NCBI GenBank assembly: GCA_903813345.2
Contig: CAIIXF020000001.1
Span: forward strand, 22,196,001-22,260,000
Source of the DNA: Owenia fusiformis
Taxonomy: Eukaryota
Reading direction: 5' to 3'
DNA: 64,000 bases
Each line of letters opens with the position of its first letter. The first letter of the stretch is position 1. The notes under the pieces are model-generated. The model ran no database searches. It worked only from the letters and a program-made list of their open reading frames with translations, and was not told where the DNA came from. The position numbers were made by a program, and so were the translations under genes. This document shows, piece by piece, positions 1 to 64,000 of this stretch.

Positions 1-3000
1 AAAGGGTACTGTACTGAATATAAATATATAATTTCAAGGGAGAAAGGAAAGGTCCTAGTTTGTGAGACAATCTTTTTAACCTTTTTTACCTTTTTAATAT
101 TTTTATATAATTTTTTCAGGTTTCTACTTTATTCACAATAAAAAAGGACACACTATTATGAATACCTATGTCTAGAAATCACTATCCCTGAAAAGATTAC
201 AGTATACATGTAACAATTAATATCATTGGGTTTTCATTGTTTTTAATTCAAGATAATTTTCCTGTAATCAATAGCAGTGATTTAAAGACAGAGAAAGAAT
301 TGTTGGGTCTGCATTCATTTTAAAATAAAATATAGTATACCTTGAACCTGAATCAATTAAATATGTACCTAAATATGTACCTAAATATGTACCTAATATG
401 TACAATTACTATCGTTATCTGCAACATTAAGTGCAACGCAATAAAAACAAATTATATTTCAAATAACTGAATTATGTATCTGAAACACTGTATTGTGAAA
501 TACGTCATGAAAAGTCACAAAGATAATGTTTGTTTGCCGAGTCCATGTTCACACTGAAGTATAACTATTAATGTAAGCCGAATTGTAAATAGTAAAAAAA
601 AGTGAGATATCCCTAAATGTTTGTCCAAAATCGAATACAAAATCTTTAAAATAAAAAGCAAACATCAAACAATGTCAAACTTGAATTTAAATGATTCTTT
701 GGCATACAAGAATATCTTAGAATTTGTCTAAGAAAAAAGATTTTGATCTTGAGGATCCCGATTAATAATTACAATTTTCATAAATAACAATGATGTAGTT
801 ATGAATTTATTATTTAGTGACTAGGAAGTTAACTTTTCAAATAATCATAGAATTGGTATGAATTAAAATCCTTTAAGTTGGAAAATTTGTTTCAATACCA
901 AAGTAAACATGTTAACTCAATATGTCTGTTATGACAGGGAGTAAAAAACTTGAGTATTATAATGACGTCAATAAGGTTTATTCAGTTTTGAAAACTTTCA
1001 TTCAGCTAGCTAGTAAAAAATTGTGATAAATGACTTACCAACAATGCCATTCCTGGACGCGTGGTCACATTTCCACGTCATATTACATTTAAGTGGTAAA
1101 CTCAAGTGCTGATAGTGTTCCTGAAATTACAAGTCACAAAAAATAAATTTCTGGAATATAACATTTCATTCAAAAGAATTTCAATGCAAAATGTATATGG
1201 GAAACAGAAAATGAATCCACATCAATAGTATCAAAGGATATCAATAGTAGTAAAGGCCCATATGCTCAAAATTTGACCCAACCTCAACCAAGACCCTAGC
1301 CAAATAAATAAGAGTGTTGGAGTATAAAATATATACCTAAATATTATGTAACAGACCCTGGGAGTTCTTCATTGATACATTGTTGACTAAGTCAACAATA
1401 ATAGAATGTATCGATTATAGAACTATAATCCGAATTAATACTGTTTGAGTAATTTAAAAGTATGAGTGGATTCAAATTTAGGACAATACTTTAAACAGGC
1501 TACATCTGCTTCCTGATACCTGTTATAGTATAGTGTAAAACTAAGTCTACAAGAGCTGGAGTTCAGTCAATTTATGAAGTAACAAGATTCTATTCCGGAT
1601 TCTGGACAGGTGTCAAAATCCTCGAGAAAAAAATGTATAAAAGTTTTATTACGATTATCCTAAACTTGTGATTCTTCTATCCTCTACACGAATATAAAAA
1701 AGTGCTAAAAGTAATAATTATTGAATTTTATATTTACAATAGACCAGTTCAAGAATATTAGTATGATTCATTGGATAATTTGACTAATTATTTATCTATT
1801 TTGAATATGATTATTGTATTTTGAACTAACTTGAACACTCATGGCTTGGATTATAACCAAAATATCAATTGATTATTTTCATATTTAGCCTTAGGTTTTG
1901 TCCCAGGTTTTGTCACCTTGTAGTGGTTAGCCAATGTGGTTACTCTGACTTTAGTAATGAAGGATGGAAGCTGGATCATTGATGGCAATACGTACTTACA
2001 ATATGTACTTAACGAACAGGAAGAAACAGAGAGAAAATTTGAAGAAATTCTGCACATATTCTCAACAAAACAAATACAAAAAAAATTTCTTGATAAAAAC
2101 AATACTGTCAACTATAAACTGTCAGTCCTAAGCATTTTCACAGTGTGTCAAAATAAAGATTTTATCAGTTTTCTATACTGATATGACTTATCATTAAATC
2201 AAATTATTGCATTTTAATAAACATTTGGTATAGTTACCTCAGGAAAAATTCATCTAACATGCATCTAATTCTTTTCATTCTATACATTATAGCTTATGAT
2301 GCATTTTATGAGAGAGGTTGAATAAAACTGATTTTTAATGAGTGACAAGCATCCATGACAACTCTCTTAGTATAGAAATACTATTCAATCCAACATGCAA
2401 TGTAGAATAATTTTATTTCACTGTCATATTCCTCATTATCTGATTGGTCCATGTCCTACACGTGACTAAAAAATAACAAGCGATATTCAATGGAAGTCAT
2501 GTGACTGTTGAATATCAAATGATATTCACCAGTCACGACTCGACTCAGTCCCATGTAATTTCAATTTTATATAGTCCGTCCAGGGAGTACATTGTTATGA
2601 CATCATAGACATCAATAGTTTGTTATTCCATTAATGTGAGTGAGGAATATAACAGTGAATAATAAAACAAATATTTAATTCTATTTTCAGTGAATATAGC
2701 TGTGACACTTTTAAAATAAATGCAAAGGTATTTACTAACAATAAAATTAAATATTTGTATATTTTCAGATTAACTTAAATGCATTGAGTATAATAAGACA
2801 TATCTAATCACTTTGAAGAGACGGAGAGAGTTATAGTATAATTTGTTTTGCCATTTCTCATTTTATTTTGTTTTACTTTATCAGAGTCATTGAATAGTTT
2901 TGGAAGTGGACGTTAATATATTTTTATCTATTAAAGAGACTCTATAAGCATAAGATAGCACAATCAAGACCCCTCTGGACCTCTTTGCATTTTGAGTTTC

Positions 3001-4632
3001 ACCACATATTCACCTATCTACTTAGCAACGAAGAAGTCCCAAATCCCCCGCTTTCAGAGTGAATTTTGAGATTGTACTGACAAATCGGATTATTTTCGAG
3101 GAAATTAATTCATTCTGAAGTTTGAATATACGAGGGAAATCCCCCTATTATCTGATTGGTAGTTGAATTTGTTTATCATGAACCTGATTGGCTGCCTGGT
3201 TCAAGGCGCGTGTGGACGCTTACATGACTCAATGGGGATTCCCCTCGCTGATTGTTCTGTTAATTATTTCAATATTTCGGCAATTTTATACACACAAGTT
3301 ATTCTAAAGATATATCCATGGTATGTTAGATATCATATGAGCAATAATAATAATGGGATTTCATTGATTGTCTGGGTGAGAAACCTATGGTATACTGCAT
3401 CTTTAATCCATGAATCAAAACAGGAATTTCTTTTGACTCCAGCAGGTACCTGTAATTTTGTCAACTCAAACGTTTTGTCAAGATTTACACCTCCAATTAT
3501 GATCTCATAAATTATAAGTTGTCTCGAAAACCTTTTCATGAGTAAAATAGTGCTAGATGCATTGATGCTATAATTAATATATTCTAATTCTCTGGCTGCT
3601 CAGAATAGATGAAGGGGAGATGCAATCAATGCATCATCAATGCAAATTACTTTAGCAGTCGATGTTGAGGGTTTTTAATTTATTATGGTGCCATCAACAA
3701 AAACCTCGAAGAGTAGGGTATATAAAATTATATACAAATGTGTTATTTTGATATCACATGTTAGTCTGGTGCAAACATGTTAATGATTTGAAATCATATG
3801 ACGCAATCAAATTTCTACTTTGCAATTAAATGTGACTTCTGTCAAAATTAACAATTATAGACTCCCATTCAAGATAAATAAATTGATCTGTATAGATCTC
3901 TGAACTTTTCATAATAAACTTTTTACACTCTCACGTCGTATGTTGTCTCAGGTTTGATGACACACACCAACACTAAATGATGTATTGCATCGGTCATATT
4001 CATAGCATTAATTCAAAAAATCTAAATCTTGGATAGATCTCAATATGGAAACATTTTCCAGTTACTAGAATTTACAAAGTCTAGTAGATTTTGGTGAAAT
4101 GTAGCAATGAAAATTGAACCCGGCATGAGGATTTTAAGTAACTTATCATTATTGTATTAGACTACATAATACTTAGACACAAGAACGTTTACACCCGTAT
4201 AGGGATGACTTCTCGACTTTAGACAACAGAATGTTGACATCAAACTACTACAACGATAATTATGTAAAAGCATAAATTAAAAGCATAAAACCATATACAA
4301 AATATACATCATATTATAGAGTTCTTCAGTGCAAGTGCACTAGCCTAGTAGTTTGTGTACAATATAGGCAATATACATGTTCTGGACAAAGTTCAATTCA
4401 AATTTTGAAAGTAAATTTCTCAGCTTAAAATACACCAAATAAGTTCAGGATGCGACCACAATCTAGCACTAAATGTCCTCTTTCCGAGTAGTACACATCC
4501 ACACAATGATAATGAAGAGAATGAAGTATATAGAATGCCACACCCTCAGGACCCTGAACTATAATAAACACTTTATTTCCAGTCAAAGAGATTGTTGGTG
4601 CTCTCAACTTTGGATGACAATATCAAACGTTT

Positions 4633-5055
4633 ACTTACCTCCGATTTGTGTTAATCCTTCTTAAAATATAGATTAAGTATTCATTATTTATCCTCACTTA
4701 GTTTAGATACAAGTAGATGCTCATTTACAAAATTAATCCGAGTTGTATATGCTCAAAGTTTTCTTATTTCAATTCGTTCAAACTTTCTCCATACTCTGAC
4801 GTCATCAATTAGTAGGGCAGTGAATTTATATTACTGATTGACTTTCAAAAAAGCTTAGAAAAATTACATTGATATATTATCGTAACTTTTCTATATTATT
4901 GATATTTACAGAAGGTTTTTATTTCCCTTTTTGTAGCAATAATATTTTTGAAGAAATTACATTTCATTCACTCCGATAAAAAGTTTGATATTTTTTATTT
5001 TTGACAATCAACCTCATATCTGGAGTATTTGACGTTATCAAACACATTTGTAAGT
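4633..5055. promoter_or_regulatory. Probable bidirectional promoter upstream of TMEM68
   Basis: CRE TGACGTCA at 4797-4804, flanked by divergent donor sites: GTAAGT at 5050 (+) and GAG|GTAAGT at 4638 (-). TMEM68 coding exon 1 has an acceptor at 6447 and so needs an upstream non-coding exon. Confidence 0.45.
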
Positions 5056-5299
5056 ATGTTTATAATTGGAAAATTTCTATACATCTAATACATGTTTTTA
5101 TCTCCTGAAATCTAATTGTAGCCTACATCTTTGCTCCATTATCGCCCACTAATATTTTGTAAACATTTTTCATCTCTTCTCAATCTCATTAGAGGAAGGA
5201 AACCCCCAGAGCTTTAGCGATGACAGACACATCACGTCTCTTGCTTTCCACAATCCTTTGCACAAATTCTCACCAGTTATCTTTTGAATATACACATCC

Positions 5300-5528
5300 C
5301 ATCCTCCGATCACAGGGCTTCAAAATCCAGAATATATTCTTTCTTTTTACCCCCTGCGATAAGCAGTTAGCATTTCCCCGATTAAGAACTCGCAATCTGC
5401 GACAGAAATCATGTATTAGTCATTGCCCATAATTAGATCACGTGATTCAGTTTAATCGGGCGCTTTCAAATTGGTTATAGCAGGGGGAAGAAGGAGGTAC
5501 GGATTCTGGATACCTGCTTAGGAGGATG
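5300..5528. mobile_element. 229-bp MITE with CATCCTCC termini and 8-bp TSD (P-like)
   Basis: TIR CATCCTCC/GGAGGATG; TSD ACACATCC on both sides; an inverted near-identical copy lies at 32031-32260. Confidence 0.85.
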
Positions 5529-6466
5529 ACACATCCTTGTGATGTTTTATCCCGGCCAGTCCTGAGAACGTTTCAATCTTTTGCCTGTACGATTACAACA
5601 CGGGAGAATTTCTACAAACAACATGTATAATTGACCTACCAATCTGTTCCTTACAATCTCAAATACAAAATCTCCCAAAAGATCTTCGATATATTATAAA
5701 TGGTGAAGTCATGATGGATTAAAAGTGCAAAAATTGGTGAAAAATGTATAATAAGAATGGTAACCATTCTTATAGAAAAATAATACATTATTGTAAAAAT
5801 CTTCAGTTTTCCTGAAATAAAGTGTGTACATTGGGGATTTTTAGAAAATAGACATGAAAAGGAATGACACAAGCCAGAAATATTCTAAAATTGAAACAAT
5901 TTTTTGTTTGACTGCTCGCTATATCTGATTCTCTCTTTAAGATACTTACTTCAGTTGACGTCCTTGCTTCAATAGATTCCTTGGTATTTTAGCATTCTTT
6001 TCATGTAGTTGAATCCACAATTATCTGGGTTTATCGGCCAATATAAATATGTCAAAAATATGCTGTATAGAACTACTGTATGCTGCTTGTAAGTTGTCAT
6101 AGGCATAAAAAATGTAAGAAATTCTAATAGCTTCATGAATTTTCTAGCTTTTGACATTTACTTTTTGATCAAATATTCACCTGTCATCACTATTTCCAAT
6201 ACCTTGGTGGCTATGACAATATATACATCCCCTAAAACCTGTCTTAGTGAACACCCCTTCTCGGCACATACTCGACTGACTTCTGTATGAAATCGCTCTC
6301 TGTAGTGAACTCTTACCTATAGAACAATTTTTGTGGCTTCATAGGTATTCACTGTACACAGGTTTTACTAGCATATGGATCTTCTTGCCCTGTTTATAAA
6401 CTTGCCCCAAAACAACTGCTTAAACATTTGATATCACTCCTTTGCAGATGTGGATGCAGCTGTGAG

Positions 6467-9400
6467 ATGTCAGAGTTTATCTATAATGTTGCAGAGTTCC
6501 TCTACATAAAGACAGAATCACTATGTGAATATCTCTACCTGGACTGTATTTACATAAAATGGATAGCTTGGTTGTATTACCCCATAGTGTTATCATTCAT
6601 CCTACCTGCAGTACTTCTACTACTTATATACGCCAGTGCAATATTTCTCCATATTTACAAATATCGTCACAAGTTAAAAGATGCCTATGCGAAAGACTTT
6701 TGGGATGGCGCGAGAAAAACGTTAGCAGCATTATGGGATGCTCAGGGTTGGATTTGGCATGGTAAGAATTATGTTATCAGCTTTCATTCCCAGGTGTCAT
6801 CATGAGTGATTCTTAATTGCTCGATCGAGTGACCTACTTTGACTACCACATGCCCTCAATGGCAAGTTTTAACTTGGGGAAATCTTCTCCTCTAAGTTAG
6901 CCAAAAAAGAACTCTGCTAAATGTTATTTTAACATTGTTTAAGCAAATTGAATGACTCAGCATAATCTTGGTTTTGTAAAGTACTGTATGGTCTGAGACT
7001 TTTGCAAGTAGACTTGCCACAAGCATTAAAACAAAGGCATTACATCTTGTTTAATTAATCAACGCCATATTTAAAGCTGTTCTATATGGTCTCCAGGTTA
7101 TGAAATCCATGGCTTTGAGAATATACCTGATGAAGGCCCAGCATTGATAATCTACTACCATGGTGCCCTACCTGTTGACTACTATTACGTGCTAGCCAAG
7201 TGTATTCTGTACAAACATAGGAAGATCAGAGCTGTTGGTGACAGGTTCCTCTGGAAGATCCCTGGTAAGTTCCTTGGTTGCTGGTTAGCTGTTGCAAGGC
7301 TACTATCTAGTAGGTTGCGGTGGTTGCCAGGTTACCCATGTAAGTTCCCTAGTTAGTTGCTAGGGTACTGGTGGTATTAGCTGCTAGGTTACTCTAGTAG
7401 GTTGCAAACGTTTGAAAAGAGGAATGATGCAATGGTATTAAAGAATTAAATTAAAGATTAAATCAAAGATAGGTTCAGAATGGGCTCACTTGGAGTGCAA
7501 GAGCTAGGATTCATTGACAATTGCGATGGAATCAAAAAAATACTCTTGAATATATAGAAAACATATTGCACACCACCTTAAAGTCCCCGTCTAAAGTTTG
7601 AAAATATTTTTTTATCATTCATTTACTATTTGTCAGGACTTAAAAAGTGATTTTAGAGATTTTTGAAATTTCTTAATCATCAAATATTTCTTAATGCATT
7701 TCAAAAAAGATGATCTTTTTAACACCAATGCAAAGGTTGAACAAAGGACACACTATTTCAATAATAAAATGCCATATTTAATGGGCCACTTCAATGTTTT
7801 AACATATCAAAAATATTTTGAAACATTAGTGATGTCACTAAGGTACCAAAAACTTTTTGAAAAAAATTGAAATTTCTTTTTCGATGTCAATCTTTTCTAA
7901 ATATGTTAGACTTTCATAAAAACAAATGTTGATTGTCTTACCAGGTTAAAAGGAATTATGTTTTAGATATCATTGTACCATTGGTTTCTATGAGAACTAA
8001 AATTTTGAAATGCATTTTTCTCAGAACCATTTTCATGCACTGATAAGTTCATTTCTCGCTTATTTATGAACCGATTTTCTTAATTTTTTCGGCAAAAAAC
8101 ATGGGAGGATGAATACTATGCATTGGTATGAATTGTGGCTAATTAAAAGATACGAGTGACCTCTAAAAGTTGGTTTAAAATAAATTCACAAATTTTGGAA
8201 CAAAAAGTCTATCAAAAACCACTTTTTGAAATTTAAAAAAAAAGTTTCACATATCACACTTTGATAACATTGGGTAAGACTACAATATAAGCTAAAGTGG
8301 TTTAAACTTTAGATGGGGCCTTTAACAGATTTGAATACCATTTTATTATCCCACCGAACGAAGTTCGAGGGGGATATAGAGAAGCCATCCGTTCAAATTT
8401 TATATGCTGATGCCTAGGGACAAAGAAGTTTCGCTCAAAAAGAAATTTTCAAGATGGCCGCTTAATTTCAAAATGGCGGCCATTTTTCGTAGAAATATGT
8501 AATCTTTGATAACTCAAATACCAGTGAACGGATTTGGTTCAAATTTTATATGATGATGCTTAGAGACACAGTAGCTATGTTCGACAAAAAATTTTCAAGA
8601 TGGCCACTTAATTTCAAAATGGCGGCAATTTTTTGTAAAAAACGCAATCTTTGATAACAGATTTGGTTGAAATTTTATATGATTATGCCTAAGGACACAG
8701 TAGCTCTGTTCAAGAAGTAATTTTCAAGATGGCAGCCGAATTTCAAGATGGCGGCTAATTTTCGTAAAAAACGTAATCTTTGATAACTCATATACCATTG
8801 AACGGATTTGGTTCAAATTTTATATGATGATGCTTAGGGACACAGCAGCTATGTTCGACAAAAAATTTTCAAGGTGGCCACTTAATTTCAAAATGGCGGC
8901 AATTTTTCGTAAAAAACGTAATATTTGATAACTCAAATACCAGTGAACAGATTTGGTTGACATTTTATATGATTATGCCTAGGGACACAGTAGCTCTGTT
9001 CAAGAAATAATTTTCAAGATGGCGGCTGAATTTCAAGGTGGCGGCCAATTTTCGTAAAAAACGTAATCTTTGATAACTGACATATACCAGTGAACGGATT
9101 TGGTTCAAATTTTATATGATGATGCCTAGTTCACAATGGTATAAACTAACTTTGTGCCTAATTTCATGCTTCTATCACAAAGTGCACAAACATTTCAACG
9201 TTTACATTTTCAACATAAGCATAATATGTTTTGTTCGGTGGGATTTGCTACTCTGTGGAGTTGCTGTTTTTCTACTTAACAAAGTGTGCTCACATTAAAT
9301 ATGTTCCAGTGATCTCCCCATGTCACTTTTACTGGGGGCTTCCCCTACTTGAAACCAAAGGCCCCCCATTTGGCACCCAGTTGGAATCTGCACTTCAACT

Positions 9401-12400
9401 TCTGATTTGAAAAATGAGTGAAGTAAGCACCTACACTGAGATATTGTGAGCGTAGTGAGTGCTGATTTTTTCAGACTTGAAATCTTGCACCCAGTTGAAA
9501 ATTTTTTTTGGGGAGAACACTGTGTTCTATTGTATGCTTCCAGGCTTTAAGTTGTTGTTAGAGGTGTTCCATGTGTCAGAGGGTAGCATACAAAACAGTG
9601 TTGAGCTGATGAAGCAGGGTAACCTCATGGCTATAGCACCTGGTAAGCATTTCTTCTCAATAATTTAATTACTATTGAACATTGAAATAGTGGCATTTCT
9701 CTTATTGCTCAGATGCCAAAGTACCACAGAATCATAACAGCTAATATTATGAGACTATTTCAAGACAGGTAGCAAGAATTACTGTTGAAATAATAGGTAG
9801 CTATTGAAGTCTGGTAGGAAACAGCTACATGGATAAAGCAAGTTTTGGAAAGTACTTTAGGAAAGTATTTGGAAATATGCCAGGTCAATTTCCGATATCA
9901 GTTCTTTCAAACATGTTAATTCTATCTCATTTTCAACTAGATCATTCTTTAGAATAGTAGATCATCTACATGCATTTTAGAGGGTGTAGGAATTAAAGAT
10001 AATATGAACATGTATTGTGGGGATGTAGGAAATTGTTAAAGAGACTATCTCCATGTATTTTCGTAGTGTGAGAAATTGTGTAATTTATTGTCTACATATA
10101 TTCCAGGGGGTGTAAGAGAGGCTTTTTTCAGTGATGAGAATTATGGGCTCCTCTGGGGAAAGAGGGTTGGCTTTGCTAAGATAGCAATGGAGGCCAAAGT
10201 AGTAAGTTGATACCTAATACTATCCACCATCCATTACTGTAACAGTTCATGAATTTCAATTTATCATTTGCAATTCGTTAGATTCATCAATTTCAGTTCA
10301 TCTAAAGTTTAACTATAATACAATTTGATGAGCTATAGACAATGTATAGAAATTTTTAGCACCTGATACAGATAACGTTAAATTAAATGTTAGTACATGT
10401 GCTTATTTTATGGTTTGAGTCTTAAAAAATATTTTTATATTTTTACTTTCAGCCAGTCATTCCTATGTTTACACAGAACTGCAGAGAAGCATTTAGATCA
10501 CTAGGATTATTTAAAGGTTTGGTTTTAATTATTTGTAACCAGATTATTGCTTAACTTAACTTAGAAATGAAAAACTTCTGTCACATTTGCTCTACAGCAG
10601 CCATATGGTGGTTGTAGCTTCACAAAATCGATATGGAAAATCTACATCGTACTGCTTATCCCTGTATTTCATGCTGCTTGTTTATCTCGATTTTGGAAAG
10701 CTACGACTGACAGCTATGACTGACTGACATACGATTGCTATACTTCAAATGTAACTGAGGCATTTGTGTAAGTTGAATAATTTTGGACTCCTGTGATCTT
10801 TAGTGGAACACGTCGGAAGCAGAACACGTCTGTGGTCCCAGTGGCTTTCCACAAAGGCAAGTTTTGCTCTACATGTATAATCATAGTTATTCTTCATAAT
10901 TCCAGGCTGGTTGAGGAAGTTATATGAGAAAACCAGACTACCTCTTGTCCCTCTTTATGGAGGATTTCCTGTTAAATTAAAGTAAGCACATGTTCTGGTG
11001 TTCTATGCATGTCTTATATATCTTTATATATTAATATCCCTTGATACATCCAATGCAACTCATCCTAGTTGCAAATGGTTGCATCGCATGTATACAAATA
11101 TTCTATACACTTTTCTGCTTCTTTATTGTGATGCAAATATGAGAGATGATATACATACAATAGTGGATTCCTAGAAGAAATATTAAAAACTTTGAAGTTA
11201 ATATATTTGTGACTGGGTTTACAAAAGTGTTTATTTTATTTTCCAGAACATTTATAGGTAAACCCATCCATCATGAGGCAAACACAACTCCAGAGCAGTT
11301 TGCTCAAAAGGTATGTATGGTCTCAAACCAAGGGTCAGGTCAGTTTTGCACTATTTAAGACATTTTGGCAAATTCTCTTGCTATTTAACTATTTGGTAGA
11401 TTTGGCTTACTTTAATTTCAATTTTTAATAATCAGACACTGCATTGTATCATGGGCTTTCAATTAGAGTAGTTGAAAACCCATGTTTGTATTAACAACAC
11501 TCTTTTCTCCATTTAATAGAGTTTCATACATTATTGAAGCCACCACACTAGCAATGTGATCCTTACTTCATTATCCCAACGAACGAAGTTCTGATTAGAG
11601 TAGATCATTACTATGGTATTATCTTTCTGATTTGTGCCTCAGAAAATTCAAAATGGCTGCCATCAATTTGCTTTAATTTTGAGAACTTTCTAAAGTATAG
11701 CTTTATTATACTCAAATGAAAGGCAATTCAGAGTAGATTGCAAATATTGTATCGGTTTTGTAATTTGGGCCTCGTAAAATTCAAAATGGCCACCTTATGT
11801 GGAATTTCGCAATAATTTTCTGATCTCTTCAAAGTATGGCTATATTATTCTCAAATTGTAGGAAAAGGGCAGATCACTATTTTGGTATTGTTTTCCTGAT
11901 TTGTGCCTCAGAAAATTCGAATTGTCTTTATAATTTGTGCCTTTAAAACTCTTAAATGGTCACCCAAATGCTTTTAAAATTGGTAGAAATTCTGATATCT
12001 CTAATGTTTCCAATGTTTATATTTTTTTGTGACAAATACAGATTCATATATGTTAGAGTGTTTGTTGGGATTCGCTACTCCGTGGAGTTGCCGTTTTCTT
12101 GTTAGCAATGTAGTCTAATGCGATCCTTTCTTTTTTCCCAAACCTATTAATGTGAACATTTTTGTTGTTTTCATGTCACCACCAGAAGTGGTGACATTTT
12201 ATGGATGGTGTTCGGCAGTCTCGATCAGGGTTCAGCATCTGTTACAAATTCTTACAACTTGCAATACTAACTGGTGGTGACTTTTTGACATGTTAATGTG
12301 TTGTTTTATAGGTCATACACAGTCATAGACTTGCATGTTGCCAATCCAAACTCTTTTAGCTGTTCCCGATGGTGTTCAGATAAGACAGATTTTACCATTT

Positions 12401-12510
12401 ACTGTATTTTTGTTTGCTTACAGATCCAGATTGCTGTACAAGATCTGATCAAGACTCACCAACTGATTCCGGGGAATATACTACGTGCCATGTATGAACG
12501 CTTTTCCTGA
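6467..12510 (+). CDS. TMEM68: TMEM68 / DIESL-type acyltransferase (DGAT1/2-independent triacylglycerol synthase family), 8 coding exons: 6467-6761, 7097-7264, 9544-9642, 10107-10201, 10453-10516, 10906-10981, 11247-11310, 12424-12510
   Basis: All introns GT-AG with matching phases. The spliced frame contains a hydrophobic segment (IVLSFILPAVLLLLIYASAIFL), FWDGARKTLAALWDAQGWIWHGYEIHG, the acyltransferase motif YYHGALPVD, APGGVREAFFSDENY, PVIPMFTQN, LYGGFPVKLKTFIGKPI and C-terminal HQLIPGNILRAMYERF*, all recognisable as TMEM68. Confidence 0.93.
7582..8321. mobile_element. TTAA-flanked MITE (Kolobok-like)
   Basis: TTAA|AGTCCCCGTCTAAAGTTT ... AAACTTTAGATGGGGCCT|TTAA: imperfect TIR starting with purines, TTAA on both sides. 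Confidence 0.7.
8345..9271 (+). mobile_element. Helentron-associated (HINE/DINE-1/pearl-like) non-autonomous element with ~5 internal ~146-bp satellite units
   Basis: Subterminal inverted repeat ATCCCACCGAAC / GTTCGGTGGGAT, 3' hairpin GCTACTC-TGTG-GAGTTGC, T-rich flanks; units start near 8391, 8537, 8666, 8811, 8956 and 9103. Confidence 0.78.
11570..12098 (+). mobile_element. Related HINE-like element
   Basis: ATCCCAACGAAC ... GTTTGTTGGGAT, then the hairpin GCTACTCCGTGGAGTTGC; degenerate internal repeats with CAAAATGGC. Confidence 0.68.
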
Positions 12511-14945
12511 TGCATCACTCACTAGGACACAGTGATGCTAGAGTTAAGGGATATACTGTATATCCGTCTATATCCTCATGCTACCAAGATAGAACTATAG
12601 AAGGATTGTCAACAGGAACTCTATGGTTGACAGCAATACCTAAAGATCATTATTTTTAGCTATCTGTCAATTTTGTATTCCATTAAATAGATCATAGAAT
12701 TCCATTGTTCTGGAATCCAGTATTACTAATCATGTAAGGCTGATACTTGAAATGCCATCCTTATAATCAAAATTTACAAATTATAAGTTTGTACAATGAT
12801 GAAAACCAAACAGATCAAAATATGTGAAAGTTATGTTCCTATCACTCAATCTGGAGGCATATTGTTGGGCCAATATGTTTTTTATATGGCATTATTGTAT
12901 GTCTTTATGTGTGGCATTGTTTCCATGGTTTTCTAGAAAACTGCAAACTTTCTTGAAAACTTTTGCAATGAATAATTAATTTTTGTGAATGTTGGGTAAT
13001 AACCTACAGTGGGGACATCTTGCATTGATTGACTAGTTTTTGAGAATGATGGGTAATAACCTACAGTGGGGACATATTGCATTAAATGACTAGTTTTTGA
13101 GAATGATGGATGACAGTACAGACATCTTGCAGGAAATGATTTATAGTTTTAAGTATGCTGGGTAAAAATCCAAAGTGGTAACATCTTACAGACAATGATT
13201 TATTTCTTGAGTATGCCTGGCAATGACCCTCAGTGGAGCACGATGATTTGTTTGAATGGAGACATTTTGCAACCCATTGTCTTGTTTTTTATATTTTTAT
13301 TTATATAGTGATATTTATAAATGATACACTTACAATATATAGTAAATAATATGTAACATCTGTTTTATGTTTATTTATTATTGAAGCTCAAATTGAATAA
13401 CAGCTATTCATCATTTATTCCCTGTGCTAGCTATTTAACGTTTTTTGTAATTTATTATTATTCCAAGGAAACCCCATTTTGTCAAATATAGTTAATTGAA
13501 TTAATTATTTGAATTAATTAATTGAATTAATTTGATTGTTTACATGAATTGTTTACACTTTGAATAATGGAATGATGCCTTTCTGCCTTTTGGGAATTTA
13601 TTTGAATTTTCATCGAATTCCTTCTTATTGTCACCGAAGGAAAATTGTGGAATAAAGGGGGGGGGGGGGGGGGCATTGGGAATATATAATGATCCAAAAG
13701 AATTTATATTGATCCAAACTTGTTTGGAACCCCAACCCTCTGCGATATTTATGTCACCACTACAAGTGCAGACGGTGACATTTTGCATGTTAATGCTTAG
13801 TTAATTACATAATCTGATTTCAATAATATTGGTATTGTTGTATACCTTATTCCTTATTCAATTCCCCTTTCAGAAAAGTATTGTTTTATTTTTAAAAAGT
13901 AGGTCAAATCGAGGTTAACGTGACCTACAGTAGGGGGTGTAAACTTAGATTGTATGATATATTGTTAATTTTCATTCAAAAATGCTTAATATCCTTAGAA
14001 AAGAATCTATTATCTTTCAAATAAAACAAAAATCAAGCAGAGACATATCATAACATTACTTAATGTCTCTGAATCAAGGTAAAAGCTTTTCTAAAACTGA
14101 ACTTATGCACTTTCAAAGATACATGTAGCTGGTATCTTGAAAACCCATTGAAAGCAATGGGACGCACAAATGAATAATCAACAATTTTAACTTGGTTTTG
14201 TCTTTAGCATGTACAACAAATACCAATTTGTGATTCAGTAAGAAAAAAAATAAATGCTTGATTAGGTACTATTCCAGCATTATTTCGGTGGATGATTCTA
14301 CCTATCAACCACCTAGGTAACAGCATATAAATCGAATTAGTGAAATTGAAAAATTGGTGGGAGGGCTGCGGAGGGGAGAATGAAAAATTATATATCAAAT
14401 TCGGACTTGGTTAATTATCATCATAATTTTGGTATCACAGTTTGCACAGACAGATTCAGGAACATGCAAAAAATTCAACTGTTTCAAATTCGTGATCAGA
14501 ACATGATTAGCGATTAAATAAGATGATTTTCATGAAACAAAGCATGTAGTTGGAAAGGGACTTCAATATGCTGATTAAATGATTATATATCAAATAGAGC
14601 AATAATTATCACTGCATTTTCTACAGTATTTAAGGTAACTATCAATATTTCATGAATTTTGTTTTTATTGGAATCAACTTCAGACTATGAAAACGTTGCC
14701 CCTCTACACCCCGAATCACCTTTTTTAGGCAAATGTACTATTAAAAACCGACCCCTCACCCTGCAGACATTGAGTTAAGCAGCTCCTCATTAACAAAAAG
14801 TCATATCCGGATGAAATGTTACACTCGGTAACTAAAATGGTCGTCATATAAAGCTGAACGTTAATGAGATATGTGTAAAACTTTGGAAAATGAACAACAT
14901 TTTCGCACAAGTTGTACAAAAATGACTACAGAAAGAAAAATTCTG

Positions 14946-17900
14946 TTTGATACCATTACACTAATTGATTTAGTAGACAGTCTTGTTAAAACCTTATTAT
15001 TAGTAATTCACCATGGAAATTCTTATATTTTACATTTAGCAAAGTTCATATTTATCATTCGTTTAAAAAATCGAATCAACATTGTGTAAATGATACATGT
15101 ACAATGTACATCACACTTATCACTTGTCAAGATTCAGTGACAAAATCAGTCAAACAAAATACTGCAAAAACCTCTTTTCAAATAAAATAGAGAAAGATAA
15201 AACTTTTCATATTAACTGATATTGGATAGCCGAGGACGATTTGAAAGGTAATTTTTTCTTTAAATATGTTTTAGCTGGTAAAAATGAAGATTGAATTGAT
15301 CAATTTCAATTAGAAATTCAGTTTTTGAATTGGTTTATAGAGTGACCAGATCAGCTTGACCTTGGAGTTTTAACATAGGCCATCAATTTCACTTCCAAAT
15401 ATGGAAGGTGCAAAAATTGAGCTGTCAATCAAATATTGACCTGCACGGAAAATATTTAAATTTCACTAATTGTTCATCTGGCGTTTTCTTCTGCGAACCA
15501 GAGAATTGAAATTACTGAGCAACACTCAGAATGTAACTTATTTTTTGATGAATGTATATTTATTTTTTATCATATTTGTATATTATCACAGGTCAGTGTG
15601 ACCTGTTTCAGCATTAATGAGAAAATATTGAGATTATGTATTTCTCTCTAGCGTAGCTAGGGTGAGGCAAACAGACAAGGCGCTTGCCAACGCTCGTTTA
15701 ACAGGTTTGGAAATATTTTTCGCCTCGTCGCAGGATCTGGCCTCGTCGCTTTTTCTTCCTGGCTACGTCAATGCTTCTACATATGTAGCATAAAACGAAA
15801 GGAATCAAACTCCATTAACGAAACAATGTATCATCATCGCTTAAAATTAAAGATTGATTAAAACTTATTCTACAGTGTAGACTTGAATATATTATCATCA
15901 AGATAAAAACATTTCATTCCCAAACACCTGACTTAACTCTCTGGATAGTCATGGTGATCGCTATACACGGGTTGTCATCGAAAAATTTGTCCAGCTTGAT
16001 GGAGCATGCTATTTTTCATAAAAACACTAAGAAAACTCTAGGATGAAGAAATAATTTAATTTAATTTCTTCATCCTAGGAAAACTTCACAAATTATTTTT
16101 AACTCATATGTTTCGTTATCCCAAAGGAAATTAACTACTCCATGCAATGAGTATATCATTTGCGGATAACATTCACTACTGTTTGAATAATGCTAGGCGT
16201 AAAAGTTATTGAAAACGGCGCCAGAGTATATCATAGTCTGAAATATTTTTATGAAAAATATTTAATTTTTTTGTCCAGCTTGATAGAGCACTTTTTTATA
16301 AAAAAATAATCAATATCTAATTCTCATTAATGCCTTCAGAGTTATGGTGCAAACATATATAAATATTATAATGTCACTACATCGTGCCATTTAAAAGTAA
16401 AACAAGAAATTGTACATTTTAGAGTATGATACTCTGGCGCCATTCAGATCCATTTGAGTTGCTCATAGTAGGTTAATCCGGTAGCAGACAGCTTTTTGAG
16501 TTGCATTCGCGAATATATATTCTTATATTTTTTCGAAAATCTGAAAATTAAGTCTTCGACTTTAGGTCACAGGAATGAAGATGATCACATTTGCATGTGG
16601 TTGTTTTAGCCAATTCAACTACGAAGACTCAAAGGGCATCATTATATTTGAAGAACATAAACGAAAAACGCACTGTCTAAATCAGCCTACCCTTTGCATT
16701 CGTTCGACCTCACTTCTTAATTTTAAGAGAGCTCCGTCTTCAGGTACTGTAGTTCATAACTATGAATGTTCTAATACACCCCATGTAGACAGATCGCCTA
16801 AAATTACATTCGTAGGATGTGAGACATTCACCAGGAAAGTAGAAACATTTTGTCACCCATGATGCAAATTAATAGTTTACTGCTTAATAAATGATGAATG
16901 ACAGTCGTCATATTAAGTACTATAAGTATGAGAATAGCATACTGTCTTGATATTTCAAGGTAACTCGTTCGAAAATGATGACGGTTGAAATGACGATGTA
17001 AAGATAAGACCGCAAAAAATATTTGTAGATTTCTTTGAAAAACTAAGGAATATACATCTCATATTGAAATTTTCAAAACGGAAAAACATGTATAAATAGT
17101 AAGGCGTGACGGTCCGAATCCCCCTGGTAGCATTAACATTAAGTCAAACATTTTAATATTTGAAACCCAACTATTATTCAAACGTATGATCGGACATAAG
17201 TATGATGTGTACTTCAATACCATATTAATAAAGTAAAATAATACTTATGTCCGATCATAAGTTCGAATGATAGTTGTATTTCAAATATTAATTGTATGAC
17301 ATGTATTAGACCAATGTTAATGCTACCAGGGGGAATCTGACCAGCAGGCCTTACTTTTTATATATGTTTTTTCTGTTTTGAAAAATTCGATATGTGATGT
17401 ATATTTCTTAGTTTTTCAAAGAAATCTACTAATATTTCATTACGGTTTTATCTTTACATCGTAATTTAATTTCGATCACCGCCATCACTTTTCGAACGAG
17501 TTACCTTGAAATATCAAGACGTCATGCTATTCTCAATCTCATACTTTTAGAAGTAACTGTCCTTGACCATTTATTAAGCAGTAACAAATTAATTTGCTTC
17601 ATGGGTGACAAAATGTTTCTACTTTCCTGTTTGATACCATTACACTAATTGATTTAGTAGACAGTCTTGTTAAAACCTTATTATTAGTAATTCACCATGG
17701 AAATTCTTATATTTTACATTTAGCAAAGTTCATATTTATCATTCGTTTAAAAAATCGAATCAACATTGTGTAAATGATACATGTACAATGTACATCACAC
17801 TGATCACTTGTCAAGATTCAGTGACAAAATCAGTCAAACAAAATACTGCAAAAACCTCTTTTCAAATAAAATAGAGAAAGATAAAACTTTTCATATTAAC

Positions 17901-20313
17901 TGATATTGGATAGCCGAGGACGATTTGAAAGGTAATTTTTTCTTTAAATATGTTTTAGCTGGTAAAAATGAAGATTGAATTGATCAATTTCAATTAGAAA
18001 TTCAGTTTTTGAATTGGTTTATAGAGTGACCAGATCAGCTTGACCTTGGAGTTTTAACATAGGCCATCAATTTCACTTCCAAATATGGAAGGTGCAAAAA
18101 TTGAGCTGTCAATCAAATATTGACCTGCACGGAAAATATTTAAATTTCACTAATTGTTCATCTGGCGTTTTCTTCTGCGAACCAGAGAATTGAAATTACT
18201 GAGCAACACTCAGAATGTAACTTATTTTTTGATGAATGTATATTTATTTTTTATCATATTTGTATATTATCACAGGTCAGTGTGACCTGTTTCAGCATTA
18301 ATGAGAAAATATTGAGATTATGTATTTCTCTCTAGCGTAGCTAGGGTGAGGCAAACAGACAAGGCGCTTGCCAACGCTCGTTTAACAGGTTTGGAAATAT
18401 TTTTCGCCTCGTCGCAGGATCTGGCCTCGTCGCTTTTTCTTCCTGGCTACGTCAATGCTTCTACATATGTAGCATAAAACGAAAGGAATCAAACTCCATT
18501 AACGAAACAATGTATCATCATCGCTTAAAATTAAAGATTGATTAAAACTTATTCTACAGTGTAGACTTGAATATATTATCATCAAGATAAAAACATTTCA
18601 TTCCCAAACACCTGACTTAACTCTCTGGATAGTCATGGTGATCGCTATACACGGGTTGTCATCGAAAAATTTGTCCAGCTTGATGGAGCATGCTCTTTTT
18701 CATAAAAACACTAAGAAAACTCTAGGATGAAGAAATAATTTAATTTAATTTCTTCATCCTAGGAAAACTTCACAAATTATTTTTAACTCATATGTTTCGT
18801 TATCCCAAAGGAAATTAACTACTCCATGCAATGAGTATATCATTTGCGGATAACATTCACTACTGTTTGAATAATGCTAGGCGTAAAAGTTATTGAAAAC
18901 GGCGCCAGAGTATATCATAGTCTGAAATATTTTTATGAAAAATATTTAATTTTTTTGTCCAGCTTGATAGAGCACTTTTTTATAAAAAAATAATCAATAT
19001 CTAATTCTCATTAATGCCTTCAGAGTTATGGTGCAAACATATATAAATATTATAATGTCACTACATCGTGCCATTTAAAAGTAAAACAAGAAATTGTACA
19101 TTTTAGAGTATGATACTCTGGCGCCATTCAGATCCATTTGAGTTGCTCATAGTAGGTTAATCCGGTAGCAGACAGCTTTTTGAGTTGCATTCGCGAATAT
19201 ATATTCTTATATTTTTTCGAAAATCTGAAAATTAAGTCTTCGACTTTAGGTCACAGGAATGAAGATGATCACATTTGCATGTGGTAGTTTTAGCCAATTC
19301 AACTACGAAGACTCAAAGGGCATCATTATATTTGAAGAACATAAACGAAAAACGCACTGTCTAAATCAGCCTACCCTTTGCATTCGTTCGACCTCACTTC
19401 TTAATTTTAAGAGAGCTCCGTCTTCAGGTACTGTAGTTCATAACTATGAATGTTCTAATACACCCCATGCAGACAGATCGCCTAAAATTACATTCGTAGG
19501 ATGTGAGACATTCACCAGGAAAGTAGAAACATTTTGTCACCCATGATGCAAATTAATAGTTTACTGCTTAATAAATGATGAATGACAGTCGTCATATTAA
19601 GTACTATAAGTATGAGAATAGCATACTGTCTTGATATTTCAAGGTAACTCGTTCGAAAATGATGACGGTTGAAATGACGATGTAAAGATAAGACCGCAAA
19701 AAATATTTGTAGATTTCTTTGAAAAACTAAGGAGTATACATCTCATATTGAAATTTTCAAAACGGAAAAACATGTATAAATAGTAAGGTGTGACGGTCCG
19801 AATCCCCCTGGTAGCATTAACATTAAGTCAAACATTTTAATATTTGAAACCCAACTATTATTCAAACGTATGATCGGACATAAGTATGATGTGTACTTCA
19901 ATACCATATTAATAAAGTAAAATAATACTTATGTCCGATCATAAGTTCGAATGATAGTTGTATTTCAAATATTAATTGTATGACATGTATTAGACCAATG
20001 TTAATGCTACCAGGGGGAATCTGACCAGCAGGCCTTACTTTTTATATATGTTTTTTCTGTTTTGAAAAATTCGATATGTGATGTATATTTCTTAGTTTTT
20101 CAAAGAAATCTACTAATATTTCATTACGGTTTTATCTTTACATCGTAATTTAATTTCGATCACCGCCATCACTTTTCGAACGAGTTACCTTGAAATATCA
20201 AGACGTCATGCTATTCTCAATCTCATACTTTTAGAAGTAACTGTCCTTGACCATTTATTAAGCAGTAACAAATTAATTTGCTTCATGGGTGACAAAATGT
20301 TTCTACTTTCCTG
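14946..20313. repeat. Head-to-tail tandem duplication, 2 x 2684 bp (14946-17629, 17630-20313)
   Basis: Constant 2684 offset (e.g. ORFs at 16575 and 19259); CTG microhomology at 14943, 17627 and 20311; at least six substitutions seen between the copies. Confidence 0.95.
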
Positions 20314-20374
20314 GTGAATGTCGAGTCTCGCAGCATACGAATGTAATTTTAGGCGATCTGTCTGCATAGGGTGT
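19460..20374. mobile_element. ~915-bp foldback (long imperfect palindrome) element; a right-truncated copy lies at 16776-17629
   Basis: The arms pair along almost their full length (e.g. GCAGACAGATCGCCTAAAATTACATTCG vs CGAATGTAATTTTAGGCGATCTGTCTGC; GATCGGACATAAGTAT vs ATACTTATGTCCGATC), centre near 19905. Confidence 0.85.
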
Positions 20375-21004
20375 GAAAGCTCAAAGTGGAAAAGGTCACA
20401 ACCAGCACGCATAGCGACACAGATACATGTGCTACATAGGCTAAAGTCGATACAAATAATTTTTAAATAAAGATGACATAAGAGTAGATCTGTTCTTATG
20501 CCGGGCATAAGAGTAGATCTGTTCTTATGTCCGGTACTCTGATGCCCGGCAAAGAAAAAGAGCTGGGGAGAAAGAGATAATACTGGATTCTGTTGGTGCT
20601 GCCATCTTTATATCGACCCAGAACCTATGATGTGCTATAAACCAAAACTTATCATATCGAAACTGTAAAATCATTATTGACAAGATCACGGGCTTTGCCA
20701 TGACAAGATCAATGACTAAACTTGCATGACGCAATCAATCACATTCATCAACATTTTTGATATTCATTCATCTGATGATAACCATCCAGCACGTACCGTC
20801 AAAGATCACACTTAGTTATCAACACAATGAAGTTTATCCTGCAAGTGCTTGGGACCACAGGTACAGGAAGATTTAAATCCCCCCCCAGTCACTGTATAGC
20901 TAATCTCATTGCTAAATAGTTAACTCAATGGGAAGAAGACAAACTAACATTTTGAATGTAGACTAATGATGCAAACTTCTACTGAAGGATTATTGCTACT
21001 CAGT

Positions 21005-21030
21005 GGGAATTCCCTCCAAGTCACGTGACT
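21005..21030 (+). promoter_or_regulatory. ADHFE1 proximal motifs: GGGAATTCCC (NF-kB-like) and GTCACGTGAC (CLEAR/E-box)
   Basis: Two perfect palindromes at 21005-21014 and 21020-21029, 25-50 bp upstream of the ATG. Confidence 0.45.
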
Positions 21031-21054
21031 ACTTGGTGTTCCCTCAAAATAACG

Positions 21055-24000
21055 ATGGCTGCTCGAGAAAGTGTCACTCAACTTATGAGGTTGATTTCTT
21101 CTGCTTCGTAAGTACGATTTTAAAATTGATATAAAAACATAGTGTATAAAGTACTACAAAATAGCCTTTATTCAAGAATAAGTAATGTTATTCGGTCTAT
21201 GGAATGCAAAACTTTGTTTATATAGCTGGTAAAAAAATTATATATGTCCTGCCACGCCCCCTTTTTGCTGTAGAAATGTGAGAAGCTTTCTTGTAACTGA
21301 GTTTATGAATCATTGTCATAACCATACCAATTTTTTGTTTGTTTATATGCATCTGTGTGTTATAATGCTGCTAATATTGTTCATTGTGACGCTTGTTTGG
21401 TCAAATTTGTATCAAAAAAGTCATTGAAAAATACACAAATCATTAATCTACCAATGGGCTTTCTAAATTGAAAGCCCATGGGCTTTCTAATTGAAAGCCC
21501 ATGGGTCTACCTTCCTTCTTTCCCAATTTCCTTATTGAACTTGGAGAGAAGTAAAGTATAGCTCATGATTTGGGCTTGGCCCAAATCAAAACTGCATACC
21601 GACCAGCGGCGTAACCAGGATTTTGGGAGTGTGTACGCGAGGCCGAAGGCCGAGCAAAACTAGGGGGGTCCGGGGGCATGCTCCACCAGAAATTTTTTGA
21701 TTTTAGACCTTAAATGGTGCGTTCTGAGCGATATCAGACTATGTAATGGGGCACTATTGATTGTATACATTGTTCGTGATACATGTAAAATAAAACCACA
21801 CATGACAAATTATTGCCCATTAACATGATATCATCATTCGTCACTTATGTTCGAGAAATGGAGACTAAATAAAAATGATGAAGTGGGTAAATGGCGAAAA
21901 TGAAAATTTCTACGAATAGCAGGGGCGGATCCAGGAATCAACAAGGGGGGGGGGGCACATTTCTGGTCATAGAAAACAACTTTTTGGGCCCCTAAAACCG
22001 AAAAGTGGGCCCAAATTTGAGGCCCATTTTCTTCAAAAATTTGGCCTGAAATTAAAAAATAAGGCCTTAGAAGGCCTAGTAATGACCAAAAACCCCACTT
22101 TTTTGGGCCCAATTTTTTTCTTCTCTGGGCCCAACTTGGGGGGGGGGCTGGCCCCATGCCCCCCCCCCCCCGGATCCGCCACTGAATAGGAGATCCATTT
22201 TGATACGAGGACAACCTTTTTTCGTTTTAAGCTGATCCTCATTGATTGAGCTTGTTCTAAAGTGACGTAAAAATATTGTTCTGTTATGATTTGAAAAGAG
22301 ACAGAGATTGTATAAGCAGTTTTATTATACTGATCTTGTACTTTTGCGCCAGCAATGTAATAGTTAAATTGAAGTTCTATTGTTCTGATATAGATAGGAT
22401 TTGAAATACAATCTATAATTCAAGAATTAACAAAGTACTTGAACGACAATAATCGCATATTGCCGTACATATTATGTTGTTTTAAGCAAGGAGGTATTGG
22501 AAATTAAATCAAGTTACGTTCGATCAATATTATAAGTATTTTTCATCGGAGGTTAAATAAATCGAAAAATTCAAATGTAAAGAGGCTTTAACACGTAGTT
22601 CAATGGCGGAGCTAAGGTTGCCAAACTTATGGAGGGGAGTGTAATATACCCCAAAGTGGTTTAAATTTTATATGGGGCCTTTTAAACAAATGCATTTGGC
22701 GTAAACGGCAGGGGGCCCTTGCCCCCCACTCTGTTACAATTTCACGCTTATCGAGAATAAAGTTTTTGTGAATATGCATCAATGCCAGTGAACTTAAACG
22801 GGTTTGTCCCATAGTTGATCTGAGATAAGTCTTGAGACGCCTCACCCTTACGGAAATACATTGCTGCGGCAGCGCTGCTGCAGCGCTGCCGCAGCAAATT
22901 GGCTCCAAATGTTGGATGCAGGTAATTGCAGCCAATCGCTGCGGCAGCATGATGCTGCGGCAGCATCATATTTGCAGCGAATTGGCTCCGACAGCGCTGC
23001 AGTTAATTGCAGCCTTCTCGGAGCTGGCTCCGACAGGGCTGCAGTATTTTCCCGCTCTTTTTATACCAAAAGAAAGATGGCTGACAAAGAATGTTCAACT
23101 GTAAGAGATTTGGGTAATTTTATGATTTTATAATAATAGTATGAAAATGACCAATCAAATATAGATTCAGAAGTTACTGACATACTTGAACATTCTGCAT
23201 GTCTATTTTGTGAGAGATAAAATGTAAGTATTGCTGTGTTATTCCAGTTTAGATGGGCAAATCTCATTTTCTTTGTGTATTTATAAAGGCTAAATTTTAA
23301 TTCTATTCATACAGTCAAAGTGGTCAAGCATAAATGTGTTGTGTATGAGGATTGTACCATGCAGTAAAAATATAAGGTATTTTATAAAGATTGTGAAGAT
23401 AAATACTGCTGGAGGCATAGAGGGTCCTTCAATAACTGGAGCCTTCTGGCCTTCAGGACAATTCTGAATGGGTAAAATCACCAGTGATGTCCCATAATAA
23501 TTGCTTATATCGTCTTACGTCCCGGGCCATCCTAAAATGAACAATTTGCGTGAGATTTCCAAAAATTGTGGTACTTTTATGGGAGATTTTTCCAAAATCT
23601 GGTAGTTTTTAAAAAAATTGGTAGTTTTCGCCGTAGATTTTTAAATATCGGGAGTTTTTGAGGTAAATTTTAAAACAACTGAAGTTTTTATGGTAGATTT
23701 GAAATAAAACAGTACTTTTTTAAAAAAAGCAGATTATCTCAAATTTTTTTCTAATAAAAGCAATAGTTTTTGTGGTAAATTCTGCAAAAAGTGGTACTTT
23801 TATTGGAGATTTTTGACAAAATCTGTAGTTTTTGCAAGAGAATTTTGAAAAAACTTTGGACTTTACCTTAATTAGTACGCTTTGCATGGCCAGATTTGAA
23901 TATTCACGATACTTCGAATTTGTGTGTCCCTACCCAATTTTGCATATTATTTGATGTTTTGGGTTCGTATAGTAGAAAATGAATTTTGTAGACAATAATG

Positions 24001-27000
24001 CATAATGGGTAAGAGTAATGCAAGAAAAAGGTTTTAAATATAGCTAATAAATAGGTAATACTCTGATAATTCTCATCTAACACTACCTTGTTGTTACAAT
24101 GTAATTTTCATTTTATAATCAGTCAATATTCTACATGAGCGTTGAATGGTAACAATTCCTTATTATGAACACCTATGTATTTATTAATGTAATTCTCTCT
24201 AATTTGCGTGATAATTATTTTAGTTGTTTGTTAGCTAAGAATTAATAGAGTATTACCTATTTATTGTCAATATTTTCCCATTGATGCAACTATAATGGAA
24301 GAGATAGGCATCCATCATATTGGGTGAGATGTTTTCAATCCCCCTCCCCCTAAAATACCTCAGGCCAATGGTAGCCTTCTCTGCAATTGCTGCGGTTAAC
24401 CGCAGCTCAAGTCCCAGAGTGAAATGGCTCCGACAGTGCTGCGGTTAACTGCAGCCTTCTCGCAGCATGCTGCGGCAGCGCTGCGGCAGCCTAATTTGCA
24501 TGCTGCGGAAGCGCTGCGGCAGCAGGCTGCGGCAGCACTGCGGCAGCACTGCGGCAGCCTAATTTGCATGCTGCGGCAGCGCTGCGGCAGCCTAATTTGC
24601 ATGATAAATTCCAATGTGCTGCCGCAGCGCTGCGGCAGCATGCTGCGAGAGCGCTGCGGCAGCAGGCTGCGGGAGCGCTGCAGCAGCAGGCTGCGGCAGC
24701 AGGCTGCGGGAGCCAGTAAATTTCCGTAAGGGTGAAGCTGCATTCAGCTGTTGCGGTAGAGACGGGGAGAACCAACAACAGCCATGAAACAAACTATTTT
24801 GCTTTACTTTTTTTATTTTTTAAAACAATTTATTTTTTGCTCAATCATTTAGGGTACGCGACTGCGTACCCTCGCGTATGCCTGGTTACGCGCCTGCTGA
24901 CTGTGCTTGAAAGCTTACATGTATTCTTCATTAGTCAATAGGTGAATAAATTACACAGCGAGCACTATCTATTCTAAATACTGCTATATTAGACTGTCAG
25001 TCTATTATATTATCATTCTAGACCCTGATTAACTGCCTTAAATATCACAGATCCATATCTATGAGTTCTTTACCACAAGATCACAGAAACCGATGCTATA
25101 TTTTACTTTTTCTGAAAGGTATGTTTCATGTTTCATGGCTTCAATAAAGGGGGCTAAAGAAAAATCCAGATAAGCAAGTTTAGGTTTTAGACAATGCATG
25201 TTCATTAGTTTCTAGAATCTTGCTATTAACAAAAAGATAAGATAACAGATTCTTGCTTTACTCTCAATGTCAATGGTCAATGGTAAGTTATGTCCATTCT
25301 ATGCAATAAGCAAACAACATCACTGTAGACATATGATAAGTGATAATTATAACATACCTATGATGATGTATAGTGCAAAGTGTATACAAGACAGCGGGCC
25401 AATATAAGTTGTGAAAAGCCCGCGCCCGCTAACTTTCTGATTGGTCAAGGCGCTGACGTCATAACCAATCAATCGAAGATAAAACTGCGCGAGCAATTTT
25501 TCTAAACTCATTTCAATCATTTTCAAACCATTTGTTTGTCAATTCTATAAGAAAACGGTACTCTCTGACTAGTCTACATCATCATAGGTATGTTTTAAAT
25601 CGTTTATGTCACTATCGTGGCACATATGCCCTCGGTTCTCAGAGATCAATGTCCCTCCCAAGGTCGGGCCATATATCACTGAGACCTCGGGCATATATGC
25701 CACGATAGTGACATAACCTCTAATTATGAGCACTTATATTGAACTGTAGGGAGGATTGTACATGTAGATAGAGATATACCAGCTTGTAAATTGCATGCAG
25801 GATTTTTTTTTATTTATTTACTCAATTTATTTGTTTCACTAATATATTACAAAAGTAGCTCCTCAATCGCTTTTCAGTATTGGAGAGGAGAAAGCATGCA
25901 TGCAGAAAATGAATGATATTATATTCTTACTAATATAATTCTAATTTTTTATAATTGTTCCTTTATATTTTCAGTTGCAAGTGTCCACATCATTCACAAA
26001 AATTTAGTTCTGCATTACCAGGTAAGTAAAGATGTACAGTTCAGAAGTACAACACAGAAGTACATTACAATATAGAGGTAAAATATAGTGCAGTACAGAA
26101 GTACAATACAAAAGTACATTATATAAAGGTAAAATATAGTACATACAGAAGTACATTACAGTACAGAGGTAATATATAGTGCAGTATAGAGGCACAGCAC
26201 AGTTCAAAAAGTACAGTGTAGATGTACAGTACAGAAGTACAATACAGAAGTACATTACAGTATAGAGGTAAAATATAGTACAGTACAGAGGCACAGCACT
26301 ATACAAAAAGTACAGTGTAGATGTACAGTACAGAAGTATAGTGCCCAAATTTGGTACAGAAGTAAAATACAGAATTGCAATACAGAAGTACAATAAGTAC
26401 AACAAAGACGTAAAGTCGTACCATAGTATTGTTCAGAATTATGAAATATGTACAATAGGTATAAAATTGTGTATTAAGTCCATGTCATGACTCTTTAGTC
26501 TCCATCATCAGATCCAGATTACTCTAGTAGATGGGTTGTTGACTTATGGATAACAACTCTCGAACACCCAGTACATTTTGAAGTGGAATCCATCTAGTAA
26601 TTCACCTACTAGAACATAGCATAATAATCTAGGGTGTTAAAATGACTTTGCAATTGTTTTGACATTCACTTGTATCAGATTATTTTTACTGGCTTTTTTA
26701 CTGGTATTATGCTTCATGTAATTGCTTTCCCCATTGTTTTGTTTGTTTGTTTGCTGGATTGTTTGTTTGTTTGTTTGCTGGATTGTTTGTATGGCAATTG
26801 GATCATAATGATTAATATGTCACTGTTTATATACAGATAAATTATTTGTTGTTAATGCTTGGTTCTGAGTTTTAAATAACAAGATTTACATGACATGTTA
26901 AGTTTGGAAATGGACTTTGAAGCAGAGAACCCGTTCACTCATTGTAATATGTCACCTTACATATTCTTAAAATGTTGTACATAATAAAGTACCCTATATT

Positions 27001-30000
27001 CAATATCTTAGCAACAATTATGTCAAAATAATTCACCTACTAGAACATACATGTAGCATAATAATCTTTCTCCTCTTATTCATAAATTAAGGACCAAAAT
27101 ACATGTATCACACAAAACCTAATACTTTCTCTTTTGTGTCATCACCAGAAGTGGTGACAAATTGTGATAGTCTCCAATTTTTTGTGGGCGGTGTTCATGG
27201 TTGGCTGTTGGTCTTTGGCATTTGGTGTCTGGTGGTCAGTGTTCAGAGTTCAGTATCTGTAACAAATGGCTGGTGGTGACATTTTGTATGTTAATACCTC
27301 GTATATAAGTGCATACTTCTCATTTGTTCAACACTTCACAGTTTTACATGTATTCCTGTTTTATTATAGTGATGTGTCTCTGTTATAGTGATGTGTCTCT
27401 GTTATAGTGATGTGTCTCTGTTTCAGGCGCCCATGTGTGCAGTAGCAAGCATCATGCAACCAGCGCAGCACCTGATTCTAGCTCAAAGGAGTATGCGTTT
27501 GAGGTACAATTAGATGTTTATGTTACTTAAATGCAAAGGCATGACAAAGGTCAAGGAATTGACCCATTTTCTCAATTGTTGCAATTTTCTTGCTTTTTCA
27601 CACCAGTGAATATTATCCTTGTTCCATTTCAAAATGACATGCCTTGAACTTGGAGATTACTTGATCTCCTGTAAATGATGATATTCCCTACTTTAGATTG
27701 ATTGAAAATGTACATTTTACTTCATGTGACCCCCATCTCTTTTTCTTGCAGATGGCAATGTCCAACATAAGATATGGAGAGGGAGTGACACAGGAAGTTG
27801 GAATGGTAAGATATGATCGGTGCCAGTTATATTTATTTCAAGTTTTTGTAAAAAAGTGTTTACAATGACATGAAAGAGACATATAAAGTTAGACCATTTC
27901 ACTAATTAAATTAATAATATACAGTAAAACCTGTAAATTGGAACACCTCTGTGAGTGGATCACTTCAAAGTGAAACACTTTCTAGAGGGACCAAAATTGT
28001 TCCTCTTAAACAGGTCAATAGATACACAAGCCTCCGGATGTGAATGAATGAACTAACTTTGTGTGTTATCATAGGACCTCAACAACCTTGGGTGCAAGAA
28101 GGTCGTGCTTTTCACAGATGAAGGAATAAAAGCAACTCCTATCCACAGTGCAGTTCTCGACTCTCTCAATAAAAACAATGTCAACTATGACATCTACGAT
28201 AGAACCAGGGTAGAGCCATCTGATAAAAGGTACATGAAAGACAGTCCAATTAAAAAACATTAATTAATTAAATCAATGGTGTGATATGAGTGATCTCTCT
28301 ATGCAGCATATAGAGGGACTGGGTGCCTCAAATTGTTGAAAAATTGAGAATTCTATGCCACCCTGTTTAAAATTGATTTACATCCTGTCAGAAGTATGAA
28401 ATATAAACAGTTTTGACCAAAACAAATGGAATTAGCATTGGCAATCTGTTAAGAAAATAATGTTGGAATTCCACTTAAAATTGCTTGATTTTCTTTTCTT
28501 TGTTTTCTTGTGTAACCCTTGATTTAAATATTTAAATTTTTGTATTTTTACCCCAAATGTAACCCCTGATTTATATATTTCACCTTTGTATTCTACCCCA
28601 AATGTAACCCCTGATCTATATATTTCAATTTTTGCATTTTAACCCCAAATATAACCCACTGATTTATATATTTCAGTTTTAAAGATGCCATAGAATTCTG
28701 TAGAGCTGGTAGCTATGATGGTTATCTGGCAGTGGGAGGGGGGTCTGTCATGGACACTTGTAAAGCAGCCAATCTCTATGCCTCTAAACCAGATGCTGAC
28801 TTTATGGATTATGTTAATGCTCCAATAGGGAAGGGACTTCCTGTTACACATAAAGTCAATCCCATGTTAGCAAGTGAGTATTTCGAGTCTTCTTAAAAGA
28901 TCAGTAACATGGAATTTCTGAGTTTCTTTCCAGTCATTTTGTCCTATAAAAGCACATTTATTTTGAATTCTCACATATGTAAAGTAAACTATGTGGTAGT
29001 ATAAAACAAGAATCAATCTTGCATTACCATGGGAGAATGAGAGAATGACAAAGAACAGGCCCGTAGCCAGAGGAGGTTCGCAGGGTTCGGGCGACCCCCC
29101 CCTGGCCAAAAATTCTTTCAAAATCATGCAGTTTTCACCATTTTGAGCACTTCTCAAGTGATTTTAGCCATATTTGGGCCAAAATTGTCAAATGTGAACC
29201 CCCCCCTGGAAATCTTTGAAAATTGAACCCCCCCTTGGCAAATCCTGGCTACGGGCCTGAAGAATATAGAGTTGCCAGTAACCTACTATTTTGACATGTT
29301 ATATGTAAGTGTTGACCTTCATGACCACAGGACTTTTAGAGTAAAGACCTTTTAGATGTCCCTTTGTATTTCAGTCCCCACTACATCAGGAACTGGTAGT
29401 GAGACCACAGGGGTTGCTGTGTTTGATCTCGAAGATATGAAGGCCAAGACTGGTATTGCTAACCGCGCCATACGTCCCTTACTGGGTATTGTTGACCCCC
29501 TACATACAAGATACATGCCAGAGAGGGTTTTTGCATACAGTGGATTTGATGTGCTATGGTAAATTATGTATATTGTATATTTAAAATTGGGCTCAATTAA
29601 GAAATAGTTCTGTATTGATTTAATATGGTTGGTAAATATTTAGGGGTTTGTGTTTTTTCAAATATTGCCCTTTGTTCATTCTTATTACACCAGAACTGAT
29701 GCCTATATTCCTGATTTCTTCGTAGATGTTTACTCACAAATTTCAAAATAATGTTCATAAGGGTAGGGTGGGCAAAGTAGATTGAATAATTTAACTATTT
29801 AAAACTCAACACACCTTTCCTACTTTATGATCTCAGTTATATTTTGGATGTTTCATCATGATTATTTACATGTATTAAGGTTAGAGAATGAATAATATCC
29901 CTATTTACATGTACCTCGAACCTTATATGTACTGTAGGTCTATGCACTGTCATGGTGGGAAGTCCAAAAGGTGATTTACTACATCACCCTTATGATATTA

Positions 30001-33000
30001 GTTTATTAAAATGTTTCGTTTATTTACAGCCATGCTTTAGAGTCTTACACAGCTCTTCCATTCAACGAGCGTACTCCTCGTCCATTGGACCCAAAAGAAA
30101 GACCAGCATACCAGGGCAGTAATCCAATCAGTGACATATGGTCCAAACATGCACTGAGAATCGTTTCAAAGTATTTCAAGAGGTAATGTTCAAAATTAAC
30201 AGGAAATAATTATTTTTATGTGAGTCACTCACATGAAGTTTTGCAAAATATTTGCTGTAGAATATTGCGTGAGTTTCTCCACTGCTTTAAAACCATTCCT
30301 CACTCTTCAGGGAAAAGAATTTAAAGATCTTTTTAAAGGAGGTTCAACTTTATTTCTCAACACGAATTCCTCAAATGTATAGCTAAGAGAAAAAGGGGAC
30401 ATCCTAGAATATGTTTATCAATGATATTGTAAGGCATATTCATCATGTTATCATAATTTTTAAGGTAACATCAATTTAGTCGTACAATCATACTAAATTC
30501 AGTTCTGCTGTCAGTTTTTGGTTTCCTCTAGAAATTCCATTGTAGAGTAATAACAATCTAGCATTAATGAATTCAAACTTTAATGGTTGATTTCTTAAAA
30601 TGTGGCCATGCATGCGCATACAATAATATTTATATTGTTAGTTGTTTCTGAGATTTGGAAGCTTTTGGGGTAAGAAATTAACTAGAAAGCATTTTATTCA
30701 TGATTTATGCTGGCTGGGGATGTATTGTTTTAAGGATGCTTTTGTAATTACCTTACCATAGATGTATGAACATGCTCAGGCCTGGAACCAGGGGAGGGGG
30801 GGGGGGGTTTGCAGGGTTTGGGCGAATCCCCCCCTGGCCAAAATTTCTTTCAAAATCATGCAGTTTTCACCATTTTGAGCACTTCTCAAGTGATCTCAGC
30901 CATATTTGATCCAAAATTGACAAATGTGAACCCCCTTGAAATTTTTGAAAACTGAACCCCCCCCTTTGCAAATCCTGGCTATGGGCCTGATGTTTATGTA
31001 TAATGTGTGTTTCAGAGGTGTGTACAATGCAGATGATATGGAGGCCAGGTCTAACATGCATTTGGCCAGTACTATAGCTGGAATAGGCTTCGGTAATGCT
31101 GGAGTACATCTATGGTATGTCCTTGCACTGCTCGTGAAACGTTTTATCAATTAAATGGTAAAAAAATCTAAAATAAAATCCTAGTCCTGTATCATATCTG
31201 CCCCCTTCCCCAGTTATTACTTTTCTTCCAATAGTAGCATGAATGGGTGGATGCACAGGGGCTCTTGATTCATATCGGGATTCATATAAGCTATTATCAG
31301 GCCCGTAGCCAGGGGGGGGGGGGGGTTCGGGGGTTCGAGTTCCCCCCTGACCAAAATTTCTTTCAAAATCATGCCGTTTTTCACCATTCTGACGAGCGAT
31401 TTTTGGCCAAATTTACCAAAGTGAACCCCCCTAGAATTTTTCGGAAAAGTGAGCCCCCCTTGGAAAATTCTGGCTACGGGCCTGATTATGGTATATAGAA
31501 GGCCAGTGGAGATGAAAGGAAAGTTAATTGACTATTGGGAACATCTACTTATTTTATGGGAAAGCATCAAGGTCACTTTGGTAGATATGAATAACATTAA
31601 GCCTCATGGAAAGAAAAGCTTGTTTGTTTTTTGCAATTGCTTTAACATGATTTTTCTTTGAAATAAAAAAAAAGATAAAAGAAAGAGAGAGGAAACAAAA
31701 TTCAAAACAAAAATATGTACTGTCCTTCCATGAAACATTTTCACTGAGGTCAAATGTATTGGAAAAAATTATGTTATATGACCCAATTTTCTTACAGCCA
31801 GGCTGATATAGGTATCACATATTTTTGCTCTACGTCAAATTCATCTGGTAGAGCATAGGCCAATATATGAGTTTTGATACTTTTTGCAATGTATGAGTAA
31901 GATTAAGTGTCTTTGAGAAGGTTAATGCCACTATTTTAAAGGTCAAAATTCAAAACATAGTCTGATAGTAGATAGGTACATACACAGCCATTGATTTTCC
32001 TCACCTCACCTCAATCTTCTAGTATATTTCCATCCTCCTAGGCAGGTATCCAGAATCCGTACCTCCTTCTTCCCCCTGCTATAACCAATTTGGAGGCGCC
32101 CGATTAAACTGAATCACGTGATCTAATTATGCGCAATGACGCAGTGTTGTGACAGCCAATCAGATTGCGAGTTCTTAATCGGAGAAATGCTAACTGCTTA
32201 TCGCAGGGGGTAAAAAGAAAGAATATATTCTGGATTTTGAAGCCCTGTGATCGGAGGATGGTATATTTAAAGTAGGATGAGTATTGAAAATGCCTGAGAA
32301 TTGTGAGTAAAGTTAACTTGTGTTTCTTTTACAGTCATGGGCTTTCCTACCCTATTGCTGGAATGGTGAGGAGTTTCAAACCAGATGGATATGTAGCTGA
32401 CCATCCAACAGTGGTAAGTATTGTCATGGGGGGCTTTCAATTAGACTAGTTGAAAGCCCATGGTATTGTTTTAACATGTTAATGCCTTGTTAATATTATG
32501 TTGTTATAACCACAAAGATGGTCACACTAAGTTATTGCTTGAACTTTTTGTATAGGTGTGGTATATTGAAATCTAAAATAGTAATATGAAGCAATAACTC
32601 AAATTATTGTCAGATCGATTCTGACAAAGTTAAACATCTGGGAGACACATTATACACCATGCATAATTACATGTCGATCATATTACAATGCTCTTGACCA
32701 GTTATTTTTCTCACCATGTAAACCTGTATTTGTACAATAGAGAGGTTTCGCACAACGGGTTTGCTAAAACGTATCCGCATCCGTATCTCGTTACGTTTAC
32801 GGATACGTTATTCGAAAATTTTCGTTTCGCAGTACGTTTTTTTTAGCACGTAATCCACAAAACGTATCTCAAGCCGTGACCTTGACAATAACATTCATTT
32901 CCTGTGGAAGTAACACAACAGTTATATCTTCTCAAAAAGGTAAGATTTTGTTCACTCATGTCGTGTAATTTGGCAATATCGATTTATGTTATTTTGCCCC

Positions 33001-36000
33001 TCATATCATTTCGTGAACATAGAATAATAGTACATTCTGTCTCTAAACATGGGATAACATTGGAAGAAAAAACTCTGGATCATTTCCTGTGTCAAGAGTG
33101 AATATACTATAATCTCCCTGAATATATAGTCCCGGTGTGAAAGAAATTATGGTCCCCTGGGGATTATGGTCCCCTTTCCAAACGGCCCTTACTGGCCCCG
33201 ATTGTGTATAAAATAATAAGGGAAAGAGTTGTGATTAGGTCACTATATAAATCAATGGAGAGTAGGACCATAATTTGATAGGACCTCCTACCCTTTTACA
33301 CCGGGATATATAGTCCAAGGATGCATGTTACCAGACTATATTTTCTATGGTATACAATATAACTTCGAGGTATTTATACTGACGAACTATAGATACGTTG
33401 ACAGCAGTCCCATCCCCATTCAGTACCAATCCTAAATAGCATACCCCATTCAACCAGCTTTGCCTCTTTTTAAGGAGTGATATTCGATTGTTTGGGAATT
33501 CCTTGCTAAAATATGATATCCTGATCCAAATATCAATTATATTTTCAAGTAATATTCGATCTATATCATTGTAACCATGGGGTAATAGTAGTTAGCCTAA
33601 TTCACTATTTTATTTCATTCTAGTAGTGTGATCTTCGACAACTGTACATATGGCAGGCATTGACCCAGTCACCGCGGCCGCTATTATTGATGACAAGGAT
33701 GACGAGGAAACACTCCTCCTATATCACTTATTTGAGGAAGATAGGCGTGATGGTATTAACGCATTCAGAATAAATCTGGAAAGTCTATCAAATGAAGAGT
33801 GCAGTCTCTTGTTTCGATTTGAAAAAGATGATCTATTCAGGATATCTCAGGTCATGGAGTTACCAAACGTATTCACTGGTTATAACCGATGTTCGTGTAG
33901 TGGCATCGAGGGCTTGTGCCTTTTACTTCGCCGTCTTGTGTACCCAAATCGACTGTGGGACATCAATGGGATGTTTGGTATGGATCTGTCGACAACTTCG
34001 ATTTTGATAAACACAGTGAACAACTACGTGTATGAACATTTTGGACCTCTTTTAACAGAGTTTAACCAGCCATGGATGACCATTCCAGATTTACAACGAT
34101 ATGCTCGCGCGATTCAGGCTAAAGATGCCCCTCTTATAAACTGTTACGGTTTTATTGATGGGACTCCAAGACCATGTGCTCGTCCACAGGAAGGGCAGCG
34201 TCATTTCTACAGTGGGCATAAAAGGGAACACTGTCTTAAATTTCAGTCTATCATATTACCCAATGGCATTATTACAAATTTGTATGGGCCTGTTGAGGGG
34301 TCCCGGCACGATGCCTCAATGCTGCGTCGCAGTAATATCCTGGATGCACTTGAAACAAAAAGCCTGCCGAACGGGGAACCCATGTCGATTTATGGAGACC
34401 CCGCGTACCCCCGAACTCCCCATCTTATTACCCCATTTAGAGGACCCGATGTGACCCCTCAACAGGCCCAATTCAATAGAAGTATGAGTTCTGTGAGGGA
34501 AAGCGTTGAATGGGGTTTCGGAAAAATCATCAGGGAATTTGCTTTTTTGGACTTTAAAAAGAATCTCAAAATACTTTTATCTCCAATAGCTAAGTATTAC
34601 AAAAATGGAGCTTTTTTAACCAATGTGCATACATGCCTTTATGGTAGTCAAGTGAATACTTACTTTAACACTGAACCTCTGTTACTTGAATACTACATTC
34701 ATAGATGAACATGATTGTGTAACAAACCAAACATTTTGAGACTAAACATGAACAATCATAGAAAACTGTCAACTGTTAAAACAATTGATAATTAAACAAC
34801 TTTATTATTGCAAAAACACCATATCGCTGATTGGAATCGAAAAATCTGTCCGCTGTGGTGGAGCATGCTATTTTTCTAAAACACACCAAGAAAACTTCAC
34901 AATTTATATTTAACTCACATGTTTCATTATACCAAAGAAATTCACCTACTCCGTGCAATGAGATTAATCAGTAGCGGGTAACCTTAACTTCTGTTTGACG
35001 TCCAATGACGCTAGTAAAAGCTATTGGAAACGACAAAATCAAACTCTAAATGTATCATTTCTTATTAATGGCACGATATAGTGATACGATAATATTTCCA
35101 TATCTTCAGCATAACCCTGAAGGTATTAATGAGATCTGGATGTAATGGGTCGTTTTTATTTATTTTAATAAAAAATAATGTTAAATTATTGACCGCTATG
35201 GAAGAACAGTTTCAAATGTGAAGTACATTAAGATTCATAATATATCTTTTGAACTACACTTTAGAGAAAACGTATCAAACCTCCCTCCCAAAATCAAATC
35301 GTTCCTAAAGTGTAGCTGTAAAAGTAATATATTGGGAACTTTGATGCATCTCACATTTGCAACTAGTCCTCCATAGAGGACAAAAATCTAGACATCATTT
35401 TTCAATAGAACAAATTAAAAATACTAAAATTCATCTATACTAGATCTCTTAATACCCCCATAGTTAAGTTAAAACATATGCGATATTATCATGTCACTGT
35501 GTTCAGTGCAATTGAAAATTTAGAAAATAATTGGTACATTTTAGAGTATGATACTCTAGAGCTGTTTTCAATAGATTTTGCTCCTAGCGTTATTGTAGTT
35601 CAAACAAAAGTAAAGGTTACTTGCAAATGGTGTACCCATTGCACAGGGTAAGTTGAGGTTCTTTGGTATAACGAAGCATATGACTCAAAAAAATTGTGAC
35701 GTTTTCTTAGTGTTTTTATGAAAAATAACATGACACAACATAGCGGACAAATCTTTCGATCACAACCCGTGCTACATGTATAATGTATATGTATATGTAT
35801 AATTAAAATAAATGTTATATGCAAGTAAACAGCATTTTTATACGTAACAAAATTTAGAACAAGAGGAGCATTAGCAGTTAGCTAATTTAAATGATTGAGA
35901 TGATTGGTGATCAGTGCGTTTAAAGGAATGAGTCTTTTTAAAAGTAACATTTTGTACCTTCATCTTTTTGCGTTCATAATAATAAAATATGAATTTAACT

Positions 36001-39000
36001 TGCCATGAGGACAAATAAAACAAATAAAAAGAAGTAACTAAAACAGTACACATCAAACTGATGTTAAAGTCTCCATCTATGAGTATGTACGTCTAATCCT
36101 AATTTTCCATTCCAGAATATTTTACTGATAACATTGATCTGTAAGGCTTGTTGAATTAGACAACAAGTGCTATTAATTTTAAAGTAAACATCAAATCCGT
36201 ATGCACAAGATTTTTTACTTGTCAAAAGTGCTGCCGAAATAATCAATCGAGAAAAAATGTTTGAACTAAAGTAAGTACTGAAATGTGGCTATTTAGGATT
36301 AAAATTACAGACACGGACGTTTTAATGTCAGTATGCCCACATCATCAGTCTTTCTTGGGATTCATTGCGTTCCATTTTCTCTCTTCCAGTGCAAATTTCC
36401 TCTCCTCAAGTTCAATTTTCCTGGTGAGGTATTCCTCTAAGAAGTTACCTACAACACATAAAACAGAAACGTATGCATGTTATCCTATGTGATTAGATTT
36501 GGATAAAAAATCATTGAAACACTTCTTTTGAATTGTAAAGGATGAATAGTGTTTCATGATTGTGAAAGAAATTATGGTCCCCCAGGGATTATGGTCCCCT
36601 TTCCTAACGGCCCTTACTGGCCCTGATTGTGTACAAGATAATAAGGGAAAGAGTTGTAATTAGGTCACCATATAAATCAATGGAGAGTAGGACCATAATT
36701 TGATAGGACCTCCTACCCTTTTACACCGGCATGTGTTGTTCGTATATCATATTAATTTGATTAAATGCAGAACAATAAATACCCAGATTGTATAGATTTT
36801 TAAATAATTCTGTCATTCTGTTTGGGTCTTACCTCTTTTGCAGAGTCGTTTCTTAGAAGGGCTTGATTGAGGCGATTTCGTTTGTTTACCAAGGGTGTTC
36901 ATCGACTTCTCTAGAATTTCAGTCACTTTCTTTTGATCTTTTTCTTGATCTTCTTCCTTCTTCTTTTTTGTTTTTGTTCTTTCCATTTCCACATCTTCTT
37001 TTAGGGAAATCACTTCAGTCAACATTTGTGACATCTCGTCATATTCCTCTTCAGTACCAGATCTAAAAGCGTTAAGTTTAAGACGAGATAAATTTTCAGG
37101 CGCATTTATGAAAATACATGCTTGACCCTAATGTCTGCAAATGGAGAACGGTGGTCAAATTGACTCCTCTGTTTTAATGAGTTCTTTTATGCACGTTATT
37201 TTGTGAATCCCTCATTTTTAGCTTGAGCCGCACATAAATGACACATTTTAGCGTAGAAATCAGTTTGATTGAGGAAGATCATATTTATGATAATCGGAAT
37301 TTGATGCCAATGAACAGAAAGTCGATATAGTTGCCTTGTCCTAATACTGTGGAAAAAGCAAAGTGATCATTATTTATGGCGTGTCTGATAGACAGTCACT
37401 CAGCATATTGAATTTCCTTTCCCACATGCTTATTTCATGAAAATCAAACCCCCGATCAAGCCACTATTTACTATTTAAAGCATGAACTCGCGAGTCGCGT
37501 TTTTCCCGAATTTGAGAGATAACAGTTTTTCAAAAAACTGCTTGATGAATAGCTATTATTTTTGCACGTTCCTGAACATTTGTGCAACGATTTATCTGAT
37601 CATAATTTCAGATCTTTTTTCCCTCTCCCAATTTTTCAACTTCACCAATTCGATTTATATGCCGTTACTTGGTGGTTGGTTGGCTAAGTCATGGACCAAA
37701 AATATTCGGAATCTACCAAGTTAAGTATTAGTCTACTGCCGAACTGAAACACCGAGTGGCATTTGTAATACTATATTTGCAAATATGAATGGAAAATTGC
37801 TGACAATACAATTGCGTTCAATTGAATTTCAATTGAAAGTGCATAGCTGAGTTATACAAAAGCTTGACAGACGTTGATTTTTTGATTTATTTTAACAATA
37901 ATTGACTATTCTTTTAAGAATTATAGCATTTTGGCACCAAACAATTTTCCTTTCATAGAAAAAGCATCAAAACAGAATGTCAAAAATACCCTTAAGTCAA
38001 GTTGTTCTCGATTTTGTTGACCTACTTTTTGGAGAGGTAATTGAATAAGGTTTACAATTCCAACACGATTGAAATTAGACAAGTAGTTTTCAATCATCAG
38101 GGTGAGGTTTATCCAGGTTCTAAGCAATTTCGATATTTTTGATATATTCGATATTTAAGAAATATCTTCGAATGTACCCCTTAGGGCTAGGCACAAAAGC
38201 TTTCAAACCCCTCACTCCCTTCGGTCGTTCAGGGTATAGAGAACGTTTGTGCCTAGCCCTGCGGGGTATATTCGTCGATATAACAACACCTGCTCTGAGG
38301 TCTATATTACTTCGACCATGAAAATTCACCAACATTTTTCAAATATTCATTGAAATTTCCGCCATTACTACGGCCCGCCGTTATGAGGTCACACATTACT
38401 CGTATTAACAGGGGTACTGTTGGCGAATATACCCCGGGTGAAATGTTGACGTCATAAAAGGTGTGAATACAGTCATGTTCGAATTCAAGATACTGACCGG
38501 TTAATTCGAAGAACTTTTGATGTGTGTTCAGAGTACCTGTTGAGTAAATGAATGTTTGAGTTTTGGGTTGGGTCGCCACAAATTTTGATGATTTCATTAT
38601 GTCACTTTGTTAATTCTGGGCACTGTTTAAATTAACAAATGCAACTTCCAAACTTTTCAAATGTTTTATAGAGATGTGAGGAGTGGCCCGCTCCCCCTAG
38701 AAAATGTTACTCTTTTGAGATGCTATTTGGTGATTTCTGGGTACGTTCAAAGTGTATGAGTCAATAAAATTGAATTGAGTCAAAGAGGTTCAGAAGGTGA
38801 GCTAGGGTGGGGTGCCAGAGGGGATCGGAAGCAATAGGTTGTCCCCCAGAAACATTGACCATATGAAGGTGCTATTTGATGATATCTGGGCACTTTAAAA
38901 GTGTCTGAGACAATAAATGGAATTCAGAATTGTTCTAATTGTTTTGGTGGGATGTGTGGGGTGGCCCACTACGTTAGAACATTTTACGATTTTAATATGC

Positions 39001-42000
39001 TATTTGGTGCTTTCTGGGCACTTTATTGTTTGTCCCCAATAAATATTGACCATATCAAGGTGCTATTGATGTTAATTCTTGGCATTGAACAAATGCAACT
39101 TCCAAGCTTTTAAATTGTTTTATGGGGACGTGATTAGTGGCCCGCTCCCCCTAGAAAATTGTACACTTTTGAGATGCTATTTGGTGCTTTCTGAGCACTG
39201 TCAAAGTGTATGAGTCAATAAAATGATCTTTTATTGCGGGATGCCAGAGAGTGAGGTGGGGTGCCAGATGGGAGCTAGGGGTTGTCTCCAAGAAACATTG
39301 ACCATATCAAGGTGCTATTAAATGGTGTCTGTGAACATTAAACGTATCTGAGAAAAAAACATAAAATAAATTCAAAATTTTCAATTGTTTTGTATATTGG
39401 TCCCCCTAGAAAAAGTTACAATTTTAAAATGCTATCTTGTGCTTTCTTGGAACTTTCAAAGTGTATGATTCAATAAGACACATTGACTTTTTTATGGGGG
39501 GGGGGGTGTAAATTAGGGAACCAGGGGGGGAGTAGACTATATCCTATTTAGTCTGAATAATATTCAGACTATACATATAGTATGTTAAAATTTGTTAACA
39601 AAAAATATTTGTTTACATAGGAAGTGATATTCAAAATGGCTATTCAAAATGGCGGGAGTGAATTAATTTGCATATTTGTTACTTCAACTAGCTTTATTTC
39701 CACCTAATATGTTGTGTTATTATTGCATTTAATTAATTGTACCTTACTACTTAATTGAAGTGATAAAATGTTGTTTTTTTAACTAATGCTTCCTCAAATT
39801 GATAATTTTTTGCAGAAAATTTCACTGCAATTTCCACAGGACAGTAGTACATCATAACAGACTGACTTCTATAGTCAGTCTGTTAGATACATACTAAGAG
39901 GTGGAGGTGAGGTGGGGGTGCTAGAGAGGAAGCAAGTGTTAAATGCTGACTATAGTAAGGAGCTATTTGATGATGTCTGGGCACTTTAAAAGTGTCTGAG
40001 ACAATGTATAAAATAACTTCAATTGTTTTGTGGGGGTGTGAGGGTGGCCCACTCCCTCTAGAAAAGTTTACAATTTCTTTATCGGGGGGGGGGGTGCTAG
40101 TCTATATCCAATAGACTGAATGCGAATTTTCATTCCAAATTTCAAAAAAAATTAAGACTGAATAAGATGTTGTCTAGGGGGTATGCGGTCGCATCCATAG
40201 AACCCCCCCCCCCCATCTGACGGCCCTGCCAAAGACAGCTTAGGTGTAACATGCTAATTGTGCATGGGTTTTTGATATACACAGATGATGGCATTAATTA
40301 TCGTTAGGTATTCAGTGATTGCCTTGTCTGATAAGAAGACGTGTATGGCCAATCATACAATTGCTAACTTGATATTGATATAATTGATATAATTACATGT
40401 ACTTATTACCTAAATGACCTACAAGAATATTGAAACTTTAAAGATTAAATCCGGGAGATAAGATCATAAAACGTTTCGTCTTACTTGGATTTCCGCAATC
40501 TGTCCTCCCTCTTGAACGATTTGATGAGGAGTTCCATCCTCTCACGAATAGTTCGTAAACTATCAACGTGGAGACTTTTACACACGTCGAGGCGAACAGC
40601 CTCCCAATTGGGAGGATTCTCCCATGGATTTGCCAGGGAAGAACGCACTAAGACTAAGTCGTCTTAGAGTCTAAAGTAAACACGTTTTTTGGCGCTTTCT
40701 TGATCTTGAGACATGATGTTCAGCAGTCCACGCGCTATGGATGAATATTGAAGGCTCATTGTGCTGTTTATAAGTACGATTTGCAGGCCACTCACTCATA
40801 ATCAAATTAGTTGACTAATAAGCCTGGTTCCTTTCATCAAAATTAGCACGATATACACTAAACATTATGTAGGTCACTTAAATTTAACATTTAGGGGAAA
40901 TTGATATACATTTGAAGGACAAAAATAGATGCGGAAACAACTACGCACAAAAGTGTCAACTTTACGTACTTTCGGTATTGCAGTCGATAACACAAACGTA
41001 TTGAGTCCACATTTGCTCCATCTATGCGTTACGGATTTTGATACGGGCAGCTGAAACGTTGTGCGAAGCAACTACACTGTGATTATTGTAATACCATTCC
41101 ACACAGTGTAAAATGAATTGAACATACCATTTGGAAAACTCGATTTATGTCAAACAATAAACAAATCCATTCACCAAATCTAAGTCATATATTGAACAAC
41201 ACAATGTGTTTGTTCATACAGTGATACTTTTAGAACTAAAATCAATGTAATTGTATGATAAAATGGGATGCGTAAATGACCAACGTACAAAAGCCTCATT
41301 TTTCGTGTTTTCCGTATTGCTGCACGTATAAATTGGACGGACTGCGCATAAATCTGGTAAATACGTTACGGATACGGATACGTTGAGCTAAAAAACGTTG
41401 TGCGAAACCTCTCTACTATATTTAACCAGTAAAACGTATTGTTATTGCTGAAACAAGTGTTGGTATATGAATATCTACACCCATCAGTGTCCCATGCCCA
41501 TATTTGCTGGAAAATACTTCCATTCCAAAGTAGGAAAACCCATTCTCAATGTAAAATGGCCACAAAGCACGTCCTTCTATGATATCCGGCTCTTCCATGA
41601 AGCCACATTCATTGTTAGGTATGAGGAAACTAGCTGTAAAAAAGCCTCCATCTTTTGGAATTGTTCCATTCCATTTTCCTACAATGAGTAGTAAGATTCA
41701 TTAATAATTAGTGTATGGAATATACTGGGAGGTATAAATACACATATGCAAATATTGTCTAATCTGTTATCATAAGCTGTCTGTCCAGGTGATAACTAAA
41801 ATACTGTTTGACAGTTTTGATTCAAATTTTATAGGCTAATGCCTTATATGTGTAAGACATCTGCTTAGAAAGAATTTACAATATGGCTGCTCAAGTCAAA
41901 ATGGACACCATTTTTCTTATCCAACCAAATGAAGGAATATAGAGAAGCTGTCCATCCGTCTGTTCGTCTATCTGTCCGGCTGATAACTTAAATACCAGTT

Positions 42001-45000
42001 CTCGAATTTGATTCCAGTTTTATAGGCTTATGCCTTAAGAGTGTAAAACATCTGGTCAAGAAGGAATTTTCAGCATGACTGCTCAATTCAAAATGTTTTT
42101 TTTTGTAAAAAATGTAATCTTTGACTTTGGTGTTGTCTAAGGACAAAGGAACTTTGCTCAAGAAGAGAATTTCAAGATGGCCTATGAATTTCTAAATGGC
42201 CACCATTTTTTATAAAAGAAATAATCTTTGATAACTCAAATACCAGTTGACAGATTAGGTTCAAATTTTATATGCTGATACTTAGAGACAAAAGAGCTTT
42301 GCTTTTCCAAGGTAGCCACTGGATTTCAAAATAGGTGCCATTTTCGTAAAGAACGTAACAATTGATAACTCAAATACCAGTGGACGGATACCCATTAACA
42401 AAGGAGCTCTGTTCAAGAAGAATTTTTTTAAGATTGCCACTATTTATCAAAACATGTTTTGTTCGGTGGGATTTGCTACTCTGTGGAGTTGCTGTTTTCT
42501 AGTTTGATGGCTTTACCTATCAATGTTATGGGTTTTTTGGCTAGTGCTCCAAATCCAATTTCTGTACAATATGCATTCTTGTAATATTTCACTCGACGAT
42601 GTGGCGTTGTCTCCGTCACTGCCCTTAGCTTAGTTTTTGAGATAAATCCTAAGAATGTATAATCTCCCAAATCTACAGGTTGACCTTGGTACAACTGCTC
42701 ATCCGTCAAACTGCTTACATCAATGCCATACTCTTTGAGATATTCTACACATTCTCTTCCTGAAATTTAGTAACTCAACTTGAATAAGAATTATGATTGC
42801 ATGGGAGAGTTGGGGTCATACCAGGTTAGATGACAGGGGAGACTAACTAGATAATGGCAAGATTTCATTGAATATAGACAAATTATGTGCTATTTACAAG
42901 ACCAAAGTTAAATATTGATGAAAATCAAGATTTTAGAGGGGGTAATATTCTTAAAAGAGTAACAGGGCTGTCAACTTGGGACCACCTAATATGAGTGACT
43001 TCAAAATGTTGGACACCTAAGTCCAAATCTGAACACTTTTGTCCAAATTTTGAACACCTTTGGCCAACTTTTAAACACCTTTGGCCAAAGTTTGAGCACC
43101 TTTGCCAAACTTTGAACACCTCAAATTTTTCGCGCTCGCTACGCTCGCGTTCTCGTCAACGGGGGGGGGGGGGAGGGACGAAAAATTTTCAATGAACATG
43201 CGTGACACATACGGGATTCGCGTGACAAATCCGAACAAATTGCGTTCGGTTTTTTCCGACGTTCGTATTTTTACCGTATCGTAAACATATTTCGAAAAAA
43301 TATTTTTGCGTGACAATTGCCAGGTAAAATGCGTATTTTGCGTGACATTTTCTGTCACGCAAAAAAAACTGGCGTGACTTCAAATTCTTCAGCAAATGCG
43401 TGACAAATACGCAAATTGCGGGACAGTTGACAGGCCTGGAGTAATGCATACGAATTTTCTGGGAGTAACATTTGACAGTAAATTAAAATGGAATGAGCAC
43501 ATAAATAAGGTAACACATAAAATATCAAAAAGTATTGGTATTCTGGGAAAGATTAAATATAAATTGAATAGAAAAACTATGATTACAGAGCTGTCAAGTG
43601 TCCCGCGAATGGCGGGATTATCCCGCGAATTTGATCAAAATTTGGCTAATTCGCGTGTCCCGCAATGTCCCGCGAAGTCCCGCAAATGTCGGCTTTGACC
43701 TCCGCGAATTTTCAAAATTGTAACAATCCCCGAGCCTAAGTAATTGTGATTATCTTGTGATATACAGTGTAAGAAGCTAAAGGGTACACCCCAGTTGTCA
43801 GAAACCCATTACTCCGAAAAATATAGGCCTAGTCATAATTTACCAGAGAAAGGGGGACGTACCAAGTTAAGCTTACGCCAGTTTCATGCCATGTATTTGG
43901 CCAAATTAATGGGATGGACGCATTCTGATGTTCATAGATATCTCTCTCTCTCTCACTTAGAATTGCGCCCATTACATGGTGCTACTAGAATGGCAGGAAC
44001 GGGGGATTTATTTTATATTGTGATCCTAAAAGCGGTTATTAAAACACAATATATATTACCGAACAGTTTATCTTAACTTCTTCAATCTCTTTTTTGTAGG
44101 CAAAATAAAATGAAACATTTTGAAACAGATAAAATAAGTTAACGCATAGAACTTTAAAAATAAAACAGTATACAATATTACGTTGTCAAAATATTTCGTC
44201 GCATTCAATTTCTTAGTCTCTGTCTCTTATCAAATCGAAAAAGAACAAAACATTCTAAACCTAATCACTTGGGATTTATTTTCGGCCTTCGTTCTTCTCC
44301 TAAACTGTATTTGCTTGACAATAATCAGAGAAAGTGCGTATTAGTATTTTGCGTGGCATATTGTTCTGTCACGCAAACAAACGGGTGTGACTTCGATTTC
44401 TTGTCTGTCTGAGGACGTATTGGGAACGAGGTAGAATTAAAGAATTTTATGAACGAGTCACGCAAGGTACTAGAACTAGTAAAGTAATTTATTGGATAAG
44501 TTAATTTCTAAAGGATCTGGATAAAATATGTTTCAAAACTTTGTGAACACTACATAACTACATTAGGCAGATATAGTATCTTGATATATTTCGCTATCAT
44601 GCGTTTCAAATACGTTCCTAAAACTATGAAGACGTTAGGTGAGAAATATTGCTATTGTACGTTCGAAAAGTATTTGGTTGTATTTTCTAGTTATCAGGTT
44701 ACCCATGAACTTTCGTAGTAGAATCAGATAACAGATTTTTCGAAAACCCGTCTCGTGCTAAGAGTGTAAAAACTTGTATTAACATGCTCAAAAGTGCCAA
44801 TGTGCACATCAATGTCAAGCTAAATCAATGTTGTGTCTAAAACAGGTACCTGATCTACTCAAAACAGCTTGTCATTCACGTATACACGCTTAGCAAACAC
44901 GGCGAAATGACCTGAATCTTGGAATTTCGTTCGAGAGCTAGTAATGTTTGCTCCGGTCTTCGTCATAAGTGTTCATCAGACTTCACGCATGCGCAGGAGA

Positions 45001-48000
45001 AAAACCATCAACCAATAACGTTTATAAATCAATTTTGCGCATGCGCCTTACAACGGTAAAGAAATTCGTATTTATAAACGAACCTGTTTGAGATAACCCG
45101 ATATCAGTCGGAGAAATCTGACGATCTACGAAACTCACTTCAAAAAATCAAATGCGGACTGACGGCGTATTCTACTATGTTTGGATCTAAGATTTTCAGT
45201 ATAGATAGAGTCTTTTATGATCTTTCGAATGAGGTAAGTCTCTAGTTCGAAAGACAATCGTATCAACTTGAACAAAAGTTGAGTTTTGACGAAAAATTGT
45301 AACATGCGCAGAAGTCCCATTTTCGTTGTACCATATTGTCTGGTTTGGCTATTTCTTGAAGACTAACATATACTTTTATTAGTTCCAAAGAAACCCCCTG
45401 GATGAACATTACGGTATTTCAGCCGATATTCCTCAAAATGGTGCATCTTAAAAATCTATAAGTGGGACTCCCTTTATAGAAGCTTTGAACTGAATTTACA
45501 CTTCTTAATGCTGAAATTGATAGTTTATTCATACATTTTAAGAAAATAGGTATGTCAAAGAATATGTTAAGCCAAATGTTGCCTTTATAGCTATGAAAAA
45601 GTAAAAGAATTTGATTTTTCTCTCTACAGGCCTTGTTGCCCCTTTAATAATATTTCTATGTGTATTGTGTGGAATTGTGTTGACGTTTACTTAAGTTAAG
45701 TGCATTATATTTGATAAATCAGTATCTGAAAGTTTGATTTGAGTACTTTTACATTAAGCCCCAATCACGCAAATCCCTTGAATGTCCTGCGACATCCCGC
45801 AAATTTAGGTGGATGTTTCGCCAATCCTGCAAATTTAGGGCACTTTGTCTAAAAAAGATTGCCCCTCTATGAAGTCTTTGGTGGTTACCCTGTTAACTGT
45901 CCCGCAATTAGCGTGTTTGTCCCTCGAAAGTTCCCGCGAAATCCTGCGAATTTGATCGAAATTCGACCTATTAGCGCAATCACGCAAATTCCTTAAATGT
46001 CCCGCAAAATCCCGCGAATTTAGGCTGATGTCCCGCAAAATCCCGCGAATTTTTGGCACTGGGTCTAAAAAATCTGTCCCGCGAGAAAATCTTTGGGGGT
46101 TGACAGTACTGTGATTACCATTTATAATTCACTTATATTGTCACAATTGAACTATTGCAACATGGGGTAATGCATGTAAAACATTTTTGAATAAGTTGCT
46201 TTTGTTACAAAAACATGCAGTGAGAATAATCACAAATTCTGACTTTTTAGCACATAGCCCATTAATCGTACAAATGGGATTGGGGGGATTAGGCGATTTC
46301 TGCAAGAAAACACAACAAAGGAGGAGGGAAAGTAGCGCAACAGCTTCCGGACAGTCATATGTTAGATTTTGGCTATTTTCTGAGGATTTAAACAGGTGCA
46401 TATGTTTGACCCAATGCATTATCTCCAGGAAAAGCACTCATAGAAATGATGAAATAATTTTGACTTTGAGACAGGGAAGATGCAAACAACCCACCCACAT
46501 GTTTTTCTGAAATGTTTTCCTGATTTTCGACCCCTTCCACCCCTGCTTTTTCAAATTCTTTTTGCAAAAATGTTGCAAAAATCAAAATGTTGCATTTGGA
46601 CACACAATTAAACCCTTCAAGAGAATAAGTAACTCCTTCAGGGGTTTTAAAGATATCCATTATGGGTGACCAAAATTAGATGAAAGCAATGGATCGCATG
46701 CATTTTCCCTATATTGTTTTCCAATTTATCAAAGAGGAGTTACTTATTCCTTTACAGGGGTTAACTGTGTCTGAAAATGCAACATTTTGATGCAACAAAA
46801 ATTGAAAAAGCAGGGGTGGAAGGGGTTGAAAATCAGGACAACATTTTAGAAAAAAATTGTGGGTGCATCTTCCCTGTCTCAAAGTCAAAATTATTTCATC
46901 ATCTCTATTAGTGCTTTTCCTGGAGATAATGCATTGGCCTAACATATGCACCTGTTTAAATCCTCAGAAAATAGCCAAAATCCAACATATGACTGTCCCA
47001 AATCTGTTGCGATACTTTGCCTCCTCCTTTGGAAGATTTATTTTTTCAAGAGAAAATTTACAACTGAATTGCCAAATAAATAGCAAAATATGTTAGGCCA
47101 TCTAGTAATTTTCATCATCACCAACGTGCAAAAGTCAATGTTTTTGCTATAAATCGGGCAACAATGGTCTACACGTCACACGACCTGTAATAAATAGGTA
47201 TAAGGGACATTAACGTTATTATCACAATAGTAATGACATTGCTCACTTTTTAAAGTTAGCTTCCATGCGTTATACAAAAAATAATCGAAATAAATTAATA
47301 TGGGATGGAGGGGGGATGGAATGGAGGGGGAATAATGTGTATATAAGACATGATAAGACATGCTACTTGAATTTATTCTTATGACTCCAAATGTTCCCAT
47401 TTTTCATTCTCCAGAGATATAATACTAGTATCCAGTTTCTTACTGGGGTACTGAGTTTAGTTTTTTCAAATACACGAGTTCTTGTGAATTTGTTCCATCG
47501 TAAAGACATATAAATCCCCCCTCCATCCCATATTAATTTATTGCGATTATTTTTTGTATTGCCAAATAAATAGGCGCAGTGCATGGCAAAATATGTTCGG
47601 TCATCTAGTATTTTTTTTGAACTGATACCCTTCTAAGATATGAGGTCTATTAAAAAAGGCGCATTATCATCACCAACGTGCAAAAGTCAATGTTTTTGAT
47701 ATAAATCAGGCAACAATGGTCTACACGACCTGTAATAAATATTATTAACATACATCATCCACATGGTACACAGCCTCATACACTCACCTTTTTTAACAAT
47801 TTCTGATCTCGATTTGACTCCAAATAATTTCCAGGTTTTATGCAAGACCCTTGGGGCGGCAGATAACTCTGAAGGATCCCCATCTGATAGAAATGATAAT
47901 GTCGTCTCTGTAGAATTTCCTTCTTGCATCGCTTCCCTCTTGCATATATTGCATTTTGAGGAATCACCAAATTTTACAAAACTGATGAGGAGCAAAAAGA

Positions 48001-51000
48001 AAATGATACTTTGTAACGAATACATGATTTCTTATCAGCCCTTTTTCTATGTATGTCTTAAAAGATGTTAGTATGGTCATGTTTAACATGAAATGTTAAT
48101 AAATTGACTGTTGAGAAAAATTGTTAAAGTGTAGCAGAAATCATATAGAGTGTGCATTTTGCAAGAGTCAGTAATCATGCAGGGACTAAATGAATAGGAC
48201 CAACCAATATTTGATCCATTTTGGTATGAGAGGACAGCTCAGACACTGGCAGCCTAAATTCAAAGTCCAAGGATAGACAATCACACAAATATATAAATTA
48301 TCCACAATTCATTGAGTTTTGAGTTTAAATTTTTTCACGCATTGCAAGAGATTGTGTACATTATTCCTTAAATTATTTTTACAAGGAAACGTTTTTGTAA
48401 GGGTTTTCATAAGGTTTTCTCATTTGACATTTTGACCTCCAAAAGTACCTGTCTTGCTATTCCTCATTTAACTATTTATAGGTTTTCACACATTTGCCAG
48501 TTGATTTCACTAAATCTAAAATAATCACACACTCCCCTCTTAATTCATATGGACCCTGAAATGTAACATTGTACATGTGTAGTACATGGGTAACTGTTTA
48601 GTATAGTATACTGTCTAAAGTTTAACAATTCGAGCTGGATGTATTTACTCATTGACTTATTTTTAATAACATGACTTTTAACATCAGTAAACTGATGTGG
48701 CCTAGTAGTTTATAGGGTCATGGTCAAAATTGCAAAAAGAAGTAAAAAGCATGGAGCAATTACTCAGATGCGAGTAGGTAGTCACCAGTTTCGCCACCAG
48801 GTGGCTGATTCGGGGGAATTAACATGGCAGGGTATTACAAAATTCCCTTTAACTTGAATATGCATCAGTTTTAGTGGTTCACTTTTCATATTACCTTAAT
48901 GTATCTGATAGTTATACAAATTAAAATATGTCCAGTAAAAGAAAATATTATCTACCCAACACAAGAAAAGATATTTCACTTTTTGTGGTTTTACAACATT
49001 GGGTCTATGGGGAATCTCCCCGACCTAGAAGTCACATTTTCAAACAAAATTAAATTTTCAAAGTTGATAAACTCTTTTCAAAACCATGCACACTTCTAAA
49101 AGTAATTTTACATGTAGATTCCAAATATGACATTAGTTTGACTGAATTGAGATTTTTTAATGACGTAAATCAAGATTATTTCTACTCGCATCTGGGATAT
49201 TGGAGCAGTGTTTGGACCTGGAGCAGTGTTTCACCATTATACATTTTTGAGAAAATTAAGATTTTCACTGTACTTTTAATATTATACTTGGATAGTTTGA
49301 AACAAAATTTTCTTGTATTTAGTGAAAATGTGAAAGTATGTCGTTTGACTATGTATATCCCTTTTTAGATGGACTCATCTGAAATGAACACTTTGGTCAG
49401 TATAGCTATTTTTCTGGAACACTTTAAGTTGAGAATTTAGCTAAACAAACAAAAAGAAGGTGATGTATAGTATATACAGCAGTAATCAAATATGCTTTAT
49501 AAATGTATAGTCTATTATGATATATTTAAAAGAAAATATAAATGACTGTTTGATAAAAATGTATTGTATTGTACATACGCTTGCCATATCAATCTCTGTA
49601 TTATTTGTATATATCACTGAGCAGAATTTCAATGTCAATTACTGTTACATGTATACGAAGTTCGGTAGGGATATAGTTAAGCTCTCTGTCTGTCCATCAG
49701 TCCTTCTGTTTGTCAGTCTGTCCAGATGGATTTGCTTCATAATAATTGAAATATATATATATACATTGTATTGGTATAGGTTTTCGCAAAAAAATTTTTT
49801 CACGATGGCGAGAATATTTGGCAACAATCTAAGTTTTTCATTTTTAAACCAAAGTAATAAATATTTTTGCTTGAAATTTTGATAGTGTACAGGATTTGTT
49901 GTTGATTTTGAAATCTTTCTGAAGTAAAGCTTTATTATACTCAAATGAAAGGCAATTTTGAGTAGATTGCAAATATCGTATCATTTTTCTGAATCGGGCC
50001 TTGTAAAATTCAAAATGACCGCTTTATGTGGGATTTCGCAGTAATTTCCGGGTTATTTCAATGTATGACTACAGTATATGCAGGCCTGTCAACTGTCCCG
50101 CAATTTGCGTATTTTTCACGCATTTGCTGAAGAATTTGAAGTCACGCCAGTTATTTTTGCGTGACAGAAAATGCCACGCAAATACGCATTTTACCTGGTA
50201 ATTGTCAAGCAAAAATATTTCTGTAGAAATTTTTTTAAAAAAGATTGTCTACACAGCAAAAATACGAACGACGGGAAAAAAACGTACGCATTTCGTTCGG
50301 ACTTTTCACGCGAATTACGGATATGTCACGCATTCCGTTCGAAATTGTTCGTACCTACCCCCCCCCCGTTGATGGATGTTTGAAACGCGAGCGTAGCGAG
50401 CGCGAAAAATTTGAGGTGTTCAAAATTTGGCAAGATGTAATAAAATTGAAACCAAGGTGTTCAAAATTTGGATCAAGGTGTTCAGATTTGGACCAAGGTG
50501 TCCACATTTTGAGGGGAGGTGTTCAACATTTCCAAGTCACTCATGTTAGGTGTTCCCAAGTTGACAGGCCTGGTATATGTTATACTTAAATTGAAGGAAT
50601 TTTAGAATAGATCACAATTATGGTATTGTTTTCCTTATTCTTGCTTCAGAAAATTTAAAATGGCTGCCAAGCAAGAATCCACTATTACTTGGAGATCTGT
50701 CTAAACTATGACTACATTATACTATAATAGATCTCAAATATTTTATTGTCTATGATTTGTATGAAACTCCTAATAAAAATGGTCAAAACCAGATATGACG
50801 TCATAGCTACTTCCGGTACTGGTACCAAATGCTTAAATTGGAAATTCTGATATATCTCTAATGTATGATTTTTAATATCTGCCAATTAAATCAAGGGTAC
50901 AGTAGATGGTACATGTATATATTACATTACTAATCTAATATGTAACCTACCTATTAAAAGTAGGTTGGGTAGCAAAAGGTTGACCTAAATAATGAGGTGG

Positions 51001-54000
51001 AAACATGCAATACCTTAGACTTCAATGTGAGTAATATATCATCAATAAACAACAGTTCAAGGTTCATTGATTTTTATTCATAAGTCCTCCAAGGCAAAAT
51101 ATTCTCGCTGCCTTGATTGATGACTAAACTTAAATTTGTACAATGTATACTTCGTTAATCATCCTAATGGAGAACATTCAATCAAATTGAAATACATTTA
51201 ATTTGAACTATACATTTATATATTAACTTTATGCCACATTGATGATCTTTTTGATAAAGCTACACTTGAAGCACAATTTGGATTATCAAAATCCTAAGCC
51301 GAAATGAATGAATTTTATATTTCAAGAGATAAAAGTGTGCATTCTGAGTGAAAATGTCAGGTGCATTTTGAAGAAGGTGGGTTAAACATGCCTTATGAGC
51401 AGATAATCCAATTGATCTTGATATTATTCTATGCATTTTTATTGAAGACTTTACACTGGTCTTATAAAAAACCTCTTGTTTACAGCTGTCTGAAATCTAT
51501 TGCCATAACTTTGGTGGCCTTTTCATCTTGTATGATGCTGTCTGTTTACAACCTAATGGTCTGTCTGTTTTACAACCTAATGGTCTGTCTGTTTTACAAC
51601 CTAATGATGCTGTCTGTTTTACAACCTAATGGTCTGTCTGTTTTACAACCTAATGATGCTGTCTGTTTACAACCTAATGGTCTGTCTGTTTTACAACCTA
51701 ATGATGCTGTCTGTTTTACAACATAATGGTCTGTCTGTTTTACAACCTAATGATGCTGTCTGTTTTACAACCTAATGGTCTGTCTGTTTTACAACCTAAT
51801 GATGCTGTCTGTTTTACAACCTAATGGTCTGTCTGTTTTACAACCTAATGATGCTGTCTGTTTTACAACCTAATGGTCTGTCTGTTTTACAACCTAATGA
51901 TGCTGTCTGTTTACAACCTAATGGTCTGTCTGTTTTACAACCTAATGATGCTGTCTGTTTTACAACCTAATGGTCTGTCTGTTTTACAACCTAATGATGC
52001 TGTCTGTTTTACAACCTAATGGTCTGTCTGTTTTACAACCTAATGATGCTGTCTGTTTTACAACCTAATGGTCTGTCTGTTTTACAACCTAATGATGCTG
52101 TCTGTTTTACAACCTAATGGTCTGTCTGTTTTACAACCTAATGATGCTGTCTGTTTTACAACCTAATGGTCTGTCTGTTTTACAACCTAATGATGCTGTC
52201 TGTTTTACAACCTAATGGTCTGTCTGTTTTACAACCTAATGATGCTGTCTGTTTTACAACCTAATGGTCTGTCTGTTTTACAACCTAATGATGCTGTCTG
52301 TTTTACAACCTAATGGTCTGTCTGTTTTACAACCTAATGGTCTGTCTGTTTACAGCCTCATGGTCTGTCTGTTGTGATCACGTCCCCTCAAGTGTTTGAC
52401 TTCACTGCCCCTGCCTGCCCAGAGAGACATCTCGAAGGAGCTGAATTATTAGGTATTATATTACAATTCCTTCATATATTTAGTGACATAAGCTCTTTTG
52501 TTGGACTACAAATAAAACATGTTTATGTCTGTGATTAAAATTCAAGTGCCACACAAATTGTAACAATGTCAGTCTTTTCCTCACCTGCTATTGTCAAATA
52601 TAAAGCCATCTTAATCTGAGAATGATGCCCCTTGCTAATGGAGATTGAGTGTTTATTTGACTGTACATGCACATGTAGGTGCTGATATCACTAATGCTAA
52701 GAGGGCAGATGCTGGTAAGATCCTTGCTGATGTAATGAGGGGTTACATGCATGACATGAAGATAGAAGACGGACTGAAGCCATTGGGATATACAACAGAT
52801 GACATCCCTGCCATGGTAGAGGCAGTTAAACCACAGGTTATTGTGATTTACTCATTCATTATAAAGTTTATTCTAAATGTATGAATAATAGTATCCTTGT
52901 TTGTTGGATAATTTATTTTTGCTATTCATTTATTTACCTTAGATAAGATTTGAAAAATGATAGAAATTGTAATTGAAAGCCCATGATTATTGTAATGTAA
53001 AAGGTGTCTGAGCAGAAAAATAAAATTAATGGAATAAACTTAGTAGTTTCAGGAATTTAGAAAATAATTATTATGGAAAGTGGCCCTTTAAATGCATACA
53101 ATTTGTATATACAGGGTGGTCCAACCCCCCTAGCCAATATTCCTGATAAATATTTATTTTTTAACAAACACACCAACAATGATATATCACTTTAAAGGTA
53201 ATTTAATTTGCAATAAGATGATATACATCTATAATACGTATATATCTTTTTTTTAAATATTATCTTTAAAGTGATGTATCATTGTTGGTGTGTTTGTTAA
53301 AAATAAATATATCAGGAATATTCGTAACGGGTGGCTTTTTGGCCCACCCTGTAATTACCCTGATATGGACATTATAGGCGGTATTTGAATTGTCTTTTTC
53401 CTAACACCTGTACACCTCCCAAAACTGCGAAAGTGATAGCAGAAAAACTGCAAAATACAATTTTTCAAAAATAGTTGTAAATGTTTTGGAAACTAAAGTT
53501 AATTATCATGAAATGACAATTGACAGTATTAAATGTGTTAACCACACTGCGAACATTATCAGGATTACTTGTCCATGTGTTTATCCCACTAAACATTTAG
53601 AGTGTCACGGGTACATGTGTTTACCACACTGTGCATATGGACATTTACAGTTAAACATTGTTTAGCCAGCTGTGAAAATTTATGGTATTACATATGCTTA
53701 CCATACTGGGAATGTTTAAAGTATTACACGAATTAACCCCACCCTGAACATTTAGAGTATCACACTATCACATGCACATGTGTTTACCCCACTGAGCGTA
53801 TGAACATTTACAGTATTTCATCACTTAGCTCACTGTGAAAATTTACGGTATTACATATGTTTATCCCACTGGGAATGTTTAAAGTATAGAAAGGTTACTC
53901 CACCCTGAACATTTAGAGTATCACACTAGCTATCACATGCACATGTATTTACTCCACTGTGTGTTTAAACATTTACAGTATTACATCACTTACATGTAGC

Positions 54001-54855
54001 TCACTGTGAAAATTTAGGTACTACATATGTTTACCCCACTGGAAATGTTTACAGTATACAATTGTTGACCTCTCCAGAGGTCAACCAGCAAAATTGTATA
54101 CCGAGACTGTAAACCGAGAAACTACTGTTGACAGAGACCGAAGGTCGAGGTCAACAGTAGTTTCAAGGTTTACAGTCGAGGTATATGATTTTGACGGTTG
54201 ACCGAATTGAGAGGTCTACAATTGTTTTGTTAGTCAGAAGAAACTAATAATACACATATAGACGACAGTCATCAACCATGGCTTCATTTCACAACCTTTT
54301 CTCTGAACCACGCCAGCAATAATTTTTTAAGAAAATCTGAAGACAGTGGTAGTTAATCTCTCTGTTTTTGGCACATAGCAGCGTACTCACTAGTAAATTA
54401 ATGTTAATTTTTCGTTTCTTTTTGTATTTTTGCTATACTTGTCGTCTAGCAAAGTCAAAATATCACTTTCATCAACGTTTACGAAATGTCCGTCTACCAT
54501 GTTTTTCTGTAAACATTATGACGTCATATTCCCCATAATTCACAAGTGTAGTACAGTAACATAAACGGTCAATAATATGATATCCCATGATGCACAGGTG
54601 AGGTACAGGCAAAAATGTTGACCGCTAATTGACCAATCAGATGCGAGTATTTACACTGAGGTACTAACAATATTACATATGTTTACCCCACTGGGAATGT
54701 TTACAGTATAACATGTGTTAAGTATGGATATTAACTGTATTATGTGTTTACAATTTTTATATATGTTTCAGACCAGGGTAACAAAACTATCACCTAGGGA
54801 GAAGACAGATGATGACATTGCGATGATCTTCGAGAAATCAATGTCTGTTTACTGA
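21055..54855 (+). CDS. ADHFE1: Hydroxyacid-oxoacid transhydrogenase (iron-containing alcohol dehydrogenase family), 13 exons: 21055-21107, 25975-26021, 27427-27503, 27752-27805, 28075-28229, 28677-28873, 29375-29558, 30030-30182, 31016-31114, 32335-32413, 52356-52452, 52679-52836, 54772-54855
   Basis: GT-AG introns with consistent phases. The translation includes [98 protein letters not shown] and RVTKLSP...FEKSMSVY*, co-linear with known ADHFE1. Confidence 0.95.
21920..22184. mobile_element. MITE with 5-bp TSD (hAT5-like)
   Basis: CAGGGGCGGATCC / GGATCCGCCACTG; TSD AATAG. Confidence 0.82.
22720..24790 (-). pseudogene. hAT transposase C-terminal dimerisation-domain relic, split by an insertion
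   Basis: [14 protein letters not shown] (24733-24778) and [25 protein letters not shown] (below 22843) are the two halves of the hAT dimerisation motif, separated by 22845-24732. Confidence 0.75.
22845..24732. mobile_element. 1.9-kb TIR element with CCC...GGG termini and GCTGCGGCAGC subterminal arrays (CMC/EnSpm-like)
   Basis: TIR CCCTTACGGAAAT / ATTTCCGTAAGGG; many GCTGC(G/C)GCAGC palindromic units at 22862-23045 and 24388-24712; no clear TSD. Confidence 0.72.
25351..25716. mobile_element. Hairpin-terminated element of the same architecture, opposite orientation
   Basis: Inverted pair AACATACCTATGATGATGTA / TACATCATCATAGGTATGTT enclosing CTGATTGG, TGACGTCA and CCAATCA, followed by a ~110-bp hairpin TTATGTCACTATCGTGGC...GCCACGATAGTGACATAA. 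Confidence 0.55.
26030..26402. repeat. Degenerate CAGTACAGAAGTACA-type tandem repeat directly after the ADHFE1 exon 2 donor
   Basis: Recurring CAGAAGTACA, CATTACA and GAGGTAAAATATAGT blocks. Confidence 0.8.
28512..28676. repeat. Four ~45-bp tandem copies ending at the ADHFE1 exon 6 acceptor
   Basis: TAACCC(C)TGATTTATATATTTCAx repeated; only the last copy ends in AG. Confidence 0.82.
29056..29259. mobile_element. MITE with 5-bp TSD (hAT5-like), family A
   Basis: TIR CAGGCCCGTAGCCAG / CTGGCTACGGGCCTG; TSD AAGAA. Confidence 0.88.
30777..30989. mobile_element. MITE family A copy, 26 bp upstream of ADHFE1 exon 9
   Basis: Same internal sequence as 29056-29259; flanks ATGCT / ATGTT. Confidence 0.82.
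31298..31484. mobile_element. MITE family A copy
   Basis: TIR CAGGCCCGTAGCCAG; TSD ATTAT. Confidence 0.86.
32031..32260. mobile_element. Second copy (inverted) of the CATCCTCC MITE, in ADHFE1 intron 9
   Basis: Reverse complement of 5300-5528; GTATATTT on both flanks, with one extra C on the left. Confidence 0.82.
33131..33305. mobile_element. 175-bp MITE with 9-bp TSD (Mutator-like); a 5'-truncated copy lies at ~36561-36729
   Basis: CCCGGTGTGAAAG / CTTTTACACCGGG; TSD ATATATAGT (33122-33130 / 33306-33314). Confidence 0.84.
33650..34708 (+). CDS. Harbinger/HARBI1-like DDE transposase (DDE_Tnp_4 type), 352 aa, intact
   Basis: Uninterrupted ORF with [35 protein letters not shown] and RESVEWGFG (D-D-E triad), plus an N-terminal helix-turn-helix-like segment ([19 protein letters not shown]). 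A probable 5'-UTR intron runs 32940-33623 (AG|GTAAGA ... TTCTAG). Confidence 0.92.
   Translation: MAGIDPVTAAAIIDDKDDEETLLLYHLFEEDRRDGINAFRINLESLSNEECSLLFRFEKDDLFRISQVMELPNVFTGYNRCSCSGIEGLCLLLRRLVYPNRLWDINGMFGMDLSTTSILINTVNNYVYEHFGPLLTEFNQPWMTIPDLQRYARAIQAKDAPLINCYGFIDGTPRPCARPQEGQRHFYSGHKREHCLKFQSIILPNGIITNLYGPVEGSRHDASMLRRSNILDALETKSLPNGEPMSIYGDPAYPRTPHLITPFRGPDVTPQQAQFNRSMSSVRESVEWGFGKIIREFAFLDFKKNLKILLSPIAKYYKNGAFLTNVHTCLYGSQVNTYFNTEPLLLEYYIHR
34835..35765. mobile_element. Foldback element between the two Harbinger genes, related to 15970-16440
   Basis: Inverted arms (TGTCCGCTGTG...CAAGAAAACTTCACAATTT vs AAATTGTGACGTTTTCTTAG...CATAGCGGACA); shares GGAGCATGCTATTTTTC and TTTAGAGTATGATACTCT with the ~16 kb region. 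Boundaries approximate. Confidence 0.65.
36345..40714 (-). pseudogene. Second (accessory, putative DNA-binding) gene of the Harbinger-type element, 3 exons (40714-40485, 37062-36833, 36448-36345), with a premature TAA at codon 17 (40664-40666)
   Basis: Spliced frame [43 protein letters not shown]...[41 protein letters not shown]...[45 protein letters not shown] junctions with matching phases (2 and 1). Myb/SANT-like N-terminus and coiled-coil C-terminus are inferred from the pattern. Confidence 0.78.
41422..48025 (-). CDS. Nested antisense gene inside ADHFE1 intron 10: predicted secreted protein of unknown family, 245 aa, exons 48025-47788, 42759-42517, 41678-41422
   Basis: Three stop-free exons (238, 243, 257 nt) joined by two phase-1 GT-AG introns (donors G|GTGAGT and G|GTAAAG, acceptors TTTCAG and TTGTAG). 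The N-terminus is signal-peptide-like ([22 protein letters not shown]), followed by ...[29 protein letters not shown]...[19 protein letters not shown]...ITIRFTG*. Confidence 0.8.
41915..42498 (+). mobile_element. HINE-like element of the 8345-9271 family, in intron 2 of the nested gene
   Basis: Same 3' end GTTCGGTGGGATTTGCTACTCTGTGGAGTTGCTGTTTT, a TCCG/TCTG microsatellite near the 5' end, and degenerate ~146-bp units. Confidence 0.72.
42963..43438. mobile_element. MITE with 6-bp TSD (hAT6-like)
   Basis: CAGGGCTGTCAACT / AGTTGACAGGCCTG; TSD GAGTAA. Confidence 0.86.
43586..46111. mobile_element. 2.5-kb TIR element with 6-bp TSD and TCCCGC(G/A)AA subterminal repeats
   Basis: CAGAGCTGTCAA / TTGACAGTACTG; TSD TGATTA. 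Confidence 0.82.
46316..47031. mobile_element. ~715-bp foldback palindrome
   Basis: CAAAGGAGGAGG...TTTTGACTTTGAGACAGGGAAGATGCA pairs with TGCATCTTCCCTGTCTCAAAGTCAAAA...CCTCCTCCTTTG; centre near 46670. Confidence 0.82.
50081..50572. mobile_element. Inverted copy of the 42963-43438 MITE family
   Basis: CAGGCCTGTCAACT / AGTTGACAGGCCTG; GTATATG (7 bp) on both flanks. Confidence 0.84.
51532..52355. repeat. Minisatellite of mostly alternating 24/25-bp units (~33 units) abutting the ADHFE1 exon 11 acceptor
   Basis: Units CAACCTAATGGTCTGTCTGTTTTA and CAACCTAATGATGCTGTCTGTTTTA. Confidence 0.95.
53112..53351. mobile_element. Tc1/mariner-type palindromic MITE
   Basis: TA|CAGGGTGG ... CCACCCTG|TA, with long internal inverted arms. 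Confidence 0.8.
53570..54720. repeat. Degenerate ~30-bp tandem repeat (ATGTTTACCCCACTGGGAATGTTTACAGTATTAC-like) before the last ADHFE1 exon, interrupted by a hairpin element
   Basis: Repeated CATGTGTTTACCC(C)ACTG...ACATTTACAGTAT units. Confidence 0.75.
54059..54670. mobile_element. Hairpin-terminated non-autonomous element (Crypton-like, inferred)
   Basis: ~165-bp imperfect hairpin with a GACCGAAGGTC apex (54059-54224), then TTGTTAGT ... ACTAACAA inverted pair and CCAATCAGA near the other end; ACAAT at both junctions; interrupts the tandem repeat. Confidence 0.55.
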
Positions 54856-55640
54856 GACTTTTATGTCATAAATTAAAGAAACTCAGCAATTTGAGACTAT
54901 GCAATAATTAATGATAATTTCTGGATGAAAATACAATTATGGACACAAATGGAGTTGTGGTGGACATTTTCCGCATTAAATATGTGATAGGGAAAACAGT
55001 ATTATCATGTAGGGGGTTTCTGTATGATACTGGTTGGAACAGTTAGTGTACTTATTGATAAAAATGCTCAATTAACTTTTCAGTAATTGAATAGACAAAT
55101 ATACAAGTTATGTAGACATTTAGTACCATATAGTAGTACACTTTTATTTTAGTACAAAATATATACAATAAGATAAACATGATTTTTTGTAAATTTTACC
55201 TCAGGTCAATGGCACAACAGATCTCAATTATGATTAACAATAATAAATAAATAAATATAAATAATTGAAAGAACATTACTTAAGTTGAGTTCAATATTTG
55301 AGATAGATAATAACATAACAAAAACATCTGTAATCCATTTGAATAACATCATAAATTAGTTCTGATAACATGAATAAACCATTTTTTAATAACAACCATT
55401 TTTGTACCAAAATTGTGACTGGTTTTGTCTGGAAGGAGTATGTATCAAGTACCCTTCTCATGAACTTGACTATATACACTCTACATTTAAGCTTTGGTTT
55501 ATTGCCTAGAGAACATGATGTTGCTTCATTTCTACAAAATTCGGAATCCTCCCATATATGACATCATCGAAACAAAGTACCCATGAGTATAAAGGAATGT
55601 AATGCATCAGTTATGTAACTATGATTATCACCTACCTTAA

Positions 55641-57126
55641 TGTGAGGGACGTTTTGTCCAAAATAAATAAACAAGAGAAATTTATAAAATATTTTATATT
55701 ATATCATGTATTATATCAGTCAACTTCCTTATTGATCATGTATATGTTGCACAACTACCTTAACACAACTGCTGTTGTTGTACAACTACCTTAAAAGACA
55801 AATCACAAAAGAGTGACAACTACCTTAATCCATGAAAGTGTAGAAATACCTTAATCCATGAAAGTGTGGAACTACCTTAATTCATAAAATGTAAAACATT
55901 ACAAAAGAGTGACAACTACCTTAATATATAAATTAGCCTACAAAAGAGTGACCAGTCTGCCAGTGCAGAACTGTAGGTGGAATGCCTAAAAATATAAAAT
56001 TCACACCATAAGTTGATATGTAGCAATAAAGTAAAATGTCATTAAAATGCAGATTAATGTTTAATGTTTTAATTGATAAAACCATATTTGTGATGGGGAT
56101 TAAGTAATATATGAATGAATCTTTATTTCCCCACACAATGCCTGAAGCATTATATAAACATCAAAACACATGAAGCATGACTTGTTCAATATGGTCAATA
56201 GGGTCAAGTTGACCTTACAAAATGTCGTATTGACCTTACACATACTACAAATATAAATCAAATAACAAGAGTGGAATTTTACCTGACAATAAAGCTACTT
56301 GGGCTGTGAGTGTGGGCATATGGTAAAGTAAGTCAGCTAGGGAACTAACCTAAAAATGTACATTTGAACCTAAGTGAAAATGTAAACAAAGGAATGAAAT
56401 CCAATATGGCTGATGTTGAAATTTGCAAAATATCTTGAGTCTTTCCTTAAACTCCTAATAAGTTCAAAATTACAAACGGTATATAAAAAATACCTATTTC
56501 AACATAGAGATTATATATTAATCTTTAAAACTAACTATATGAATAATATACTGAGACAATATAACTTGTTTAGAAATTGGTCAAAGTATGGAAAAATATT
56601 TACCACATCCAGAAGATTCAAAAGCAGGCCCAACACCAAGGAGGATTGGCTCCCAGAGTGCACCACCGATATTCTGTCCCATATATGGGTATGTCGTAAT
56701 ACAAAATTCGAATTCAAACAGCCGCCATTTTGTTCACTTCAACATTTAAATCGTGAATTTTGGTCTTATTTCCAAACGAAAAATTCCAAAACTCACAAGA
56801 AATGATCGAGATATTGGTTCGAATCTTTTGAACTGTTTATTTTGAATTTATAGTCGGTTTTAATTTCAGAAAATAACGACATTTCGACGTTTTCATTGTT
56901 GGAAAATATCGAGTTTCGATCCTGGGAGCCAATCCTCCTTGCCCAACACTAAAGTATATGATCATGTGACCTAGATCATGTGATACAGTAGTTACTAAAC
57001 CTTTTTAAAGGTGGCATATCAGTACAGTCTCAGTATGTGCTGTGTTGAGAAGTAGTATACATTGGGTAGGAATAATCAGTTGTACCAACAATATTTAAAA
57101 GTATATTTATAAAAGTGCATGTCACA
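55641..57126 (-). repeat. 3' LTR of the Gypsy element (inner boundary tentative)
   Basis: The outer end matches 63614 onward. The inner end is placed at GTCACA (57121-57126), giving TGTGA...TCACA termini on the - strand, but the polypurine tract there is weak. Contains six (AC)TACCTTAA copies at 55755-55924. Confidence 0.6.
56637..56941. mobile_element. 305-bp MITE (P- or hAT-type) inserted in the probable 3' LTR region
   Basis: 20-bp perfect TIR CAAGGAGGATTGGCTCCCAG; 8-bp TSD CCCAACAC (56629-56636 / 56942-56949). Confidence 0.88.
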
Positions 57127-57474
57127 TCCACGCGGACTCGTCTTCATTTTAATAAAATGAACCTTAAACACGGCCACCACAGTTAACTGATATAATAAAT
57201 ATACAATATCTTAAATGAATAAGAAAATTTAATACAAACATCAAACATAAGTTAAAATAATCAAATGATTCAAAATATCTGTCTTCGTATAAGATGAATA
57301 ATTCTCTAAACGCTATTAGATTGGTATTTCCTCCCCTAATTAACAACCACGACCAAAAAATAGGTCGTTTATAAAATTATAGATCCCACTACAGTCATGA
57401 TTTTGAAAAATGGTTTAAATTGTAGCTACTATCTTAACTACAGTAACGCGCAGAAATCAGAGTGAAATCTCGAT

Positions 57475-60400
57475 TTACTTCTGTTGATCTAAAAGTCTCT
57501 TAGACCTTCTCAGTTGAGGCACTTCTTCAGCTGTATCCTTATTAAGGAGCTTTTTGTTTCTGATCCCTTCTGGCAACTCTTTCAAATCTTCTCTATTTAC
57601 AGTTTTCCTCAGTGAGTCTTCATTCTCAATTGTATATGTGTCTCCTTTCCTTTCAATCACTTTGTATACAGAATCTTCATAATAGTCTTGTATCTTGTTT
57701 CTTCCAAGTGTTCTCCTTCTTGTTAAGACTTTTCTTCCAACATCTATTTTATCTTCAATGATTGTTGGTTTCTTGTCATGTCTTTCTTTCCTTCTATCAG
57801 CATTTTGATTCATATTTTCTTCTGCATGAGCATAAGCTTCTTTGAACGTCTGCTTTTGTTTGGTTACCCAGTTATCTGCTTTATTTCCTTCAGAATCTTC
57901 ATCGTCATTCTCTGAATCAAGCACTAAAGATAGTGGTAGTAATGCTTCTCGGCCAAACATCATGTAAAACGGTGAATAACCCGTGGAGCTATGTGGGGTT
58001 ATGTTGTAAGAATACACCAACTCCTTCAGGTATTCTGGCCATTTGTTCTTCTTCTTTGCTTCTAGTGACAGCAGTAGATTGTGGAGGGTTCTGTTGAACC
58101 GTTCGCACTGACCATTTCCTTGGGGATGGTACGGTGTGGTTCGTGACTTCTGAACATTGTATGTTTTACACAGACAGTCTACTATCTTGCTTTCAAAGTT
58201 CCTTCCCTGGTCGCTGTGTAGTCGTTTGGGAATACCATAAACTAAAAACAGATCTTTCACAAGAACTTTTGACACTGTTTCAGCTGTTTGGTCCTTAGTT
58301 TCTCTGGCAATTGTGAACTTTGTAAAGACATCAGTTATGATCAAAACGTTTTCCATTCCGTTGGTAGCTTTTTCCAAAAGTGTAAAATCAATACAGACTA
58401 GGTCTAGTGGTGATTTTGCGGTTAATCGTCCCATGGGAGTAATGATTTTGTGAAAGGGCATCTTGCCAAATACACATCGATTACATGTCTTGATATATTC
58501 ACATATGTCTTGTTTCATTCCTGGCCAAAAGTATCTATCACTAATCAGTTTATCAGTTCTTTCAACACCTTGGTGTCCTGCAAAGTCATGTCCCGCTTTT
58601 AGAACTTCTTCTTTTAGAACAGTTGGAATAGCAACTTGATTGACATCTTTATCATTTGACTTCACCTTCCTATACAATATGTTATCAACTAGTCGGAGTT
58701 TATGTCTTTGTTTCTCCCATTTTCTTTGATGTTTTGTCATCTTTTTCAGTATCTTAGGTGTTGGAATAATGTTATGTTTTATGATTTCTTTTATGAGACT
58801 GATATCTTGATCATTGTCTTGCAATGTGGCTAGACCTTCCTTCGTAATAGTTGGGAAGACAGTTGTTTCTGTTGGAGTTATATCACTTTCTACTGTCAGA
58901 ACATTTACTTCCTTCTGGTTAATTTCTGTAGACAGATCTGGAAGGTGTGTAGTGTTTGTGATCTCTGCGATAACACTCATAGCACTGACTTCGAAGTCAT
59001 CATCCTCATCTTCATCTTCTGAACTGTGTTCTAGTCTGGAGAGTGCATCTGCTGCTGTGTTCTTTATTCCTGGCTTGTACTTTATCTCAAAGTTGAAGCA
59101 TGCTAAGTCAGACACCCAACGTTGCTCTAATGCTGGTAGTTTCTTCTTTCGCATGATATACGTCAATGGGTTATTGTCTGTGAAAATTGTGAATTTTGAT
59201 CCAAGTAGAAAATCTCTGAACTTTTCTGTAACAGACCATTTAAGTGCTAACAGCTCCAATTTTTTGGAAGAGTAGTTATTCATATTTTTCTCGCCTCCTC
59301 TCAATGATCGGCTGCCATATCCAATGACTCTCATTTTTCCTTCTTGTTCTTGGAGAAGTTCACATCCGAGTCCTGATGATGATGCATCTATCTCTAATAC
59401 AAAAGGCTTGTTGTAGTCTGCGAAAGCAAGGACTGGTGCTGTAGACAGTTTTTCTTTAAGTGTAGCTTGTGCTTGTGTACAATCTTCTGTCCATAGCTTT
59501 TCAATATTCTCGGTCTTCTTTTTTGTTCTTTTTGTGACTTTTGTAACAAGGTTATGTAATGGTTGGGCAGTAGCTGCATAGTTCTTCACAAAACGTCTGT
59601 GGTATCCTGCCATTCCAAGAAATCTTCTGAGATCCTTCAGGGTCTTCGGCTGTTTCCAGTTCACTATCACCTTAATCTTTTCAGGATCAGGCTTTATTCC
59701 TTCTTTCGATATCTGGTGACCAAGGTATGTTACAGTCTCTTTAAAGAAGTAACACTTTTTCAATTCAAGCTTCAAGTTGTAGCTGTGTAAAATTGAAAAG
59801 ACATTCTCTAGCCTATGAATCATTTCTTCGATGGTAGAAGAGTATACTAATAAATCATCGAGATAGACGAGTAACGTTTTGAAAATCTCATCTTTAAATG
59901 CCATGGTCATTAATCTTTGGTAAGTCGCAGGTGCGTTGCAGAGGCCGAATGGCATGCGTAAGTACTCAAAAGTGCCAAAAGGTGTGGTAAAAGATGTTTT
60001 GTGAATATCCTCCTGAGCTACCTTAACCTGGTGATAAGCGCTTTGAAGGTCCAATGAGCAGAACCACTTTGCATTCAGCAGTGCATCCATACTTTCCTGT
60101 ATACGAGGGAGTGGGAAGACATCCTTCTTTGTGTTGTGATTCAGCTGTCTGTAATCCACGCATAGTCTGAGTGATTTATTTTTCTTTCTGACGAGAACAA
60201 TAGGGCTAGCGAAGTTACTACTACTTGGGCGAATGATCTTTTTCTGTATTAGTGTGTCAATATGTTCTCGAAGTTCTTGAAAAACTGCAGGAGGCACTCT
60301 ACGGAAAGGTTCATTCACAGCAAAATCGTCTGGTGTAGGTATTTTGTGTTCAATCGCATCAGTATACCCCAAATCATTTTCGTCTGATCCAAAGATTTTG

Positions 60401-62481
60401 TGGTATTTGTAAAATAACTTTGCAGTCTTCTTGCGTTCATCTTCTGTTCCAGGGAAATCTTCTAACAGTCTGTTTACTTCTTGGATAACATGCTGTGGGA
60501 CTGTTGGCTCTTCTTCATCATTCTCAATTGGTTTTGATTTCAAATTCTCGTTTGTAGCTATTTCTACTGTATTGTCCTGTATACTGTATGAAACTTTACA
60601 ACAGTTTACTGTTGCAGAATGTAATTGTCCTATTGGAGTTCTTTTGGTAAGTATTACACTCGTTTCCGAAGCATTTAAGACACGTATTGTAGCACTTCCA
60701 GATGTTGCATCTATGTATCCATTCATAACTTGGACATTTCCAGGTAAGACTCTATCCAATGGTTCAACTAAACCTTGTCCTCTAAAAGAACCTGTAGAAA
60801 CATCTACATCAACAGTTGTTGAGGCTGGGATAAACACCTGTCCTTTCACACGTATAAGATGTGTTCTTTCTTCTGTGTCATTTGGTGTGGATTGAAACGT
60901 TGGCAAATGTTTCAAGACATTCATTCCTATTAACAGATCTGGATATGATCCGGATTCTTCGTGTACTAGAATTCCACAGTCCTTTATGGTGATATCTTGT
61001 ATTATTATATCTTCTATGAGGAGACCTTTGTATGGTATTTTGAGATTATTAGCTGCTTTGAGGTCAAGAAGTTGAAATGGTTGTAGTTCTTTGACAAATT
61101 GATTTTCATAAAATTCCTTTGACATAAGCGTAACACTGCTCCCAGAGTCCATTATTCCTGTAGTTTCAATATCTCCAATTTTGATATCCCATTTCTGCGT
61201 TTCACCAACAATTTTCTCCATGTTTGGATGACAAGATATACAAGTTGTATCTGTTGTCAGATTGACATTTGTTATGACTTCATTTGGTTTGCTATCTGAG
61301 TTTTTAGGGTCATTTACTTGTACACTATGATTATCATATCGTTCATTGCTGTTGTAGTAGTTTGATGGTCTTCTGGAGTAATTGTTTCCTCTTGATCTTC
61401 CTCTTCCTCGGTAGTTGTTTTGACCTCTGTTGAAACGGTTGTTGAATTGTCCTCTGCCATAACTGTTGAAATTCTGTTGTGGGTTGTTTTTCATTTCCTT
61501 TATTTCATTCAGTTCATTCTCCATTTTGTTTTGTTTTTCTAGTAAGGTCTTCATCATACTGTGTAGTGTGTTGTTACTATCTACTGTGTTTGCTGTAGTC
61601 TTTTTTGTTTCCATGGAGTCACTCTGCTTTTCGTTTAGTTCGTATTGAAAGGCTGTTTCTCTCAATGTGTGGAATGTAGTTGAACTGTTATAGTCTGAGA
61701 TTCCTCTTAATTCCCATCTCATTTTAGGACAGCATACACCTTCTATTAGTTGCTCTTTTAACAGCTTGTCTTCATCAACCTTTTCATCTTGATTTTGTTT
61801 CACAATATCCATTAACTTCATTAAGGCTTGGGTATATTGAGCTATTGTCTCATTTGGATGCTGCTTTCTAGTATAGAATTCGGTCATTGATTTATGAGAA
61901 GACTTGTGTATTCCGAAAACTCGTTGTAGTGTTTTAAATATCTCAGTAGGTGTTGGGTTTGTCAGGTATCTCGCTTCTCTTCTAGGATTTGGACCTAGAT
62001 GATATACAACAAAGTCTACTTTCTCCGAGTTATTTTTCAAATCTCGTATGGCCATTGTAGCATCCTCAATCCAGTCATAGATATCCTCATCTTTGTTTCC
62101 CATGAATTTATTCAATTTCGGTTTCTTCGATATATACTGCGTATTCTTTGAACTAGTTTCTGATGTACTACTAGCGCTTTGAGTGTCAGCTAAAGTTTTT
62201 CTATCTGGTATTTCTTCATCCAAGTACTTCTTTTTGAGGATCGCCAACTCTTTTTCCATATTTATCATTCTGAGAAGTTCTCTTCTTTTTACTCTCTCTT
62301 CTTTATCGAGGGTTTCTGCCATTTCATCTATCGCTCGTTCAGCTTCAGATTTATGATCCTTTGTAGTTGTTTTTTTCTTTGTCGGGTCCTCTTGGCGCAA
62401 TGTTTCAGCCATTTCATCTATTATACGTTCTGCTTCAGCTTTAATATCGCTTGGTTTTACTCCATCTTGTGCTTCAGCCAT
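57475..62481 (-). CDS. Gypsy Gag-Pol polyprotein (Gag, aspartic protease, RT, RNase H, integrase) in one 1668-aa ORF
   Basis: Protease IMDSGS; RT LRLCVDYRQLN, MPFGLCNAPATYQ, VYLDDLLVYS; RNase H IDASSSGLG, FTDNNPL, ADALSR; integrase H-x4-H...C-x2-C then CIDF, HSDQGRNF, GQCERFN. The order PR-RT-RH-IN is Ty3/Gypsy. Confidence 0.97.
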   Translation of the reverse strand: MAEAQDGVKPSDIKAEAERIIDEMAETLRQEDPTKKKTTTKDHKSEAERAIDEMAETLDKEERVKRRELLRMINMEKELAILKKKYLDEEIPDRKTLADTQSASSTSETSSKNTQYISKKPKLNKFMGNKDEDIYDWIEDATMAIRDLKNNSEKVDFVVYHLGPNPRREARYLTNPTPTEIFKTLQRVFGIHKSSHKSMTEFYTRKQHPNETIAQYTQALMKLMDIVKQNQDEKVDEDKLLKEQLIEGVCCPKMRWELRGISDYNSSTTFHTLRETAFQYELNEKQSDSMETKKTTANTVDSNNTLHSMMKTLLEKQNKMENELNEIKEMKNNPQQNFNSYGRGQFNNRFNRGQNNYRGRGRSRGNNYSRRPSNYYNSNERYDNHSVQVNDPKNSDSKPNEVITNVNLTTDTTCISCHPNMEKIVGETQKWDIKIGDIETTGIMDSGSSVTLMSKEFYENQFVKELQPFQLLDLKAANNLKIPYKGLLIEDIIIQDITIKDCGILVHEESGSYPDLLIGMNVLKHLPTFQSTPNDTEERTHLIRVKGQVFIPASTTVDVDVSTGSFRGQGLVEPLDRVLPGNVQVMNGYIDATSGSATIRVLNASETSVILTKRTPIGQLHSATVNCCKVSYSIQDNTVEIATNENLKSKPIENDEEEPTVPQHVIQEVNRLLEDFPGTEDERKKTAKLFYKYHKIFGSDENDLGYTDAIEHKIPTPDDFAVNEPFRRVPPAVFQELREHIDTLIQKKIIRPSSSNFASPIVLVRKKNKSLRLCVDYRQLNHNTKKDVFPLPRIQESMDALLNAKWFCSLDLQSAYHQVKVAQEDIHKTSFTTPFGTFEYLRMPFGLCNAPATYQRLMTMAFKDEIFKTLLVYLDDLLVYSSTIEEMIHRLENVFSILHSYNLKLELKKCYFFKETVTYLGHQISKEGIKPDPEKIKVIVNWKQPKTLKDLRRFLGMAGYHRRFVKNYAATAQPLHNLVTKVTKRTKKKTENIEKLWTEDCTQAQATLKEKLSTAPVLAFADYNKPFVLEIDASSSGLGCELLQEQEGKMRVIGYGSRSLRGGEKNMNNYSSKKLELLALKWSVTEKFRDFLLGSKFTIFTDNNPLTYIMRKKKLPALEQRWVSDLACFNFEIKYKPGIKNTAADALSRLEHSSEDEDEDDDFEVSAMSVIAEITNTTHLPDLSTEINQKEVNVLTVESDITPTETTVFPTITKEGLATLQDNDQDISLIKEIIKHNIIPTPKILKKMTKHQRKWEKQRHKLRLVDNILYRKVKSNDKDVNQVAIPTVLKEEVLKAGHDFAGHQGVERTDKLISDRYFWPGMKQDICEYIKTCNRCVFGKMPFHKIITPMGRLTAKSPLDLVCIDFTLLEKATNGMENVLIITDVFTKFTIARETKDQTAETVSKVLVKDLFLVYGIPKRLHSDQGRNFESKIVDCLCKTYNVQKSRTTPYHPQGNGQCERFNRTLHNLLLSLEAKKKNKWPEYLKELVYSYNITPHSSTGYSPFYMMFGREALLPLSLVLDSENDDEDSEGNKADNWVTKQKQTFKEAYAHAEENMNQNADRRKERHDKKPTIIEDKIDVGRKVLTRRRTLGRNKIQDYYEDSVYKVIERKGDTYTIENEDSLRKTVNREDLKELPEGIRNKKLLNKDTAEEVPQLRRSKRLLDQQK

Positions 62482-63069
62482 TTTGAAATACTAACGTAAA
62501 ATAGTCACTTAAAATAGTCGCGTAAAATATTCACTCTGATTCCGCACGCGCCGAAAATAATATCCGAATGTTTAAAAGACAAAGTAAAAAAAACATTCAA
62601 ATTTTTAAAAGACAAAGTAGTGGAAAATATTTACAAAGTTCTTCTAGTGAAGGCTACACATGTAGTAATTAATATAAAGTACCAAGTATTACTGACATAT
62701 ACTGGTTATCAGATGGTCACCTCGTATTAAATGTAAAATAGATGTCTCTATATAGATGACATGTACGCAATACGTTCACTACCCTTGTATCATATGTAAA
62801 ATATTGTATTCAGCAACTCTGCAGTTATCAATATGTATATTCATTTAATAACCTATCTGAAGTGTTTTGTATATATACTTTGGGTTTATATCCCTACAAT
62901 TACTAATTGTTGTGGTTGCTCTGTATATAAACAGTCCTTCATGTAATGATAAAGGTGTACACCAACTGTTCACTGTCCCTGTTTTAGTACAGGTAAGTCA
63001 CATCAACTCAAAATGTTATTTGCTATGCAAGTGTCTCTATAGATGGAGTTCCAGGTAAATGATAATGCT

Positions 63070-63325
63070 TAATGTTCATAAAGATGGCGCACTAGGTATA
63101 GTATCACTCAAAGTTCAAGAAAGCGCTCAATTATGTGATAGCTTAATGTTCATAAAGATGGCGCTCTATTATAGTGATAATTCAATGTTCATATAGATGG
63201 CGCTCTATTAAAGTGATAATTCAATGTTCATATAGATGGCGCTCTATTATAATGATAATTCAATGTTCATATAGATGGCGCTCTATTATACTGCTTAATG
63301 TTTCCTATAGATGGCGCTCTGTTAT
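63070..63325. repeat. 39-bp tandem array in the Gypsy 5' leader, six AGATGGCGC cores
   Basis: Cores at 63082, 63156, 63195, 63234, 63273 and 63309; unit approximately TTCAATGTTCATATAGATGGCGCTCTATTATAGTGATAA. Confidence 0.9.
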
Positions 63326-63593
63326 CATACATGTAACTCTCATACCTTTTCGGGAACTCATCTAGGTAATCAGGCGGCAACTGGTCCACTGGAACTGGTC
63401 ACTCTTGCTAACTAAGCATGAAGTACTAGTTGACTAAACTACTAACTACCTTATCATGGGCTTAGGGCTACTAGTGGAGTAAGTCATGAGATAAAATTCA
63501 TGGATTCCTTAAATTTATTTCCAATGGACATCCATGGTAAAATTTACAAAGGGAAATAATTGTAAAGAACACCCGTTGTAAAATTTGCAAAGG

Positions 63594-63611
63594 GAAGTAC
63601 CCGCAGTACCA
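63594..63611 (-). promoter_or_regulatory. Primer-binding-site-like sequence TGGTACTGCGGGTACTTC
   Basis: Starts with TGG (complement of tRNA CCA) 2 nt inside the 5' LTR end on the - strand; the priming tRNA was not identified. Confidence 0.65.
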
Positions 63612-63613
63612 TT

Positions 63614-64000
63614 TGTGAGGGACGTTTTGTCCAAAATAAATAAACAAGAGAAATTTATAAAATATTTTATATTATATCATGTATTATATCAGTCAACTTC
63701 CTTATTGATCATGTATATGTTGCACAACTACCTTAACACAACTGCTGTTGTTGTACAACTACCTTAAAAGACAAATCACAAAAGAGTGACAACTACCTTA
63801 ATCCATGAAAGTGTAGAAATACCTTAATCCATGAAAGTGTGGAACTACCTTAATTCATAAAATGTAAAACATTACAAAAGAGTGACAACTACCTTAATAT
63901 ATAAATTAGCCTACAAAAGAGTGACCAGTCTGCCAGTGCAGAACTGTAGGTGGAATGCCTAAAAATATAAAATTCACACCATAAGTTGATATGTAGCAAT
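63614..64000 (-). repeat. 5' LTR of the Gypsy element (partial)
   Basis: Matches 55641-56027. Confidence 0.93.

Follow-up and report, generated by a model that had tools for sequence, protein, structure and literature searches.

The window analyzed in this study, a 64,000-nt stretch of the Owenia fusiformis genome, contains a plus-strand Fe-ADH (ADHFE1-like) gene and, antisense to it, a smaller three-exon gene nested in one of its introns. Pfam Fe-ADH or ADH_Fe_C was matched by four of the eight host ORFs tested, and a Pfam search with either intron-flanking host exon alone gave no match. The nested coding sequence (41422-48025 on the minus strand, extending to 48467 in the public gene model) lies entirely within the plus-strand host intron, all exons included, and thus the antisense nesting in an ADHFE1 intron that had been proposed by a sequence-only reading of this DNA was upheld. 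The features of the locus are as follows (window positions).

32335-32413, plus strand: host exon upstream of the host intron, with donor GTAAGT at 32414; neighbouring exons match Pfam Fe-ADH and ADH_Fe_C
32414-52355, plus strand: host intron, 19,942 nt
41422-41678, minus strand: coding exon 3, from the second base of codon 161 through codon 245, followed by the stop codon TAA (41424-41422)
41679-42516, minus strand: intron 2, 838 nt, GT..AG, phase 1
42517-42759, minus strand: coding exon 2, from the second base of codon 80 through the first base of codon 161
42760-47787, minus strand: intron 1, 5028 nt, GT..AG, phase 1, filled with multi-copy repeats
46316-47031 and 47272-47559: hairpin/foldback elements (inverted repeats) in intron 1
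47788-48025, minus strand: coding exon 1, codons 1-79 and one base of codon 80
48025-47960, minus strand: signal-peptide-like N-terminus, about residues 1-22, by hydropathy
48253-48205 and 48467-48449 (the latter from an ATG), minus strand: alternative 5' exons of the public model CAH1773695.1, both GT-AG
52356-52452, plus strand: host exon downstream of the host intron, preceded by the acceptor AG at 52354-52355 and continuing the protein sense of the upstream exon

Joining the exons by script reproduced the coordinates of all three (48025-47788, 42759-42517, and 41678-41422) and gave 738 nt, which is divisible by 3 and comprises 245 codons and one terminal stop. The three minus-strand exons, GT-AG phase-1 introns, and stop-free 245-aa frame claimed earlier were therefore matched exactly. 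The start codon at 48025 has an A at position -3 and an in-frame TAA 9 nt upstream, the splice sites are GTGAGT (exon 1 donor), TTTCAG and GTAAAG (exon 2 acceptor and donor), and TTGTAG (exon 3 acceptor), and the TAA at 41424-41422 closes exon 3. No canonical AATAAA was found on the minus strand within 1.7 kb past this stop, and tblastn with the family proteins P0004, P0005, and P0006 detected no further family copies in the window. The region around the gene is AT-rich and holds 35 open frames of 70-120 codons within 38-52 kb.

Both introns carry repeats. The depth of sequencing run X1 reaches thousands over the repeats of intron 1 and is 4-11 for contigs on the exons. The sequence-only reading had described LINE and MITE insertions here; that repeats fill the introns is supported by read depth and the hairpins, while the LINE identity is not, as neither of the two putative LINE ORFs (43378-43698 and 46151-46510, plus strand) has a Pfam match, and these ORFs were called repeats on read depth alone. 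The accompanying argument that transposons spare the exons under selection is circular, because an interrupted exon would never have been read as an exon, and it adds no evidence of selection. A pile-up of RNA reads beside exon 2 is explained by a short repeat in intron 2 (about 42454-42498) that is highly expressed; it is marked by loose ends on either side and by direct repeats D1 and D4.

The gene is partly annotated already. A public O. fusiformis model of 201 aa, CAH1773695.1 (P0006), is a partial model of the nested locus: over 178 residues, its positions 24-201 match positions 16-193 of the window protein without a difference and span both junctions, with exon 2 being 100% identical to P0006 residues 88-170. 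The earlier description of the gene as hidden thus fails, since both junctions are used in this deposited model, and the locus is a partly annotated orphan gene. CAH1773695.1 ends inside exon 3 without a stop, after window-protein residue 193. At its 5' end, the two leader exons splice to an internal acceptor such that its part of exon 1 starts at 47981; this isoform, which bypasses the ATG at 48025, lacks the hydrophobic N-terminus and any signal peptide. The 23 residues of its own N-terminus have no counterpart in any paralog.

Thirteen paralogous Owenia models (P0004, P0005, P0007-P0013, and P0016-P0019) align across the three exons with 35-76% identity and E values of 1e-33 to 1e-140, and together cover residues 1-245 of the window protein. 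They are spread over eight contigs, each 32-62 Mb long. The closest are P0004 and P0005. Exon 3 alone retrieved these two at E values of 9.5e-37 and 3.6e-33 (77% and 69% identity, respectively), and exon 2 alone gave 11 matches in a full HMMER search, nine of them Owenia proteins, with E values down to 6e-68. At the two ends of the protein, the annotated N-terminus of P0004 aligns from Met1 of exon 1 with 73% identity, and the C-terminal FTG followed by the stop is common to P0005 and the window protein. Other family members include the following entries.

CAH1798901.1, CAH1781337.1, CAH1784135.1, CAH1790493.1, CAH1790516.1, CAH1802103.1, and others: uncharacterised Owenia fusiformis proteins

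Members share a length of about 250 aa, a hydrophobic N-terminus, and a set of motifs (N-x-T, TWK, GREF, G-x-D-x-S-x-LTDxQL, LRxVTE, YY[KR]N, GxWxGT, EC, EEPDI, and SxKYGxG). The window protein keeps every one of them, including N-S-T, TWKLF, and SSKYGHG, with GREF present as GREC (F>C), and retains both conserved cysteines. Two models differ in architecture: P0004 has a duplicated exon-2 segment, and P0008 is fused to an N-terminal part labelled SCP domain-containing by UniRef and may be a merged model. Because the public model is identical across both junctions and 13 paralogs align over all three exons, the gene lies far beyond chance; the nested locus is a genuine protein-coding gene with the exon structure given above.

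Searches for relatives elsewhere were negative. Pfam-A hmmscan at E values up to 10 assigned neither the three exons nor P0005 or P0006 to any family, in agreement with the earlier statement that no named family could be assigned; matches of P0004 to MOV-10_N (E 0.051) and UPF0175 (E 0.25) were rejected as unrelated and far below the cut-off. The two matches of exon 2 outside Owenia were not accepted as homologues. A frog titin-like protein (P0014, 7296 aa, E 4.6e-5) aligns only to query residues 10-50, and an unnamed protein (P0015, 399 aa, E 9.5e-4) only to residues 4-24; both were judged motif-level resemblances because only a short G-I-D-x-x-x-L-T-D-x-Q helix motif is aligned. Pattern scans using a smaller family alignment (A4) revealed no relative in prokaryotes (185,579 species, one genome each) or in 241 million metagenome records, as none of the 252 and 226 pattern matches was confirmed by tblastn. 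A protein atlas offered no usable feature match for P0005 or P0009, and the structural matches of P0009 were rejected (atlas model pLDDT 0.37, TM below 0.4). Literature searches on lineage-specific secreted or tube-gland proteins of Owenia and on dirigent-like barrels in animals yielded nothing about the family. By sequence comparison, then, the nested gene is one of at least 14 Owenia models making up a family that matches nothing in Pfam and for which no credible relative was detected beyond Owenia; its earlier designation as lineage-restricted stands as far as the searches reach, with relatives in O. fusiformis only.

The window protein has five cysteines (25, 28, 83, 144, and 185; an odd number) and two N-glycosylation sequons (NST37 and NGT164), as counted previously. 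C83 and C144 are not conserved across the family. In whole-family alignments just one column is nearly invariant, namely the Thr of the first sequon. Hydropathy peaks in the 11 residues 7-17 (mean Kyte-Doolittle value 3.34, compared to at most 1.48 elsewhere), and G-D-S follows this hydrophobic core at residues 20-22. Hydrophobic N-termini that differ in sequence were found in nine of the ten paralog models having an N-terminus, the exception being P0005, which starts later. The proposed signal-peptide-like N-terminus is therefore supported, its character though not its sequence being common to these paralogs, and on the basis of hydropathy and the paralog N-termini the window protein is probably secreted.

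Structure prediction suggests a well-defined fold. The AlphaFold2 model of P0005, which is 71% identical to the window protein, has a pLDDT of 86 and a pTM of 0.83, and that of the divergent P0013 (pLDDT 78, pTM 0.74) has the same topology. The three exons are confidently predicted to build one domain, in which eight antiparallel strands form a beta-barrel and a three-helix insert separates strand 1 from strand 2. In this model, exon 1 would provide strand 1 (TLSFLSDGD, as assigned from the paralog model) and the first helix, in addition to the signal-peptide-like N-terminus, a CxxC stretch (C25 and C28), and the conserved sequon NST37. Exon 2 would contribute the helical insert and a long hairpin of beta2 and beta3 that bears two conserved motifs, LRxVTE and KYYKN. 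Exon 3 would supply strands 4-8, together with the sequon NGT164, the motifs EEPDII and SxKYGHG, and Cys185 (NNEC), which is conserved. The earlier characterization of the C-terminal half as aromatic and Gly-rich is incomplete, as this half is predicted to make up most of the barrel.

No known barrel family was matched at the sequence level. The Dirigent profile gave no match for the exons, P0004, P0005, or P0006 (Pfam-A hmmscan, E up to 10), neither the Allene_ox_cyc nor the lipocalin profile was matched in Pfam, and the PDB profile search yielded nothing better than E 0.28; its matches to a phage portal (E 0.28) and a collar protein (E 1.2) were rejected as unrelated. Foldseek against the PDB gave a best E value of 0.057 with TM below 0.25, which was also rejected. 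Dirigent proteins assemble as trimers and have stereoselective phenoxy-radical coupling activity. These plant proteins and allene oxide cyclase are eight-stranded barrels (PDB 8th2, 7r5z, 5lal, and 1z8k). Bacterial and fungal beta-barrel pericyclases (AbnU 7dvi, PyrI4 7dvk, Cyc15 8of7, PloI4 7x80, and AbmU 6ymn) and DUF3224/DUF3237-type barrels have no sequence similarity to the Owenia family, and they are cytoplasmic biosynthetic enzymes, whereas the Owenia protein looks secreted. Lipocalins, avidins, and other calycins are secreted eight-stranded up-and-down barrels that carry small ligands, and provide the favoured functional analogy.

We also examined expression and variation at the locus. 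Three raw RNA runs labelled with the same species (X13-X15) were sampled at 6-12% of their reads. Depth was zero on exon 3 and at the ATG end of exon 1, did not exceed 0.19 on the remainder of exon 1, and ranged from 0 to 0.24 in the bin 42706-42956, which includes the 5' end of exon 2. Neither the 47788/42759 nor the 42517/41678 joint occurred in these runs among the 15 joints listed of 85. With essentially no exon reads in three RNA runs at this sampling, the earlier designation of the gene as functional was not supported. Twelve further sequencing runs look like DNA, among them X1, whose reads cover exons as well as introns. In exons 1 and 3, variant contigs from one DNA-like run differ by four replacement and three silent codon changes, and thus give no signal of purifying selection.

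Four other explanations were weighed. A first possibility is a silent or dying paralog that looks intact but is barely or no longer transcribed, stranded in the ADHFE1 intron; this would fit the near absence of exon reads, the lack of a canonical poly(A) signal nearby, the partial public model, and the balance of replacement and silent changes in the variant haplotype. However, the 245-codon frame is intact with four canonical splice sites and every family motif, and in the family tree this copy has one of the shorter terminal branches (0.15 vs a median of 0.33), so that it does not look decaying. Moreover, just 6-12% of the three RNA libraries was sampled, the mid-exon, stopless end of the public model would resemble a truncated transcript and not an ab initio model, and the published O. 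fusiformis annotation is described as merging transcript evidence with Augustus via PASA (PMC9977687). We therefore regard silencing as unlikely, though it is the strongest of the competing accounts. Somewhat less probable is that the true product is the intracellular isoform from the ATG at 48467, without a signal peptide. It is the sole deposited model of the locus, and its two leader exons and internal acceptor are all GT-AG, but no paralog shares its N-terminus, the Met1-F15 stretch from the ATG at 48025 aligns with P0004 and resembles the hydrophobic N-termini of other full models, and the conserved sequon and cysteine pair would be sensible only in the secretory pathway. Chance open frames or a gene-prediction artefact, which the abundance of open frames in this AT-rich region might suggest, are effectively refuted by the E values to the 13 other models across all three exons; the exon boundaries also coincide with continuous paralog sequence, and the predicted fold spans all three exons.

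The remaining alternative concerns what the barrel does. Instead of a passive binder it could be catalytic or templating, dirigent-like or pericyclase-like, steering the coupling or cyclisation of small molecules outside the cell; we consider this as improbable as the intracellular isoform. Its fullest form would be an animal counterpart of the dirigent, allene oxide cyclase, and pericyclase barrels, that is, a secreted, glycosylated templating family of at least 14 genes that arose in oweniids de novo or by untraceably old transfer, and this is still more doubtful. If true, the family would couple or cyclise small phenolic or lipid molecules extracellularly, for instance to harden the cuticle or the lining of the tube, or to produce a metabolite used in defence or signalling.

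The explanation we favour, and consider reasonably probable, is a genuine three-exon antisense gene in an Fe-ADH intron that encodes a secreted small-ligand-binding barrel of an Owenia-restricted family. Its product would enter the secretory pathway by an N-terminal signal peptide cleaved near G20-S23, be N-glycosylated at the family-conserved N37 sequon, and carry a disulfide linking C28 to C185, the two cysteines conserved in the family. By analogy with calycins, it may then act as an extracellular carrier or sequestering protein, a dirigent-like template being the less likely alternative, and the conserved polar residues of strand 2 (LRxVTE) together with the EEPDI loop would be the candidate ligand site.

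The locus itself is unremarkable: animal genomes commonly contain both antisense genes nested in long introns and secreted families restricted to one species, and part of this gene is already public. What is useful is a corrected full-length model, whose signal-peptide-like start and true stop are supported by paralogs and missing from the deposited model, and the recognition of at least 14 unnamed Owenia models as one family with shared motifs. In addition, the confident fold prediction would place this animal orphan family in the same barrel class as dirigent proteins, allene oxide cyclase, and Diels-Alderases. Should the resemblance extend to function, the family would be the first pointer to templated chemistry of small molecules in an annelid, as well as a tractable case of a taxonomically restricted family gaining a well-packed fold.

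The three minus-strand exons claimed by the sequence-only reading were recovered at exactly matching coordinates:

48025-47788, minus strand: exon 1, with an ATG start, A at -3 and an in-frame TAA 9 nt upstream; followed by GTGAGT
42759-42517, minus strand: exon 2, preceded by TTTCAG and followed by GTAAAG
41678-41422, minus strand: exon 3, preceded by TTGTAG and ending in the TAA stop

Separate translations and a scripted join of these exons gave 738 nt (245 codons plus one terminal stop) and reproduced the stop-free 245-aa frame, with both introns in phase 1, five cysteines (residues 25, 28, 83, 144 and 185) and the sequons NST37 and NGT164. The hydropathy of this product peaks in an 11-residue stretch starting at residue 7 (3.34, versus no more than 1.48 elsewhere). 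The whole gene lies inside an intron of the Fe-ADH (ADHFE1-like) host gene on the opposite strand, so the antisense nesting also stands. Pfam Fe-ADH or ADH_Fe_C matched four of the eight host ORFs tested (plus strand, 28.1-31.2 kb), and the other four are short exons that continue the same protein sequence.

The locus had been described as hidden, which does not hold, since it is already partly public with both junctions in use. The exon 3 query found three proteins, each titled 'unnamed protein product [Owenia fusiformis]'. One of these, CAH1773695.1, a 201-aa deposited model flagged as partial, matches the window protein without a mismatch over 178 residues (16-193 of the latter), a stretch that spans both proposed junctions. 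The two models differ at their ends. In the deposited one, the first 23 residues are encoded farther upstream, by two small exons (48467-48449 and 48253-48205) that splice to an AG within exon 1, so that its part of this exon starts at 47981 and the isoform bypasses the ATG at 48025 together with the hydrophobic N-terminus; it then breaks off partway through exon 3 and lacks a stop codon. On the other hand, the closest paralogs support the gene ends of the 245-aa model, as judged from alignment, because P0004 aligns with exon 1 from Met1 (73% identity over 81 columns) and P0005 has the same FTG-stop at its C-terminus. The mid-exon break makes CAH1773695.1 look transcript-derived, and it may originate from the published O. 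fusiformis annotation, which, according to PMC9977687, merged transcript assemblies (Mikado) with Augustus and PASA.

To place the protein, exon 2 was searched with HMMER against 1.84 billion cluster representatives, which yielded 11 proteins with E of 0.001 or lower, nine of them from Owenia. The remaining hits, one a titin-like protein from a frog and one an unnamed repeat protein of 399 aa, match only a helix motif of 20-40 residues and were rejected as relatives. The latter (P0015, source label Logan) consists of about ten repeats of a helix pair with the motif K-A-K-x-x-G-I-D-T-x-G-L-T-D-K-Q, resembling the G-I-D-x-S-x-L-T-D-E-Q helix of the Owenia family (E 9.5e-4 versus exon 2); this likeness was judged to be at the motif level only. 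Profile searches of 5.8 billion proteins with two family alignments (A1 and A2) found nine and ten proteins, all from Owenia. Thus, the proposed lineage restriction is borne out in both kinds of search, and the paralogs looked for were found: the family comprises 14 gene models including the nested locus, spread over eight contigs of 32-62 Mb, with 35-76% identity to the window protein. None of the Pfam families matched, the PDB sequence search gave no match and the protein atlas search no neighbour, in line with the earlier statement that no named family could be assigned. Scanning metagenome contigs and prokaryote genomes for family patterns gave zero confirmed matches.

Across the family, the N-termini are hydrophobic and variable in sequence and the N-x-T is nearly invariant. 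The shared motifs (TWK, GREF, G-x-D-x-S-x-LTDxQL, LRxVTE, YY[KR]N, GxWxGT, EC, EEPDI and SxKYGxG) are all kept in the window copy. A maximum-likelihood tree of 14 rows placed the window copy with P0005 (support 89) and P0004 (support 99); P0008 was represented by its C-terminal part only, and CAH1773695.1, which comes from the nested locus itself, was omitted. The window copy has a terminal branch of 0.15 (median 0.33) and by this sequence-based measure is not accelerated. Two paralog models have unusual architectures. In P0004, two copies of the segment encoded by exon 2 follow each other directly (residues about 78-157 and 158-236), reflecting either exon duplication or a model drawn across two gene copies. 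P0008 (672 aa) joins an N-terminal part labelled 'SCP domain-containing' in UniRef to the family barrel without the exon 1 part, and represents either a genuine fusion or the merging of two adjacent genes.

AlphaFold2 prediction for P0005 (71% identical to the window protein; input alignment of 11 rows, with window exons 1 and 3 among them) reached a pLDDT of 86 and a pTM of 0.83, with strand 1, three helices and seven further long strands in this order. The divergent P0013 (35% identical) was predicted with the same element order (pLDDT 78, pTM 0.74). Exon 1 corresponds to strand 1, exon 2 to the helices and strands 2-3, and exon 3 to strands 4-8. A single predicted barrel domain is assembled from all three exons, which provides independent support for the splice model. 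A Foldseek search against the PDB found nothing (best E 0.057).

Reads were mapped to 41200-48700 from three raw RNA runs with the same species label (6-12% of each) and one DNA-like run. In all three RNA runs, depth was 0 in the exon 3 bin 41451-41701 and in the bin at the ATG end of exon 1 (47977-48227), at most 0.19 in the remaining exon 1 bin (47726-47976), and 0-0.24 in bin 42706-42956, which contains the 5' end of exon 2. Neither proposed junction (47788/42759 or 42517/41678) appeared among the 15 joints listed of 85 in these samples. Therefore, transcription of the nested gene in the three samples is very low at best. The high RNA depth of bin 42455-42705 is due to a repeat of about 45 nt in intron 2 (42454-42498). 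This stretch, adjoining the exon 2 donor, is covered by RNA reads in the hundreds, which show a strand bias and run on into unrelated sequence at either side; it is a short repeat within abundant transcripts from other genome sites. Species-specific genes of O. fusiformis are overall expressed higher in juveniles, according to PMC9977687; this fits a low signal in arbitrary samples and is uninformative for the nested gene itself.

In the DNA-like run, the exons lie at single-copy depth (contigs 3.9-10.9) versus depths in the thousands for the introns, confirming the dense repeat content of the introns. The exons are indeed free of transposons, but as an argument for selection this is circular. 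A variant haplotype in the DNA-like run differs by I27R, E75D, G186D, M188I and three silent changes, in which R27, D186 and I188 are the P0004 residues at the corresponding positions; no frame-breaking variant was seen in the exons among the 12 indels listed of 14. The host intron and its elements are as follows:

32414 (donor GTAAGT) to 52354-52355 (acceptor AG), plus strand: host intron, 19,942 nt
33632-34705, plus strand: intact Harbinger/PIF-type transposase ORF in the Fe-ADH intron, 358 codons, DDE_Tnp_4 E 8.3e-26
46316-47031: nested long hairpin, arms of 57-96 nt, 84-97% complementary
47272-47559: inverted pair, 46 nt
51350-52020, plus strand: tandem array of repeated coding frames, shortly before the host exon at 52356

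The transposase ORF may belong to a recently active DNA transposon, and the tandem array looks like an intronic minisatellite. Reads and contigs from other sites jump over 46319-47028, which is the pattern that insertion of a foldback or MITE-like element into an older repeat would leave. A direct repeat lies immediately next to the stop codon (41054-41085/41393-41424; 32 nt at 75% identity, and visibly longer when read on the minus strand), and the 3' flank has multi-copy read depth, so the 3' UTR of the nested gene probably extends into a repeat. AATAAA is absent from the minus strand for 1.7 kb past the stop. Upstream of the Fe-ADH gene, a plus-strand series of ORFs occurs twice (about 14868-17600 and 17609-20320; pairs such as 14990/17674, 15360/18044 and 16566/19250, spacing about 2684 nt), suggesting that about 2.7 kb were duplicated in tandem. 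Also upstream of this gene are plus-strand ORFs at 6323-11400 (e.g., 7075-7353 with GYEIHGFENIPDEGPALIIYYHGALPVDYYY), which resemble exons of a putative acyltransferase (TMEM68-like) gene; a Pfam search with one ORF of this group found no match (E cut-off 0.01).

Gene structure, family membership and the predicted barrel form the established part of the mechanism. From there, the signal peptide would be cleaved, the family-conserved N37 would be glycosylated, and C28 and C185, the two cysteines kept across the family, may form a disulfide. The product would then act outside the cell as a barrel that binds small ligands, and its candidate ligand site would be formed by the conserved polar residues of strand 2 together with the EEPDI loop. 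A bolder alternative is that the barrel is templating or catalytic, like dirigent proteins or pericyclases. The original interpretation, a functional, lineage-restricted secreted protein encoded by a hidden gene, is partly supported: the gene is real and, in these searches, restricted to Owenia, but it is not hidden, and its activity is so far putative. It is annotated in part and belongs to an orphan family, confined to Owenia, for which a common barrel fold is predicted. What is new is the description at the family level and the fold class, rather than the locus itself.
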